Source of the DNA: a virus
Virus record (IMG/VR): IMGVR_UViG_3300045136_000267
Reading direction: 5' to 3' (one strand)
DNA: 64,000 nt
Shown: positions 1-64,000 of the stretch, piece after piece
Layout: each line of letters starts with the position of its first letter
How positions within the stretch are numbered: the first letter of the stretch is position 1
Position numbers and translations under genes: made by a program
The notes under the pieces: model-generated
The model's input: only the letters and a program-made list of their open reading frames with translations
Database searches by the model: none
What the model was told of the DNA's origin: nothing

Positions 1-41
1 CTCCACAGATATTTGAAGAAGAATTATCTTATCTCAAATGT

Positions 42-629
42 GTGGATATTTGTTCTGACAAATATGTTGTCACTAAATCTGATTTAGTTACGTTTGTTTC
101 TTCTATTGGTGAGATGGAATTATTTGACGTGATTGGTAGGGAAGAATTTGATTCCAATAGAATTAAGAAAGAATTAGAGCATGTGGAAGCCACTACAATT
201 GCTGATCTAGTTCTAGATTATTTGAATTATGACTTTGATTCATATTTGCATGAATATGCGAAAGAACTTGGAAAAGAATTTGATGACTGCGTTGTTACTT
301 GTTCTGAGGAAACAGAATTTGCTGCCTCCGATATTTTAGATACTTGTAACACGCTACTTAGCGTAGAAGTTGCTATCAAACAATATTTTGATGGTGTAAA
401 TAAAGAATTATTTGGATTGTTTTGTGACAAACGTCGTCATTTTGATACCTTACTTCAGATGCAAGATAATTTGAATGTATTAGCTCGTTATGTAAATTTG
501 AATGAACTTAAAAATTGGCGTAAGCTTTGGAAGCCAAGGGTGAAGATTGATATCCCTTGGTGGCTTGATGGAACGCTGGAATTTCTGTGCAAGGATGCAC
601 AGAGAAAAGTTAAGAAAAAGAGTGAATAA
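42..629 (+). CDS. hypothetical acidic protein (may begin upstream of the window)
   Basis: 195-aa ORF; no recognisable motif. Confidence 0.65.
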   Translation: MDICSDKYVVTKSDLVTFVSSIGEMELFDVIGREEFDSNRIKKELEHVEATTIADLVLDYLNYDFDSYLHEYAKELGKEFDDCVVTCSEETEFAASDILDTCNTLLSVEVAIKQYFDGVNKELFGLFCDKRRHFDTLLQMQDNLNVLARYVNLNELKNWRKLWKPRVKIDIPWWLDGTLEFLCKDAQRKVKKKSE

Positions 630-652
630 ATAATTGGGTAGTTCCACCCAAG
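624..652 (+). promoter_or_regulatory. candidate phage promoter motif plus 5' hairpin
   Basis: gaataaataattggg overlapping hairpin ttgggt/acccaa, then RBS aggagg and ATG at 661. Confidence 0.5.
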
Positions 653-660
653 GAGGTGCT

Positions 661-960
661 ATGAAACGCTTTCCAGGTATTTGTTTCGTCTTCATTTTGT
701 TGATCCTGTCTGCTGGTAATTTGACGGTGTACGCTTCGAATAATGAATTGAACCAACCTCTTGAAAAGCAAGAGGTTATTAATATTTGCAAAGTGCTACT
801 TGATGGGTATATGACTTTTATGATTGAGAAGAATAATTGTGAGCGGCTTGCCGCTGAAGCACTTTATAAGCATTTGATCGAGCCTGCTAACGTTCTGTTG
901 AATCATTTGTTTCCAAAGTATGCGAGGAAAATGGAGTACAGATTTGTGCAGGATAAGTGA
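661..960 (+). CDS. small exported or membrane-anchored protein
   Basis: RBS aggagg precedes ATG 661; MKRFPGICFVFILLILSAGNLTVYA resembles a signal peptide. Confidence 0.7.
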   Translation: MKRFPGICFVFILLILSAGNLTVYASNNELNQPLEKQEVINICKVLLDGYMTFMIEKNNCERLAAEALYKHLIEPANVLLNHLFPKYARKMEYRFVQDK

Positions 961-966
961 ATTAAT

Positions 967-1008
967 AGCCCCAGGAAATTACTCCTGGGGCTTTATTTTA
1001 GCTAAAAC
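967..1008 (+). terminator. hairpin terminator with TTTTAGCTAAAA
   Basis: agccccagga/tcctggggct 10-bp stem then T-rich tail, right after stop at 960. Confidence 0.7.
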
Positions 1009-1024
1009 TGTTCAAGGAAGAACT

Positions 1025-1504
1025 ATGATTGATTCTGATTTCGAAATTATAGAACGAAATCTGAATAGTAGATTTATTTGTCGTAGTTCTTCTGTATATG
1101 GAGATTTAGCAAAAGTAATTTCTGTAGAGACTATACATAAATTGCATAACGGAGAACCTGTAACTATTTATGTTTGTCTCACCAGATACTTTTATCCTTG
1201 CATATTTATCTCTGATTCGAGAAAGGCTAAAGATTATTTATTAGATAAGAAAGCTAAATTAGAACTGACTATAGAGGAAAATGAATACTTTTCACAACGT
1301 GATGTATGCGTTTTTAATTCATTTATCATTTCTCTAAGCCCGCTTCATATGTCAGTTGATGATTTGATAGCCCATATTGGAGATATAATCAGCAATATTA
1401 CTGATTGTATAATTTATGTAATTAATAATAGAACTAAAGATACATTAGACTGGAGACTGGATTGTGTAACAAATGGAAAATATGGCATAAATAAGTGGAC
1501 GTGA
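1025..1504 (+). CDS. hypothetical protein
   Basis: ORF track 920..1504; ATG 1025 follows aaggaag and lies after the terminator. Confidence 0.6.
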   Translation: MIDSDFEIIERNLNSRFICRSSSVYGDLAKVISVETIHKLHNGEPVTIYVCLTRYFYPCIFISDSRKAKDYLLDKKAKLELTIEENEYFSQRDVCVFNSFIISLSPLHMSVDDLIAHIGDIISNITDCIIYVINNRTKDTLDWRLDCVTNGKYGINKWT

Positions 1505-1822
1505 GTCCACCCTCCTCCGGGAGGGTTTTAGGTTGGGTGCCAGAAACCCTGTAGCTGCGAGCACAGCTACATGGCGGAGGCTAACCGACGTGAGGGAGTC
1601 GGGGGTACATGCACAGCCCGGTATTCGACATGCTCGGGTCGAATACAAGGGATGCATGTGCCACGGGTTCGAGACCCAAAACCCCTCTTTTTAGACCTGC
1701 AGCGAATTGCCCTTTCTAGGGATGTCCCCGCGCTGCAGGTCGTTAACCTATCAAGGGAATCTCTGCCTTTTTTAGATAAAAAGGTAGGGATTGGGACGTC
1801 CCAGCCTGGCCGCTAGGCTTTA
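1495..1822 (+). ncRNA. candidate structured ncRNA or long structured leader
   Basis: GC-rich intergenic run of stems: gtggac-GTGA-gtccac, tgtagctg/cagctaca, gtattcgac/gtcgaatac, gacctgcagcg/cgctgcaggtc; starts at promoter-like ggcataaataagtgg (1484). Confidence 0.45.
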
Positions 1823-1838
1823 GTGGCAGGAGCTAGAT

Positions 1839-2531
1839 ATGAAGAACCTAAAAAACATTTGCACGCGAGTTGAAGCTCGGGAGTATTTGGAATCGCTTGA
1901 TTTGCCTGAGTCTGTAATTGAGGCGCTCTTGAAGGAGACCGCACTTGATCGACACAATTGGAGGACGAGTCGGGCACTTGAAGCAGCGAAAAATTGGGTC
2001 GTTAGTTGTTGGGGGATGGAGGAACATAAAATTGGGGAGTATGTTGTGGCGGCGCAGGTTAGCGCCGTCTTGCTTGCTGATTGCTTTGGTATTGGAGGTC
2101 ATTTGGGCGTTTCGGGTGCCGGCACTAAAAGACACCCGGCTTTGGTAGGCCTTGGAAAAGGCCGGAAGAATTGTAGTGATGGTCCAGCTTGGTCGGCGGC
2201 AATTCGCGCCGCCGTCGATAATTGTCGTGGATATTTTGCCCCGTCATATATGGATGGTATTTGCTTGGCTTATTATGTTGATTATTGGAATATGTTGACC
2301 CTGCTTAATTCGAAACTTATTCCATTTGAATGGCAATTGACGATTGCCCGTGAGGGGTTGAGGAGGTCCTTTGGGCTTGATCCTTGGTTCCCGGACTTGT
2401 TGGACTTTGTTAGGGCTGACGAGAACACTTGCACGGGTTGGGCTCAATTGGTTGACTACTTGACTGAGGAATTGGAAAAAGCAAGGCAACAAGCTGAAGA
2501 GGAGCAGCCTGAGGAGGCTGCTTCGACTTAA
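1839..2531 (+). CDS. hypothetical protein
   Basis: 230-aa ORF, RBS aggag, acidic C-tail. Confidence 0.75.
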   Translation: MKNLKNICTRVEAREYLESLDLPESVIEALLKETALDRHNWRTSRALEAAKNWVVSCWGMEEHKIGEYVVAAQVSAVLLADCFGIGGHLGVSGAGTKRHPALVGLGKGRKNCSDGPAWSAAIRAAVDNCRGYFAPSYMDGICLAYYVDYWNMLTLLNSKLIPFEWQLTIAREGLRRSFGLDPWFPDLLDFVRADENTCTGWAQLVDYLTEELEKARQQAEEEQPEEAAST

Positions 2532-2598
2532 TTGCTACGTATTATTTGTTTGGCTACTTGTTTTTTTAGCTCAAATATTTCGGAAAGGAGGGTTATTT

Positions 2599-3669
2599 AT
2601 GAAAATCTCTAGCATGCATCTCACTAATGTTGGTCCAATTAAGGATGCTCAAGTTAATTTTGGCGATTTAACGATATTATTAGGACCTAATGATCTAGGT
2701 AAAAGCATTTTTTTACAGCTATTTAGGCTAGCACTTGATTATGGATACATTAATGATGAATTAACAAAGTATGGAATAGATTGGAATGGTTCTTTATCTC
2801 TGTTTCTTGAATCGTATCTAGGAACTGGATTACAGAGCGTTTGGCAAAATGATAGTAGTATTAAACTAAATGGTAAGCCAATAAATTTGAAGCAAATGGT
2901 ACAAAAGCCAAGCAAAGCAATAGAACCCACTGTATTTTATATTCCCGCCCAGCGGCTTTTGATGTTCACCCACAACTGGATTAAACCTTTCACAGAATTT
3001 AGATATATGGATCCGTTTGCCATTAAAGATTTTAGCGAAACGCTCCGTAGGGCAGTAGATCATAGAATGATGAAGAAGAGAAATTATTTGAAGCCTTGGC
3101 TTTTGAAGGCAATTAGTAAGGATATTTTTGGAAATTTAAATTTAGATATTGCTATATATTCTTTTAGGAAAAGCATTGTGCTTGGAGATAGTAAGAAGGA
3201 TACTGTCATTCCTATTGATAATTGCTCTATAGGACAAAGAGCTTTTGTTCCTCTGCTTCTAGGAATTCAATGGTTATTGCATGAGGCAGCTGATAAGAAA
3301 GGTAATTCAATTAAGTGGGTAATTATTGAAGAACCTGAATTAGGTTTACAATTATGCACTCATTCTTCTCTCTTTTCTTCTATCTTTCATACATTATTTC
3401 TATTGATTACTGGGCTGCTTCAAAAGGGCTATAACGTTTGCATTAGTACACATTCTGAGCAGGTATTTGCTTTTGCTTGGTTAGCTCGTTACTTGAAGTC
3501 TTGCAGCAAATATCCGTCAGGATTGATTACCTGGCTTCAACCAAATAATTCAACGGAATTAGAGGATTCAGTTAAATATTTATGTAAAAGAAATGTTATG
3601 GTCTATGAATTTGACAATAGCGGGCTGGCTGCGGATATTTCACAAGAATATTGTCATAGTATGATGTAA
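2599..3669 (+). CDS. ABC-class ATPase (AAA_15/AAA_21, OLD/AbiEii-like)
   Basis: Walker A GPNDLGKS, signature-like SIGQR, Walker B/D-loop IIEEPELGL, H-loop STHS; RBS aaggagg. Confidence 0.85.
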   Translation: MKISSMHLTNVGPIKDAQVNFGDLTILLGPNDLGKSIFLQLFRLALDYGYINDELTKYGIDWNGSLSLFLESYLGTGLQSVWQNDSSIKLNGKPINLKQMVQKPSKAIEPTVFYIPAQRLLMFTHNWIKPFTEFRYMDPFAIKDFSETLRRAVDHRMMKKRNYLKPWLLKAISKDIFGNLNLDIAIYSFRKSIVLGDSKKDTVIPIDNCSIGQRAFVPLLLGIQWLLHEAADKKGNSIKWVIIEEPELGLQLCTHSSLFSSIFHTLFLLITGLLQKGYNVCISTHSEQVFAFAWLARYLKSCSKYPSGLITWLQPNNSTELEDSVKYLCKRNVMVYEFDNSGLAADISQEYCHSMM

Positions 3670-3700
3670 AACTGATTTTTTAGCATGGAGGTTTTGAGAA

Positions 3701-4012
3701 GTGAGCATTTATTTTCCGGTCGGCAAACCTAATATCATTAGATGGTATTCCCCTGACGGGAAGCACTCGGCGGTGCTACATGTGACGAGCACCACGAATC
3801 CGAGGGCTAATGATACCTTGACATTTTACTTCCGGGATTACAATGGTAACCCAGCGACAGCGCTTGATGGATTAGTTCTATCCTTAGATGGGGTCACCTC
3901 TGTCATTGGTACAGAGGTGCGGGCATACGTAGACAGGAATATATTAGCTACTGTATTTAGCCCTAAGATGACTTTGAAGGTAGGTAATGATATTTGGATT
4001 ATGAATAAATGA
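3701..4012 (+). CDS. hypothetical protein
   Basis: 103 aa, GTG start after ggagg. Confidence 0.65.
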   Translation: MSIYFPVGKPNIIRWYSPDGKHSAVLHVTSTTNPRANDTLTFYFRDYNGNPATALDGLVLSLDGVTSVIGTEVRAYVDRNILATVFSPKMTLKVGNDIWIMNK

Positions 4013-4141
4013 GATGAAGATAGTAGCAGGGGCCAGATGATCCCCTGACGGGGACAGGGGACACACGATTCAGCTGCATATAGTTTAGGCTTGATCGTAA
4101 TTCGATAATAAAATAAGATTATATCTAGCCCCCTCCTTGCG

Positions 4142-4185
4142 CCCCCGGTCGCGCCCTTGTGGCGTGGCCGGGGGTTTTTTATTTT
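4142..4185 (+). terminator. intrinsic terminator
   Basis: ccccggtcgcgcc/ggcgtggccgggg stem (G-U pairs) followed by tttttt. Confidence 0.75.
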
Positions 4186-4301
4186 CGCAGCTTCAAGCAT
4201 TTGCTTCTTTTTTAGCTCAATGAGAAAGAAGAAGAGGGGCTACTTGTTTTCGGGTGCCCGCATTCGGAAAGGCTTCTGGGGGCCAGACGAACGCGCTGCT
4301 A

Positions 4302-4341
4302 AGCTGGAATAAATAATTGGGAGGCCCCTGCTGTGGGGGCC
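4302..4341 (+). promoter_or_regulatory. candidate phage promoter motif plus 5' hairpin
   Basis: agctggaataaataattggg followed by ggcccct/gggggcc hairpin. Confidence 0.55.
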
Positions 4342-4373
4342 GATTTGAGTCCACGTACATAAGGAGCATAAGC

Positions 4374-4559
4374 ATGTACGTGGTTATCTTCTCGTATTCT
4401 GAACGGGGGCCGGTGCGGCGGCTCCCGTTCAAGGCTAAGAGCCGGGCTATTCGGGCGGCCCGGCTCCTTGAGAAGGCAGGCCTTCGGGCTTGCCTCATTA
4501 GCCCGTATCCCCTGCGGACTTCCCCGCAGGGGAACAAGGAAATGAAGCCCCGGGTTTGA
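4374..4559 (+). CDS. small basic protein
   Basis: ATG 4374 after aaggag; MYVVIFSY... resembles 4802..5014. Confidence 0.6.
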   Translation: MYVVIFSYSERGPVRRLPFKAKSRAIRAARLLEKAGLRACLISPYPLRTSPQGNKEMKPRV

Positions 4560-4570
4560 TCCTGGGGCGG

Positions 4571-4637
4571 CTCCTGGGAGGTCGGTCTCTACTCCCAGGA
4601 GTAAAAAGCATAGAGACCTTCTTTTTTAGCTAAAAAA
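4571..4637 (+). other. H-type pseudoknot followed by TTTTTTAGCTAAAAAA palindrome
   Basis: S1 ctcctgggag(4571-80)/ctcccaggag(4592-4601); S2 ggtctcta(4584-91)/tagagacc(4611-18); A-rich L3. Confidence 0.6.
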
Positions 4638-4732
4638 CAATGATTTTTTAGTTAATAATAAAAGCTAATTAGTTAGTAACAAAGCTAGTTTTTTTATAAG
4701 CAAGCTATAGCTGTATGGGCAAGGTAGGAAGT

Positions 4733-4772
4733 AGCAGGCATAAGTAATTGGAAGGCCTCCGCCGTGGAGGCC
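4733..4772 (+). promoter_or_regulatory. candidate phage promoter motif plus 5' hairpin
   Basis: agcaggcataagtaattgg followed by ggcctcc/ggaggcc hairpin. Confidence 0.55.
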
Positions 4773-4801
4773 GAATTCGTTCCGCGTCCGGGAGGGGAAA
4801 A

Positions 4802-5014
4802 ATGTACGCGGTGCTAATATACCATACGAAGGGCAGCGACCTGACAGGCCACGAGGTCGAGCGGGTGAACTTCACCACCCTCTCGGCGGCCGAGGAGGCC
4901 GCCGAGAAGGCTCAGCACGAGGGCAAGGATGCCATCGTGCTGCACATCATCCGCCAGCCCTACCGATTTACGGTAGGGCCCGACGGGATCATCCGGGACA
5001 TTGAGTGGTGCTAG
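4802..5014 (+). CDS. small protein encoded by high-GC DNA
   Basis: ATG 4802 after gggagggg; strongly G/C-ending codons. Confidence 0.7.
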   Translation: MYAVLIYHTKGSDLTGHEVERVNFTTLSAAEEAAEKAQHEGKDAIVLHIIRQPYRFTVGPDGIIRDIEWC

Positions 5015-5031
5015 CCGCTCGGTGTCCCACT

Positions 5032-5107
5032 AGCCCCAGCCGCGCCAGGACGGCGTTGCTGGGGCTTTCTTTTTTAGCACTAATCCCCTTACTTCTTTTT
5101 TAGCTAA
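5032..5107 (+). terminator. intrinsic terminator with two TTTTTTAGC motifs
   Basis: agccccagc...gctggggct stem, T-run, motif at ~5070 and ~5096. Confidence 0.75.
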
Positions 5108-5349
5108 AGAAAACAATATTTGCTTTTTAATTCATTACATTAACAACTGTTGTCATTATATAGCATACTTCCTTTCTTTATCGCTCTTTCATTTATAGCT
5201 ACCTCTCGCTCATTCTCTCTCTATCTTTACTGCTTTTATTCTATACTCGCATTCTATTAAAGGTAAGTAATAGTAACACATAATCGCCTATTGTATTATT
5301 GTTAATGTATATAGAGATGTATATTTATATTGTCTATGGATTATTCAAT

Positions 5350-5835
5350 TGCTTATTTATATATATCACTCTTCTAGAGTAGATCTTATATTTAAGCTAC
5401 TATGAATGACAAGCATGGATAAGCACTCCTTCGCTCTTCTATATATATAGCTCGCTTGTTTGTTATACATTGCTTATTTCTATGTTACTCTTTGAGAGTA
5501 AATATATCAGTCATTATTACTGAAATGATAAACAGAGATAAGCACTCCTTCGCTCTTCTACGTATACATATTCAGCTATAGCTATCGTCTTAATGTACTT
5601 AATATGCTTATCTATATATTACTCTTCGAGAGTAAATATGATATTCAATCTATTATGAATGATGGATATGGATAAGCATACACATACTCTCTCTTATATA
5701 TCTATATCTCCTTTTTAATATACTTAATTTGCTTATTCCTATGTTACTCTTTGAGAGTAAACATATCATTCATATTTCTGGAATGACAAACAAGTTTCTG
5801 GAATGACAAACAAGGATAAGTACTCACTCTCTTCT
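5350..5835 (+). repeat. four degenerate structured repeats
   Basis: units start at 5350, 5471, 5605, 5730: tgcttat...actct-NNN-agagta...aatga...gataag(c/t)a. Confidence 0.85.
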
Positions 5836-6249
5836 ATATATTCTCTCTCTTCTATCCATCGCTATTACCGCTCTCTCTTCTATATACTTCTACGATACAG
5901 CTTCCTCCCAGGAGTAATATCTCTCTTAGAAGCAGCTAATAGCTATGCAGTTGAATGCTATTACTTACTTAGTAATTATTATTGTTAATAACGATAGAAA
6001 TCTAATAAAAATGAGCAAAAAAGTCGTTTTATAGGAAGCCCGTTTTAGCCACGAAATTAAAAATAGGTATTAGAGATCGTTGAGTGCTAGCGGGCTCTAG
6101 AACGCTTCCTATTGCGTTTAAACGCATGCTTTGCTGTCTCAAAATGAGACTTCGCTCCTCGAAGGAAAATTTCCAGTCTCAATAAAAATCCTAATTTTCA
6201 CTAAAAATTTCCCAGAAAATTTGCCCTAACTTAGAATTGCTCTTGACTT

Positions 6250-6280
6250 TTGACACTTTTTCTGGGAGAAAAAGTGTCAA
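6250..6280. repeat. perfect 14-bp inverted repeat
   Basis: ttgacactttttct-ggg-agaaaaagtgtcaa. Confidence 0.9.
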
Positions 6281-6423
6281 CTTTTGATAATCAACACAAC
6301 TTACGTCAATTCCTCCTATCACTTTCCATCCTTTCCAGTCAGTCTCAATAAGAATTTTAGTTATTAATGTTAATCAACTTAGTAATGATTCATAATAATA
6401 GTACTCAAGATATCCCAGCACTA

Positions 6424-6540
6424 TTACTATTGTAAGCAGATTACTATCGTAAACTAATTACTATCGTAAACTATTATTGACGTAAACTAATTACTGACGT
6501 AAGCGATATTACTATCGTATACTATCGTATACTATTGCAT
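6424..6540 (+). repeat. tandem ~17-bp iteron-like repeats
   Basis: ttactatcgtaaacta(a)-like units, five near full-length plus shorter tactatcgta copies; one inverted core ttacgtcaat at 6301. Confidence 0.85.
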
Positions 6541-6656
6541 TAGCGATAAGTAGCAGCCTTTGAGTAGCTGCTTAAGTTATCTTAGGTCGGCTTAAGAGCG
6601 CCGCCAAAATTTTCACCTCCTGCATATGAAGACACCCCGCACGGGGGTAGAAGGGG

Positions 6657-6965
6657 GCTAGCCAAGAAGAGAGAAAAGAGTATCCATTTATTATTCTATA
6701 CAGATATCAATGTATATAAACAGCCAAAAGAAGAGAAGAGAGTATCTATTTATTCTATAGCCAGCTATAGAATAAAATAAGTATACAGTTAGCTACAAAC
6801 AGAATAAGAACAAAAGCTAGCCAAAAGAAGAGAGAAGAGAGTAGCTATCATCCTGTATAAAGATAGAAATGTATATAGGCAGCCAAAAGAAGAGAAGGTA
6901 GTATCTATTTATTCTATACAGCTAGTAATGTATATAGGCAGCTAAATATAAGAGAGAGCGACTAT
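6657..6965 (+). repeat. purine-rich ~60-bp degenerate direct repeats
   Basis: gccaa(aa)gaagag...agta units at 6661, 6723, 6820, 6882 and a weaker one at 6941. Confidence 0.8.
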
Positions 6966-7066
6966 AGAAAGAACAATTATTTTAGCTAACTATAAACAGA
7001 ATAGACATGCAGCTAATAGCTATTAGTAATGAAGTATAAAGCAAAGGCCAGGAATAAAAGCAAAAT

Positions 7067-7092
7067 AGCTGGCATAAATAATTGAAAAAAGA
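7067..7092 (+). promoter_or_regulatory. candidate phage promoter motif
   Basis: ggcataaataattgaaaaaaga; identical 22-mer at 9359. Confidence 0.5.
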
Positions 7093-7381
7093 AAAGAGAA
7101 TTATAGAAGCTAATAATAGTAGCTTCTTCTTTTTATAGCAGAGGGCTATAAAAAATTTTAATAATGTTGGCAGCCAAAGTTAATTGCTAGTAAGTTACTA
7201 TGAATTAGCACTGAATTTTATGTTAAAATAGTTAAATAAGGGAGCATAGGAAAGCTAATATTTATTAAATTTCACTTATCAAAGAGAGTAAGCATCCCTC
7301 ATAGGAAAAATTGGATTTTTGAATTTTGGGAATTGATTTTAATTTAAAAGAGTAAAGAACTGATTCTTTCGTTTATTTCGT

Positions 7382-7804
7382 TTAATCGAGATTTCTCTCG
7401 TTTTTATCCATTGCTTCAAGCAGCTTCTGTCTGAATAATTTGGAAAGCAATTTTGCTTGCTCTTTAGTAAGATCGACTCTAAGCTCTCTTCGGCCTTTAT
7501 TGCCTTTAGTGGGCGCTTTCTTGGCAGCGGCTTCTATAGCGGCTATAACTGGCTTGAGCTGCTGCTGTATCCTTGGATCGCCGTTAAAGATCTCACTTAG
7601 GAATTTAGCTGCCATTTCAGCAAAATTATTATTACCAACCGTTAAAGTTCTAGCAGCATTTCTGCCTCTTCTTCTAGCAATACCTGCTTCCCTTTCAGGT
7701 ATATCCAAATCTTCATCCTCAGTAAATAACAGATAGTTTTCATTACTAGCACGCTTAAGCATATGCGTACAATAAAGCAATAAAGGTTCGAGGTAGCTGC
7801 TCAT
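7382..7804 (-). CDS. basic hypothetical protein with K-x-A leader
   Basis: 140 aa; N-terminal ...MLKRAS; only Cys lies in the leader. Confidence 0.65.
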   Translation of the reverse strand: MSSYLEPLLLYCTHMLKRASNENYLLFTEDEDLDIPEREAGIARRRGRNAARTLTVGNNNFAEMAAKFLSEIFNGDPRIQQQLKPVIAAIEAAAKKAPTKGNKGRRELRVDLTKEQAKLLSKLFRQKLLEAMDKNERNLD

Positions 7805-7937
7805 TTAAAGTTACTCCGGACAGGTCGAAGGTCGAAGACATGAAGCCTCTTCGCAGGCATAAAGTACAGCTCAAATATTATGCTTTACTCCTTAGCAGTA
7901 TCTGATTTAGAATAATACGTAGCTTAGCATTAATACA

Positions 7938-7970
7938 GTCAACTACCCCCGACTGAAGTCGGGGGCTTCC
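7938..7970. mobile_element. orphan IS200/IS605-family (TnpB/IscB-type) terminal hairpin
   Basis: gtcaactacccccgactgaagtcgggggcttc matches the typical GTCAACTACCCC-hairpin-GGGGCTT end; no tnpA/tnpB/iscB nearby. Confidence 0.7.
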
Positions 7971-8044
7971 GCGCTGGTGATGCTGTGAAAGTAAATTGTA
8001 CCCCTTTGCTGCTATTGCTATAAAGAGCAAAAATCAGAAAAACT

Positions 8045-8296
8045 ATGCTAATGGATCCTGCTTTTTATGCGGAAGCTTTGCTTTGGGAGAAGCTAGCTTC
8101 TGAGGAGCTTAACCTCCCCGAAAGTATGGATAAAAATTTGGAGAAGGAAACAGCGGCAAAGAAGAAACCTAAAAAACCACTTTCCTGGTACGATCATCTA
8201 AATATCCAAACCTGGTCCTTAATAGGCATACTAATGGGGATAGCATTATCCCGAGCTTGGAGCAATGAATATGCTCGGCTAACTCAGAATCAATAA
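8045..8296 (+). CDS. small virion-candidate protein, K-x-A leader, one TM segment
   Basis: AFYAEALLWEKLAS leader; WSLIGILMGIAL. Confidence 0.65.
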   Translation: MLMDPAFYAEALLWEKLASEELNLPESMDKNLEKETAAKKKPKKPLSWYDHLNIQTWSLIGILMGIALSRAWSNEYARLTQNQ

Positions 8297-8339
8297 TTAA
8301 AATTTATGGCATAAACTAAAAAACAGGAGCAGTAATAAA

Positions 8340-8699
8340 ATGAATGCAAACACCAAAGCTTACATAGAAGCTTTATTAGCTAATGAATATTTAATTAAGC
8401 AAGCATCGGAAAGACGTTCCCGTAATCGTTCTGAAGATTCCGAAGAGTACGTAGATCCGGATTTTGAGCTTCCTAGAAAGATAAATGTTGGTAAGTCTCT
8501 GAATATTGGTTCTTTACTAGGTGTATTAGCAGGATTAACGCTTGGAGTGGTCTTTGGAGATAAAATAAAAGGCGGTTTGGGTTATCTACTGCCCAGAGCA
8601 TCTGGCGGTGGCGATGCGCCTCCAGCTCCTCCAACCACAGACGCCCCCGCAGGTATTTTAAACCCGGAGCAACCTATTGACGTTGATGCTTTTATCTAA
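8340..8699 (+). CDS. small virion-candidate protein, K-x-A leader, Gly-rich TM segment
   Basis: AYIEALLANEYLIKQAS; IGSLLGVLAGLTLGVVFG; RBS aggag. Confidence 0.7.
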   Translation: MNANTKAYIEALLANEYLIKQASERRSRNRSEDSEEYVDPDFELPRKINVGKSLNIGSLLGVLAGLTLGVVFGDKIKGGLGYLLPRASGGGDAPPAPPTTDAPAGILNPEQPIDVDAFI

Positions 8700-8777
8700 A
8701 TTTAAGTTCATCTGTAGCGTTGTAATATGATCGTTTCTCCTATTCTTTACAAAGAACTTTAGATAACTTGGTGTTTT

Positions 8778-9299
8778 ATGATAGGATTTAATAAGCAAGC
8801 TTTCCTAGAAGCATTAGTTTTTGACGAATTAATTAAAATGGCTGATGCGGCTACACAGCCAGAGGCTGCACCAGAGGTCCAGCCGGAGGCTCAGGCACCT
8901 GCTCCGCCTGCTGCCCAAGAAGCTGCCGCAAAAGATGCGCCGGCAGAAGGTGCAGCTAATGCTGACAATGCTGCGGATGCCGCGAAGGCTGATAATGTCG
9001 CGGATGCTAATAAGGCTGATAAAGCCCCTGATGCTAATAAGGCTCCTGCTGCTGATAAGGCTGAAACCACACAACCAGAGTCCGCCTCTCCTGGAGAAAT
9101 GGTTCCAGTTTATACTCCTACTAAAAGGGAAAATAATGCACAAGTACCATATCAAGATATTTTAGGTCGTACATATCATGGAGGAGATCAAGCAACTCCA
9201 CAGGTGGCATCTTACACGGGCCACGTTCCTGAGGTATCATATCTAGCAGCGCCCTTTGACGTAAGTTTTAATACAGGGCAAGTGAGGACGGTGGGATAA
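8778..9299 (+). CDS. Ala/Pro/Asp-rich virion-candidate protein, K-x-A leader
   Basis: KQAFLEALVFDELIKMAD; DANKA-type repeats. Confidence 0.7.
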   Translation: MIGFNKQAFLEALVFDELIKMADAATQPEAAPEVQPEAQAPAPPAAQEAAAKDAPAEGAANADNAADAAKADNVADANKADKAPDANKAPAADKAETTQPESASPGEMVPVYTPTKRENNAQVPYQDILGRTYHGGDQATPQVASYTGHVPEVSYLAAPFDVSFNTGQVRTVG

Positions 9300-9358
9300 T
9301 TCTGTCTTTTAATGCGCTACAATCCAGTCCTAATCTTTAAATTATGTAACAAATTTGA

Positions 9359-9462
9359 GGCATAAATAATTGAAAAAAGATAATAAAATAAAAAATCCTA
9401 CTAAATTTGTAGGATTTTTCCTATTCAGGATTTAGTCGTAAATATACGGCATAAATAGATGG
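9359..9462 (+). promoter_or_regulatory. two promoter-like motifs flanking a hairpin
   Basis: ggcataaataattg (9359), aaaaatcctac/gtaggattttt hairpin (9391-9419), ggcataaatagatgg (9448). Confidence 0.45.
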
Positions 9463-9676
9463 AATCTCTATGTTCACTACTTTTAGTAGGAGTGAAATTA
9501 AAATTTCTAGAAATCAAAGAATCTATAAAAGATAGAGAATATGATATCCGTCTTGTACCAGATATATTTTCTCCATTATTCCATCTATTTATTTCTAGAC
9601 AGAATATCAAACTACTTATATCATCGAACCAATATAATGTATGTAGGAAAGCTGTTCAAAATTCTAGTAATTAGCT

Positions 9677-9997
9677 TTGTTTTTTATGCAGGTATACTTA
9701 ATTGATCGCAATCTTTTTCAGAAAGCACTTGCTTGTTATGCCTATGGATCTGTTCTTTATTACGACCCATGTCCTAATGATTCTATTTCTGTAATCACTG
9801 CAGTAACATTATTAGGAACCAAAGTAGCTACTTACATGGTGAATACTCTTACTGTACAATTGAACTCTGATGGTAATTACGTTCTAAAAAGAGAATCTTG
9901 TGCTGCCAATAAATATAAGAATACTTTTGATAATTTAAAGAGATATAGAATAGTTATTTATCCAGAAAAGATAGAATTTTGTACTGAAACTAAGTAG
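9677..9997 (+). CDS. hypothetical protein
   Basis: ~106-aa ORF; ATG near 9686 is the likelier start. Confidence 0.55.
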   Translation: MFFMQVYLIDRNLFQKALACYAYGSVLYYDPCPNDSISVITAVTLLGTKVATYMVNTLTVQLNSDGNYVLKRESCAANKYKNTFDNLKRYRIVIYPEKIEFCTETK

Positions 9998-10034
9998 GCA
10001 ATCTCTCTGTTCTGTTCAAGCAAGGAGGCAATGG

Positions 10035-10292
10035 ATGCCTGCCAATATCATTCATAGGTTGCACAGGGACAAAAACATTCTGCTTAAAGATATTGTTCTT
10101 TGGTTAAGAAAACTAGGAGTGCCTTTAGACGTTATTGCTAAAGAACTTCTAGATAACAACGTACCTGGCTACCTGATAATTAGAGTCTTTGTGAATATCG
10201 GGCTTAGAGATGATGAGATAACAGAAACGTTATGGAAAATTGCAGATAAGAAGACTGTTAGAAAGTTTTGGTTTGATTTTCTTCGTTCCTAG
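10035..10292 (+). CDS. small helical hypothetical protein
   Basis: strong RBS aaggagg. Confidence 0.7.
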   Translation: MPANIIHRLHRDKNILLKDIVLWLRKLGVPLDVIAKELLDNNVPGYLIIRVFVNIGLRDDEITETLWKIADKKTVRKFWFDFLRS

Positions 10293-10303
10293 GAGCTGTA
10301 ACC

Positions 10304-10459
10304 GTGGCAAATTCTGAAGTCTACACTCTCATTGCTACTAAGAATAATCGCCAGAAAACGTTAAAATTACTCAATAAAAAGAGAGTGCAGCAAATTATGC
10401 TTGAGCTATCAGCCCGAGGCTGGGCTATCAAAGTACATTCATCTAAGAAGCTTCAATAG
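10304..10459 (+). CDS. 51-aa basic protein not in the ORF track
   Basis: RBS aggag at 10291, GTG start, MANSEVYTLIATKNNRQK...KKLQ; fills the gap between neighbours. Confidence 0.6.
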   Translation: MANSEVYTLIATKNNRQKTLKLLNKKRVQQIMLELSARGWAIKVHSSKKLQ

Positions 10460-10491
10460 GACACTTCTTTATATCATTAGGAGAGAATCTC

Positions 10492-12288
10492 ATGCGATCT
10501 TTCACCTACGAAGAACTCACTTTCTGTTCTGATTCTGCACTGGATTCTAAATTTAAAGAACTACTTTTCAAGAAACCAATAATTGTGACTTTCTACGATC
10601 TCTTACTAGAAACTATCTACGAACAAATCTATGCTATTGGTCCTGGTAGCCTTTTTTACCCAATAAAGGAACTTGTTTCAAAGAAAACAAAAACTAAACA
10701 AGAAGTAAGAGAAATTTTGGATAATCATCAATCTATCAATAAGTCTCTGGTACTATATGCAAACTTCCTACCAACTACTATGTGGAAAGATTCCTATTTC
10801 TTTACAGGATTTTATTGCAAAGATTATATAGTCAATATTAAAGGTAAAGGAGATGAAGACTTTTTATTATTTGACTTAGTGCGTTCTCCAACTACAAACG
10901 ACGTTTGTCTCCTTACTAAATTAAATGAAGGAGGTGAATTACAAAACAATCCCTCATTCATTCCTATTAGAACAATAGAACCCACAAAGAAATTTAAGAC
11001 TAGGTTAATTAAAATTTTAGATTTTATGAAGAAGGAGAATATTATCTTTCACGTTGCTTCTGTAAAAAATACTTTTACATTGGATCCAAATAAAGGTTAT
11101 AATTCCAAACGTTGGGAAATGAATGTTGATTTTAGACAAAGTATCTTATTTATCCTGAGAGTACCTAGTTGTCACAAAGATTGCTTTTTTATCGTCGAGC
11201 TTAATAATCCTCTTTTAAAAGAACGTAGAAATTTATCGTACTATTATTTATCTACTTCTCAGCATCAAATAGAGCAAATTATCTCTTCATTTATTATCAA
11301 CAATTTTGCTCTTCCTATTCATATCTCTGCTGTTCTAGATATTTTCTATAATAAGTATAAATCTAATATAGAATTTAACGATACAATTAAATATTCACCT
11401 CATGATAGTAACACGGTGACCAGTAACAATTCCTATTTTGTCGAGGATACTGGTAAGAGTTTAATGCAATATATAACTAGGATAGATGCGGCAAAAATGC
11501 TGGAATGGAATACTCATTTTCAGAGTATTTTTAATATTAATAGAATCTTTGGAGTCAAAGAAAAACGATCTGAAATTAGTTTTGAATTAAAAAGGAAAAT
11601 ACGGTCTGAAATTATCACTTTATTTCGACAATCGTTACTCAGTTTACAGAATGTTATACAACCAGAAGCAATACTAGAGCGAGATCTAATGAGTTCTGCT
11701 TTCGACTATGAAGTATCTTTTGAGGATTTATATGATCATGTGCTAGACCAGTTGAAAGAATATAATAATCAAGCGCTTACTTTGGAGACAGTTAAGCAGT
11801 TAATAGAAAGAGTAATGCTATTTCTAGTAGCGGCGCTTTCATCAAACGCTTTCTATTCTCTTTATTACCACGATAACGTTGGTATTCAAGATACATTCGA
11901 ATTACTTAATAAGTTTATTTCTACTTTTGGCCCCAGTGTTTTATCTAACATATTTCTGTCTGACAAATTTGAACTTGAAGGAAATTCTTTTTATGAATTT
12001 TCTATTCAACACCTTCCTATCTTATACGTGCATATCTCTAAAGATACTGCACGTATTTACATGTTGAATTATAAAGTAGTCGCTGACTTGGTTGTCAAAG
12101 GAAATCAGAAAGGTATTAAATTAGTATTAGGTACTAGATGGTATACTAGACCTAAGAATAAGTTTAACTCTTTCATTAAGAATACTATGACTATTTATAA
12201 ACAAGTATATGAAGGTACTTGTAATAAAAGCGACTTTGAGTCTGCAATACAGGCCTCTTCTGTAGCGTATCCAGCAGCTTTAACTTAG
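10492..12288 (+). CDS. hypothetical protein, paralog of 12326..14080
   Basis: 598 aa; FGPSVLSNIFLSDKFELEGNSFYEFSIQHLPILY block shared with the next gene. Confidence 0.8.
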   Translation: MRSFTYEELTFCSDSALDSKFKELLFKKPIIVTFYDLLLETIYEQIYAIGPGSLFYPIKELVSKKTKTKQEVREILDNHQSINKSLVLYANFLPTTMWKDSYFFTGFYCKDYIVNIKGKGDEDFLLFDLVRSPTTNDVCLLTKLNEGGELQNNPSFIPIRTIEPTKKFKTRLIKILDFMKKENIIFHVASVKNTFTLDPNKGYNSKRWEMNVDFRQSILFILRVPSCHKDCFFIVELNNPLLKERRNLSYYYLSTSQHQIEQIISSFIINNFALPIHISAVLDIFYNKYKSNIEFNDTIKYSPHDSNTVTSNNSYFVEDTGKSLMQYITRIDAAKMLEWNTHFQSIFNINRIFGVKEKRSEISFELKRKIRSEIITLFRQSLLSLQNVIQPEAILERDLMSSAFDYEVSFEDLYDHVLDQLKEYNNQALTLETVKQLIERVMLFLVAALSSNAFYSLYYHDNVGIQDTFELLNKFISTFGPSVLSNIFLSDKFELEGNSFYEFSIQHLPILYVHISKDTARIYMLNYKVVADLVVKGNQKGIKLVLGTRWYTRPKNKFNSFIKNTMTIYKQVYEGTCNKSDFESAIQASSVAYPAALT

Positions 12289-12325
12289 GTGAAGTTTTCC
12301 TAGCTCTCTGAAGAATGAGGTAAAT

Positions 12326-14080
12326 ATGACGAAGGAAAAAATCCATCCGTCACTAATAAAACTCTATTCGAACGATGATCCAACTTTACCAGAATTATTT
12401 TTCACAACACCTTTAGTACATAAACAATATCAGTTACTATATAAAGGTTTAAAAGAAGGAACATTAGGCTCTATTCTTTCTAAGACTGCTCTTTCTAAAA
12501 CTTCTTCAGACACTAAAGAAGTACCATATGAAGAGGAAGATCTCCCATTTTTCTCTGCTTTAAATTACGACAAAACTATCTGCATTTGTTTTAATATCAA
12601 ACGTCCAAGTTATTCATATATTTTAACTGGTTTTGAAACTGATAACTATATTTTTAATATCTTTTCTGAACTGAGTTATCACAAATTTAAGATACTAGAA
12701 TCTCAACGCCCGGTAACCACTTCTTGCGGTTCTTTATTACCTTCTGTAACTCTTTGTTCAATTAAACAAAGTTTTTATGAATCTCTGCTAGCAAGAGCAG
12801 ATATTCTTGAACAGAATGACATTAATATCACTACGATATGCACAAACAACTATCTAAAACTAGATATAAATGACATGAAATACGGGATTAACGCCAAGAA
12901 AACGTTCTTATCAGCGATACGCAGTAGTGCTCGTCCTTTTGTATTCAACGTCATTCGATTTAAAGGTCCTAGAAAAACGGTATTCTTCTTAAGTTCAATT
13001 ACAGATACAAGGGCACGTTCGCGCTATTTTTCTAATAAAGATGAATATTTAGTTAGTCTTTCAGAAGAAGAAAAGAAGAAGATTCTATCTTTAGTATGCA
13101 TGTTTTATACATTTGCCCCTTCCACTTTTTTCATTTCTATCGTAGATAGCATATTAAAGTATGTTGATCGTAATAAAGATATTATTAAAGAATGGAATTC
13201 TAACAATATTGCTAAGCCATATTTAACTCTAAATAGCTTATTTCATACTATTTTTCTTCCGATAGTTAGTCATAATACGTCAACATTAGATATTTTTATT
13301 GATACTAACTATATAGATGTAGTCTTTTACTTGACTTGTATTGCATTGGATCCAAAGGAACACAATCCTATTTATAAAATTGATCATCTAAAAGCATTAT
13401 TTAATATTTTGCTTAATCAAAATAATGTCATTAAACAGAGCACGAATTGCTTCTATCTTTACAATAAACTTTTTAAAGATGATACTTGCAACGAGATAAC
13501 TACGTACGATCTTTGGTTTCCTGATAACCTTAAGTCAAATCATACTAATTTAATGAAACGTGATCTAGCTTATGCTAGGAATATTTATGATACAGTGCTT
13601 TTTTATTTGACATATTATATAGCATCTAATACTACATGTTATACAAGTATTAAACATGTATTGGATATAGTGCGTATTATTGTAAGACGTTTTGGTACTT
13701 CCATTGTTTCTAAACACTATCTAAATGATGTATTTACTTATAACAGTGTTACAATCTATGAATATTCATTTGCCCATGTTCCATTTTTGTATATTTGCGT
13801 AGACAGAAAAGAAAATAAAACAAGTATATTCGTATTAGATGACATGTCTACCAAAATTTTATCTACTAATATGCATCAAGTAGCTCTGGGTACAAACGAG
13901 TTCTCTACATCAGAAAGGAAATGGACCAGATTTGCCAACTCTTGCTTGTCTTTGTTCAAAAAAGAATATGAAAAGGAAGGCTTGTTCACTCTAGATGAGT
14001 CGTCGGATCCTGTAGTATATCAACACGTACCACTATATCTAACCAGAATTCTCGGCACTTGGTGCAACTTTTATGAGTAA
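12326..14080 (+). CDS. hypothetical protein, paralog of 10492..12288
   Basis: 584 aa; FGTSIVSKHYLNDVFTYNSVTIYEYSFAHVPFLY. Confidence 0.8.
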   Translation: MTKEKIHPSLIKLYSNDDPTLPELFFTTPLVHKQYQLLYKGLKEGTLGSILSKTALSKTSSDTKEVPYEEEDLPFFSALNYDKTICICFNIKRPSYSYILTGFETDNYIFNIFSELSYHKFKILESQRPVTTSCGSLLPSVTLCSIKQSFYESLLARADILEQNDINITTICTNNYLKLDINDMKYGINAKKTFLSAIRSSARPFVFNVIRFKGPRKTVFFLSSITDTRARSRYFSNKDEYLVSLSEEEKKKILSLVCMFYTFAPSTFFISIVDSILKYVDRNKDIIKEWNSNNIAKPYLTLNSLFHTIFLPIVSHNTSTLDIFIDTNYIDVVFYLTCIALDPKEHNPIYKIDHLKALFNILLNQNNVIKQSTNCFYLYNKLFKDDTCNEITTYDLWFPDNLKSNHTNLMKRDLAYARNIYDTVLFYLTYYIASNTTCYTSIKHVLDIVRIIVRRFGTSIVSKHYLNDVFTYNSVTIYEYSFAHVPFLYICVDRKENKTSIFVLDDMSTKILSTNMHQVALGTNEFSTSERKWTRFANSCLSLFKKEYEKEGLFTLDESSDPVVYQHVPLYLTRILGTWCNFYE

Positions 14081-15095
14081 ATCAAGTCTCTTAATTGATA
14101 ATGATTATTTGGACGCGCTTTCTGATATAAAAGTTAGCCGACTAGTTAAATACATGGGTCGCTGCTATACTTCTTGGCTAACTATTTCTAAAACAGATAA
14201 TTCGGTAGTAAATGAATCAATAGTAAATGACTATCATGGATTACAAAGGTACCTTTCTTTATTTAATTCTGACTCGACGCTAAAAGATACGATTTTTGTT
14301 CATACTCCTGACAAATTATATTACTTGTTGAGTTTATTGAATATAATGGCTGATAGTAATAAGATAAATAATGCTAAGTATTTAACTAGAGTTTTTGTAA
14401 AAGGTATAGATAATGTTCTATCAGATATTGTTATTCCTGTAGTCTACATTAACCATTTCACAACAAAGGCTCGACTTAAAAAGAACGATAAGCTGGGGTT
14501 AGAAGAAAGTAGACTCAATCAAGTTTTAACATCTTTAACAAATGCTGCTGATGTCAGTCAAAAAATATCTGATACAATGACTAACTTACTTTCATTATTT
14601 AGTAAATATTTACCTTTTACCTCGGATTATACACCAGAACCTTATTTAGTACTAATTAATAAAGTTCTTACATCTGTTACAGTAGCTATCAAATCCTCAT
14701 CAATTCAATCTATTGATGCCGCCGTTCATTTCGATTTAATACCTTCTTATTCTTATCAGATTACTACTTCAGTGCGTAATTCTTCTAATAAAAGCAGGAA
14801 TAAGCTATCCTCTATTGCCCTTACTATGTATGGAGAATCAAAGGATAAGGGTTCACTAAATAGTTTGTATGCTTATTACAAATATCCCGACACCTATTTT
14901 TCTTCTATTGGTTGTAATGATAAAATACTACAGCAAATCTTTTATGCCTTGATTTCTATTATTTATCAAGATATAAAGACTATGATTCAGGCTAGAATAT
15001 CTCAGTTAGAGACTTCTACATCTCATAAAAAGAATATTACTAAGGGGGATCTTTACAGGGAAATTCTATTGTTCAAAACTAAAACCAAAGAATAG
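14073..15095 (+). CDS. hypothetical protein
   Basis: 340 aa, start overlaps the previous stop. Confidence 0.75.
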   Translation: MSKSSLLIDNDYLDALSDIKVSRLVKYMGRCYTSWLTISKTDNSVVNESIVNDYHGLQRYLSLFNSDSTLKDTIFVHTPDKLYYLLSLLNIMADSNKINNAKYLTRVFVKGIDNVLSDIVIPVVYINHFTTKARLKKNDKLGLEESRLNQVLTSLTNAADVSQKISDTMTNLLSLFSKYLPFTSDYTPEPYLVLINKVLTSVTVAIKSSSIQSIDAAVHFDLIPSYSYQITTSVRNSSNKSRNKLSSIALTMYGESKDKGSLNSLYAYYKYPDTYFSSIGCNDKILQQIFYALISIIYQDIKTMIQARISQLETSTSHKKNITKGDLYREILLFKTKTKE

Positions 15096-15200
15096 ATATT
15101 GCCGTATTACTACATAAGGAATAATCTATTTGTAAGGTCTCTCACGTGCGTTTCGTGAGTATCATTTTTACGGTTTATTATTTGTGAGGTTAACTTTCAG

Positions 15201-15968
15201 ATGCAAATGAATATTCAAATTGCACCGCTTGATGACATCAATAGTAAACTAAATTTCTCTATGCTATCTGAGGTAGGTTTAACCATCAGATTTACTACAG
15301 TTCCCGTAAAAGATAAGAGATTCGCTAAGCTAGCATTTGACGAGAACTGTAACTTCTGTGCTGTAAATGGTCCCAGTGCAAAATCTAAATGTAAATACTG
15401 TGGAGGTACTGGCTTCTGTAAAGTAGTTTCAGCTGCTAGAATCCGGTATAATCCTAACAATCTGTCTCATTTAGATGCACTGACTGACTTCCTTTACAAG
15501 CATGAATCTTTATTGTTAAATAGATATACTACGACCGTAGAACTTAAGGAATTTGGCGGTCTAGATAAAGATGGTACAGGAAGGGCTGTAGTTGTCTGTG
15601 GTACACACGGTGAAAAGTTACGGTGTGCCTATTCAGGCTCTCAGCCTAACGGCGTTCACGCTGTATTTTACGTAACTATCGCTTTAGTCGTGGACGATAG
15701 ATATAAGAATGATAAGCACGTAGGTAACGTATCTTTGGTGGCGGTAGAACGGTTACGGAAAGATCAGAAATTTAGATTGTCCAAAATATTCAGGCCATTA
15801 TTTAAATTTTATAGCTCTAATGGCGGGGCTATTGACTATGACGAAATGACCAACACAAAAATAGAATTTCCTGGTGAAGCTGTCAGGGCTGCAATGCAAA
15901 AAGCTATGACCCCTGACTGTACTACCAGTTTCTATTGCCTATGTTCGAAAGAACTTCCCAAAGAATAA
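15201..15968 (+). CDS. zinc-finger protein (DnaJ-like CxxCxGxG)
   Basis: CNFC...CKYCGGTG. Confidence 0.7.
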   Translation: MQMNIQIAPLDDINSKLNFSMLSEVGLTIRFTTVPVKDKRFAKLAFDENCNFCAVNGPSAKSKCKYCGGTGFCKVVSAARIRYNPNNLSHLDALTDFLYKHESLLLNRYTTTVELKEFGGLDKDGTGRAVVVCGTHGEKLRCAYSGSQPNGVHAVFYVTIALVVDDRYKNDKHVGNVSLVAVERLRKDQKFRLSKIFRPLFKFYSSNGGAIDYDEMTNTKIEFPGEAVRAAMQKAMTPDCTTSFYCLCSKELPKE

Positions 15969-15977
15969 AAAAAAGTA

Positions 15978-16047
15978 GCATTTTACTCTAAAGAGTAAGA
16001 TGCGGAGGCTAGCTTGATCATTTCAGGCTAGCCTCTTTTTTTTAGCT
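15978..16047 (+). terminator. TTACTCT/AGAGTAA hairpin, then intrinsic terminator with TTTTTTAGC
   Basis: gcattttactct-aa-agagtaagatgc; gaggctagcttga/tcaggctagcctc plus T8. Confidence 0.75.
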
Positions 16048-16124
16048 ACAACTTAAATAGCTATTTTTATTTAGTTCATGATGTTCTATAATTCAATAGA
16101 TTGTTTGGCTACAGGAGCAGTAAA

Positions 16125-16397
16125 ATGCAGATCGAAGGTTCTTTAGGTAAAGTCTTGCTAGTTCTTGGTTTAGTGACTGTTGGGTTACTTTCTTATTTAG
16201 TTTATCAACATGCAAAACACTGTGAGAATTGCGATTCTCGCAGTCCTATTTTCAATGGTACCCTTTTACCTTGGAGAAGGGATGTAGAGGATAGACTTGA
16301 TAAGTTAGATTGGGATACTAGAGCCCTTAAAGACAGAGTTAAATATATAGAGGGTAAATTAAGAATCGGGGATTCGGGTTCTACTGGCAATAAGTGA
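16125..16397 (+). CDS. single-TM coiled-coil protein
   Basis: ATG after aggag; VLLVLGLVTVGLLSYLVY then heptad pattern. Confidence 0.65.
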   Translation: MQIEGSLGKVLLVLGLVTVGLLSYLVYQHAKHCENCDSRSPIFNGTLLPWRRDVEDRLDKLDWDTRALKDRVKYIEGKLRIGDSGSTGNK

Positions 16398-16416
16398 TAA
16401 ATAACTGGGTATTTGT

Positions 16417-17412
16417 ATGAATAATGAACGTCCAATGGATATTTTAGATGCTATTATAAATAAAAAATTGTACAAGTCTGTTTATACTAAACAAGCAGAT
16501 TTTCTGGAATATAAAACTTCTCCTCCTACATCTAGTCAATTCTTAACTAGCATGGGGACTTTATATGACAAGAGTTTAGAGACTCCTGCTGCATCGAGTT
16601 CAAAATCTAGATACAGCGAACCGAGATCTAGTGCAACAGAAAAACTAGTATCAGAGTTACCAGAGACCCCTTCTAGAGAAAGAAGCTCAACCCCAACAAT
16701 AGCAGAAGGAGCATCTCCAGCAGTAGTAGGATCACCAGCTGGGCCCATAGGGTCAACTCCAGCAGCTGGAGGAGCAGCACCAGCAGCACCAGCAACGCCT
16801 GCAGTGGCGGCAGCACCAGCAGCTCCAGCTCCTGCTCCTGAGCCTGCTGAAGATGTGGCTGAAGCAAGAAGGGCTTCCCTATGGGAAGGGGCTAGATTTT
16901 ATACTGGTCCTGGACAAGAAACATTCGCTGTACTTACTACACATGATGCCGAACAATTGTTAAAAGAATTAGGCGTAAATCTTGGTGATCATAAATTAGC
17001 TGTTGATGAACATCCTGTATTACTAAATCTCAAGAACGGGTCTAGGGCCCTTGTATTTAAGGGTCCTGATGGTAGTGAGAATGTCGTAATTGGATCTCCT
17101 AATTTGCTAGGGGCTAAGATACCAGACGGCAATCTTGAACTCATTCATCCTTATTTATATAATATAATGACCAGCAAACCTTCTAATGGTACTAATGGCA
17201 GTACTAATGTTTTAGTACAATTACAAGGAGATCAATCAAGATCATATGATCCTACTATGCTACTACTACGTCTACTTATAGAATTGCTTAGGGAAAGTAG
17301 GAATGATGGTAATAGAAGTAATAATTCAGAAGCTAATCAACTGGCAAAATCAATTTTAGGTAACATTCAACATGTTCCTAAAATAGAACCAAGCTTGAGA
17401 AGGGTCTCATAA
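16417..17412 (+). CDS. Cys-free virion-candidate protein with K-x-A leader and Pro/Ala linker
   Basis: VYTKQAD; PAAPA-rich segment; no Cys. Confidence 0.7.
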   Translation: MNNERPMDILDAIINKKLYKSVYTKQADFLEYKTSPPTSSQFLTSMGTLYDKSLETPAASSSKSRYSEPRSSATEKLVSELPETPSRERSSTPTIAEGASPAVVGSPAGPIGSTPAAGGAAPAAPATPAVAAAPAAPAPAPEPAEDVAEARRASLWEGARFYTGPGQETFAVLTTHDAEQLLKELGVNLGDHKLAVDEHPVLLNLKNGSRALVFKGPDGSENVVIGSPNLLGAKIPDGNLELIHPYLYNIMTSKPSNGTNGSTNVLVQLQGDQSRSYDPTMLLLRLLIELLRESRNDGNRSNNSEANQLAKSILGNIQHVPKIEPSLRRVS

Positions 17413-17432
17413 TATTAATGGATTGAATTAGC

Positions 17433-19670
17433 ATGTATGTCTCGAATTTATTTAAACAAATTAATAAAATCATAAACGATACTGTAAAAGTCAATATTAC
17501 ACCTCCTTTCCAGGCTACTGCTCCTTTTTTATTGAAACAGGCCCAGTCTCTAGATAATGTAGGTAATGCTAGAAACTTTGGTACCTCACCTGTAGTAAAA
17601 TTAGCATCCTCAGGAGAATCGAACGAACAACAAAAAACTACTACTCCTACTACTAGTGAGCCACTCGCTTCTTTTTCATATGAAGAATGGCCTAAATTAA
17701 GACATAATTATTTAGGTTATGACCCTAATAAGCCTATTGATGATCAATTAGCAGAGGATAAAATCCCCTCAAATCCAAATGAAGCTTTTAAAAGGCCAGT
17801 TACTATAAGACAACTGCTTTCTCATTACAATACCTGGTTACCTCCATATCATGACTATGTAGTAGCTAACTCTCTAGCACCTATAAATACCGCTGGTAGA
17901 TCTATCATCGAAGATGCAAAAAAGCCTTTATCTCACTCTTTCTCTGATAGATATACTCGTTATCAAATAAATAACCTAGGACATACACCCGCCATTAATC
18001 CTGTATACGGTCTTAGTAGTAAAGACGCATTTATTAATTCATTGAGTCAGGCGGAAGCAGATTACAAAAGCGCAAAAGATAATTATATTAAGGCTCTTGA
18101 ATCAAATGCAACTAGTGAAGATATAACAAAAGCAAGAGCGGCATTTGATAAAGCGGAGAACTATTACGGGCATTTATTACATAGTTATCATAGTTTACTA
18201 AATAGGCCTTTTGGGCATAACTATATTCGGGAAGATGATGTTGAAGGTAATCCTCTTCGTATATTTTCTGAGTCAGACTTACGCCTAGATAATCATCCAG
18301 CAGCTTCCAACGCCCGTAATTTATTGCAACAATCGCCCGAAGTTAGATACATTTTAGCCGAGAAGATGGCAGACTTCTATAAAGATTTGATTAATTTACG
18401 CAATAGCCATCTTTTAGCAGGAAGTCCTATTTATCCACATGATTACGCTACTAAGATTAATGCTCTATTACATAGTAATGTATTTGCACGAGATGTGCTT
18501 GGATATGATTTTCCGGAGATACCTCTTCCAAAAAATGGTAACAAGGAGGAATTTGAAAATGCCTTAAGACTTTTTCAGGAATCGAATAAATTTTTCGACG
18601 CTTTCACGTTGAAGTCAAAGAATCAACCAATTGACCCAGAATATGAACTTAGAGATTTCCCCGCGATACCCTCTACAAATGATATTTCGTATAACTATCC
18701 ATCGTGGCTTAGACCCTGGGCCATATCCCACTCTGCACCTAAAGGAGAAGAAGTTGTAAAAGTAGATTCATATAATCCCGTTGGATTACCTGCTTTTTCG
18801 CCTATTAGAATTTCTACGTCTGAAGATGAGAACAAGGCTCCTACTGAAATTTACATTAGACCTCAAGCTTATAGGGAACTGCCACTTTTTACAGAACAAG
18901 ATACGGGAAGTCAGCAACGGGCTAGAACTTTAGTGCGCAATAAATCTAGAGATATAATACATGATTCGTTAAGTAGCCCTACTACATCTAGCTTAGCTCA
19001 ATTATCCCTACTAGCAAGAGCTGGCTTATTAGAGAAAAATAAATTTTATGCCGTACCTATCGGTGGAAAGCCAAATAATCCACTTTACATGAAAGTTCAA
19101 TATACTGAACCTACTGCTGGCTTTGGTGAAGAAAAGGTAAGTACAGGACCACCTAGCCTACAACCTTTAACTACTGAAACAAAAGACGGGCGTAAACTGC
19201 CCAAGCTCTATGCTCTTAGCCTTGTACCTGTACCAACTGAGAAAGGAATAGTTGTCCAGAGACAAGAAATTCCGATTTCAGAGTCGAGTGTTAAGAGACT
19301 AAATGAGTTCCAAGATAAGCTAGCAAACACGTTAGTAGATGCTAATACATCTACTATAATAAATCATTTGTCATCTGTAGTTCAAAAGCAGTTAAGGGAA
19401 CGTGGCTTGTATCATGAATACCTTGTTGACCAGTATATTTCTAACATACTAAAGGATTATAAGAATGAAATTTCCACTTATAAAGATATGGAAAATTTTA
19501 TTCAATTTGCATTTGATCATCCATCCTTTCCTGGTGGTCCAAATTTAAAAAATGCCGTCTTGGCTGAATTTGCTTCGCCTGGTAAAATTATAGTTGATCC
19601 TAATACTGGCAAACTGTATTTTAATAAAGGCAAAGTTCCTTCATCGTCAACTACTGGTATCGGTAAATAA
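17433..19670 (+). CDS. large Cys-free virion-candidate protein
   Basis: 745 aa; LLKQAQ and VVKLAS near the N-terminus; no Cys. Confidence 0.75.
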   Translation: MYVSNLFKQINKIINDTVKVNITPPFQATAPFLLKQAQSLDNVGNARNFGTSPVVKLASSGESNEQQKTTTPTTSEPLASFSYEEWPKLRHNYLGYDPNKPIDDQLAEDKIPSNPNEAFKRPVTIRQLLSHYNTWLPPYHDYVVANSLAPINTAGRSIIEDAKKPLSHSFSDRYTRYQINNLGHTPAINPVYGLSSKDAFINSLSQAEADYKSAKDNYIKALESNATSEDITKARAAFDKAENYYGHLLHSYHSLLNRPFGHNYIREDDVEGNPLRIFSESDLRLDNHPAASNARNLLQQSPEVRYILAEKMADFYKDLINLRNSHLLAGSPIYPHDYATKINALLHSNVFARDVLGYDFPEIPLPKNGNKEEFENALRLFQESNKFFDAFTLKSKNQPIDPEYELRDFPAIPSTNDISYNYPSWLRPWAISHSAPKGEEVVKVDSYNPVGLPAFSPIRISTSEDENKAPTEIYIRPQAYRELPLFTEQDTGSQQRARTLVRNKSRDIIHDSLSSPTTSSLAQLSLLARAGLLEKNKFYAVPIGGKPNNPLYMKVQYTEPTAGFGEEKVSTGPPSLQPLTTETKDGRKLPKLYALSLVPVPTEKGIVVQRQEIPISESSVKRLNEFQDKLANTLVDANTSTIINHLSSVVQKQLRERGLYHEYLVDQYISNILKDYKNEISTYKDMENFIQFAFDHPSFPGGPNLKNAVLAEFASPGKIIVDPNTGKLYFNKGKVPSSSTTGIGK

Positions 19671-19691
19671 TTAGCGAGGTTTATAATAATC

Positions 19692-20171
19692 ATGAGCAAC
19701 GAGTATTCTTTGGTAGATATAGTTAATCATTTAATTAAATCTAATTTAGAACCTAATCTCCCACTTTTAAAGAGGGCAGATGATCCTCCCGGCGGGAACA
19801 GCACTGGACCTAATACTCTGCCAACTGACGACCCACTAAATCGGTATATGAACTTCGGTATAGAGCAACAACGAGCTGACGCCGCTTTTCGCGAGAGGGT
19901 GCTTGAGAAATGGGGTCCGCTTTGGGACAAACTTGTTGACGCCAGAATTAAGCGTGATGAAACGTCTACCCAATTAGAATCTAAAAAAATCGAGGCAGAC
20001 AGTTGGGCAAAAGTGCTTAGTACTGTGACTCCTTTACTTCTTTTACTCATACAGTTGCGCAGCCTTCGTCAACAAGATCCTTACTTGGGTCCGCATAATA
20101 ATTATTATGATAGACTAGTATCTGGGTTAATGCCTTATGTTAGAAATGGATTTAATTGGTTTTCAGGATAA
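19692..20171 (+). CDS. virion-candidate protein with K-x-A leader
   Basis: LLKRADD; hydrophobic VTPLLLLLI; no Cys. Confidence 0.65.
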   Translation: MSNEYSLVDIVNHLIKSNLEPNLPLLKRADDPPGGNSTGPNTLPTDDPLNRYMNFGIEQQRADAAFRERVLEKWGPLWDKLVDARIKRDETSTQLESKKIEADSWAKVLSTVTPLLLLLIQLRSLRQQDPYLGPHNNYYDRLVSGLMPYVRNGFNWFSG

Positions 20172-20243
20172 AGTAGTATATTAATATTATTAAGTTTGAT
20201 TGAGTTGCCTCTCTCTATTTTTTTTCTATTCATTGGTGTTGGT

Positions 20244-20801
20244 ATGGAAAAAAACGCATATGGGATTGCTATTTCACAAGAAGAACATTCTGCTTGGAAT
20301 AAGCTAGATAAGCAAACTAGAGAATATCTAATTAATAAATATAAATTAGCAGAAATAGATGATGATAGACTCAATAGAGTTAAATTGGCTTACGAAGAAG
20401 CATTATCAATAATAAAACATGGAATTCAAGTTCAAGCACAAGCTACCCTAGTTCCTAGATCTGACTCAAGCCCTTCTACTCCTTTTACTCAAGAAAGTAA
20501 TCCAATTTTGTCAAATAATAAATCTATTAGGCTTAGTTTTTGTGTTGCCTTAGATTCTGAAAATGGTAAGAATATAGTTAATTTAGTAGATATTACTGTT
20601 CCATATTTAGATATTACTGAAGATGAGGATTGTATAGTACTCTCTTTTATGAAAGATATTAAAATTAAATTACCAGACTTTGTGTTGGTTAAATTTAAGC
20701 ATGATATTTTTGATGGTAAAGAACAGATCTTCCTGTTTAAAGCATCTTTTGAATCTAGTAACAAGTTTTTCTTAGTACTGACTACAATTAACCAAGATTA
20801 A
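20244..20801 (+). CDS. hypothetical protein
   Basis: ORF track 20196..20801; ATG 20244 is the likelier start. Confidence 0.6.
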   Translation: MEKNAYGIAISQEEHSAWNKLDKQTREYLINKYKLAEIDDDRLNRVKLAYEEALSIIKHGIQVQAQATLVPRSDSSPSTPFTQESNPILSNNKSIRLSFCVALDSENGKNIVNLVDITVPYLDITEDEDCIVLSFMKDIKIKLPDFVLVKFKHDIFDGKEQIFLFKASFESSNKFFLVLTTINQD

Positions 20802-20827
20802 GTGAATAATACTTGTAGGTAATAACA

Positions 20828-21430
20828 ATGCCGCTTTTTTTAACTACAGAAGCTAGAAATCGGGCCGTAGATGGGTTGACTTTTCCTATCCGTACTACCG
20901 GTGGTAATCAAGCTGGTACTTTGGAGATATTAGACAATATGTATGTTCCTCTTGTTACGTTTCAAAATGTAAAAATGTTTCCTGCTAGTGGTGGTGTAGC
21001 TAATTCAACAACCATCGCCGATACTCCAGCAACATTTGGAGGTACTGCTGTTGCATGGATGCTTAAAGAGGGTAATGGTACTCTCATAATCAGTGGAAAT
21101 GTAGGTCAAAGATATAAATTAATAGATGTAAATAAATCAGCAGGTACCGTTAAAGTAAAGGGAAATAAGACTGCAATCTTTACAGATAAAATTAATGTTA
21201 CATTACATAATAGTACAAATACTACATTGAATGTATATACTTTGCTAGGAGCGCCTGGATCCTCTTACAATTCTACTTTAGATGAAACTACTATTTTTAT
21301 AGGGGAGAATATTAGTCCATATACTGGTACATGGACTCACATTCATACTGGTGAAGCTGGCTTAGATAATGTTCTTATCGCAGAAGATCAGATAGTTAGA
21401 TTACCTGTTTTGAGAATAACGATAAGGTGA
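20828..21430 (+). CDS. beta-rich structural protein (fibre-associated candidate)
   Basis: Thr/Gly-rich; ARNRAVDGL...PASGGVA...GGTAVAW pattern recalled from phage structural modules. Confidence 0.5.
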   Translation: MPLFLTTEARNRAVDGLTFPIRTTGGNQAGTLEILDNMYVPLVTFQNVKMFPASGGVANSTTIADTPATFGGTAVAWMLKEGNGTLIISGNVGQRYKLIDVNKSAGTVKVKGNKTAIFTDKINVTLHNSTNTTLNVYTLLGAPGSSYNSTLDETTIFIGENISPYTGTWTHIHTGEAGLDNVLIAEDQIVRLPVLRITIR

Positions 21431-21439
21431 TAATAAGAT

Positions 21440-21859
21440 ATGGGTAGCATCTATACACATACTTCTGCAGAAAATAAAGGTCATATAATAGTTAATGCAA
21501 CTGCAACACCTAGTACAGCTTTATACTCTACTCCATTTGATAATTCTTCAGATCTGAATAAGTTTATGTATGCAGATTTTAAAATAACATATGTTCCTAC
21601 TTCTGGTGCACCAACATTGTCTCCTTTTTTAAATTTATACTTAATTTATTCTTTAGATGGTGGCGTAAGCTACGATAGCTACGAAGTATCGCCTGTTATA
21701 GATGTTGTACCAATTAGAGATAACATTGCAATCAAACTAGTAAAGAATATTTTTATCTTGCCTTATCCATTTAAATTAGTTGTGTTAAATATATCTAATC
21801 AGGAGTGCATAGTAAGTGCAGAACTATATACTAGACATATGGAGTTTAAGTTAGTGTAA
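21440..21859 (+). CDS. small beta-rich structural candidate
   Basis: LNLYLIYSLDGGVSYD...ILPYPFKLVVLN. Confidence 0.5.
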   Translation: MGSIYTHTSAENKGHIIVNATATPSTALYSTPFDNSSDLNKFMYADFKITYVPTSGAPTLSPFLNLYLIYSLDGGVSYDSYEVSPVIDVVPIRDNIAIKLVKNIFILPYPFKLVVLNISNQECIVSAELYTRHMEFKLV

Positions 21860-21877
21860 TCTATACTAGAATGAGTA

Positions 21878-23227
21878 ATGTTGGTTCCTCATATAGGGTT
21901 AAATTGGAGTCCAATAAGAAGTTTACACGGATATTCTACACATTTATTGATGGGGATAATTCCATCTGAAAGATTCTTCTCTTCTATAGGCTATAACCCT
22001 GTAACTTATTCTTTAGACTTTAGTGACGCTTCATTTAATGATTTCAAATTTGCTACTTCTACTTTAGATGCCCATCGCGGTATACCTGCTTTTCCTAAGC
22101 TGCCTCCAACTTCGACACTAAAATTTGAATCTGAAATTCCATTAACAAATGAATTTACGCTTCTTTTTGCTATTAGGCCTGTAATTATAGATAATTTTAA
22201 TCCAAGTGTAACTAAAGTACCTAAATTTACTTTATCTATCCCAGAATTAGACTTCTCTGTAACTGTAGATAATGAAATACCAAACAAAATTACTGCTACT
22301 AATCAGATACATACATTTTATTTAACTGGTTTTTTATCTAAGAATAATTGGAATTGGGTAGCTCTTTCTTCTGTTAGAAAGACTAGAAGGTTACATACAT
22401 TTCCACTTACAGTAAAACCTCCTTCTATTACACAAAGTACAACTATTGATTTTGATGCAGTTGAGTACGAAGGTCCTATTACGATAGAAATAAAATATGA
22501 GAGAAATTCTGCTCCAAACGATGATCCACCAGTAGAACCATATGATTCTACTTTACTTGGACCTGTTTTCTTACTAAACAAAGATCTTTCTTATGTCGAA
22601 ACATCAAATTTGATATCTATTATTCAACCAGAGAATCATAAGTTATTTAATCAGGCTGAAGGTACTAATTTACTATTCTTATCTTTTGCTGCTAATGAAC
22701 TTACAGTATCACCTGATCACTTTTTACGAAACCAAATTAAATTTGATGCATACATAGATAGTAATATTGAAAGTTCAACTATTGCTTATCTTGATCAATG
22801 GTTTGCTGCTGACGCTTCTCTTAATGTTGAGGTCACTACTGATATACAACACAGTCCTGATACTGAATTCTACAATTTTGTAACAGGATCTTTACCATTC
22901 ATTCTCGTTCCTACTAACTATACACATGAAGTAAATATTTCTGCTGATGTATTACTCGATTTCTATCCTACAATAGATTTTTATAATATCATTTATGTAC
23001 CTACTGAAAATCCAGTAGAACTTGATTATACGTATGCCCCGATGCTACGTATTCCTATCCATATGCAATTGACTATTACTTTTACTTCTTTTAGAATGGG
23101 CACTGTAAGTGTACCTATAGTACTTAAGCAGGCTAGTTGGTTGTCTATTTCCTCAGCAGAAGAAAGAGCTAGGTTTGCTAGAGATCCTAACAAAATTATT
23201 GTGTTTCCTTATCACAAGAGCAGGTAA
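21878..23227 (+). CDS. LamG/concanavalin-like fibre candidate
   Basis: EFTLLFAIRP...NNWNWVALS pattern resembling a degenerate LamG domain. Confidence 0.4.
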   Translation: MLVPHIGLNWSPIRSLHGYSTHLLMGIIPSERFFSSIGYNPVTYSLDFSDASFNDFKFATSTLDAHRGIPAFPKLPPTSTLKFESEIPLTNEFTLLFAIRPVIIDNFNPSVTKVPKFTLSIPELDFSVTVDNEIPNKITATNQIHTFYLTGFLSKNNWNWVALSSVRKTRRLHTFPLTVKPPSITQSTTIDFDAVEYEGPITIEIKYERNSAPNDDPPVEPYDSTLLGPVFLLNKDLSYVETSNLISIIQPENHKLFNQAEGTNLLFLSFAANELTVSPDHFLRNQIKFDAYIDSNIESSTIAYLDQWFAADASLNVEVTTDIQHSPDTEFYNFVTGSLPFILVPTNYTHEVNISADVLLDFYPTIDFYNIIYVPTENPVELDYTYAPMLRIPIHMQLTITFTSFRMGTVSVPIVLKQASWLSISSAEERARFARDPNKIIVFPYHKSR

Positions 23228-23230
23228 TAT

Positions 23231-25900
23231 ATGGCATTCCAAGAATTTGATGTAAGTCAACCTATAACCAATAGACTATCTCATCTAAATCCATTCTTGG
23301 ATTATTCTAGCCTATTCCAACCGTCAAACTGGACTAATGCTCTACGGTGGTGTCATCATCCTAATACTTGGATAGAATGCGATTCTAATATAAAGCCTAT
23401 TACACAACTTTCAGTAGGAGATAAAGTACTTGCAGATAACGGTAAATATTTAGAAGTTACTAATATAATCTCCAGAGAATATTCTGGGGATATGGTAAGA
23501 ATATATCCACATGGCGGTTTCCACTTAGATGTAACCGCAGACCACAAGGTTTATGTAATATTTGATAATTTCTCTGATGTACAACTTATCCCAGCAGTAG
23601 ATGTTACACCAGATCATTACATTTTAGTTCCATCTCGGAAAAGTAATTCTGCTGAAGTTAATGCTTCAGAAGGAATGTCTTTTATAAAGCTATCTAAAGA
23701 ATCTATTACTCTTCATAACGAATTGTTAAGAATAAATAATACCGACTTGATTCATAACTATCTACGCTTTTTAGTTGATAACTACAAAACTAGAGAAGAT
23801 TCTAATTGGTACTATCTTAAATTAGATGGAATTCCTGTATCAGATGCTTTTCCCGTAGTTTATTCATTAAATAGATTCTTAGACTCTATTGGAATGGTAT
23901 CTTATGTAGATGAATTATTTGAAATAAAGATAAAGAGAGATCTCCTATTTCCGATTCTTAACGACCCTTTTGTACCTAAACCTAGGACTACATTTTCTAA
24001 AGATGTTGTCTACAAAGACGGTTATATCTTTAGAAGGGTTAAACAAGTATTACATTATCACTACACTGGACCGGTATACAGTTTAACTATTGCAGATTTA
24101 CACAAATATGTAGCTAACGGCGTTCTCGTTGCCAATTGTGAGTACATTGTTATTAAGAGCGGAATTTTACGTTCTGCCATAGATAGAATTATCAGTTTCT
24201 TCATTACAGATATAGAAGTAGAGAACGCAGATAATTCTCTTAGAAAGAAATATTATGATTATCTTGTCAATGATCTGAGAATTAAGGAATTCTTAAGATA
24301 TTGTGCTTTTGATTACATAACTTATGGTAATTTCTTTGTTTCTGTTTTACCATCTATAAATAGAATAGCACGATGTCCCGAATGTAGTTTCACTAAATCT
24401 ATTAGTAAATTTAATAACAGAATTAAATATTCTAATGGTAAATTCCAAGGAATATGTGATAGTTGTGAAAAACATGTAGAGTTTAAAACCAAGGAATATA
24501 AAGATAAGAATAGTAAATTAATACTTAAAAGGTGGAAAATTTATGATATCAGATTATTTGAATTTGATGACTTTACTGGCAATTACGACATTCTATGGGT
24601 AATTCCTCAGGAATATAAAGAATTTATAAGAAATAAAGCTACTAATAGAACTATTGGATCAGTACCTAGAGAAGTGCTTGACGCTGTTGATACTAATTCT
24701 GATTTAAAATTTAACAGAGATACTATTTATCATGGGAAAGAAGAATCTTTGAGTGGAGTAAGACTCAAGGGTTGGGGATTAAGTAGAATCTTTTCTTGCA
24801 TCCAACAAGCATGGTACGTACAAGTGCTTCATAGAATGAATGAGGCTATTGCTTTAGACTATGTACTACCATTAAGAATTATTACTCCTATGCCTAGATC
24901 TTCTATGGAAGGTGGTGATCCTATTAGAGATATCAACTTCGGCGGTTTCTCTGCTAGATTAGCTTCTATTTTAGATATGCGTAGAAGGGATCCTACTTTG
25001 TGGCATATTTCTCCATATCCACTTGATTATAAATCTATTGGTGGAGATGGTAGAAATCTTGCTCCAAGAGAAATGTTTGAATTTGCAGTAGATCAGTTAT
25101 TAAATAGTCTGAGCATTCCAATTGAATTCTACAAAGGATCAATTCAAGTAAGCTCGGCCCCTTTTGCTATGAGAGTATTAAATTCTAACTGGAATCATTT
25201 AGTAGGAGCACTTAATGGTTTCTTATCTTGGTTATCAAATAGAATTTCTTCAGAATTAGATTGGGAACCTGTAAGAGTTAGACTAGCCTCTCCGACTCAC
25301 GTTGATGACATTAATACTCAGATGCTTAAGTCTAGACTTGCTATGAGTGGTCAGCTAAGTAAGGATGAAATGTTTAGCTCTATGGGTATGAACTATGAAG
25401 AAGATCTCAGGAGACAGTTAGAAGAGCAGATCCTGTCTGCTCAAGAGACTAATAAAGCTCAAGAAAGAATAGAAAAACTAAATCTAGGTAAAGACATGGC
25501 CTCTGGAGCTTACATGCAGCAAATGCAACAACAAGCTCCTCCAGGAGGCGTAGGAGGCGCTCCTGGTGGAGGAGGTGGTGCACCCCCACAACAGGGCGCT
25601 TCAATGGCTTATGATCCTGTATCTCAAATCTTGGCTAGCTTACCACAAGGTCCCATGCAAAATGTTAATCCTATGGAGCTAGATAATCTAGCTACACAGG
25701 TAGCTCTGTCTATTAGAGGTAGACCCGAGCCTGAGAAGGATTCCTTGTTGAGGCAGCTTAAGGTTAAGAATGAAATGCTATGGATGGTAGTTAAAGAGAA
25801 ATTGAATGATATGAGGGCTGCGGATAGCCGCCAAGGAGTAATTATGGGACAGCAACAAGCGGCTCAAGCAGCTGCCGGTTCTGTACAACCTCCTATGTAG
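23231..25900 (+). CDS. portal protein with intein, zinc-ribbon insert and Q/G/P-rich tail
   Basis: DYITYGNFFVSV, IYHGK...GWGLSRI...EAIA...PLRII portal-like blocks; CPEC...CDSC; 627 aa after splicing. Confidence 0.7.
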   Translation: MAFQEFDVSQPITNRLSHLNPFLDYSSLFQPSNWTNALRWCHHPNTWIECDSNIKPITQLSVGDKVLADNGKYLEVTNIISREYSGDMVRIYPHGGFHLDVTADHKVYVIFDNFSDVQLIPAVDVTPDHYILVPSRKSNSAEVNASEGMSFIKLSKESITLHNELLRINNTDLIHNYLRFLVDNYKTREDSNWYYLKLDGIPVSDAFPVVYSLNRFLDSIGMVSYVDELFEIKIKRDLLFPILNDPFVPKPRTTFSKDVVYKDGYIFRRVKQVLHYHYTGPVYSLTIADLHKYVANGVLVANCEYIVIKSGILRSAIDRIISFFITDIEVENADNSLRKKYYDYLVNDLRIKEFLRYCAFDYITYGNFFVSVLPSINRIARCPECSFTKSISKFNNRIKYSNGKFQGICDSCEKHVEFKTKEYKDKNSKLILKRWKIYDIRLFEFDDFTGNYDILWVIPQEYKEFIRNKATNRTIGSVPREVLDAVDTNSDLKFNRDTIYHGKEESLSGVRLKGWGLSRIFSCIQQAWYVQVLHRMNEAIALDYVLPLRIITPMPRSSMEGGDPIRDINFGGFSARLASILDMRRRDPTLWHISPYPLDYKSIGGDGRNLAPREMFEFAVDQLLNSLSIPIEFYKGSIQVSSAPFAMRVLNSNWNHLVGALNGFLSWLSNRISSELDWEPVRVRLASPTHVDDINTQMLKSRLAMSGQLSKDEMFSSMGMNYEEDLRRQLEEQILSAQETNKAQERIEKLNLGKDMASGAYMQQMQQQAPPGGVGGAPGGGGGAPPQQGASMAYDPVSQILASLPQGPMQNVNPMELDNLATQVALSIRGRPEPEKDSLLRQLKVKNEMLWMVVKEKLNDMRAADSRQGVIMGQQQAAQAAAGSVQPPM
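23351..24136 (+). mobile_element. intein (262 aa) with decayed endonuclease region
   Basis: N-term CHHPNT..., block B VTADHKV, block F VYSLTI, end YVANGVLVAN followed by +1 Cys. Confidence 0.92.
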
Positions 25901-26025
25901 TAAATTAATACTAACGACATAATGCAGACAAGATACTAGCTGTTGCTTTTTATTAAATTACTAGTTTATATTTAAATTTGTGAATTTGTTTCATACCCAC
26001 TATTTTTAATTGGAGAAATAAAGAA

Positions 26026-26313
26026 ATGGATGAAAATTATCTACTTCCTGACGGTTTTGTAGCTTTTGAACCAGACCCTGATGCTAAACCTATCATAGTA
26101 GAAGGTAATGAAAATGGACCTCAGCTTGATGGTTTCGTGCCTTTAAAGCCTGTACCTTCCAATCCAGTTAGATCTGGGGAACCTGAGGTAGTAGAAGTTA
26201 AAAGTGAAGATGTATCTGAACTTAAATCTGAAGATGCTCCTAGGAGACGTAGAAGGCGTACTGAAGAAGTTGTCCCAGAAAATTCTCCTGAAGAGAATGT
26301 AACAAATGAGTGA
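26026..26313 (+). CDS. acidic protein with an Arg run
   Basis: PRRRRRR; RBS ggag. Confidence 0.65.
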   Translation: MDENYLLPDGFVAFEPDPDAKPIIVEGNENGPQLDGFVPLKPVPSNPVRSGEPEVVEVKSEDVSELKSEDAPRRRRRRTEEVVPENSPEENVTNE

Positions 26314-26423
26314 TGACGATCATAAGATAGCCGCTTTTTTGTTTTCTATATCACCAGAAGTTGTGATAACTCTCATGACTCTAGTAGAAAGCGCTGTAGT
26401 TATTAAGAATCAAGAGGAAAGAA

Positions 26424-26831
26424 ATGCCTCTAAAGAGTAAAGCGCAGTTGAGGAAGCTATATGTACTAGAATCTGAAGGTAAAGTACCAAAGGGTACTGC
26501 AAAGAAATGGTTGAAACATACTAAGAATTATAAAGCTCTACCAGAAAGGAAGTCTAAAAAGAAAGCAAGTTTTGCTATCGACTTTTGTAAGTTTATGTTA
26601 AAATTATCAAGTTTAGAAACGAATCTTCCTAACAAAAAATTAGTACCATTACCTAAATTATCAATTACTCCTGGTACACCTAATATGGTTAAAGTATTAA
26701 ATACGATATCTAGAAATCCATATAGAAATGAAGTCAATATCGGTAGTATCATGGATTCGTTACGCGAAGGATTAGGTCCTTTTGCTAGCAAAATATTGAA
26801 AAAGCCACAATCACCTAAAAAACAAGTTTAA
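26424..26831 (+). CDS. basic protein, MPxKSKAQ-type small phage domain
   Basis: MPLKSKAQLRKLY...LPERK followed by KKAS. Confidence 0.65.
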   Translation: MPLKSKAQLRKLYVLESEGKVPKGTAKKWLKHTKNYKALPERKSKKKASFAIDFCKFMLKLSSLETNLPNKKLVPLPKLSITPGTPNMVKVLNTISRNPYRNEVNIGSIMDSLREGLGPFASKILKKPQSPKKQV

Positions 26832-26857
26832 ACGCATAGAGAACGAGGTAGCTAAAA

Positions 26858-28072
26858 ATGGATTTGCTACATTTGTATTTAACTAAATATGCTAAGAAAG
26901 CAGCGGATGGAGGTGAACGTAGTTTAGATGCTCTCTCGTCTTCTGTAGGAATGGAATCTGATTCGGATACTACTGATTCTGCTCCTGCGGCTGGAGGTCT
27001 CTCGACAGGTACTAGAGGCGCTACAGCAGCTACTACTGGAAGCACTGCTGTAGGGCCTGCTACTGGAAGTCCTGCTGCAGGTACTGCTGTAGGGCCTGCT
27101 ACTGGAAGTCCTGCTGCAGGTACTGCTGTAGGGCCTGCTACTGGAAGTACAACTGCAGGTACTGCTGCCGGTACTACTGGAAGTACAACTGCAGGTTTTA
27201 CACCTACCTCTGTAGCCGGAATTACTTCTCTTGAGCATATTCCTCCTTTTATTCTTTATGAATTAATTAATGAAGTTCTTCGTAGAGATTATAATAGTGG
27301 GTATAGAAACCCAATGCAATTTCGTCACGAAGAAATGAAGAAAGTAGACGAAGTGGCTAGAACAGCCTTAGATGAAGTCTTTAAGTCATTGCCTGAAATA
27401 GATAATCCAATAAACAACATATTAAAGGATGCACGGAGAGAACGGGAAGAACTTATGCGCCGTGGGGCACAAGCTGTGCTAGATTCTTATGCGGGTTATC
27501 GTACTTTGCAGGCAGCTCGTGGAATATATCCTAGAAATCCAGAAGCGGCTAATGTTCTTCAGAGTGAAAAACGTAGAAGGATCTTGGAACAAAGAATGTA
27601 CAATCATACTCTTGTTGCAAAGGAACGAGAAGCACACATTCAGGCTCTAGCACAGACTGTAAAAGGCTTAAAAGAGACAGCTCCTGTTCCATCTTTTGAC
27701 GAAGTATTTGACTATGCTAAGCTTATAGTTCCAAACACCTTTGGGATAACAGGTTATCCTAATAAAGCGAGAGCAAATGTAATACTAAAAGATTTAGCGC
27801 GTTATGCAGCACTTAGAGAAGATCCTGATTCTGAAGGAGTAGTTAATGGTGTAGCTGCTGCTCTTGATAGACTAAAGAGCGGGCCCGTATCTCAAGTAGG
27901 AAGAGCAAGAGATGAATATATTGTTGAAAGGGGCCTTAAGTATCTATCAGAGAAGTCTAACCTTAATGAAACTACCCTTATGAATGTATTTGGGGCTGGC
28001 AATTCTGAGTATAAGCATGTTGTAGCAAATGTCGTTCGTGATGCTGAAACGAGAAGGAAACTAGGCCTTTAG
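26858..28072 (+). CDS. Cys-free virion-candidate protein with K-x-A leader and repeats
   Basis: YAKKAAD; TAVGPATGSPAAG repeats; no Cys. Confidence 0.7.
   Translation: MDLLHLYLTKYAKKAADGGERSLDALSSSVGMESDSDTTDSAPAAGGLSTGTRGATAATTGSTAVGPATGSPAAGTAVGPATGSPAAGTAVGPATGSTTAGTAAGTTGSTTAGFTPTSVAGITSLEHIPPFILYELINEVLRRDYNSGYRNPMQFRHEEMKKVDEVARTALDEVFKSLPEIDNPINNILKDARREREELMRRGAQAVLDSYAGYRTLQAARGIYPRNPEAANVLQSEKRRRILEQRMYNHTLVAKEREAHIQALAQTVKGLKETAPVPSFDEVFDYAKLIVPNTFGITGYPNKARANVILKDLARYAALREDPDSEGVVNGVAAALDRLKSGPVSQVGRARDEYIVERGLKYLSEKSNLNETTLMNVFGAGNSEYKHVVANVVRDAETRRKLGL
27044..27196 (+). repeat. 39-bp coding tandem repeat
   Basis: actgctgtagggcctgctactggaagtcctgctgcaggt twice plus partial copies. 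Confidence 0.9.
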
Positions 28073-28096
28073 TACTAAACCTGCTTCTGACTAACA

Positions 28097-28597
28097 ATGG
28101 AGTCGATTATGGACACCTTGACTGATAAAATGTTAAACATCTATTGTACTAATACAAAAGAAGCTCCTTTCGTCAAAACAGCATACGGTCCCCTTCTCTA
28201 TGCGTTAGCTGGCGCTGCTCCTGTTCTTTTAGGTATGTTTGGAGATTATATTTCTTATGGAGTGAAACGCTGGCTTGGGGACCCAAATGTATGGGAAGCC
28301 GAACGTGTGGCTAATTCCTTAGAGGGTCTCCCAGAGCCTTATAAGAGAGCTGCTAGATCTTTTGCTGCTGCTGGAATCAATCCTTTGCAAGCCTTAGGCT
28401 CGGCAGGAATTAATATATTTGATCCAGAAGCATCAATGTTACAAAGTCAAATAGCAAAGGCACAAGGTCAAGCTGCTTTGGAGAATACGCGAATGAATAG
28501 CGCGCTTGCTAAACTGCAATTAGTTAGACAGCTCGCTCCCCAACGTACAGATCCTGTTTCTGAATTTATGACTCTTATGGAAAAGTTAGTGTCATAG
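28097..28597 (+). CDS. virion-candidate membrane protein with K-x-A leader
   Basis: FVKTAY directly followed by GPLLYALAGAAPVLLGMFG; only Cys lies in the leader. Confidence 0.65.
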   Translation: MESIMDTLTDKMLNIYCTNTKEAPFVKTAYGPLLYALAGAAPVLLGMFGDYISYGVKRWLGDPNVWEAERVANSLEGLPEPYKRAARSFAAAGINPLQALGSAGINIFDPEASMLQSQIAKAQGQAALENTRMNSALAKLQLVRQLAPQRTDPVSEFMTLMEKLVS

Positions 28598-28611
28598 AAG
28601 GTAAAAAAATT

Positions 28612-29262
28612 ATGGATAGACATCTGTTAGATAAAATTGACAATGGATGGAAATCTAGTAGATTATTATTTTTTCTCAGCTCTAAGCTGAATCCAGATAA
28701 AGTAGTTAAAACCGCCAGTCTTGTTTCTGACTCTGACGCTGCTAATTCTAAATATATTTGTGAAAAGATATTTGAGCGCTGTGATACTATCGGTGAATTC
28801 TTATTTAGTCATTATATGACTAAAAATGCTGAATACGTAACAATACCAGACTGCGATGATTATGTTAGAAAATCTTTTGCTCATTATATTAAGAACGTTA
28901 AAGAAGCAGGAGGATCCCTAGTCAATGATCCCTTTATCTCTGCTGTCTTGGGTGAGAAGAATGCTAAATACCTGGATAATAGGGTAGACTCTGAAATCAA
29001 GAATAATGAATATGATGGAATGTATCCTGCTTCTGTCTCTAAACTTGCTATGATTAAAGGTGCTTCTGAATCTTTTATTGATGAATGGAAGAAATTAGAG
29101 CCTGCAGATAAACTTGCTACTTTGCTAGGACTGCCTCCTAAGACTTTTCAAAAGAAGGCAGAGGATGAAATACTGCAAGATTTGTTAACTACTGTGGGTA
29201 AATTCTCTAATATTTTAGCTTTCAGTCTAATAGGTACTAAACCTCAAGCAGAAGAGAAATGA
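28612..29262 (+). CDS. K-x-A-rich head-core candidate
   Basis: VKTAS, TKNAE, VKEAG, SKLAM, QKKAE. Confidence 0.6.
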   Translation: MDRHLLDKIDNGWKSSRLLFFLSSKLNPDKVVKTASLVSDSDAANSKYICEKIFERCDTIGEFLFSHYMTKNAEYVTIPDCDDYVRKSFAHYIKNVKEAGGSLVNDPFISAVLGEKNAKYLDNRVDSEIKNNEYDGMYPASVSKLAMIKGASESFIDEWKKLEPADKLATLLGLPPKTFQKKAEDEILQDLLTTVGKFSNILAFSLIGTKPQAEEK

Positions 29263-29798
29263 AGAAATTATCTGAATTAGATTTAAGTCAACTCTTAGCT
29301 GGTACCACTGATGACTCTATAACGATCTCGGAAGGATTGGATATGAAATCCTTTCCTAATGAGAAGATACAATCTCAGTTTCTTTTAGTGCTAATGGATG
29401 CAATTGCAGATAGACTATTTTCTTTGAAAACTAGATATTCAGAAAATGCTATTTTAGCGGCTATCAAGTCAATATTTGAAGATGATCCTAATGAATTGGC
29501 TAAATCATTAATAGAAGAAAACCTAAGTAAAATTCAGGTTGATAGCGAAGGTTCTAATACATCCATTACAAACTATGAAACTTGGGAACAAGTTGATAAA
29601 CCTGGTAAATGGGATAAATTCCTTTTATTTCTAGGAATAGCTCCTTGGTACGCTCCGTCGTTAGAAACTTATTTCGGGGAAGATGAAGATTCCCTAGGTT
29701 TGTTACTGAAATCTATAAATACAGGCTATTTAGATCCACTTGTTTTGAAAGATGAATTAAAAGGCAAATCAGAAGATAATGATTCGAGACTTCAATGA
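29259..29798 (+). CDS. acidic hypothetical protein
   Basis: 179 aa, overlapping start/stop; no Cys. Confidence 0.65.
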   Translation: MKKLSELDLSQLLAGTTDDSITISEGLDMKSFPNEKIQSQFLLVLMDAIADRLFSLKTRYSENAILAAIKSIFEDDPNELAKSLIEENLSKIQVDSEGSNTSITNYETWEQVDKPGKWDKFLLFLGIAPWYAPSLETYFGEDEDSLGLLLKSINTGYLDPLVLKDELKGKSEDNDSRLQ

Positions 29799-29991
29799 GT
29801 TAGAAGAGACGTTGACTGATATTAAATCTAAACTATTGTATACCTATAATTTTAAGAAGTATGGTGGCGATACTTATCTAGCCATAAAAGAAACGTTGAA
29901 GACGTTAAATGATAAGTCTCCAGAAGAAGTTACATCAGAATTAGCTGAAGCATATTGTTATTCCAAAAATGTTAGGAACAATAAGAGCTAG
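29779..29991 (+). CDS. hypothetical protein
   Basis: 70 aa, overlaps both neighbours. Confidence 0.55.
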   Translation: MIRDFNELEETLTDIKSKLLYTYNFKKYGGDTYLAIKETLKTLNDKSPEEVTSELAEAYCYSKNVRNNKS

Positions 29992-30652
29992 GCCCAAAAG
30001 TTCAATTATTATTGTTATCCCTAACTCAGAATTATCCAATTCCTTCTCTGGAATTACGGAGGGTCTTGAAGGTATCTCTGATCTCTGTTCTTGTGACGAT
30101 CCCTTTTCTTCTTTACGTTTATTAGATGAACTAGTAAAAGTAAGACCAGCAACCAGCCTGCTATCAGATCCGTTTGGAAGATTAGGCTTCTTTGGAGATA
30201 TTATTGAACATCCTCCGGAACTATTTAATATATTTCCTAAGATATCTCCTAGGATTAAAGTAATTATTTCCAAGAAGAGACATTTTACTCCTGAGAGTAT
30301 AATTAAAAACCTACTTCCTTTCCCAGATATTATTCCTCCTGTCTTAGCTGATAATGTAAATGCTTCTTTACGTAGTACTACCTTCAAAAATATAAATGGT
30401 AAGAAAGTTTATATTGAGAAAGTAGAAAATGGCAAAGTTTGTGCTGATTTAATTCTAGGAAATGAAGATTCTAAGACTGCTTATCTTGGCATGAAATATG
30501 ATCACGGGAAGCTTTACTTAGCTATTCTCTTAGATATAGCTTCTCCTAAAGATGTCTTATCTAGATTGTCTGTTGACAATGTTAAACTTAAGAAAGTATC
30601 TAAAGAATCTCTTCTTGCTGTACTTAGCAAGTTTTTAAAAGCCAAAACATAA
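29969..30652 (+). CDS. hypothetical protein
   Basis: 227-aa ORF within operon. Confidence 0.65.
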   Translation: MLGTIRARPKSSIIIVIPNSELSNSFSGITEGLEGISDLCSCDDPFSSLRLLDELVKVRPATSLLSDPFGRLGFFGDIIEHPPELFNIFPKISPRIKVIISKKRHFTPESIIKNLLPFPDIIPPVLADNVNASLRSTTFKNINGKKVYIEKVENGKVCADLILGNEDSKTAYLGMKYDHGKLYLAILLDIASPKDVLSRLSVDNVKLKKVSKESLLAVLSKFLKAKT

Positions 30653-30690
30653 ACTAGAAATTTAATATCTTTTGGAATAATATATTACGT

Positions 30691-32427
30691 ATGCCTACCC
30701 CTGAGTCTTTAATCACACTAGGTACACCATCTACTTTAGGAACACCTTCTACTACAGGAATAGGTGTACTAGACTCTTTGTATTCTCTCTATAGAGCAGT
30801 AGCACCCTTGGCTAGCGTATTTCTGTCTGGTCAAGGGATGATGCATGTAGCACCAGATCAATCTGTAGGGGATCAAATCCAAAGACTTACTGCTCATAGA
30901 AGATCTTATGAATCTATAAAAAGGCTTCTCCCCAGTGAAATCGATGATATGAAAAATGCCATTAGAGGATTATTGATTTCCTCTGGAGTTGATAGATCAA
31001 CACTTGTACCAGGTTCTCCCGTTGAAGAGCACATAGATAGACTAGCAAGATTATTTGAAAAAGTATATCCGTTACTATTTTTCGCATATCCTAGTGCTAT
31101 TAAAGTTATAAATCCTAGATCTAAATTATTTTTAGCTAATTCATTAAATAAAGTCTTTGAAAGACTCACACCTTTCGCTTCACCAGAAGAATTAGCAGAT
31201 TTAGCAGCATCTGCTGCCACTAAAATTCTTTCAAATCCTAAATATCATCAAGGATTAGATGCTCACGAAATAGCAGAAGTTGCAGAAAAGGCTGTTAAAT
31301 TCGGTTTAGTAAGACTTGGTTCCGGTCAGCAATTTACAGATGATTTAATAGATACTATTGCAATAGTAGCTCCTGTCAGAGAAGAAGCTCTGCGTCGTGG
31401 TGGTCAGTTTTCTATTGAGAATGCTTTATCTCTAGCTAATCAAGTAGCACAGCAATTTCCTTCTGCTTCTCTTAGAGATATTGCTGTAGAAATTAGACGT
31501 AGATTTGAACTAGATGCTGCTGGAGGTGAATATAGATCTTTGACCTTAGATCCACAAGCAGCCTCCTATATTCGCCAATCTGGTGTACCAGTAGAAAAGC
31601 TGGAAAAGCAGCATGAAGAACTCAAGGAAAATGCAGTAAATTCTTACATGGGTTCTGCTATAGGGGCTATTGCTAAGGCTGTAAGAACTGGAATGGTATC
31701 TCCGAATAGTCCTGCTGGTAGGATATATCAAAATATTCAAGCTGGAGGAGTTCCTCCTATGATCTATCCACAGCATGCTTTTGAAGTTCTTGTTTCTTCT
31801 GGAATTGCCCCTGGTGTAGCTTCTATTATGTTATCGTCTCCAGAAGAAAATTCTCATTGGTTAACACCTAATGATGTCCAAGCTATAAGAAGAATGCAGA
31901 TGCAAGTAGATTGGATGCCTAGATTTCAAGCTATAGCAGCCTCTTTCCCTGGTAACGATCCCCAATCCAGAGCAGTGAGAGAAGCGATGCTATCAAAAGT
32001 AGTAGCAGATGGTGGTTATAAAAACATATACCATTTCTTAGCTCTACACGGTCCTGTATTGCAATCTATGCCACAGATCAGAGAGGTAGTAACTAGATCT
32101 GCAGTAAATAAAATGGAGCTAGCTGGTTATGATAATGCTAGCTGGGGTGGACCTGCCCGTGGAATGGCAGCATTACAAGATATCGGCTCCGGTAAGCGAG
32201 AACAGAAATTCTCCGTAGGGGATTTGGCTAGTACTGTATTCCAATTTTACAGACAACCCAAAGGACTAGATATAAACCTAGGATTGGCGACTCCTACTCC
32301 AGCTACGGAAATTAAACCTATAGATGTAATGGAAAGAAGAGATAGTATTTCTATAAGAGAAGATTCAATGCCAGAACCTGTTCTGTCAGATTTTTCTTCT
32401 ATAGGGAGATCCTTGAGTAGCGATTAA
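30691..32427 (+). CDS. Cys-free helical virion-candidate protein
   Basis: 578 aa, Ala-rich, no Cys; directly upstream of the ligase. Confidence 0.7.
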   Translation: MPTPESLITLGTPSTLGTPSTTGIGVLDSLYSLYRAVAPLASVFLSGQGMMHVAPDQSVGDQIQRLTAHRRSYESIKRLLPSEIDDMKNAIRGLLISSGVDRSTLVPGSPVEEHIDRLARLFEKVYPLLFFAYPSAIKVINPRSKLFLANSLNKVFERLTPFASPEELADLAASAATKILSNPKYHQGLDAHEIAEVAEKAVKFGLVRLGSGQQFTDDLIDTIAIVAPVREEALRRGGQFSIENALSLANQVAQQFPSASLRDIAVEIRRRFELDAAGGEYRSLTLDPQAASYIRQSGVPVEKLEKQHEELKENAVNSYMGSAIGAIAKAVRTGMVSPNSPAGRIYQNIQAGGVPPMIYPQHAFEVLVSSGIAPGVASIMLSSPEENSHWLTPNDVQAIRRMQMQVDWMPRFQAIAASFPGNDPQSRAVREAMLSKVVADGGYKNIYHFLALHGPVLQSMPQIREVVTRSAVNKMELAGYDNASWGGPARGMAALQDIGSGKREQKFSVGDLASTVFQFYRQPKGLDINLGLATPTPATEIKPIDVMERRDSISIREDSMPEPVLSDFSSIGRSLSSD

Positions 32428-32429
32428 TT

Positions 32430-34724
32430 ATGCCTCCATTTGCTGTTGGTATCCCAGATAAAGCAAATTATGGAAATATTAAAGCATTACAAGAAGGAAA
32501 CTTCTACGATCTAGTATTACAAGAACATGACGCTGAACGCGCCGGCAAACATTATGACTTTAGATTAGGAAATTCTGATATTGGTTTATTATCTTGGGCT
32601 ATACCTTCTGCAAAATTACCGGCGCCTGGGGAAAAAGTATTAGCTATCCAGCAACCTCTTCATTCCTACGATTACAGAACCTTTGTAGGAGAAATACCTT
32701 CTGGTTATGGTAAAGGTAACGTATCTCTAGCTTATTCTGGTAATGCTCTCGTTACGGCCATAGATCCTGATAAAAAGAGAATTTACTTCACCATTGCTTC
32801 TGATAGACATCCACGTAAATTCATATTACTAAAACCTGATACAGATAAATACGGTAAGGATGCTTGGCTATTAATTAATATCACTCCAAATAAGCCACTT
32901 CCTTATGCCAAGGTAAAATACCCCGTTATTGACAAAAAGAAGTTACAACAACTATTAGAGAAAGAAGACTATTTAGTTGCAGAACCTAAGATTGACGGTG
33001 CTCTTGGTTTAGTTCAACTAGGCGACAAAGGATTAGAAATCTTTGGGCATAGAATTTCCAGAGTTACAGGATACCCTATCCAATATACGGATAAGATATT
33101 CAAGACTAAACCTACTCTGAACCTTCCATTAAAGTATGCAGGAAGTATTCTGCGGGGTGAAGTTTATGCCGTAAAGACTTTACCAGACGGCTCAGAAGTA
33201 GTTGTAGAACCACAAATACTTAGTGCAGTATTAAATTCTTCTGTAAAGAATGCTTGGGATAGATTAAGAGATCTCGGTCTTAAACTTAAGATAGGATTAT
33301 TTGATATCACAAATTATGGTGGAAATCATTTAGATCCAGAAACAGTTGACTATCCCGCTAGACGTAAGATGTTACTAGAAATCTTACAATATTTACCTAA
33401 AGATACTTTTACAGTAATTCCTTATGTAGATAAGAAAGAGGACATCCTGAAATTACTCCAGGAAATAGAATCTGGGCAACATCCTCTTACAAAAGAGGGA
33501 ATAGTTGTCTACAGAAGGTATGGTTATCCATACAAATATAAAATAAGACCTGAAGAAGATGTATATATAAAAAGAATTATTCCAGGACTAGGGAAATATT
33601 CAGATTCTGCTGGTGCTTTTGAATATAGCTACACCCCTGACGGCCCTGTAGTAGGTACAGTAGGAACTGGATTTTCTGATGAATTCAGAAAATTCATGAT
33701 GGAAAATGTTGAATCTCTAGTAGGAAGACGAGCTAGGGTAACTTATCAAGAGAAGTTTCCTTCTGGCGCCTTGAGAGCCCCTTCTTTCATTGCTTTGCAC
33801 GAAGACTATCCTACAGTTCAAGAAAAGCAGGCAAGTTTTGTTCTACCAGAAGAAGATGAGAAATGGTTATTAGCCATAGACATTCTAAAGAAAGTAGATA
33901 ATTTTATTAAGAAAGGAGATGCTTCTTCTTATCTAGATATCCCTGTTTTAGAATTACCTGTTAAAGTCTATAACAATATTCAGAAGATATTAGGTGGACC
34001 TAATCCATTAACTGCTATGGCTTTAGATGCTCTTATCGGAATGGCATTAGGAGATCTAGCTGGTAGAACTTTGGAATTTGCTTTTCCTAGATTCTTTGCA
34101 GATAGCAAATTCAGAAAAAGGCTTTGGTTAGCTGGTTCTCTATTAGGTGCTTCTTTACCATTTTATATCCACGGAATTCAAAATCTCAGTACACACGGAT
34201 TAAAAGGTCTTTTAACTCCTTCTCCAATCCAAGAGGCACTGACTAAATCTGCTATTGATTATCATGCTAAGAAACTTCGAGTACTTGCTGAAGATTTAAC
34301 AGGAAAGAAAATAATAGATGATATAAATCCTGAATTCATAAAAGAAGCTTCTGTTAAATTAGCTGCTAAATTTGATGTATCTGAATGGGGTAAGACAGTA
34401 TTAGATACTGATTTATCTCCCTGGGAGAAAACTCTGTTAGTAACTGTGCCATTAACAGCTTCTATGTATAGAGGTTCTGATTGGGTAACTCCTGTTGATG
34501 TTGCTAAAGTATCTGCTAATATGGAATTAGGATCATTGTTCGGTAGGCTATTAGGTGATTTAGCCGTACCTATACTAGGTTTACCCAGGGATGTTAAAGA
34601 AGATCTACAAAGAACAGGTCGCCTTACTGGATTATTAAAAGGTTTTACTGGATCTGTTAAGAACGTATTATTAAATACTGGAGATAAGACTTATGACGAA
34701 ATCGGGAAAGCGCTACAAATTTAG
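32430..34724 (+). CDS. LigD-type 3'-phosphoesterase + ATP-dependent DNA ligase + C-terminal K-x-A/hydrophobic extension
   Basis: PE: QEHDAERAGKHYDFRL, SWAIP, LAIQQPLHSYDY, GEIPSGYGKG; ligase: EPKIDG, LRGEVY, LFDI, EGIVV, YKYK, VGTGFSD, LRAPSF. Confidence 0.9.
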   Translation: MPPFAVGIPDKANYGNIKALQEGNFYDLVLQEHDAERAGKHYDFRLGNSDIGLLSWAIPSAKLPAPGEKVLAIQQPLHSYDYRTFVGEIPSGYGKGNVSLAYSGNALVTAIDPDKKRIYFTIASDRHPRKFILLKPDTDKYGKDAWLLINITPNKPLPYAKVKYPVIDKKKLQQLLEKEDYLVAEPKIDGALGLVQLGDKGLEIFGHRISRVTGYPIQYTDKIFKTKPTLNLPLKYAGSILRGEVYAVKTLPDGSEVVVEPQILSAVLNSSVKNAWDRLRDLGLKLKIGLFDITNYGGNHLDPETVDYPARRKMLLEILQYLPKDTFTVIPYVDKKEDILKLLQEIESGQHPLTKEGIVVYRRYGYPYKYKIRPEEDVYIKRIIPGLGKYSDSAGAFEYSYTPDGPVVGTVGTGFSDEFRKFMMENVESLVGRRARVTYQEKFPSGALRAPSFIALHEDYPTVQEKQASFVLPEEDEKWLLAIDILKKVDNFIKKGDASSYLDIPVLELPVKVYNNIQKILGGPNPLTAMALDALIGMALGDLAGRTLEFAFPRFFADSKFRKRLWLAGSLLGASLPFYIHGIQNLSTHGLKGLLTPSPIQEALTKSAIDYHAKKLRVLAEDLTGKKIIDDINPEFIKEASVKLAAKFDVSEWGKTVLDTDLSPWEKTLLVTVPLTASMYRGSDWVTPVDVAKVSANMELGSLFGRLLGDLAVPILGLPRDVKEDLQRTGRLTGLLKGFTGSVKNVLLNTGDKTYDEIGKALQI

Positions 34725-35202
34725 AAATTATGAATTTTGGGCTGCTGATGGTGTTATTGCTATCCTAGATACATCTAAAGCTGGTAGTTCTAGGGAAAGC
34801 GTAGAGAATGCTACTAAATATGTATTTATCAGTGATTTTATCAAAAATGTGATAGCAGCCTACGGTATTCATTCAGCTATTGATCGGCGAGAAGCTAAGA
34901 AGATGTTAGAAGACGCTATGGAATGTGTTAAAGAAGCTAATAAGAAAGGGGATATTTCCAATCCCAAGATTTTACAGCAGAAACTAGAAGATAGTAGACC
35001 AGTTAAACTTTCTATGGCTAATTACGGTCCTAGTAGAATCTTTCCTTCTGCTAGTCCTAGACCTTTGTTTGAAAGTAATTTGCTAGGACCTTCTGGCAAA
35101 GCTTTCATGAGAAAAATATACGAATTAAGAGCATCGAATTCTGCTAACGTAGATGATATTTTTCTAAATGGAATAGATTACAATACGGTAATTACGGAGT
35201 AA
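34693..35202 (+). CDS. hypothetical protein
   Basis: 169 aa in operon. Confidence 0.65.
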   Translation: MTKSGKRYKFRNYEFWAADGVIAILDTSKAGSSRESVENATKYVFISDFIKNVIAAYGIHSAIDRREAKKMLEDAMECVKEANKKGDISNPKILQQKLEDSRPVKLSMANYGPSRIFPSASPRPLFESNLLGPSGKAFMRKIYELRASNSANVDDIFLNGIDYNTVITE

Positions 35203-35205
35203 TAC

Positions 35206-35586
35206 ATGCCTAATCCTACGAATACGCCCACCCCTGTTATAGATCATATTAGTAACTTCCTATATACTGCTATTCCAACGTCAGCTAGCTATGTAGCGAG
35301 CTACTTTCCCATAATTCATAATTTATCTGGTACCGCAATCGGTAATGCATTAGCTAATATCAGGAATACTTTTGGTTTAAGTTTTCCTTCTGTAAAGAGA
35401 AGCAAAATAATAGCCAAGGAAGTAGCACTTGCACAAAACAAGGCGAGTCTAGAAACAGCTAAAAAGCTACTTAGAGAAGAGATAAATAAATCATTAGAGT
35501 TGATAAGAAATAATAAGACCTCTGACGAAGAAGAGCAACAGACTAAATCTGCTAGTTTCTATATTAAACAGAACAAATACTTGTAA
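35206..35586 (+). CDS. virion-candidate protein
   Basis: C-terminal QTKSASF; no Cys. Confidence 0.6.
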   Translation: MPNPTNTPTPVIDHISNFLYTAIPTSASYVASYFPIIHNLSGTAIGNALANIRNTFGLSFPSVKRSKIIAKEVALAQNKASLETAKKLLREEINKSLELIRNNKTSDEEEQQTKSASFYIKQNKYL

Positions 35587-35588
35587 TC

Positions 35589-35984
35589 ATGGATGAAAAC
35601 TTCCTGAATATGCCTTTTGACCCCACTTTAGGGGGCAAGGATATATTACCTCCTTCTTTTGACACCAAATTTAAAGGTGAGCAGGATCCTAGACATGGTG
35701 GTGTATTATCTTGGCCTGGTATAGAAGGAATACCATTTAGAGGTCCAGTAGTTGACTTAAAAGAAGAAGAACGAAATAGACTCGTATTAGTCAATGATTT
35801 TAAATGTCAAACTTTTGACTTGAGTCAGCCAGAAGATAAAGAATATTATAATTGGGTTATGGATAGAATTTGTAATGGTTTATTTAAATGTCTGTATATC
35901 AATAGAATGTGGAATAATGAACATAAAACTATGTTAGTATATGTAGAATGGGTTCAATCCTACTACGAGCACAGGGATAAATAA
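35589..35984 (+). CDS. hypothetical protein
   Basis: 131 aa; Trp/Tyr-rich C-half. Confidence 0.65.
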   Translation: MDENFLNMPFDPTLGGKDILPPSFDTKFKGEQDPRHGGVLSWPGIEGIPFRGPVVDLKEEERNRLVLVNDFKCQTFDLSQPEDKEYYNWVMDRICNGLFKCLYINRMWNNEHKTMLVYVEWVQSYYEHRDK

Positions 35985-36929
35985 ATGTTAGGTGGTCTTA
36001 GTTTTACAGCTAAAAACTTGGTTCCACTAATAATTACAGGTGGACTCTTTACATACGTTCTTAACGACTATCAAAAGCGTAAAAGAAAATCTAGTATAAG
36101 TAAAGAAGTATCTTACGATATTGATGCAGAATATCTTGAAGACTTATACGGAGTCGATATTCCTACTATTGATGAATTTACTAATATAGAAACTAATTCT
36201 TTATCCAAGAAAGGGTCATTTGATTTTTGGCCGTTTAGAAAGCCCAGTCTGTTTGAGAGTCTATTATCTAATGCAGACAGTTATGTTCTTAAAATGATTT
36301 TACCTATAACTATAGTAGGTGGAGCTGCCGCTTTATTCGGTTATTTCAAGAATAAAAAAGATTACGAGAATATTAAAGCAGAATCTAAGGAAGTAGAAAA
36401 AGAATTAGATGAAGTATTAACTAATACTTGGCTTCTAGCTAAAGAACGTCAAAAGTTATCTAAGAAAGCTACTTGGCAAGCAGCATTACTTCCGCTAGCT
36501 ACTATAGCAAGTGTTATCGCATCTCCTTTTATAACTTCTAAGATTATGGATTGGACTGGAGGATACGGTGCTTTATTAAGAATGTATCTCTTAGGTAATA
36601 CTATAGGCAAAGCGCAAGAAACTTATGCTGCTAAGACTAAAGAAGTGGAATCTGATGAAGATATGATTGAAAGCTATGCTCAGATTGCTGGTACTAGACT
36701 AAGTGATGTGCAAGCTCTAAACAAATTCTCTATTAGCTTGATGAAGAAATTGAATAGATTAGCAGCAATGGAATCTTCTCCACAGAAAAATACCAGAAGA
36801 ACTCCTATAGTCAAGAATTTTACTCCCGAGAATAAACTCGAATCTGAGCATAAGCTAGAAGAAACTGCTACTAAAGAACATAAATCTTCTGTCAGCCTTG
36901 AAGAATTATTTAATGAACAGAAAATTTAA
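35985..36929 (+). CDS. Cys-free virion candidate with several hydrophobic segments
   Basis: three hydrophobic segments; SKKGSF and SKKATW. Confidence 0.65.
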   Translation: MLGGLSFTAKNLVPLIITGGLFTYVLNDYQKRKRKSSISKEVSYDIDAEYLEDLYGVDIPTIDEFTNIETNSLSKKGSFDFWPFRKPSLFESLLSNADSYVLKMILPITIVGGAAALFGYFKNKKDYENIKAESKEVEKELDEVLTNTWLLAKERQKLSKKATWQAALLPLATIASVIASPFITSKIMDWTGGYGALLRMYLLGNTIGKAQETYAAKTKEVESDEDMIESYAQIAGTRLSDVQALNKFSISLMKKLNRLAAMESSPQKNTRRTPIVKNFTPENKLESEHKLEETATKEHKSSVSLEELFNEQKI

Positions 36930-36931
36930 TT

Positions 36932-39900
36932 ATGCAGACATTAGCTAGGCCTGTTCAAGAACTTGAAGAATTGAATCCTGATACCTTTAAGTCTGTAGAT
37001 ACATCTCCAACGTTACCTACTATTACTGACATTCCCAAGAATTCTATAGCAGTAGATGACATTCAAGCAATCAGACATAAAATCTTTGATAATGTACTTA
37101 AAACATTATCTTCTGCTCCAGCACACGCTTATGGTAATTATGTTCTTAAATTAGAGAATCTTAAATATGCTGACCCTGATAAGTTTTCTATTCAAGACGA
37201 AAGAGATGCAATTATTAAAGGTAATTCTCTTACTAGAAGACTAGTAGGCGATTATGTTCTTATTGATGCCAAGACTGGGAAAGAGATAGCTAGAAGAAAG
37301 CAGTTAGTAGCTAGAGTACCTTATCTTACTAGTCATGGATCCTTCATTTTCAATGGAAATGCTTACAGTATTGCCAATCAACTACGTTTAAAGCCTGGCG
37401 TCTTCATACGTCTCCGTGGTGATGGTAATGCAGATACTTTCGTAAATACTGTCAAAGGATTGACTCATCATTATACCCTTGACCCTGAAAAGGGTATATT
37501 CTACATGTCCTTTGGTAATGTAAATATTCCACTATTTACCGTTCTAAAAGCACTCAACGTCCCTGATGAAAAGATTCTAAGTGCTTGGGGTCAGAAACTA
37601 TATGCTTCTAACGCCGCTGCCGGAGCTAAAGCTAACATTGCTAAATTATTTAAGAACAGATTATCTCCAGAACAGATAAATCAAGCTCTTCCTAAACTAT
37701 TAGAGAGCATGAAGTTAGATCCAACAGCTACCCAGCTAACTATTGGTATTCCTGCTACCCATGTCACTCCAGACGTAATGCTTGAAGCTACTAAGAAAAT
37801 GCTAAAAGTATGGAAGGGAGAAGCAGAAGCTGATGAGCGTGATGCTTTACACTTCCAGAAAATAGCAGGAGTAGAACATTTAATTCCAGAATATGTATTC
37901 AGAGCACATCAAGGATTACGTAAGTTCATTCCTAGAGCTGTAAGAAAGAATTTCGATTTAAGCGTTATCCCTAGTAATTATTATTGGACAGGCATCTCAG
38001 ATTTACTTCTCGGTAGTGGCTTAGCCGAGATTTTGGAAGAAATTAATCCCACTGAGACCCTCGATAGACTATACAGAGTTACTAAGTTAGGCGCCGGTGG
38101 TATTGAACAAGTAGAAGCCGTACCAGAGGAAGCTAGATCTGTACATCAGACCCACATGGGTTTTATAGATCCAGCAGTAACAGGTAAGTTAAAGCGAGTA
38201 GGCGTAGATTTAAGACTTGCATATCTTACTAGGAGAGATGAGAACGGTAAACTTTATACAGTATTTAAAGATGTAAAGTCCGGTAAATTCGTATGGCGTT
38301 CTCCAGAAGATCTCATTAATGCCGTAGTAGTTTATCCTGGTGAAATGGATAATAAAGATAATTATGTATTGGGATCTAAGAACGGCAGAATTAGATATTT
38401 CAACAGAGAAGAAGTAGATTACGAACTACCTTATGGGGAACAATATTTCAATACAATTACTAATTTTCTACCTGCACAAGGAACAACCTTCCCCCAACGT
38501 ATCATGATGGGTCAGCAAATGCATTTGCAGGCCCTTCCATTAATTAATGCTGAAGAACCTCTAGTTCAGGGGAAGCTACCTAATCAAGATAACTCTTTCC
38601 AAAGAGCTGCATATAAATATTACGGTGTAGTTAAAAGTGATGTAGATGGAATAGTAGAATCTGTAAGTCCTAATAGAATAGTTGTCAGAGACAAAAGATC
38701 TAATAAGAAAACTGTATACGAATTATACAATAATTTCCCTTTCAATAGAAAGACGTTCATTCATAACACCCCAGTAGTTAAAACAGGGGATGAAGTATAC
38801 AAGAACCAATTATTAGCGACTTCTAATTTCTCCGATAAGAATGGCAATCCCGCTTTCGGATTAAATGCTTACATAGCATTTTTACCTTATCGTGGTTACA
38901 ACTATGAAGATGCTTACGTGGTATCTGAATCTTTTGCTAAAAGATTAAACTCTGAACATATGTATCAAGAAACTCTGGATATAGCTCCAAACATAATCAC
39001 TGGAAAAGATGCTTATAAAGCGGCGTTTCCAGGTAAGTATTCAGAGGAATTTTACAATAACTATGATGAAAATGGATTCTTAAAACCAGGTAGAAAAGCT
39101 ATTAAAGGACAACCATTAATTTTAGCTGTAAAATCTGCAGATCCGGGTAGAATAGGAGCAAAAAAGAAGATACTTTCTGATGCATCTATTATTTGGGATC
39201 ATGAAAATCCTGGTGTAGTAATAGATACTCATAAAGGAAGAGACAATCTTTATATCAACATTAAGTCTAATTCTTTAGCAATTGAAGGAGACAAGTTAAC
39301 CGGTAGATTTGGTGACAAGGGTGTAATCGCTAGGATCATTCCTGATAGTGAAATGCCTAGAGATAGTCTAGGCAGACCCTTTGATTTACTAGTTAATCCT
39401 CTAGGACTAGCTACTAGAGGTAATATGGGGCAAATCTATGAGGCTGTTCTAGGTAAAATTGCCGCTAAAAATAAGAAACCTGTATTTGTTCCAGCCTTCA
39501 TGAGCGACTATTACGTTTTTGCTGATAATATGTTGAAGGCCAATAGGGTTTCCCCCACAGATACTGTTTATGACCCAAAATTTGGCACATATATTCCTAA
39601 TGTTTTAACTGGATATAAATATGTGATGAAATTGCATCACATGGCAGAATCTAAGTTGCAAGAAAGAGAGACTGCTGAATATACAGCAGAAGACATGCCT
39701 GCTAGAGGAGGTAAGACAGGGGCAAAATATATAGGTTTCTTGGAATTGATGGGTATCTTAGGTCACAATGCTTTCAATGTTATTAGAGATGCCAAGTTTG
39801 TTAGAGGACAAAGAAATGACAGATTTTGGCTAGATTTCATGCGTGGTGCTACTCCCACAGTCAATACATCAACATTGGTTTATGATAAATTTGTAAACCT

Positions 39901-41335
39901 ATTAAAAGCTGCAGGTATAAATATAGAAAGTAACAACGACACTTTGAATCTTTTCGCCCTTACAAACTCTGATATCGCTAACCTGACTGCAGATAGGGTA
40001 ATTAGAAATCCAAATACTGTTAAAGTATTACGTGATGATGTTAAGCCAATAACAGGCGGTTTATTTGATCCGACTATTACTGGAGGTCTAGATGGTAGGC
40101 ATTGGAGCTATTTTGAATTATCTGAACCATTTCCAAATCCAGTAATGGAAGATGTAATTCGTACATTATTGGATTTAACAGAGAAAGATTACATTGACAT
40201 TCTAATAGGAAAGAAAACTCTTGAAGGTTCAAATAAATTAGGGCCAGAAGCCCTTAAGGAAGTCTTATCAGAATTTAATGTTGATAAAGAACTAGATACA
40301 GCTATTCGCAATTACAAAGTAGCTCCTGCTAGCAAAAAAAGTGCTTTGATAAAGAAGATTAGATATCTACGGGCTATAAAGCAAACTAATCAAAAGCCAG
40401 AAGAATGGTTCTGGACGAGAATGCCTATTATTCCACCAATCTTTCGTCCAGTCTCCTTAACTAATAAAGTAATAACGGTAGCTGATGTTAATGCTTTGTA
40501 TCAAGATTTGTATGAAGCTAATGAAATATTAAATTCTCAGAAGAAATTCATGGAAAATCCATCAGAAGCTAGACTTGCTGTCTACAACGGCATGAAGGCT
40601 GTAGCAGGAATAGGTGATCCTATTCAAGTTAAACATAAGCAGCAGGGGTTAAGGGGTTTATTACAGCAGATAGTAGGTACCAGGTCTAAAACAAGCTATG
40701 TAATGCGTAAGCTTATTGGTATAACTACTGACTTGGTAGGTAGAGCTGTAATCATTCCAAATCCTGCCTTGGATATAGATCATGTAGGTATTCCCATAGA
40801 AATGGCCTGGACTTTATTCAGGCCAGTAATAATAAGAAATCTGACTAAACGCGGACTTTCTCTAGTAGATGCAATAAAAGCATATAATGATAAATCTAAA
40901 TATGCAGTAGATGCGTTACTAGAAGAGATAAATAACAGGGTAGTTATAGTAAATAGAGCGCCAGTACTGCATAGATATGGTGTAATGGCATTTAAGCCAG
41001 TTCTTACAAAGAATAAAGTAGTAGAATTCAATCCTCAAATAACGTCAGCTTTTGGAGCAGACTTTGATGGTGATGCTGTTCAAGTACATCTTCCCATACT
41101 TGATGAAGCTCAAAAAGAAGCTAAGATGAAAATGCTACCATCAAAGAATTTATTCTCTTCTGCTAATTTTGGACTGTTATATCCTCCGATTAGAGAGTAT
41201 GCTTTAGGTTTATGGCTGGCAACAGCTTACGAAGATAAAACTAAAAAACCTGTAAGGTTTAAATCTATTGGCGACCTACTTAAAGCATATAATAGAGGTG
41301 AAATTACAATAAATACGCCAGTAGAAATTGGTTAG
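36932..41335 (+). CDS. phage multisubunit RNA polymerase: beta fused to N-terminal half of beta'
   Basis: beta: GSFIFNG..QLRLKPGVF, GYNYEDA, GDKLTGRFGDKGVI, KLHHMAESK; beta': GGLFDP, PIIPPIFRP, NRAPVLHR, catalytic GADFDGD (41054-41074). Confidence 0.95.
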   Translation: MQTLARPVQELEELNPDTFKSVDTSPTLPTITDIPKNSIAVDDIQAIRHKIFDNVLKTLSSAPAHAYGNYVLKLENLKYADPDKFSIQDERDAIIKGNSLTRRLVGDYVLIDAKTGKEIARRKQLVARVPYLTSHGSFIFNGNAYSIANQLRLKPGVFIRLRGDGNADTFVNTVKGLTHHYTLDPEKGIFYMSFGNVNIPLFTVLKALNVPDEKILSAWGQKLYASNAAAGAKANIAKLFKNRLSPEQINQALPKLLESMKLDPTATQLTIGIPATHVTPDVMLEATKKMLKVWKGEAEADERDALHFQKIAGVEHLIPEYVFRAHQGLRKFIPRAVRKNFDLSVIPSNYYWTGISDLLLGSGLAEILEEINPTETLDRLYRVTKLGAGGIEQVEAVPEEARSVHQTHMGFIDPAVTGKLKRVGVDLRLAYLTRRDENGKLYTVFKDVKSGKFVWRSPEDLINAVVVYPGEMDNKDNYVLGSKNGRIRYFNREEVDYELPYGEQYFNTITNFLPAQGTTFPQRIMMGQQMHLQALPLINAEEPLVQGKLPNQDNSFQRAAYKYYGVVKSDVDGIVESVSPNRIVVRDKRSNKKTVYELYNNFPFNRKTFIHNTPVVKTGDEVYKNQLLATSNFSDKNGNPAFGLNAYIAFLPYRGYNYEDAYVVSESFAKRLNSEHMYQETLDIAPNIITGKDAYKAAFPGKYSEEFYNNYDENGFLKPGRKAIKGQPLILAVKSADPGRIGAKKKILSDASIIWDHENPGVVIDTHKGRDNLYINIKSNSLAIEGDKLTGRFGDKGVIARIIPDSEMPRDSLGRPFDLLVNPLGLATRGNMGQIYEAVLGKIAAKNKKPVFVPAFMSDYYVFADNMLKANRVSPTDTVYDPKFGTYIPNVLTGYKYVMKLHHMAESKLQERETAEYTAEDMPARGGKTGAKYIGFLELMGILGHNAFNVIRDAKFVRGQRNDRFWLDFMRGATPTVNTSTLVYDKFVNLLKAAGINIESNNDTLNLFALTNSDIANLTADRVIRNPNTVKVLRDDVKPITGGLFDPTITGGLDGRHWSYFELSEPFPNPVMEDVIRTLLDLTEKDYIDILIGKKTLEGSNKLGPEALKEVLSEFNVDKELDTAIRNYKVAPASKKSALIKKIRYLRAIKQTNQKPEEWFWTRMPIIPPIFRPVSLTNKVITVADVNALYQDLYEANEILNSQKKFMENPSEARLAVYNGMKAVAGIGDPIQVKHKQQGLRGLLQQIVGTRSKTSYVMRKLIGITTDLVGRAVIIPNPALDIDHVGIPIEMAWTLFRPVIIRNLTKRGLSLVDAIKAYNDKSKYAVDALLEEINNRVVIVNRAPVLHRYGVMAFKPVLTKNKVVEFNPQITSAFGADFDGDAVQVHLPILDEAQKEAKMKMLPSKNLFSSANFGLLYPPIREYALGLWLATAYEDKTKKPVRFKSIGDLLKAYNRGEITINTPVEIG

Positions 41336-41358
41336 TCTTTTTTATTAGGAGAGTTTGA

Positions 41359-41952
41359 ATGAAAGGTTCTCATTTATTTCAATTAGATCCTAATGCTTTC
41401 ATGAAGGCTTTAGCTAAATTAGCTTCCGAAAAGAACGCCTTTGTTCCTCCTGGTGGCGGTGCTCCTCCTGGTGCTCCTCCTGGAGGTATGCCTATGGATC
41501 CTGCCATGATGGGTATGGCAGCTCCTCCCGGTGGTGGTGCTACTCCAATGGATCCTGCCATGATGGGTATGGCTCCTCCGCCTGGAGGTATGCCTATGGA
41601 TCCATCAATGATGGGTGGCGGGGCTCCTCCTGGTGGAGGCGCTCCTCCTCCGATGGGCGGTGGGCTTCCTCCGGAATTGATGCAGTTATTAGCTTCTCCG
41701 CCCGGCGGTGCTCCTGAGTCCACTGATAATTCTGGCGCTCCTGGCTCTGAAGTCGGTGAGGAGCAAGGTACCGGTACTTCTACCAGTACTCTAATGGAAA
41801 TGAAACCCGAAGAGTTCAAAACCTTAGTGATTGATGCTGTAGAAAAAGGTTTCGCTAATTCTGCAGATTCAATGTTAAGGGTACTAGAAGATATTAGAGA
41901 TGCTTTAACTAATAAGGCTGGTACTTCTAGAGGCGAGAACGAGAACCTCTAA
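41359..41952 (+). CDS. Gly/Pro/Met low-complexity protein between the RNAP genes
   Basis: PMDP(A/S)MMG repeats; N-terminal AKLASEKNAF. Confidence 0.75.
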   Translation: MKGSHLFQLDPNAFMKALAKLASEKNAFVPPGGGAPPGAPPGGMPMDPAMMGMAAPPGGGATPMDPAMMGMAPPPGGMPMDPSMMGGGAPPGGGAPPPMGGGLPPELMQLLASPPGGAPESTDNSGAPGSEVGEEQGTGTSTSTLMEMKPEEFKTLVIDAVEKGFANSADSMLRVLEDIRDALTNKAGTSRGENENL

Positions 41953-41959
41953 TTAATTA

Positions 41960-43810
41960 ATGACTACAGCAGGTGCTGTTTTAATAAATGCAATATTACC
42001 AGAGGATATAAAAGTATCTGGTACTTTAGACGTAAAAGAGATAAGGGCTCTTTTGTCTAAAGTAGCTCAGAAGTATCCAGATAAATTTCCAGAGATTTCT
42101 TTGAAGTTAGGGAACTTGGGTGCCGATTTTGCATATCGGCACCCAAAGTCTTCTTTTTCTTGGGAGGAATTAGCTCCTACATACGAATTAGATAATCTAA
42201 GAAAAGATTTATATTCTAAAGTTAGAGAAATAATTTCCGATTCCACTACAGACTGGGATAAAAAGTCTAGTAAAATAATAGATATAGTATCTAAATATGA
42301 TGATCTCTTCTTGGAAAAAACCAAAGAGATATTGAAACAGAGAGGTGGGGCTCTTTACGGTCAGTCTTCTTCTGGTACTAGAGGTAAACCTGTAGATATT
42401 AGAAGACTTCTAACGGGTGATATTCTCTACGTAGATCATAAGAATCGACCTATTCCTGTTCCAGTATTACGCGGTTATTCAATGGGTCTAAGACCAAGCG
42501 AATACTGGCTAGCAACTTTCGGCGCCAGAAAAGGATTCGTGACTACGAATCTTGGAACAGCAGATGCTGGGTACCTAAGCAAACAATTAACTAATGCTGC
42601 TCATAGACTTATAGTCACTGCTGTTGATTATAAAGGTAAGGATCCACTACCTATTGGATTACCAGTAGATACTTCAGATCCTGATAATGCTGGTAGCTTT
42701 CTTGCCGCAGATGTAGGCGGCTATAAACGAAATACTTTATTAACTCCAGAGATATTAGCTGATTTGAAAAATAAAGGTTTTAACCAGATTCTTGTCAGAA
42801 GCGTTTTAACCAAAAGACTACCAGGTGGTGGAGTAACTGCTAAAGATGTTGGATTAATGGAAAACGGTAGAATGTTAAGCCCAGGGGATATGATTGGAAT
42901 AATTGCTTCTCAATCTCTAGGTGAACCTGTAACACAAATGGTTATTGGGGCTAAACATTCTGGTGGTACTTCTAAGACTAAGATAGACATTGGTTCTTTG
43001 ATTCTAGCTTTGCAAGTACCCAAACAATATAGGGGAGCTGTACATACCGACAATGCAGGTACTGTTAAAAACATTACGGATGCTTCTGCTGGTGGTAAGA
43101 TTGTTACCATTGATAATGAACAGTATTACGTACCTCCGCAAGAAGAAGTAAATGTAAAAATTGGTGACTTTGTAGAAGCTGGTGATCCTATTAGTTCTGG
43201 AATTCCAAATATTTCTAAGTTAGTACAGCATAAAGGCATTGGAGAAGGTAGAAGGAAATATGTAGAATTATTAAGAGATATTTATAAGCAAACAGGTTTT
43301 AATATAATAAGAAGAAACTTTGAAATATTAGTTTCTGGATTAATAGATCATGTAAAATTAACTCAACCCATAGGGAATTACATTCCTGGAGATGTGGTAT
43401 CTTACACGTGGTTAGAATCTAAGTGGACACCACGGGAAGGTAGTAAATGGATATCAGTAGATAAAGCTGCAGGAAAATATCTAGAATTGCCAGTTTTACA
43501 TTATACTATCGGAACAGCTATTGCACCATCTATGGTGAAAATATTAAAACAATTTAATATTGACAATGTTTTAGTACATGACGATCCTCCGCCATTTGAA
43601 CCTTACATGGTTCCGGCTGCTAAAGTTATTGATTATGATCCAGATTGGTTAGTACGATTTTTAGGTGGTACCTTTGGACAGAAGAGAAGCTTAATAAAAG
43701 CTGTTAGTGAGGGACATAAGAGTGAGATTTTCTCTACTTCTTATGTACCTCCTTTCGTTACCGGGAAAGCATTTGCCACGGAGTGGCCTAAAAAGATTCT
43801 GCAAAGTTGA
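41960..43810 (+). CDS. phage RNA polymerase beta' C-terminal half
   Basis: SGTRG, bridge helix GARKGFVTTNLGTADAGYL, trigger loop SQSLGEPVTQM..KHSGG, RNFEILV. Confidence 0.93.
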   Translation: MTTAGAVLINAILPEDIKVSGTLDVKEIRALLSKVAQKYPDKFPEISLKLGNLGADFAYRHPKSSFSWEELAPTYELDNLRKDLYSKVREIISDSTTDWDKKSSKIIDIVSKYDDLFLEKTKEILKQRGGALYGQSSSGTRGKPVDIRRLLTGDILYVDHKNRPIPVPVLRGYSMGLRPSEYWLATFGARKGFVTTNLGTADAGYLSKQLTNAAHRLIVTAVDYKGKDPLPIGLPVDTSDPDNAGSFLAADVGGYKRNTLLTPEILADLKNKGFNQILVRSVLTKRLPGGGVTAKDVGLMENGRMLSPGDMIGIIASQSLGEPVTQMVIGAKHSGGTSKTKIDIGSLILALQVPKQYRGAVHTDNAGTVKNITDASAGGKIVTIDNEQYYVPPQEEVNVKIGDFVEAGDPISSGIPNISKLVQHKGIGEGRRKYVELLRDIYKQTGFNIIRRNFEILVSGLIDHVKLTQPIGNYIPGDVVSYTWLESKWTPREGSKWISVDKAAGKYLELPVLHYTIGTAIAPSMVKILKQFNIDNVLVHDDPPPFEPYMVPAAKVIDYDPDWLVRFLGGTFGQKRSLIKAVSEGHKSEIFSTSYVPPFVTGKAFATEWPKKILQS

Positions 43811-43830
43811 TGCAAATGAGTTTTTGAATT

Positions 43831-46167
43831 ATGACTTCTAGCTTAAGTACTAGTTTTTCTGTCTTAAGAAAATTACCTGAAAAGAGGTTTCTGGGTAATT
43901 ATAAATTTGCAGCCGCAGAGGGGGATGAAGGTAATTATGAAGCTGCTTTGAGCAACATTGCTCATGCTTATATACAAGACGTAGCCCCAGATCTACTTCC
44001 TTATGAATTGGGATTTCAGTTAGTTGAAAAGAACAGAGACGCTAATAGAGCCCTTGGTGTATTTGGTTTTAAGATAAACAACTTAGTTTGTTATATTCCT
44101 ATTTTCTTTATTGATGGAGACATTTTTGGCCTAGATCTTCTCTTTGTTCATAATTTTAAGCGCTGGATTCCTCTTGAGAGAGAATTTGTAAAGAAATTAA
44201 TTAATTCTTCTAAAGCAGCTGTAGGTAGTCCAGTAGATGCTCTATCTAAATCGTTATTATCTGAATTACCTAATTTAATGCAATTTAAGCCTTATACGCT
44301 CAAGTGGGCTATGGACCTACCTGAATGGCTAAGACCTTTCTCTGTAGAACTAGTAAATAACAAAAGAGCACCTAAAGTAGAGAGAAAAGAGAGATTATTA
44401 GATTTACTTTCTAAATCCGCTTCTGCCGCAAGGAAATTTAGTGAATTTTTACTTGAGCATCCTATTTACATTAAATCTTTTGACAAAGCCTATGGTTTGA
44501 ATCGTATTAAAGAAGCTATTAAAACAGCGGCTGATACTGACAAAAAACCAGTAATTCCTTCATTGGAGGAATCTGGTAAACCTGCTGATGTAGAGATTTA
44601 TACTAATATCCATTCAGACGCTATTCATAAACTTACTGAGACAGAATTGGCCACCCTTAGAAGACAAGGATATTATGTAAAGGATAAGAGAAATAAAACT
44701 ACTATTATAAAACCGTATGAATTTAACAATAAGAAAGCACAGACGGTAGATAAAGCAGGTTTTTATCATCTATTACTTGCCGATCTATCTAGAGTGTGTG
44801 CTTTTGTAGTACCTATCGTAGCTGAATTTGATGAAGATGTTTATTCGTCTTCTAATGAGAACGAAAGAAAGCGTCGTGATAAGCATATTAAGCATTCTTA
44901 TTTAGTAGTTCCTATTTATAGAATGGCAGAAGATGGTGAAATCTTAAAGACTTATTCTGGTGACCTTGGCTTTGTCGCTTATTCTGATAGCTTAGTGGCT
45001 ATTAATACTCCAAAAGACTATGATAAACATTCTATTAATGACTTTAAGTCATTAAGAAATATCGAAGGTAATAAAGATTATTACAGCAGATATATAGTAT
45101 TTACAGCAAATAATGCTACTCCTCCTATTAGGCAGTTAAAGAAATTAGATAAACAACATAGAGGTAGGACACTATTCTCTGTAGACTTAGACTGTGGTTG
45201 TGTATCTGAGGGACCAATCGAGCCATATCCTACCCATCTTGTATTAGATCCTGTTCTAACTAATGAAATTAAGTTCCATAAGAGATTTGATAATAATGCT
45301 AAATGGAATGAAAAGTCTATAAGATTACATGTTCCTGTCAATGCTAAATATGTGAAACTAATAAACGATTATGTAGACTCTGATTCTGAAGAGGCAGAAA
45401 TAAATAGTATTAGGCATGGTCTTGTTAGTTCTAATGACATTTTACGTACTCTTCTTAAGAGTGCAGATGGTGAATTAAAGGCATTTGAAATATCTAACGA
45501 TGAGGTAATCATTAATAACAAACCCTTGAATAAGAAAGCTGCCTTTCAACATCTAATTCTAGACTATGGCTTGAGTGAAGCTGACGCTAAAGAAGTATTG
45601 AAGAAAGTTGCATATAAGAAGGAAGCTAGATACGTCTATAAAAAAGCAGATGATATGAATTTTCCAAATGCTCCTCCGCCTCCAGGAGGACCTGCATTGG
45701 AAAAGATGCAGCCTTATCTAGGTTCGTTTGGACAAGCTCCTGCAACTAGTCCTCTTTACTCTATTCTAGTAAATCAAATTCCAGGCCTCCCATTGCCTGA
45801 TAATCCTTATTCTGATCTCAAAGGTACTATTGATTTTGATAAGATTGTCAATCAAGCGATTCAATCCGGGGAAAAAGAAATTCTGGACACTAGCGTATTT
45901 ACTGGTTTGATCCATGCTACTGATGAGAGAGAATTAATAGATAAATATTTTGATGACATAGTAGATGGTCTAAATGCTATTGGACAACTATTATTTAATA
46001 TTTACATGCATAAAGACAAAATTGAAGAAGTATATGGTAAAGAATCTTATAAAGAGATAGAAAATCTAGTTAGAAATAATTTCAGAAATTTAGGAAAGAT
46101 GGTAGTAAGGTTATTCAATAGACCTAATACTTCTAACTTCAAACCATTAACTTCTTTAGAGGTGTAA
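43831..46167 (+). CDS. large K-x-A-rich prohead core candidate
   Basis: YKFAA, LKWAM, SKSAS, IKTAA, LKSAD, NKKAA, KKVAYKKEA, YKKAD. Confidence 0.65.
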   Translation: MTSSLSTSFSVLRKLPEKRFLGNYKFAAAEGDEGNYEAALSNIAHAYIQDVAPDLLPYELGFQLVEKNRDANRALGVFGFKINNLVCYIPIFFIDGDIFGLDLLFVHNFKRWIPLEREFVKKLINSSKAAVGSPVDALSKSLLSELPNLMQFKPYTLKWAMDLPEWLRPFSVELVNNKRAPKVERKERLLDLLSKSASAARKFSEFLLEHPIYIKSFDKAYGLNRIKEAIKTAADTDKKPVIPSLEESGKPADVEIYTNIHSDAIHKLTETELATLRRQGYYVKDKRNKTTIIKPYEFNNKKAQTVDKAGFYHLLLADLSRVCAFVVPIVAEFDEDVYSSSNENERKRRDKHIKHSYLVVPIYRMAEDGEILKTYSGDLGFVAYSDSLVAINTPKDYDKHSINDFKSLRNIEGNKDYYSRYIVFTANNATPPIRQLKKLDKQHRGRTLFSVDLDCGCVSEGPIEPYPTHLVLDPVLTNEIKFHKRFDNNAKWNEKSIRLHVPVNAKYVKLINDYVDSDSEEAEINSIRHGLVSSNDILRTLLKSADGELKAFEISNDEVIINNKPLNKKAAFQHLILDYGLSEADAKEVLKKVAYKKEARYVYKKADDMNFPNAPPPPGGPALEKMQPYLGSFGQAPATSPLYSILVNQIPGLPLPDNPYSDLKGTIDFDKIVNQAIQSGEKEILDTSVFTGLIHATDERELIDKYFDDIVDGLNAIGQLLFNIYMHKDKIEEVYGKESYKEIENLVRNNFRNLGKMVVRLFNRPNTSNFKPLTSLEV

Positions 46168-46170
46168 TAA

Positions 46171-46626
46171 ATGTTTACATATGAACGTACAATAGGCGAT
46201 TTACAGATACCTGATAATGAAACGGAATATGGTTTTGCTATTTCCGTGCCGTTCTACGGAAAAGTTAAGAAATTAGTAGTAAAACAAACGGGTGGTACTT
46301 CGGTACCATTTACAGTTAATCTCTATAGCGCTAGAGTAGTAAAAACGGCTAACAATCCAACTCCAGCTATTAACCTCAGTGTTACACCAAAAGAATTATA
46401 CAAAATAATTCCGACTCAAGCGCAGGTATCTGCTGGTGGAACCTATACTCTAATAACTGACAATGATGGTTATGCTTATATGAATATTGATGTTTCTCCT
46501 ATTACTTCAGCACCGTCTATGGCAAATCCAACACGCAATATTTATGTAGCTATTACTCTTGGATCCGCTGCGCCAAATGTAACAACGTGGTCTGTTGGTA
46601 TTGCTCTTTGCACTGAAGGTAATTGA
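46171..46626 (+). CDS. beta-rich structural candidate
   Basis: 151 aa, Thr/Val/Pro-rich. Confidence 0.6.
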   Translation: MFTYERTIGDLQIPDNETEYGFAISVPFYGKVKKLVVKQTGGTSVPFTVNLYSARVVKTANNPTPAINLSVTPKELYKIIPTQAQVSAGGTYTLITDNDGYAYMNIDVSPITSAPSMANPTRNIYVAITLGSAAPNVTTWSVGIALCTEGN

Positions 46627-47552
46627 TGATTCAGGATAAATTGAATCTAAATATAGACAAAACACTATTAAAGTTATCCAAGGATCATCCATCTCGTCCT
46701 GTAAACTGGAGATGGCTATTAGCGCTCAGGGTAGTAGACAATAACTCTTTAGAAATACTAGTTGACAAAGAAGATAAATATTTATCCATTGCCATAGAAC
46801 TAGCTTCTAGAATAAAGCAAGCTAATTCATTGCAAGAATATTTAGCTATAAAAAGAGATCTACCCCATGCTTTCAGAGCATGGGAACTCTATGAAGAAGA
46901 TTCTAATGCTTTTTCTAAAGAAATAGAGGCAAGAATATTAGCAAGAGAACAGATACTCACTATTGCTAGCAGATTTAATCTGGAACCACAAGTAGTAAAA
47001 ACATATGAAGCTTTATTTTTTAATGTTTTAGATAGAATAGAGAATAAATCTTATATCTCCTCTATAATATATAATACTTATCTTGACGACGCTTTTGATA
47101 CTTATAAATTGTGGAAACACGTAGCTTACTTTGGATCTCCAGAAGCTTTGGAATTCATTATTAATAAAAGTCCGTCAGAAGATCTTTTAAATTCAGCGGA
47201 TTCACTATCTAATATAGACGGTATTTCCTATGCTAAGCAGTTATTAACTGTCGAATTATTAAAGAACAAAACTAGTGATATGGATACTTTTTCTAATATT
47301 CTTGGTCAGTTTGTAGAGATTGCTAAGCTTTCTAAAGATTTGGATGTCGGGGACGTTAATAAAGATATTACAGAAAGAATTCATGATGTTATTAAGAAGA
47401 TCAATTGGACTGTAGGTAGTCGTTTTGTTAAATTAGAAGAATTGCCAAACGTTTCTGGTTTAAGTATATTAGATTGCGATACTAATAATAAAGAGAGTTC
47501 GATTTATGGCACAGGTGCCGATAATAACCGAGAGAACAGTAGAGAAACTTAG
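46623..47552 (+). CDS. hypothetical protein
   Basis: 309 aa, helical; RPVNWRW, YEALFFNV. Confidence 0.7.
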   Translation: MMIQDKLNLNIDKTLLKLSKDHPSRPVNWRWLLALRVVDNNSLEILVDKEDKYLSIAIELASRIKQANSLQEYLAIKRDLPHAFRAWELYEEDSNAFSKEIEARILAREQILTIASRFNLEPQVVKTYEALFFNVLDRIENKSYISSIIYNTYLDDAFDTYKLWKHVAYFGSPEALEFIINKSPSEDLLNSADSLSNIDGISYAKQLLTVELLKNKTSDMDTFSNILGQFVEIAKLSKDLDVGDVNKDITERIHDVIKKINWTVGSRFVKLEELPNVSGLSILDCDTNNKESSIYGTGADNNRENSRET

Positions 47553-48804
47553 TAAATATCTTGATAGTGTCAATAATCTAGTAGATCAAGGTCATTCTCC
47601 AACTGAGGCTTTGAAGAAGGTAGCCGAGGAGAATAATCTATCCCCAGAATACATTCGTTCAGTTGGAATTGCTTACAATAGTGGACTTACGAACTATTAT
47701 ATTCATCATGAGAAGAGAGCTACTGCATTATATGACACAGAACTTTGTGAGCCTGAGAAAGTTATAAAAGAGCTTTTTACTCCTAGAAGTAAGAAGGCAG
47801 AAGACGTAGATCCTTTCTATCTATATTCTCCTGCCTTTCATGACATCGGTAGATATCGTCCGCCCGAGCCAGTAGTTAAAGCTGCTGAGTTCAGATCTGT
47901 AGAATCTATCTCTAAAGAGATAAATACGCTTATTCAATACAAACGTAAAGAAAAAGAGATTTTAGAATCTGAACTTAAAATGATATATGAATTAGTAGAT
48001 GCTGATCTGAGAAAGATAGCAAGCTACTACGAACGTGATGGTGCTATTGATCCTCATATAGTAAATGAAACTTGCAAGACTTTGAATATAGTGTCAGGAC
48101 CAATATTAAAGGCAGCAGAAGTTCCTGATAATAAACAGTATTATTCTAAGAATACTACCTTCTCTAATAAATTGGAACCTTATAGATATATTATAAGAAT
48201 AAATGAGTTCACTAAGAAAGCTAATATAATTAGAGATAAAATCCAAGTATTAGATAATGAATTAGCTATTATTGACAAGAAATTAGAAGGATTTAAAAAA
48301 AAACTACCTAACCAGTCAGAAAACGAATTAAATTCAGATAAACAAACAAAAACGGCACAAGCAACACCCCCTTCATCACAAATAAAACCTCCTTCATTAG
48401 AAGAAACATATTCTAAATTTGAAGAATCTCGTAAAAAAATATTTGATTTCGCGGCTTCAACTTTCGATCAAGAATCTATATCCTATCCTGGTAGTTTTAC
48501 TCCAGTAGATAAAGCTCAACCAGAGCATAGTAAAGATATATTAAAAGCCAATGCAAATGTAGTTAAAGTTATTTTAACTAATTTAATGTTAAACGATCCT
48601 ATAATCTCAAAATATGAACCAGAAAAAGTACTAGATGCTTATTCAAAATTAGCTGCTCTAGCCCCAGCCGCCATGACTCGCGAAGTTATCATGGTTCCTT
48701 TACTACAGAAGATATTAGAAACTGGTACATTAGATCCGCTAGATGTAGCTAATCTTATTAAGTTTAACCTCCAGATTGCAAAGCACATTGAGAACGTATC
48801 TTGA
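47506..48804 (+). CDS. K-x-A-rich coiled-coil prohead core candidate
   Basis: KKVAE, EKRAT, SKKAE, VKAAE, RKIAS, LKAAE, TKTAQ. Confidence 0.65.
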   Translation: MAQVPIITERTVEKLSKYLDSVNNLVDQGHSPTEALKKVAEENNLSPEYIRSVGIAYNSGLTNYYIHHEKRATALYDTELCEPEKVIKELFTPRSKKAEDVDPFYLYSPAFHDIGRYRPPEPVVKAAEFRSVESISKEINTLIQYKRKEKEILESELKMIYELVDADLRKIASYYERDGAIDPHIVNETCKTLNIVSGPILKAAEVPDNKQYYSKNTTFSNKLEPYRYIIRINEFTKKANIIRDKIQVLDNELAIIDKKLEGFKKKLPNQSENELNSDKQTKTAQATPPSSQIKPPSLEETYSKFEESRKKIFDFAASTFDQESISYPGSFTPVDKAQPEHSKDILKANANVVKVILTNLMLNDPIISKYEPEKVLDAYSKLAALAPAAMTREVIMVPLLQKILETGTLDPLDVANLIKFNLQIAKHIENVS

Positions 48805-48805
48805 T

Positions 48806-49405
48806 ATGCCGATAACAGCACAACCAGATAACCAAGAACTCGAATATATCCTCTCTAATTTTGATGAAATAATTAACAATTATCAGAATGCCAATCTCCC
48901 AGAAGATTTATTTCAACGAATATTAAGTGGTATTTTTATTGGATACATTATTTCAGGAGAGACTCTGAAGAATGTACCAGAAGAAAACAAATATATGGAA
49001 TTACTGAATCTACTTATTTATGCAGGGTTAGCCGGAGTTACTACTACTATTAATAATGAAAATAAAGAAACTCATGGAGGTAGCCCCTACAAAGATTTAG
49101 CAGAAAGAATTACTTATGTATGTTCTAGTATTCACCCGGAATGGACTACATTACTAGAACTTTGCTCTGTAACATCTAAGGTGATGTTAAGCAAAGCAAA
49201 ATCAATATTGACTCAATATAATAAATATGAAATATTGATTGGGTTGTCTTGTTTAATTAATTTATTATTGACAAGTACAATCCTGGACAAAGCAGATAAT
49301 AAGGATGCAATTATAGAGTTGATGCTAGTCTTTGGAGCCAGTGTTGGACTAGCTATTGCATTCTTAAGAGACTTAGGCCTTAGTTTTAAACAACAACAGG
49401 AATGA
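48806..49405 (+). CDS. hydrophobic helical protein
   Basis: ORF track 48776..49405; ATG 48806; several hydrophobic helices. Confidence 0.6.
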   Translation: MPITAQPDNQELEYILSNFDEIINNYQNANLPEDLFQRILSGIFIGYIISGETLKNVPEENKYMELLNLLIYAGLAGVTTTINNENKETHGGSPYKDLAERITYVCSSIHPEWTTLLELCSVTSKVMLSKAKSILTQYNKYEILIGLSCLINLLLTSTILDKADNKDAIIELMLVFGASVGLAIAFLRDLGLSFKQQQE

Positions 49406-49431
49406 TTTAATAGTTACTTAAGGAGTAAAAG

Positions 49432-49998
49432 ATGACTCAGCTAACTAATGAAGGTTTAGCTTTTGTATTACAATCGTATTCTAAAGAACTTGAATCTGCT
49501 CAAAAGAAGGTTAAGAAATTAGCTTCTGCAAAAAAGAATAATATTAAGACAGCTGGTAGCAGATTTAGTATTAATGAATTAGAAGGCGTAAGTCCTGGTG
49601 GTCTAGGTGATTTGCTATTAAATCCCCTAGTTTTAGGTGGTCTTATAGCTGCACTTTATGGTGCCGGTAAGCACGGTCTGATTCCTGGATTAGATACTGT
49701 AAGAGAGAAAATTAATCCTGTGACAGAGGCTGCCACGGGTGCTTTTAGTAATCCAGGGGCTACAGCAAAGAGTCTCAAGAATGTACTTGCTTCCGCCTTA
49801 TCTGATTATGGACCTGCTGCTGGGGTAGGTGCTCTTGCTTCTATTTTGGGTCAGATCCTTAAAGGTGATGGTATCAGTCTGTTAAGCGCAGGCGGTACTG
49901 GTTTAGTTACTGGTGGTGGTCTAGCTGTAATTGATGCGTTAGCTAAAGCCTTAGGTACTAATACGCAAGGCAGTGGATCAGGCGGCGGTAGGGCTTGA
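49432..49998 (+). CDS. glycine-zipper-like virion membrane protein with K-x-A leader
   Basis: KKLAS...IKTAG then GxxxG-rich hydrophobic segments; no Cys. Confidence 0.65.
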   Translation: MTQLTNEGLAFVLQSYSKELESAQKKVKKLASAKKNNIKTAGSRFSINELEGVSPGGLGDLLLNPLVLGGLIAALYGAGKHGLIPGLDTVREKINPVTEAATGAFSNPGATAKSLKNVLASALSDYGPAAGVGALASILGQILKGDGISLLSAGGTGLVTGGGLAVIDALAKALGTNTQGSGSGGGRA

Positions 49999-50121
49999 GC
50001 ACCTACCATTGTCATTAAATAACCATTGATGCCGTTGCTAATAAAAGCAAAAAGCATTGCTTAATATCTTATTTATTAGAATATAAGGATAACAGCATTG
50101 TTTTAAAAATGAACTTTAAAC

Positions 50122-50595
50122 ATGAACATTAACGATGTTAACCCATACACAGAAGAATTTCTCAAGCAAGCTGAATTAGATGTAGGAAAGTTATTATCGG
50201 ATCCTCATGTTTTATATCCTTCTATCGGCATAGCTATCTCTCTAGCTACTAACACTAATCCTTTGATCCCCGCTCTTATAGGTCTAGCCGCTGCAGAATA
50301 TCAAGATCCAAAGATACTAAATGCTATTAACCCAGAAAGTTACGCTAAAGCAAAAATCAAAGAAGAAGTTAGTAAGGCTATATGGCATCCTTTATCCGTA
50401 GCAGGCGCAACAGCCGCCGGCACGTACGCAGGCTCAAGAGTTGCAAATGCTATTGCTACTCAAGGCCCTGGCACAGCTTTAAAGAATATGGCTGCTAGTT
50501 CAGGCAAATTTATTGGACCAGCTGCAGGTGCTACTGCTGCTCTCTCAATCCCAGTTCTATTAAACTTTTTAGCAGATAAAATAATTGGTAAATAG
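50122..50595 (+). CDS. glycine-zipper-like virion membrane protein with K-x-A leader
   Basis: EEFLKQAEL; AGATAAGTYAG, GPAAGATAAL; no Cys. Confidence 0.65.
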   Translation: MNINDVNPYTEEFLKQAELDVGKLLSDPHVLYPSIGIAISLATNTNPLIPALIGLAAAEYQDPKILNAINPESYAKAKIKEEVSKAIWHPLSVAGATAAGTYAGSRVANAIATQGPGTALKNMAASSGKFIGPAAGATAALSIPVLLNFLADKIIGK

Positions 50596-50611
50596 AACTG
50601 GTAACTACGAC

Positions 50612-51706
50612 ATGAAACCAGAATTAGTATTTCCAGTAGTTCTTGCGTCTTATTCTGAAGATAAGATAGCTAGAGAATTATTAAATAATGATTCTATGAT
50701 AAAAATAGCTGGCCCGGGTGATTTTTTAAGAAATGTTCTTAAATGGTTAAGATTTCGAAGAGGAACATCAGTAATGCCTCCAAGCGCAAGATCAACAGCA
50801 GCTCCAAAAGCAGCTCCAAAAGCAGCTCCAACAGCAGCACAAAAAAATCTACCTGATATTAAACCCACAGATGTGCCTGGTGCAGCTAAAGTCGAGCAAT
50901 CTGCTGAGAGAGGCTTAAATGTACTTAAAGAAATTATACAAACTAATAAGCTTGATATAGGAGAAGTGGAAAAGGCACTACCACTAGTATCAGAGTTTGT
51001 GGAAAACGAAAAAAATATCGTTAAACTACCTAGGTCTCCACAATATAAAAAGCAGTTAGTTGAACTCCTCAAGAGACAGTCTGAACTTAGTAGTAAACTG
51101 CAAGATATAGGATTTACTTCTGATAATTTAAAAAAGATTAAGAGCCTCGATCCGGATGAGTTAAAACAAGTTGTAGCAAAGGGAATACAAGAAGCAAAAA
51201 CTGATCAAGCAGCAAAAACTAATCAACCAGCAGATACTGCTCAACTAGCAAATGCTGCTCAAGCAACAAAAACCGATCAACCACTTGATACGACTCAAAA
51301 TAGTAATAAAGAGTCAACCTGGATAAGCGATTTGATAAATAGTTTAATTATAGGTGGTTCTGTACTAGGCTCAGGACACCAAATATCACAATCTCTGACA
51401 AAGGGTGAAAATACTAATAGACAGATTTTAAGAGGCTTAGAACAAAACGCTAGAGGACCAAGCGCTAGTTTAACGGCCCCTACAGATCAAAGAACGGAAT
51501 CAGATCAAGGAGATGGTCCACCGAAACAACAAATACCTCCATTACTAGCTGCAGGCTTAGGTGCTTTACTAATTGGTGGTTTAGCACAACGTAGATATGG
51601 TAACGAGGAAGGCCGATACGATTCATTAGGAGATTCATTATTGCCAATGCTAGCAGGTGGCTTAGTAGGATATGGTGGTGCTGAAGCGATTAATAGGTAT
51701 GTTTAA
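50612..51706 (+). CDS. virion candidate with K-x-A leader and C-terminal Gly-rich hydrophobic segments
   Basis: MIKIAG; LAAGLGALLIGG, LAGGLVGYGG; no Cys. Confidence 0.65.
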   Translation: MKPELVFPVVLASYSEDKIARELLNNDSMIKIAGPGDFLRNVLKWLRFRRGTSVMPPSARSTAAPKAAPKAAPTAAQKNLPDIKPTDVPGAAKVEQSAERGLNVLKEIIQTNKLDIGEVEKALPLVSEFVENEKNIVKLPRSPQYKKQLVELLKRQSELSSKLQDIGFTSDNLKKIKSLDPDELKQVVAKGIQEAKTDQAAKTNQPADTAQLANAAQATKTDQPLDTTQNSNKESTWISDLINSLIIGGSVLGSGHQISQSLTKGENTNRQILRGLEQNARGPSASLTAPTDQRTESDQGDGPPKQQIPPLLAAGLGALLIGGLAQRRYGNEEGRYDSLGDSLLPMLAGGLVGYGGAEAINRYV

Positions 51707-51722
51707 TAAATTTTAATTTAAC

Positions 51723-53123
51723 ATGCTAAAGTTAGTAGAACCATCCTGGAATTTTGGATCTCAAGTAGTTTCCCACGTAAAGATAGCTAGTACTGGAATT
51801 AAAGGAATTGACTATAAGAATCTTGCCAAAGAAACTAGCGAAGAATTTGCTCATGATGTAAAGAATCTTATTAAACCTGCTTCTGGTGAAGAATATGTTC
51901 ATGTAATAGCACTTGGTTCTTTAGAATATTACGGTTGCAACCGTGTAGGTGATGCTTTTGAAGTAGAAGTTTGCAAGAAATATCATCCTACTTTTACTAA
52001 GAAAGCCAAGTGGTATAGAAACCATATTCATCACGATCCTAGCCGTTCTTATGGGGTTGTTAAGTTATCTCATTTTGATCCTAAATTAAATAGAATAGAT
52101 CTTATTGCTGCTTTAAATGCAACTAAAACCGCTGCAGATAGAAACGGTGGTCTAATAGCAGACAAGGAGCTAGAAAAGCTATATTCTGGAGAGACTATTC
52201 CAGTAAGCATGGCTTGCTATGTAAGCTATGACATTTGCTCTGGCTGTGGTCATAAAGCTAAGAACGTATATGAAAGATGTACTCCTAATATTTGTGTAAA
52301 ATATGGAGGTTGTAAAGACAATCTAGGGAAGACATTTGATGATGGTCATACTCTTCATGTGAAGAACCCCGATCCTGTCTTCTTTGATATCAGTTATGTA
52401 ACTATACCTGCCGATAGAATTGCATTTAGTATTGGATTAGTTAAAGATCCTAATGTTTCTATCAAGAAATTAGCAGATGTAGGTCTTAGAAATATTCTGT
52501 ATAAAACTATTGATAAGCCTAAGCATAGATATGAGTTAGTATCAAAGAAAGTAGAACCTAATTCTATAACTCTAACTATTGTTGCTAAAATGGCAGCTCT
52601 GGAAAGACATGGAATTCTTCCAGAGTACAATAAATATACTAGCGCCCTCGCTTCCAGACCTATAGTTCAACTCAATGAACATGTACCTACAGTAATATCT
52701 ACACTTAATAAATATGCTTGTGTGGCTCCTCCATTAGTATTCTTCCGTGAGATATATCCAGTTATTAGAAAGAAAAATCCAGTAAATGCTCATATTGATG
52801 TATCTACTTGTTTCAGAGATTTGTTAAAATCTGCAAGTAGAGATATTGATTTAGAAACTAATCCATATCTACATTATACTTCAGGTGAACTTAATAGGAT
52901 TAAAGTAAACTGGTTAAAGGAAAATTGGTCACTGAATTTAGAAAAGTTGAATAAAGATATTGCTTTTTTGAAAAAACAGGCTAACTTTAGAAGAATACAG
53001 GAAGTAAGAAATCCAGAATTGGCAAAAGAATATGCTCTTTATCAATTAGGTTTCTTACTGGAAAATACAAGAGACGATTTAAAACAAGTACTTGTTCTTG
53101 CTAATCAAATCGGAGATAAATGA
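51723..53123 (+). CDS. prohead maturation serine protease (SH clan) with Cys-rich insert
   Basis: NRVGDAF, WYRNH (His), PVSMAC (Ser), CSGC..C, FFDISYVTIPAD; upstream of scaffold and capsid. Confidence 0.8.
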   Translation: MLKLVEPSWNFGSQVVSHVKIASTGIKGIDYKNLAKETSEEFAHDVKNLIKPASGEEYVHVIALGSLEYYGCNRVGDAFEVEVCKKYHPTFTKKAKWYRNHIHHDPSRSYGVVKLSHFDPKLNRIDLIAALNATKTAADRNGGLIADKELEKLYSGETIPVSMACYVSYDICSGCGHKAKNVYERCTPNICVKYGGCKDNLGKTFDDGHTLHVKNPDPVFFDISYVTIPADRIAFSIGLVKDPNVSIKKLADVGLRNILYKTIDKPKHRYELVSKKVEPNSITLTIVAKMAALERHGILPEYNKYTSALASRPIVQLNEHVPTVISTLNKYACVAPPLVFFREIYPVIRKKNPVNAHIDVSTCFRDLLKSASRDIDLETNPYLHYTSGELNRIKVNWLKENWSLNLEKLNKDIAFLKKQANFRRIQEVRNPELAKEYALYQLGFLLENTRDDLKQVLVLANQIGDK

Positions 53124-54343
53124 TGAACAACGATCATGTTTTTAACAGAATCATTAAATTACTGGATGATATCGCATCCGTAAAAGAGGCCTCGGATACT
53201 AATATGGCTGACAAGAGTTCTGTCAGCAAAACTAAGCCTACGGCTGATCCGCTTGCTAGCGTTGGTTCTTTAGACCTGCCGGATCCGGACGACGCTATTT
53301 CTTATGCTTCTGTCGGGCAAGCTGGTGCTTCTCCAAATCCTGATGCTACCTTTGTAGGAGAAGATCCTAAGAACGAGAAGCCTTCTAAAACTGTAGGCAG
53401 ACTAGACTTTCCTTTGGAAAAGTATAAGAAACATGCTTCTGCAGTTTCAACAGAAGAGTTATTGAGAGATGCTGTCAGCCTTGGCAACTCTATTCTTTTT
53501 GACATTATACAAGAAGAGGAACAGCCTGTAAAACAAGCTCATGTTCCTGCACAAGCTCAAAATACTAATGAAAAGAAAGAAGCTGTAGTAGATACCTCTA
53601 AGTTTGAGCATGTAAAGACTGCTGAAGACGTAGTTCAATTGTCTTCGGGCGTGCTTGATGCTGTTAAGAAGCAAGCTGAATTTCACGCTCAGTTAGTAGG
53701 TGAATATTTATACGGAAACTTGCTATCTAAAAGCATTGTAAAGGCTGCTGAAGAGGAGAAAGTTGACGAAGAGACAGAAAAAGAAGAGGATTCAGAGCCA
53801 GCCGATGATACAGATAACCCAGCTCCGAACCTTCAAGAAGATAAAGAACCTGTAGATGCTTTAGTTGAAGCAGAGGAAAAAAAAAATAGCAACTCCACTG
53901 GAGATTCTGAGGGGTCTGAGGAGGAAACCGAAAAAAGATTGAAGGAGGAGATAGCTGCTGCTGCAGCGGAAAATGCTGCCCAAGAAGCTGCTGAAAAGAC
54001 AGTTGAAGAAGGGTCTGCTCCTGATACTGATTCTTTAGATCTTGAAGAAGCTCTTGGTGCGCTTAATGAAATGAATTCTGCGGAAGGAAGTAATGAGAAA
54101 GAAATCCTTGAAATGCTAGCAACAGCTTTGAGTCAGATTGCTGGCGAGCAAGGACTTCCTCAGTTAGAAGGATTGGGAGAAGGAGGTGCTAAGTTAGCTT
54201 CGGCAATTAAGAAAGCTTCTGCTGAAGGTAAACTTAAGCCATTTAAGCCCAATACATTAGCTAAGAAATTAGCATTAGATTACATGAAATCTTATGTATC
54301 CGAATTACTGACTAGAAGTACTAGAAAGAGAGTAAAGGTATAA
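53120..54343 (+). CDS. acidic scaffold protein
   Basis: Glu-rich; about ten K-x-A sites; between protease and capsid genes. Confidence 0.65.
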   Translation: MMNNDHVFNRIIKLLDDIASVKEASDTNMADKSSVSKTKPTADPLASVGSLDLPDPDDAISYASVGQAGASPNPDATFVGEDPKNEKPSKTVGRLDFPLEKYKKHASAVSTEELLRDAVSLGNSILFDIIQEEEQPVKQAHVPAQAQNTNEKKEAVVDTSKFEHVKTAEDVVQLSSGVLDAVKKQAEFHAQLVGEYLYGNLLSKSIVKAAEEEKVDEETEKEEDSEPADDTDNPAPNLQEDKEPVDALVEAEEKKNSNSTGDSEGSEEETEKRLKEEIAAAAAENAAQEAAEKTVEEGSAPDTDSLDLEEALGALNEMNSAEGSNEKEILEMLATALSQIAGEQGLPQLEGLGEGGAKLASAIKKASAEGKLKPFKPNTLAKKLALDYMKSYVSELLTRSTRKRVKV

Positions 54344-54360
54344 CTTGGAGATCCTAAACC

Positions 54361-54744
54361 ATGAAACAGTTAGATAATGAGAAGCTCATTGCTTTGATGA
54401 ATATCTACAATGAGCTTACTAAAAGAGTAGGTGATTATTATACGAAGGAAGCTCAATATAAAGAGCATGCTTCGTCTTTAGCAGATCAAATTATTAATGA
54501 TTTGCGAGAAGCGAACTTGATTAATGAAGATCAATCTAATAAATTGAAAGAGAATTTATTGAAAAGTGCTACTGCTGCTTTGACTACTTTAAGTGAAGTA
54601 GCAAAGAATGTAGCCAACTCTAATATTAATTCTCTTGGAACTCCATATTCCGTTGCTGGTGATAGATTCTCTGGTAAGAATGTATTCTCTAGCAGATATG
54701 TGGAGTTTGATGGTTTGACTTTAGACAAGACTAGATACTTGTAA
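54361..54744 (+). CDS. small scaffold/core candidate
   Basis: TKEAQ, LKSAT; helical. Confidence 0.6.
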   Translation: MKQLDNEKLIALMNIYNELTKRVGDYYTKEAQYKEHASSLADQIINDLREANLINEDQSNKLKENLLKSATAALTTLSEVAKNVANSNINSLGTPYSVAGDRFSGKNVFSSRYVEFDGLTLDKTRYL

Positions 54745-54764
54745 TAAATAGTAGGAGATAAAAA

Positions 54765-55373
54765 ATGCCGGTAACTCAAGTATTCACTAATCAACTTAAT
54801 TTCGTGGCCGGTTATTTCGGTCGCGGGATGTTACAGAAGGTTGTATTACCTGCTGATACTAGCAAAGCCTTTGCCGTTGCAGGTCGCTGCGGTTATTTAG
54901 ATAACAACGGCAAATGGGTTCACGGTCCTTGTCCGATTGGTAAAGGCGTTCCGTTCTTTGTATGGCGCGGTGTTAATAACTTTGACACTACTAATGACGG
55001 TACTGATTCTGGTGACTCTTCTCTGAGACACTGGATTTCTAGCAACGCTAGAGGCTTCATCACTTGCTTTGCTGGTACTGGAGGGTATGAATTCCAAACC
55101 ACCGAATTCGTATCTGGCACCTATAACAATGGTGATGCCCTGACTGTAGGTACTGCTTCTGGGGAAGAGGGTAAGTTAAAAGCCTTATCTGGAACTTTAT
55201 ATGCTGCTAACACGCCTGCTGTAGTGGGTTTTGCTAGCCCGTTCCACCAGACTCCTGAAAACTTCTTGACTAGCAGCGTTGCCAATCAAGCTAATGCTGT
55301 TCCTATTGGGACTAATGCACATGGTAAGTCTGTGTTAAACTTCCATACCTGGTTTATTCCGAGATCGGCTTAA
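54765..55373 (+). CDS. capsid decoration/cement protein candidate
   Basis: Gly-rich beta protein directly before the MCP; RBS aggag. Confidence 0.55.
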   Translation: MPVTQVFTNQLNFVAGYFGRGMLQKVVLPADTSKAFAVAGRCGYLDNNGKWVHGPCPIGKGVPFFVWRGVNNFDTTNDGTDSGDSSLRHWISSNARGFITCFAGTGGYEFQTTEFVSGTYNNGDALTVGTASGEEGKLKALSGTLYAANTPAVVGFASPFHQTPENFLTSSVANQANAVPIGTNAHGKSVLNFHTWFIPRSA

Positions 55374-55408
55374 TAATTAACATTTAAAATAGATAGGAGC
55401 TATAGAAA

Positions 55409-56335
55409 ATGGCCATAAAGACTACGTTACGTAATGAAGCATTTCTTAATGAAGTGCAATCTGGTTCGCCTCAGCTAGTTAAGCAGGCCCAGGAGAGAAT
55501 GACCTCTATGGTCCGCTTAATGGTGCGTGAAGGTGCTGTAGATAGACAGGTACTCGTTCCAGAGTACATCACGTATAGCGATCTTGATCGTCAGGTTGAT
55601 ACTGATGTTATGGTCAAGATCGTGGATGTGGAACCGAATAGCCCTGCTGCTTTCAGCGTAGGCTTTGGTTCTGCTTCTCCGATGTTCTGGATCGCGGCTA
55701 GACGTGTTCGTGCTACGTTTAACCGCATCAAGACTAATGAAGCTCTGTATGATATTGAACTTCTTGGTACCTGGGAGATGGATATCCAGGAAGTCATCGC
55801 TAATAACATGATTCGCGATATCTTGGCTAGAGAAGACGGTGGCTTCTTTAATGCTGTAAATGACTTCGTTGGTGCTGCTGACGCTGTTAATAGCGTAACC
55901 CAGTCCGTTACTTATGCCACTATTTATGGTGGTTATACTAGAGAAACTCTTCAGGAAGCGGCTGCCGTTATGTTGAAATCGGCATATCGTCTGCAGCCTG
56001 TAACTGTAGTAATTAATACAGTTACTGCTAGAAGATTGATGTCACTTGGTCGTGAAGAGTTGGGTGACGATTCTGCTGGTAGAATCTTCCGTGAAGGGTT
56101 CTCGCAGTGGAAGTTCGATAACCTCAACTGGGTAGTCACTAGCAAGCGTCATATCGTGGCTGACGATGAAATGTATTTCTTTGCCGACCCGCGTGCGGTA
56201 GGTAAGTTCTACATTCTGAATGATACCACTACCCATCTGACCGTTGACGGTCATGACCTGAGATTCTATTCGTCTCAGACTTACTCGCAAGTTGTTGTGA
56301 ACGTTGCCGGTTTAGCCAAAGTACGCTTCGCGTAA
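55409..56335 (+). CDS. major capsid protein (HK97 fold)
   Basis: 308 aa; DILAREDGGFF spine-helix-like segment, position after protease/scaffold, biased codons, N-terminal LVKQAQ. Confidence 0.8.
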   Translation: MAIKTTLRNEAFLNEVQSGSPQLVKQAQERMTSMVRLMVREGAVDRQVLVPEYITYSDLDRQVDTDVMVKIVDVEPNSPAAFSVGFGSASPMFWIAARRVRATFNRIKTNEALYDIELLGTWEMDIQEVIANNMIRDILAREDGGFFNAVNDFVGAADAVNSVTQSVTYATIYGGYTRETLQEAAAVMLKSAYRLQPVTVVINTVTARRLMSLGREELGDDSAGRIFREGFSQWKFDNLNWVVTSKRHIVADDEMYFFADPRAVGKFYILNDTTTHLTVDGHDLRFYSSQTYSQVVVNVAGLAKVRFA

Positions 56336-56353
56336 TGGCAGGAGGATAATTAT

Positions 56354-56749
56354 ATGGAACTTAATACTAAGATGGCTTCTGATGCCGTTCAGAAGCTTAT
56401 CAAAGATTGGTATGTGCCTGCCTTTATGACTAAATTGGCGGAGTATGGAATCAAGACTGATGATCCTGAGACTGTACAGAAGCTGTTTAGTATGGCGGCA
56501 ACTTTAGCTACTCTGAATGAATATGGCAGAATTCAGAAAGAGAATGCTGAGGCTAATGCTCTGAAAGCTGCCGTAAAGACTGCTGCTGATGATCTTGCTG
56601 CTCTTGTCAGTGGTAAGACTGTTCAGAAGCAGAATAAAGAGTTAGTAGATGCTGCTGTTTGCCGCAATGCGGTCGTGGATGATCCAGAGCTTAGAAAAGC
56701 CGCTTTGATTTATGGCTATCTAACCTCTGGTGGTAAAGTAGGAGACTAG
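56354..56749 (+). CDS. K-x-A-rich head protein
   Basis: TKMAS, TKLAE, LKAAVKTAA, RKAAL; RBS aggagg. Confidence 0.65.
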   Translation: MELNTKMASDAVQKLIKDWYVPAFMTKLAEYGIKTDDPETVQKLFSMAATLATLNEYGRIQKENAEANALKAAVKTAADDLAALVSGKTVQKQNKELVDAAVCRNAVVDDPELRKAALIYGYLTSGGKVGD

Positions 56750-56753
56750 ATAA

Positions 56754-57134
56754 ATGCAATATACATATAATAGTTCCATTTTTCAAATATCTACTAGCTC
56801 TAAAATGGTCTGTTTATGCACTATCATAAAGAATACTTCGTCTAGCAGTGTTTTTGTTCTGGTACCACGGCATGGTAAAACTGTAGCTCCTAATGAGCAA
56901 GTTGTATTTGTTGGTAGTATTGCCGACTGGCTTCAGTCTAAAAGGTACAGAACTAGAAACTCTGTATTGAGACTATTTGATGCATCTACCGGTAATGAAA
57001 ACTTTAATAAATGTGTTATCCAACAGACTCCTGTTCCACACTTGTTCAACTCTGGGGGTACTGGTAATACTAAGATTATTGCTATATCTGGTGGTACCGA
57101 TACTTTCGGTATAGCTAACCCTTGCTGGGCTTAG
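56754..57134 (+). CDS. small virion structural candidate
   Basis: last ORF before the capsid-operon terminator; start may be internal (MVCLCT). Confidence 0.55.
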   Translation: MQYTYNSSIFQISTSSKMVCLCTIIKNTSSSSVFVLVPRHGKTVAPNEQVVFVGSIADWLQSKRYRTRNSVLRLFDASTGNENFNKCVIQQTPVPHLFNSGGTGNTKIIAISGGTDTFGIANPCWA

Positions 57135-57190
57135 TTTTAATACTTTACTTTATTTAATCTTTGTAGACTCATATTTTTATTGTATACTTT

Positions 57191-57224
57191 GGGGAGTGAT
57201 TTAAGGATCACTCCCCTCTTTTTA
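57191..57224 (+). terminator. intrinsic terminator of the capsid operon
   Basis: ggggagtgat/atcactcccc stem followed by tcttttt. Confidence 0.8.
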
Positions 57225-57238
57225 TTTAGGGATTCGTT

Positions 57239-57823
57239 ATGGTTGGAAAGAGACAAAGAAAGAAAAATGTTTCTAATAGATCTAAGAAAACAGTAGCTAA
57301 AGAAGAGATAAAAGAACAATTAACGCAAGTAGATTTAAATAAAGAACAATTATCTGAAATTACTCCTGAGATTAAAATTGAACTTACTCAGGAACAGCCT
57401 ACTGTCAAAATAGAAGAAGCTCAACCTAGTGTAGAAAATGTAACTCCAGAATCTATTACAGAAGAGGCTAAAGATAATGTAGAAAAGGTAACTTCAGAGG
57501 AAGCTGCTATCCTTGATTCTATTTATGAAGAGATACATGCTCTGTTAGAGGAAGACAATAAAACAAAAGAAGAAGTCAAGCCAGAAGAAAAAATAGATTT
57601 TGTAGAAGTTAAAGATACTGTAAAAGAGAATGAAGAATATAAAGAAGCTGTCAATGCATTCATAAATACTATCAAAGACAAGAAAGAGCCAGTAACAGAA
57701 TGGCTTAGAGATAAAACATTAAACTTTATAGACTCTTTTGCATTAGAAGTAACTTTGATGTTTATAATACTTTTAGTGATCCTTGTCACCAGCATAGTTG
57801 GTTTATTCAACTTGATACATTGA
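57239..57823 (+). CDS. acidic protein with C-terminal TM anchor
   Basis: Glu-rich body; VTLMFIILLVILVTSIVGLF. Confidence 0.7.
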   Translation: MVGKRQRKKNVSNRSKKTVAKEEIKEQLTQVDLNKEQLSEITPEIKIELTQEQPTVKIEEAQPSVENVTPESITEEAKDNVEKVTSEEAAILDSIYEEIHALLEEDNKTKEEVKPEEKIDFVEVKDTVKENEEYKEAVNAFINTIKDKKEPVTEWLRDKTLNFIDSFALEVTLMFIILLVILVTSIVGLFNLIH

Positions 57824-57833
57824 GAATGTCACT

Positions 57834-58157
57834 ATGCCAAGACCATCTGTTATCAGAATTAATTGTACTGAAATTATTCAAGTAGATATCTTCGATAAAA
57901 TATCTGGACTACCAATTACAAATGGAATGGTCACGTGTAAATTATTAGACAAAAATAGAAATTTGATTGATGGTAGTTTAGTAGAATTAACGCATATAAA
58001 TGATCAGCCAGGTACGTGGAGGGGAATATTTTCAGAAACTGTTACTGGATCTCTTACTAAAGGAGATAGGTATATACTCGTATTTGATATAATATCTCCA
58101 TTAGGTAGAAGTTATGCAGAAAGTAAAATAGAAGCCATAGTAAGCGATTTAGAATAG
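57834..58157 (+). CDS. Ig-like/BppU-like small structural protein
   Basis: beta pattern; PGTWRGIF...LTKGDRY. Confidence 0.45.
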   Translation: MPRPSVIRINCTEIIQVDIFDKISGLPITNGMVTCKLLDKNRNLIDGSLVELTHINDQPGTWRGIFSETVTGSLTKGDRYILVFDIISPLGRSYAESKIEAIVSDLE

Positions 58158-58158
58158 C

Positions 58159-59016
58159 ATGCCTAATGTAATTAAACCGCATACCTACTACAACGAAGAA
58201 GTATTAACTAAAACACATGGCTTTCATTCTAGACAGAATTTAATAACTTCTTTCGTTCACAATCTAAAAGGCTTCAATGGAGAACTTGTAAATATCAATG
58301 ATTTACAATCAGAACATGGGAAAACATTCATTCCTAAAATTGCATATAGAGAAGCTTCTTTTGCCGATCCGACGGTAATCATAGATCAAGATAATTGCTC
58401 TATTACAGACAAACCATCTGGCGAAATTGCCTTCAAATTACCAGATGAAATAAGAAAAGTACCAGGAATATATACTGTAGAGATAGCTCTTTTTGATGGT
58501 AGCTCGAATAAACTCGACGATATATATTTCTCTAATGTTTTATATTTATATAACGAGCCTAGCAATTGGACAGAAGTAAATTATACATTACCTAGTTTAG
58601 GTGATATAAGGCTATCTGTCAGAGATTCATCTCCTATTGAGAATGAACTATTAGGAAATGTAGACTTTGATATTGCTGAAATCTGTTTTGCTATGGCTAG
58701 AGTTATCCAGTATTGGAATACCATTCCTCCGCATATCAGCGTATTTACTACTAGAAATTTCCCATTTAGAAATTTATGGATTAATGGAACACAGTTGTTC
58801 TTATTTGAAATTGCTCAAGAGCATTACAGAAGAAATCAATTAGCATACTCTGCTGGTGGTCTATCTATAGACGATAAGAATAAAATGAATCTTTATAGAG
58901 CAGCATTCCAGGATAAATTACAACTATTCTTGGCTGAAATTAAACATCAGAAGTACGTAATGAACGTAAATGTATCTACTACAATTACAGGACCTTTTTC
59001 TACAGGCTTGTTATAG
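58159..59016 (+). CDS. head-tail adaptor (neck) candidate with N-terminal Ig-like domain
   Basis: IRLSVRD..P.ENELL, WNTIPP, RNQLAYSAGGLSIDDK; position after capsid. Confidence 0.55.
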   Translation: MPNVIKPHTYYNEEVLTKTHGFHSRQNLITSFVHNLKGFNGELVNINDLQSEHGKTFIPKIAYREASFADPTVIIDQDNCSITDKPSGEIAFKLPDEIRKVPGIYTVEIALFDGSSNKLDDIYFSNVLYLYNEPSNWTEVNYTLPSLGDIRLSVRDSSPIENELLGNVDFDIAEICFAMARVIQYWNTIPPHISVFTTRNFPFRNLWINGTQLFLFEIAQEHYRRNQLAYSAGGLSIDDKNKMNLYRAAFQDKLQLFLAEIKHQKYVMNVNVSTTITGPFSTGLL

Positions 59017-59018
59017 AG

Positions 59019-59828
59019 ATGTTTAATTTCTATAAAATAGACTCAAGTCCTGTATTTAAAAGAGTAGTAATAGATTTCAATATAGAAGGGCTCTCTACTA
59101 TCTATTGGGAATTAAAGCCATCATTCAAAGATGTTTTACCTTATCAATATTACATAGATTTCAATCCAGAATTCAATAATCCAGACGAATGGATAACTAT
59201 TGCTGGTCCATTAGTTAATGCAACGTCTTATTCATTCAGTAATATCAGAACTCCTGGAAGAATAAGAACCTTTGGATTTAAAATAAGATTAGAAACTCCA
59301 GCTAATTCTTATGAATCAGAAATTTACAGTAATCAAGGATTATTAACATATAAACAACAAGTACAATATAAAACTATCACAAGAAGAGTCAGTATGGTTT
59401 TAATACCAATAAAAGCTAAACTGTTGAAAAGAAAATGGTTTGGTCCAAGATGTGGTAAATGTATCAACTCTGAAACTGGAGAAGTTACTGATTCACATTG
59501 TACAACATGCTATGGAACTGGTTATGTAGGAGGATATTGGAAAGCAGCAGATATTAGACTACTAGATATTTCAACCGCTTCTTATACTGATAGATTAGAT
59601 CCAAGTTTAGTAGCAGGACAAACTGGTCATCAAATAGTGAAAGCCGCTACGGTAGGTATTCCATTTGCTGAAGCATACGATGTTATCGTGCGGGAAGATG
59701 TAGATAGAAGATATTATGTCAGACAGACATCTACTAGAGCCGAGATGGCTGGAATTCCTGTCATTACAGATCTGGACATGGGCGTAGCTGATTTTGATGA
59801 CATAATTTATAGTTTTCCAGTAGAATAA
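59019..59828 (+). CDS. head closure/neck candidate with Zn finger
   Basis: RCGKC...CTTCYGTGYVGGY; DVIVRE.VDRRYYV. Confidence 0.5.
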   Translation: MFNFYKIDSSPVFKRVVIDFNIEGLSTIYWELKPSFKDVLPYQYYIDFNPEFNNPDEWITIAGPLVNATSYSFSNIRTPGRIRTFGFKIRLETPANSYESEIYSNQGLLTYKQQVQYKTITRRVSMVLIPIKAKLLKRKWFGPRCGKCINSETGEVTDSHCTTCYGTGYVGGYWKAADIRLLDISTASYTDRLDPSLVAGQTGHQIVKAATVGIPFAEAYDVIVREDVDRRYYVRQTSTRAEMAGIPVITDLDMGVADFDDIIYSFPVE

Positions 59829-60490
59829 TGGGTGACATTTCTGCAAATCCGATTGATCTACTAGATATTAAGTATCTATATAGATACCCCATTAGACCTA
59901 ATCTCATGAATGCTACACTTCTCAATTTAACACGTCATTATTTTACCAAACCAGAATATTTGGTCACTCCTAGATTTAAAGGAAAGCCAAATAGAGGAAT
60001 AACTCCATCAGAGCAAGATAGCGTAAAAATTGTATCTGTTGCAGCTAGAGAGAAAGTAACTACAGATAAAATCCCTTTAATCGCTCTACGAAGACTGGAA
60101 TGGGTTCCAGTTCAACTAGGACTAGGTGATGGAATAATTAATTCTAGTACAAAAAACACCTTTACTACTTCTTTCCAAGGCGGACATGCATTTTTCTGTA
60201 GATCAACAGAAATGGGAGAAGTAGAATATTTAGTTGAAGAAGTAATGAATTTACTAATAAGATATCAGACTGTGATCAGAAGACTACTCAATTTAGCTCA
60301 ATTCAATGTTTCTCTTGTAGAAAAAGTATCAATGTCTGTTTACCATAAAGAATATTATACCTGCCCTGTCACAGTTAAATATACATGGGTAGAAAGCTGG
60401 TCTTACGATAAATCTATTGATGACATAGTTGGGGTAATAGACAGAACATTAATGGAGATAGGTTGGCCTCCGCCAGTTATAGATAAATAG
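59828..60490 (+). CDS. tail terminator/neck candidate
   Basis: position and alternating beta/alpha pattern. Confidence 0.45.
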   Translation: MGDISANPIDLLDIKYLYRYPIRPNLMNATLLNLTRHYFTKPEYLVTPRFKGKPNRGITPSEQDSVKIVSVAAREKVTTDKIPLIALRRLEWVPVQLGLGDGIINSSTKNTFTTSFQGGHAFFCRSTEMGEVEYLVEEVMNLLIRYQTVIRRLLNLAQFNVSLVEKVSMSVYHKEYYTCPVTVKYTWVESWSYDKSIDDIVGVIDRTLMEIGWPPPVIDK

Positions 60491-60501
60491 AGGATAATTA
60501 C

Positions 60502-60918
60502 ATGTCTACGTATTCAAGCTCATGTACTACAGTAAATGATATCACGATAACTGCATTTGGGAATTTAGGTGTTGCTAGAGCTTTTGTATTTAAATATGAA
60601 TTTAAACCAGCTATAGTTACGGGATTAAATCTCAAAAATAGTTTCCTAGTATATGCTAGGCCTATTGGTATTGGAGAAGTAGTACATGTATTGTTTTTGG
60701 AAGGTAGTCCTACTGGAGGCGGAAATAGCTTTACAAAATTAGATCCTTGTAGGGAAGGCTCTGTAGAAGTTCGAAGAGATGGAAGTTCAAGCGCACTGGC
60801 GTTTAGAGCAGGTAAAGCATACTTGGTCGGAGTAGAAGGAAGAATAACAGTAGAACAATATTTATTTATAGAGTCTTTGAGATTTTACTTTTTTGATTAT
60901 GATGTAGGACAAAAATGA
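60502..60918 (+). CDS. tail-tube-like protein candidate
   Basis: 138 aa beta-rich; position only. Confidence 0.35.
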   Translation: MSTYSSSCTTVNDITITAFGNLGVARAFVFKYEFKPAIVTGLNLKNSFLVYARPIGIGEVVHVLFLEGSPTGGGNSFTKLDPCREGSVEVRRDGSSSALAFRAGKAYLVGVEGRITVEQYLFIESLRFYFFDYDVGQK

Positions 60919-63482
60919 AAAGAGCTTTTCACGAAGAAAAACAAGGGCAGGCTAATGCCCTTCCAACTTCTTATCTAAATGCTTCTCTTAAGCAAGAAGT
61001 ACATAATAAATATACAAAAGCGTTTGACTCTCATCTTAAAGCTAACAGAATATACGAACCTCCGACATTAAGAAAAGGATTAGTAATCTTCTCTAATCCA
61101 ATGCTACGTGTCTACTATGTAGCAACTGAAAACGGAGGGCCTGTAAAAGAATGTCTCTACTTAATGAGAGGTTCTGGAAATATTTTGGGTGTATATGACG
61201 CCAGTACTATTTCTGTAAATACAAAAGTCTGGTATATAGACGATCCCTCTAGTAGATATGGAATAATCATAGGCGCTGAGCCTAAGTATAATATAAATCC
61301 CACTACGGCAATCAATGAAATAATAGGTCAAGAATCTGAAATAGGACCTTTGCATCAAAATGCATATAAACTATTAACCCCACAATTCAATAATAATAGA
61401 AGGACAGCGCTAGCCGACTATTCAGGTAGGACTCCAGAAGATAGTACTGAAGTAGGTGAACATACACTAATTTCCGAATCTGGTTCTGCTATTCATCTAG
61501 ATCCTTTCATGGCAATGATTAGAGCATCAGACATTAGCGGTGTCTGGTGCTTCTATATTGACTCTTTAACTAGAGTATCTGGTCAACATCTAGAGTTATG
61601 GTCTGGTGTTTCTGAATTCAGAGCACATTCTGACTTTCACTATAGCTTTATCTATGAAGGGGTAGCCCGAAATGTAGCTGAACAAGCTGGGCTTCCAACT
61701 AAAATGGATACTCGGGCTAGACTCCAGGAAGTTCTGAAAATAGACAGCGCTAGAAAAAGGAAGCCTCTTCATTATGATAAAAGATTCAGTGGTTCTCTAT
61801 TCAATGGCGACAGACGTTTAATGATTGCTGTTGGAGATCAGGAATGGAAATATGGTGATACTAAGAACGTCAAAGGATTATCAGATTTTTATAGATGTAA
61901 ATTTGGTCAAATAGGAATTAAATCTGCTACAGGAATTCATCTCGTAAAATCTCCACATATTCGTTTTGTTGAAGAAAAAGCAGTTGGAGGTTTTGATGAA
62001 AGTGTAGAGAATTACAATCCTAACAGCTTTAGATATGAAATTCTTCAAGCAGAAACTGCGGTACCTAAGCCATTTGTAATTCATGATATACATGCTTTTC
62101 TATTTGATTATTTACCTAATAACTATCCTAGCAGTAACAATAAAAGATTTTATGTAAACGATAATAACCGGAGCCAAAATACATCAGGACCCTCTCTTTC
62201 TGGTTTTAGTCAGAATTATGAGCTTTTACAAGAACCTTCTTCTGAAGAGGTCACGGTAGGTAGTGATGAAAAAATAAGAGTCTATAAAAATAATTCATAC
62301 ATTAGCATGACTGCAGACGGTTCTATAATATTAGGAGACGGGTATGGCGCTACTATAACTATGACAAGAGGAAAAATTCAAATAGATGCACCTTTAGGAA
62401 TTGAATTCATAAGCGGTAGAAACTTCATTGTCCATGCCGGCAGAGACGTAATTCTTAGAGCTAAGAATTGTGTAGACGTATCTACTACTGAGGGTTCCAT
62501 ACGTAATATTTCTGGTGCCAACTTCTATGTTAGAGCAGCACACAAGAAAAATAATAGTGGAATAGTATTAGAGGCAGACAGTGAAGCGGACCCAGGAGAT
62601 TCTACACCAGGAATAGGGGATGATGCTTTTTATCCAGGTATAAATTTGAAATCAAGTAACGCTTGTATTGCTATTCAATCTAAATCTGTCTTTTTAAATG
62701 GAACTAGAGGAATATTGGAATACGCCGACTCTGGTAATATCGTTAGGGCAGGTAACAATTTAATAGATGTATCAAAAGAATATGTTCACCAGATTTTTGG
62801 CGATCTGTCCGGGTCTGGTGATAGCTCTAACAGTGGATCTGGTAGTGGATCAGGCAGCGGATCGGGTAGTAGATCAGGTAGCGGATCAGGTAGCGGGTCT
62901 GAAGAATGTAATCCAGTATCTAGTACATCCGACATCCAATGTAATACCTTTTCTGCCTCTGGCAATTATTTAGGACATGATCTTTTTGTTAGAGGTAGGA
63001 TTATAGGAGGATCTTCTGGTCACTTTAAATGCAAAGTAAAATGTGATGATGCCAGTACAGCCAATAATGCTAATAGTGAAAAATCAAATCTAGAAATAAA
63101 TGCAAGGACGGCTAAAAACGCTGCTGAAGATCTTTTAGAAAATAATCAGACTTTACTAGAAGATATGTCTATCACTTTTAGAAATTCCGAGCAGTATAAG
63201 AGTTCTGGATACACGATAATAGCTCCTAGATGGAAGGACTGGGGAACTAGTGAATGGAAAGAAGACGGTCTTTGGTCAACGACTGATAGTACAGCGTCTA
63301 TTACCTATCCATTCCCAGGGGAAGCAGCTTTTGATGGGAATGTACAACCTATCATTTGGGTTAATCCGAAGTTTTCTGATAAGTATGGAAATGTAACAAC
63401 AACTATAAATAATATCGGCAATACTAATTATTCAGTGCAGATTCAACGAAGTAATATGCATAAATTCAAAATAGTAGGATAA
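60915..63482 (+). CDS. baseplate hub/spike protein (gp5/VgrG-like)
   Basis: N-terminal OB-like NTKVWY...GIIIG; beta-helix-like DGSIILGDGYGATITMTRGKIQIDAP...HAGRDVILRAK. Confidence 0.6.
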   Translation: MKRAFHEEKQGQANALPTSYLNASLKQEVHNKYTKAFDSHLKANRIYEPPTLRKGLVIFSNPMLRVYYVATENGGPVKECLYLMRGSGNILGVYDASTISVNTKVWYIDDPSSRYGIIIGAEPKYNINPTTAINEIIGQESEIGPLHQNAYKLLTPQFNNNRRTALADYSGRTPEDSTEVGEHTLISESGSAIHLDPFMAMIRASDISGVWCFYIDSLTRVSGQHLELWSGVSEFRAHSDFHYSFIYEGVARNVAEQAGLPTKMDTRARLQEVLKIDSARKRKPLHYDKRFSGSLFNGDRRLMIAVGDQEWKYGDTKNVKGLSDFYRCKFGQIGIKSATGIHLVKSPHIRFVEEKAVGGFDESVENYNPNSFRYEILQAETAVPKPFVIHDIHAFLFDYLPNNYPSSNNKRFYVNDNNRSQNTSGPSLSGFSQNYELLQEPSSEEVTVGSDEKIRVYKNNSYISMTADGSIILGDGYGATITMTRGKIQIDAPLGIEFISGRNFIVHAGRDVILRAKNCVDVSTTEGSIRNISGANFYVRAAHKKNNSGIVLEADSEADPGDSTPGIGDDAFYPGINLKSSNACIAIQSKSVFLNGTRGILEYADSGNIVRAGNNLIDVSKEYVHQIFGDLSGSGDSSNSGSGSGSGSGSGSRSGSGSGSGSEECNPVSSTSDIQCNTFSASGNYLGHDLFVRGRIIGGSSGHFKCKVKCDDASTANNANSEKSNLEINARTAKNAAEDLLENNQTLLEDMSITFRNSEQYKSSGYTIIAPRWKDWGTSEWKEDGLWSTTDSTASITYPFPGEAAFDGNVQPIIWVNPKFSDKYGNVTTTINNIGNTNYSVQIQRSNMHKFKIVG
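62805..62900 (+). repeat. Gly-Ser coding repeat
   Basis: SGSGDSSNSGSGSGSGSGSGSRSGSGSGSGS. Confidence 0.9.
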
Positions 63483-63485
63483 ATT

Positions 63486-63941
63486 ATGTCAACTATCTTC
63501 ACTCAAAAAGAAATAGAAAATTTCCTGATCGCAATATTTACTGATCCTTCTTCTTTCCAGAAGGAATATTCTTTAATAGATGATCTTAAAGTATCTTTCT
63601 GTTTGTTATCTAGTAATGAACATTTGTTAATAGAGAATTACATAGATGAATTAATTTCTAATTCCAAAATAACTAATAATGTCCAAGCTATTAAGGAAAA
63701 GAAGAAATTACAAATGTTATTATCCGTATATTCTTTATCTTCTACTAAACATAAGATTTTCTATAAGAAAACAAATAATTTGAATATAGATTTTTCCAGT
63801 ATATGTAATAATCTGAAAAGTCAAGTACTTTATTCTCTGTTTATTGCAAGGTGGAAAGAATTCAATAATTATATCAAAGCTATAGTAAAGGAGGCGACTG
63901 CCCCGGATTTTTTTCAAGGTACAAGGGAATCTACTTCTTAA
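63486..63941 (+). CDS. tail/baseplate assembly chaperone candidate
   Basis: 151 aa ending ...PDFF; follows the hub gene. Confidence 0.4.
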   Translation: MSTIFTQKEIENFLIAIFTDPSSFQKEYSLIDDLKVSFCLLSSNEHLLIENYIDELISNSKITNNVQAIKEKKKLQMLLSVYSLSSTKHKIFYKKTNNLNIDFSSICNNLKSQVLYSLFIARWKEFNNYIKAIVKEATAPDFFQGTRESTS

Positions 63942-64000
63942 TAGATTCCCTTTTAGATATTATAGATAACAAATCTTTAACATTAAAATATCTCCCAGGA

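Follow-up and report, generated by a model that had tools for sequence, protein, structure and literature searches.

In RNA polymerases (RNAPs) of the cell type, zinc sites are regarded as a constant feature. The closest known polymerases to the enzyme described here are those of Salmonella phage Arash (OQ632216.1) and of Vibrio phages D69, D148 and D181, which are grouped with it. In Arash, the beta subunit is fused to the N-terminal half of beta' (gp206), the C-terminal half of beta' is separate (gp216), and the two genes are 9 genes apart; a sigma factor (gp10) and an extra, more canonical sigma are also encoded. All three numbered proteins were detected in purified particles, with gp206 the most abundant protein, and Arash is the only phage for which such an enzyme and its sigma have been shown by mass spectrometry to be in the virus particle (PMC10585845). 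The particle preparation also held ribonucleotide reductases; thus, co-purification is not proof of packaging. Beyond the Arash paper, no description of this RNAP family was found in searches with little coverage of subscription journals. Among other phage polymerases, the divergent non-virion enzyme of phiKZ retains a zinc finger in gp74 (PMC8287921), and in N4-like phages cysteine suppression is conserved in ejection proteins including the virion polymerase (PMC11445570).

We analyzed a 64,000-nt stretch of DNA from a large uncultured phage (IMG/VR record IMGVR_UViG_3300045136_000267, here termed the window) that encodes a polymerase with the marks of the Arash type, namely a beta::beta'-N fusion, a beta' that is split close to E. 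coli residue 570 and a deleted beta' N-terminal zinc-binding domain (Table 1). The fusion protein P0001, 31% identical to its Arash counterpart over 95% of the fusion, matched the Pfam families RNA_pol_Rpb2_6 (E 9e-52) and RNA_pol_Rpb1_2 (E 2e-25), and its top PDB matches were bacterial beta (E 1e-59) and bacterial beta' (E 5e-48). The second chain, P0003, matched RNA_pol_Rpb1_5 (E 5.5e-29) and bacterial beta' in the PDB (E 4e-31), and was modeled by AlphaFold2 with a pLDDT of 85. All three Pfam matches were above cut-off, and the hallmarks of double-psi beta-barrel RNAPs (the DxDGD triad, the GDK...GxKG lysine motif of beta and the bridge helix) were found to align. A scan of IMG/VR for close relatives of P0001 gave no match, and relatives were obtained by profile scan instead; at least 829 homologues share the Pfam domain set and approximate length of P0001, and the homologue sets comprised about 100 sequences of 42-60% identity. 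One RNAP set per record was detected in each of five related records. Alpha (PF01000) gave no match in four complete IMG/VR relatives and the Arash record, all searched whole, and neither alpha nor sigma was found by Pfam or PHROGs among the 59 other ORFs of the window, where named families are almost absent. Judged from the complete relatives, this bacterial-type two-barrel enzyme is the sole RNAP of the phage family. The C-terminal part of beta' that would bind omega is not conserved, and use of host alpha by the enzyme is possible.

Table 1. Features of the polymerase locus, the phage sigma gene and candidate promoters. Positions are those of the window unless a contig is named.
Feature	Position	Strand	Basis
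Beta + N-half of beta' fusion gene (P0001, 1467 aa, 0 Cys)	36932..41335	+	Pfam, PDB matches
Flap tip, basic 12-residue loop ADPGRIGAKKKI (P0001 736-747)	39137..39172	+	RpoB alignment, AlphaFold2
Deletion site of beta' N-terminal zinc-binding domain, GGLFDPTITGGLDGRHWSYFEL (P0001 1042-1063)	40055..40120	+	Alignment to E. coli RpoC
Clamp helices of beta' (P0001 1173-1219), predicted sigma region 2 docking site	40448..40588	+	Alignment
Catalytic motif GADFDGD	41054..41074	+	Alignment
P0002 (197 aa, Pro/Gly/Met-rich, PMDPAMMG repeats, 0 Cys), between RNAP genes	41359..41952	+	
Beta' C-half gene (P0003, 616 aa, 0 Cys)	41960..43810	+	Pfam, PDB, AlphaFold2
Second zinc site, first ligand position, VTAVDYKG (C814Y)	42614..42637	+	RpoC alignment
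Second zinc site, other ligands, VRSVLTKRLPGGGVTAKDVG (C888K, C895T, C898D)	42794..42853	+	RpoC alignment
Trigger loop GEPVTQMVIGAKHSGG (TQMVIGAKH vs E. coli TQLTMRTFH)	42920..42970	+	Alignment
15-mer GGCATAAATAAKTGG, best copy, candidate single-element promoter	1484..1498	+	Motif count
Further GGCATAAATAAKTGG copies	starts 623, 4306, 4737, 7071, 9359, 9448	+	Motif count
Sigma70-family gene (0 Cys)	L009:13810-14580 (start 3295 nt past window end)		Pfam, alignment

Alignment to E. coli RpoC by MAFFT revealed that both Cys4 zinc sites of bacterial beta' (C70/72/85/88 and C814/888/895/898) are missing, as a preliminary description of this DNA had claimed. At the first, about 32 residues are deleted, including all four ligands, and the deletion is also found in Arash and every family member shown; at the second, the ligands are replaced by Y/K/T/D. 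Cys at the position of E. coli C814 was detected in 0 of 100 homologues and is present in Arash, which keeps all four Cys of the second site. The segment with the remaining ligand positions, for which VRSPxVGGPxxGGVYARDVG is the usual family sequence (about 10 aligned members), was modeled by AlphaFold2 with a pLDDT of 85-95. The two chains contain no Cys in 2083 residues; thus, a Cys4 zinc site cannot have moved elsewhere in the enzyme.

The absence of Cys was examined across the family. At the window mean of 0.73%, about 17 Cys were expected in RNAP plus the phage sigma compared to none observed (P about 3e-8). Cys numbered only 14 among 164,550 residues and 3 among 63,171 in homologues of the RNAP (inteins excluded), which gives a family frequency of about 0.005-0.009% in relatives from many different samples. 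In Arash, gp206 has one Cys and gp216 exactly four, which are the zinc ligands, a pattern that suggests a stepwise purge. Thermophily was ruled out as the cause of Cys loss, as relatives come from varied samples and other proteins of the window have Cys. By sequence comparison, the near-absence of Cys, the lost zinc sites and the small flap tip are common to the whole family and not peculiar to one phage.

The flap-tip helix was also found to be lost, in agreement with the preliminary description, whose quoted polymerase strings were all recovered in place (for the flap tip, KSADPGRIGAKKK at nt 39131-39169). Compared to E. coli RpoB, the flap tip is 15 residues shorter and is missing the helix LLRAIFGEKA (E. 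coli 901-910); in the AlphaFold2 model (residues 540-1140, overall pLDDT 82), only a 3-residue turn was present (pLDDT about 66). This segment has 12-17 residues and a mean net charge of +3 in 112 homologues, compared to 22 residues in Arash, and 14 residues in the phage examined here at equal alignment positions. The clamp helices are about 12 residues shorter than those of E. coli and are also shorter than in Arash.

By contrast to the zinc sites, every catalytic part is retained: Asp triad, lysines of beta, bridge helix and trigger-loop His. The N458G change leaves the Asp triad of NADFDGD intact, and D-x-D-G-D was detected in 112 of 112 homologues, with G (99), N (9) or A (4) as the first residue of the seven-residue motif. 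In the trigger loop, MRTF is replaced by IGAK (M932I, R933G, T934A, F935K) with Q929 and H936 retained; among homologues, Q929 and H936 are invariant, all 100 have K or R at residue 935, and R933 is lost. Both motifs had been read in this way at the outset. No SI3 insertion was found in phage beta' by RpoC alignment. A dead pseudo-enzyme is ruled out by catalytic residues that are invariant family-wide. With no Cys, a vestigial flap tip and 2083 residues in both chains compared to 2749 in E. coli beta plus beta', the enzyme is the minimal zinc-free polymerase that had been proposed.

The same description had the enzyme initiate without sigma70, through an unknown factor or DNA structure, and this part of the proposal found no support in that form. 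The search for sigma outside the window covered one Logan contig of the same phage that extends 4.4 kb past the window end, and on it a sigma70-family gene was identified by matches to Sigma70_r3 (41.1 bits, cut-off 25.3) and Sigma70_r4 (28.6 bits, cut-off 24.1). Residues 30-233 align with regions 2-4 of SigA/SigB (E 1e-7), and the Pfam model of region 2 gave no match. All 4 complete relatives and all of 23 additional related contigs (27/27 large contigs) had one orthologue per genome, and one was also found in Vibrio phage D69; a second sigma was not detectable in the four complete relatives. The closest Arash protein is gp10 (E 9e-16).

The predicted complex of this sigma and the phage RNAP had an ipSAE of 0.62 compared to 0.00 for the best of three controls, a pass that may reflect likeness to the solved sigma-polymerase complexes that exist; among 80 solved complexes, 58 reach the mark applied, as do 2 among 110 mismatched pairs. 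Contact agreement between runs was at least 82% and partner pLDDT at least 73. The predicted interface places sigma residues 49-65 on the phage clamp helices, where the lowest-error contacts fall (chain numbering plus 675 gives P0001 numbering). For the helix-turn-helix of sigma region 4 and for the flap, no confident contacts were listed, and residues that the prediction does not name are to be taken as uncertain. From sequence and model, the initiation factor of the phage RNAP is most likely its own Cys-free sigma70-family protein, and independence of host sigma70 is plausible.

An RNAP that initiates without sigma, by a phage factor or DNA structure in the manner of the phiKZ/AR9 non-virion or N4 virion polymerases, would fit the missing flap-tip helix and zinc-binding domain, the shortened clamp helices, the conserved protein of P0002 type encoded between the RNAP genes and the hairpins that follow several 15-mer copies. 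We regard this account as improbable in view of the sigma70-family gene found once each in the phage and 27 of 27 relatives, the predicted seat of sigma on the phage clamp helices and the Arash relative of this sigma, which shares the particle with the polymerase.

Sigma region 4 is kept family-wide despite the missing helix on which it usually docks, an observation that counts against a phage holoenzyme. Phage sigmas that serve the host polymerase are common (PMC7824862), which is a further point against it. The phage sigma might accordingly redirect the host polymerase while the phage RNAP uses another specificity factor, e.g., P0002; this would fit an intact region 4 for which the phage enzyme has no proper flap tip to hold it. 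This reading has little probability in our estimation, since the sigma strictly co-occurs with the phage polymerase, shares its absence of Cys, sits on the phage clamp helices in the predicted complex and has an Arash relative found together with the polymerase in particles.

The surroundings of the polymerase were also compared. P0002 had no match in Pfam or PHROGs. Of 78 related loci, 52 have an ORF like it (200-260 aa) in the corresponding place, and a profile of 42 such ORFs matched P0002 as its sole hit in the window (E 1.4e-5), a value to be read with the strong composition bias of these proteins; P0002 is a candidate polymerase-associated or packaging protein. The RNAP genes are situated among late virion genes, with an HK97-type capsid gene that shares their strand and lies 11.6 kb downstream. 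A 578-aa ORF (30691-32427), a portal candidate, had no Atlas match. When 25 neighbouring ORFs were compared to the Arash and D69 loci, tblastn gave no match, and synteny with Arash past the polymerase is unsupported.

The 15-mer GGCATAAATAAKTGG was matched 15 times with up to 3 mismatches compared to 4.6 expected, a count reached in 0 of 100 shuffles. Each of its seven best copies lies ahead of a gene on the plus strand, and no -35-like element is shared upstream of the seven; several copies of the motif are followed by hairpins. We infer that these copies are read by the phage RNAP and that its promoters may be single-element. As the flap-tip helix and zinc-binding domain are gone, sigma region 4 is probably displaced from its canonical position for reading the -35 element.

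On balance, we consider it fairly probable that the phage carries in its virion a two-chain, Cys-free RNAP that initiates with its own sigma70-family factor. The enzyme has lost every Cys, and with them both zinc sites, the first together with its N-terminal domain; region 2 of the phage sigma would bind the shortened clamp helices, and transcription would start with this sigma. The RNAP genes are located among late virion genes and the Cys purge is a published hallmark of ejected proteins; thus, the holoenzyme is probably packed in the particle, to enter with the DNA and read early promoters. We infer packaging, the in vivo sigma partnership and the promoter type; the sequences themselves show the anatomy of the RNAP, its conservation across the family and its co-occurrence with the sigma. 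Arash keeps the second zinc site and yet has the enzyme in particles, which indicates that packaging does not require zinc loss. The capsid protein and several other ORFs of the window also have no Cys, so the absence of Cys is not exclusive to ejected proteins.

RNAP and sigma may alternatively be partners that are left unpackaged and made after infection for middle and late genes, with host RNAP used for early genes and the lack of Cys otherwise caused. The single RNAP set per genome, which would be needed for later genes as well if host RNAP does not read them, and the many other window proteins with no Cys would suit such a course. It is nevertheless unlikely, given that the polymerase is the most abundant protein of Arash particles, that a purge to about 0.005-0.009% Cys in relatives from varied samples fits the published trait of ejected proteins, and that the RNAP genes are inside the late virion block. 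With regard to how the packaged holoenzyme would be built, we advance only tentatively, as a rather doubtful extension, that the contacts of the flap tip with sigma region 4 and those of the zinc domain have been abandoned, that only region 2 and the 3.2 linker hold sigma, with region 4 free or docked anew, that the promoters are single elements of 15 bp without a -35 box, and that P0002 either forms a new subunit or tethers the zinc-free enzyme so that it is loaded into the capsid and later ejected.

Compared to known systems, the phage enzyme is most similar to Arash, with which it shares the deleted zinc-binding domain, a related sigma and almost no free Cys. Bacterial RNAP/sigma70 holoenzymes (E. 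coli, T. thermophilus, Clostridium) were the top matches by sequence and fold and have in common the Asp triad, bridge helix, trigger-loop His, clamp helices and sigma regions 2-4. By contrast to these, the phage enzyme is without zinc sites and flap-tip helix, has beta fused to beta' and beta' split, is about 25% smaller, and alpha is absent in the five related records. The phiKZ- and AR9-like jumbo phages also encode two-barrel enzymes; these lack alpha and omega and occur in one form inside the virion (PMC7598289, PMC13282480), but their beta and beta' are each split, with two sets per genome and no sigma homologue (PMC7824862); with one set and a true sigma, the phage enzyme is much closer to bacterial RNAP. 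The virion RNAPs of N4 (gp50) and DEV (gp71), which are ejected and Cys suppressed (PMC11445570, PMC3821669), would be alike in both respects but have an unrelated single-subunit T7-like fold that needs no sigma. The rule that ejected phage proteins avoid cysteine would thus hold for a multisubunit enzyme as well as for the single-subunit ones of N4-like phages, and Cys avoidance may serve as a sequence-only marker for virion-delivered proteins. A very large phage family appears to have dispensed with the zinc sites, alpha and flap-tip helix of its RNAP and yet retained a true sigma; once purified, the enzyme would provide a small two-chain, metal-site-free model of the bacterial-type holoenzyme in which what the zinc domains and flap tip do could be tested directly.

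The polymerase genes and the gene that separates them were found to be co-directional. Pfam comparison revealed the beta domain Rpb2_6 (E 9e-52) followed by the beta' domain Rpb1_2 (E 2e-25) in P0001, and beta' domain 5 (E 5.5e-29) in P0003. Among solved structures, the best matches were bacterial and not phage for beta (E 1e-59), the beta' N-half (E 5e-48) and the beta' C-half (E 4e-31). Based on these matches, the enzyme is a fusion of beta to the beta' N-half (P0001) with a separate beta' C-half (P0003); by alignment, the two halves of beta' part near residue 570 of the E. coli subunit. The rifampicin-pocket region of beta (window 37900-38100; P0001 approximately 350-385) was diverged in the alignment (D516 to E, H526 to R and S531 to T, E. 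coli numbering), which suggests a rifampicin-insensitive enzyme. The intervening protein, P0002, is rich in Pro, Gly and Met, has repeated PMDPAMMG motifs and no Cys, and carries a helix at its N-terminus (LAKLASEKNAFVPPGG) and another at its C-terminus. Of 78 related IMG/VR loci, 52 had a comparable ORF (200-260 aa) in this place.

Coordinates of the polymerase, sigma and related features (window numbering unless a record is named).
Feature	Position	Strand	Description
P0001, beta fused to beta' N-half	36932-41335	+	1467 aa
P0002, Pro/Gly/Met-rich protein	41359-41952	+	197 aa
P0003, beta' C-half	41960-43810	+	616 aa
Phage sigma70-family gene	L009 (contig running past window end):13810-14580		256 aa, 0 Cys; starts 3295 nt past window end
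GGCATAAATAAKTGG copies, ≤2 mismatches	starts 623, 1484, 4306, 4737, 7071, 9359, 9448 (span 623-9462)	+	upstream of genes
Run of Cys-free ORFs	26858-43810		404, 578, 764, 314, 1467, 197 and 616 aa
Capsid-like ORF	55409-56335		308 aa, 0 Cys
Second sigma, Arash	L007:1114-2220		Sigma70_r2, E 1e-11
Second sigma, D69	D69 record 133652-133825		Sigma70_r2, E 4e-8

A preliminary description had claimed that this enzyme lost both zinc sites and apparently the flap-tip helix, and the peptides it quoted were all found where it had placed them. By alignment to E. coli RpoC, approximately 32 residues of the beta' zinc-binding domain, including its four Cys, were deleted; C814, C888, C895 and C898 of the second site were replaced by Y, K, T and D; NADFDGD was changed to GADFDGD; and the trigger loop read TQMVIGAKH, with Q929 and H936 retained, R933 gone and a Lys adjoining the His. 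By alignment to RpoB, the flap tip was cut down to ADPGRIGAKKKI (P0001 736-747), and the E. coli flap-tip helix LLRAIFGEKA (901-910) had no equivalent in P0001. An AlphaFold2 model of P0001 540-1140 (62 sequences, pLDDT 82), with bacterial beta chains as its closest folds (E 2e-32), displayed a 3-residue turn at the flap tip; where the zinc domain would lie, no domain was inserted. In the P0003 model (pLDDT 85), the former zinc-site segments folded at pLDDT 85-95, values that report model confidence only and not metal independence. Neither chain contained a Cys (approximately 17 expected in polymerase and sigma at the window mean frequency; P ~3e-8), and relocation of the Cys4 sites is therefore impossible. 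Taken together, the alignments, the lack of Cys and the model bear out the claimed losses.

Homologues of like length numbered at least 829 for the fusion (many on contigs of approximately 200 kb), and the C-half had at least 336 homologues. Only 14 Cys were present in the 164,550 residues of 112 intein-free fusion homologues (42-60% identity), 101 of which had none, and 3 in the 63,171 residues of 100 C-half homologues, none of which had Cys at the second-zinc-site positions. The flap tip was short and basic across the fusion homologues, with 12-17 residues between alignment positions P0001 735 and 750 (14 in the phage studied) and a net charge of about +3; shortened clamp helices and GADFDGD were likewise common. 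Judged from these sequences, zinc loss, the short flap tip and GADFDGD are a family trait and not a local oddity. Some members were 300-450 residues longer and had intein or homing-endonuclease Pfam domains (fusions P0024, P0026-P0028 and P0109; C-halves P0184, P0223, P0234 and P0245); four such fusions and one C-half had 6-12 Cys each, far above their intein-free relatives.

No sigma family member was found among the 59 other ORFs of the window. The sigma70-family gene past its end exceeded Pfam cut-offs for Sigma70_r3 (41.1 bits) and Sigma70_r4 (28.6 bits), and residues 30-233 matched SigA/SigB regions 2-4 (E 1e-7). A single orthologue, covering region 4, was present in every one of the 4 complete IMG/VR relatives and of 23 other large related contigs, as well as in Vibrio phage D69; the complete relatives had no further detectable sigma. 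Five related records (four complete genomes and that of Salmonella phage Arash) each carried a single polymerase set, and none had an alpha homologue. Complex prediction for sigma 12-244 with P0001 676-1440 gave an ipSAE of 0.62 (0.00 for the best of 3 controls); 58 of 80 solved complexes attain this mark, as do 2 of 110 mismatched pairs. Since sigma-polymerase complexes are already solved, the pass may mirror likeness to them. At least 82% of contacts agreed between runs, partner pLDDT was at least 73, and the lowest-error contacts placed sigma 49-65 with the clamp helices (P0001 1173-1219). The predicted complex is support for sigma-polymerase binding, not proof of it. Of the earlier interpretation, the zinc-free, minimal enzyme stands; initiation without sigma70, through an unknown factor or DNA structure, is not supported as worded, given a phage sigma that is conserved and predicted to bind.

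In bacteria, the flap-tip helix holds sigma region 4 in position to meet the -35 box; this helix and the zinc-binding domain together line the RNA exit channel. Region 4 was conserved across the sigma family although the polymerase lacks both elements. The 15-mer GGCATAAATAAKTGG, found in seven copies at ≤2 mismatches, gave 15 matches at ≤3 mismatches vs 4.6 expected, a number reached by 0 of 100 shuffles; no common -35-like element was found upstream of the copies. Its core resembles the T4 late promoter TATAAATA. If promoters were single-element, with GGCATAAATAAKTGG as candidate sites, canonical region-4 geometry would be dispensable. GC-rich hairpins directly followed several copies.

An HK97-type capsid gene was located 11.6 kb downstream of the polymerase genes on the same strand, which places them within a late virion block. 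By Atlas features (score 0.98), this capsid-like ORF came closest to clusters of HK97-fold major capsid proteins; sequence libraries gave it no name. Of the proteins detected in purified Arash particles, gp206, a polymerase chain, was the most abundant; gp216, the other chain, and gp10, the Arash counterpart closest to the phage sigma, were present too (PMC10585845). Cysteine suppression is a conserved feature of ejected proteins of N4-like phages, including the virion polymerase, with periplasm passage as the proposed cause (PMC11445570; PMC3821669); the Cys frequency of the family studied (0.005-0.009%) is of the same order. Based on the Arash particle proteins, the late-block position and the N4-like suppression, loss of both zinc sites would be a by-product of fitting a multisubunit enzyme for packaging and ejection. 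All seven ORFs of at least 197 aa in the run spanning the polymerase genes were Cys-free, including a LigD-like phosphoesterase-ligase (764 aa), and large flanking ORFs had 4-13 Cys; this run may encode a co-delivered protein set.

The enzyme is one member of a very large phage polymerase family, found described in the literature only through Arash. Two features are particular to the finding in this phage: a sigma region 4 that stays intact beside a stunted flap tip, and a conserved gene for a Pro/Met-rich protein that separates the two polymerase genes. The nearest cultured relatives were Arash and Vibrio phages D69, D148 and D181 (31% identity). The closest Arash protein to the phage sigma was gp10 (E 9e-16). 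The Arash/D69 branch also encodes another sigma, of more canonical type, which went undetected in four complete relatives from the branch of the phage studied. Similarly to this phage, Arash has no beta' zinc-binding domain; by contrast, Arash gp216 holds exactly four Cys, the second-zinc-site ligands, and gp206 has one Cys compared to none in P0001. This pattern looks like a stepwise purge, in which the second site would have been lost later, in the branch of the phage studied, after the first zinc domain and the free cysteines had gone.
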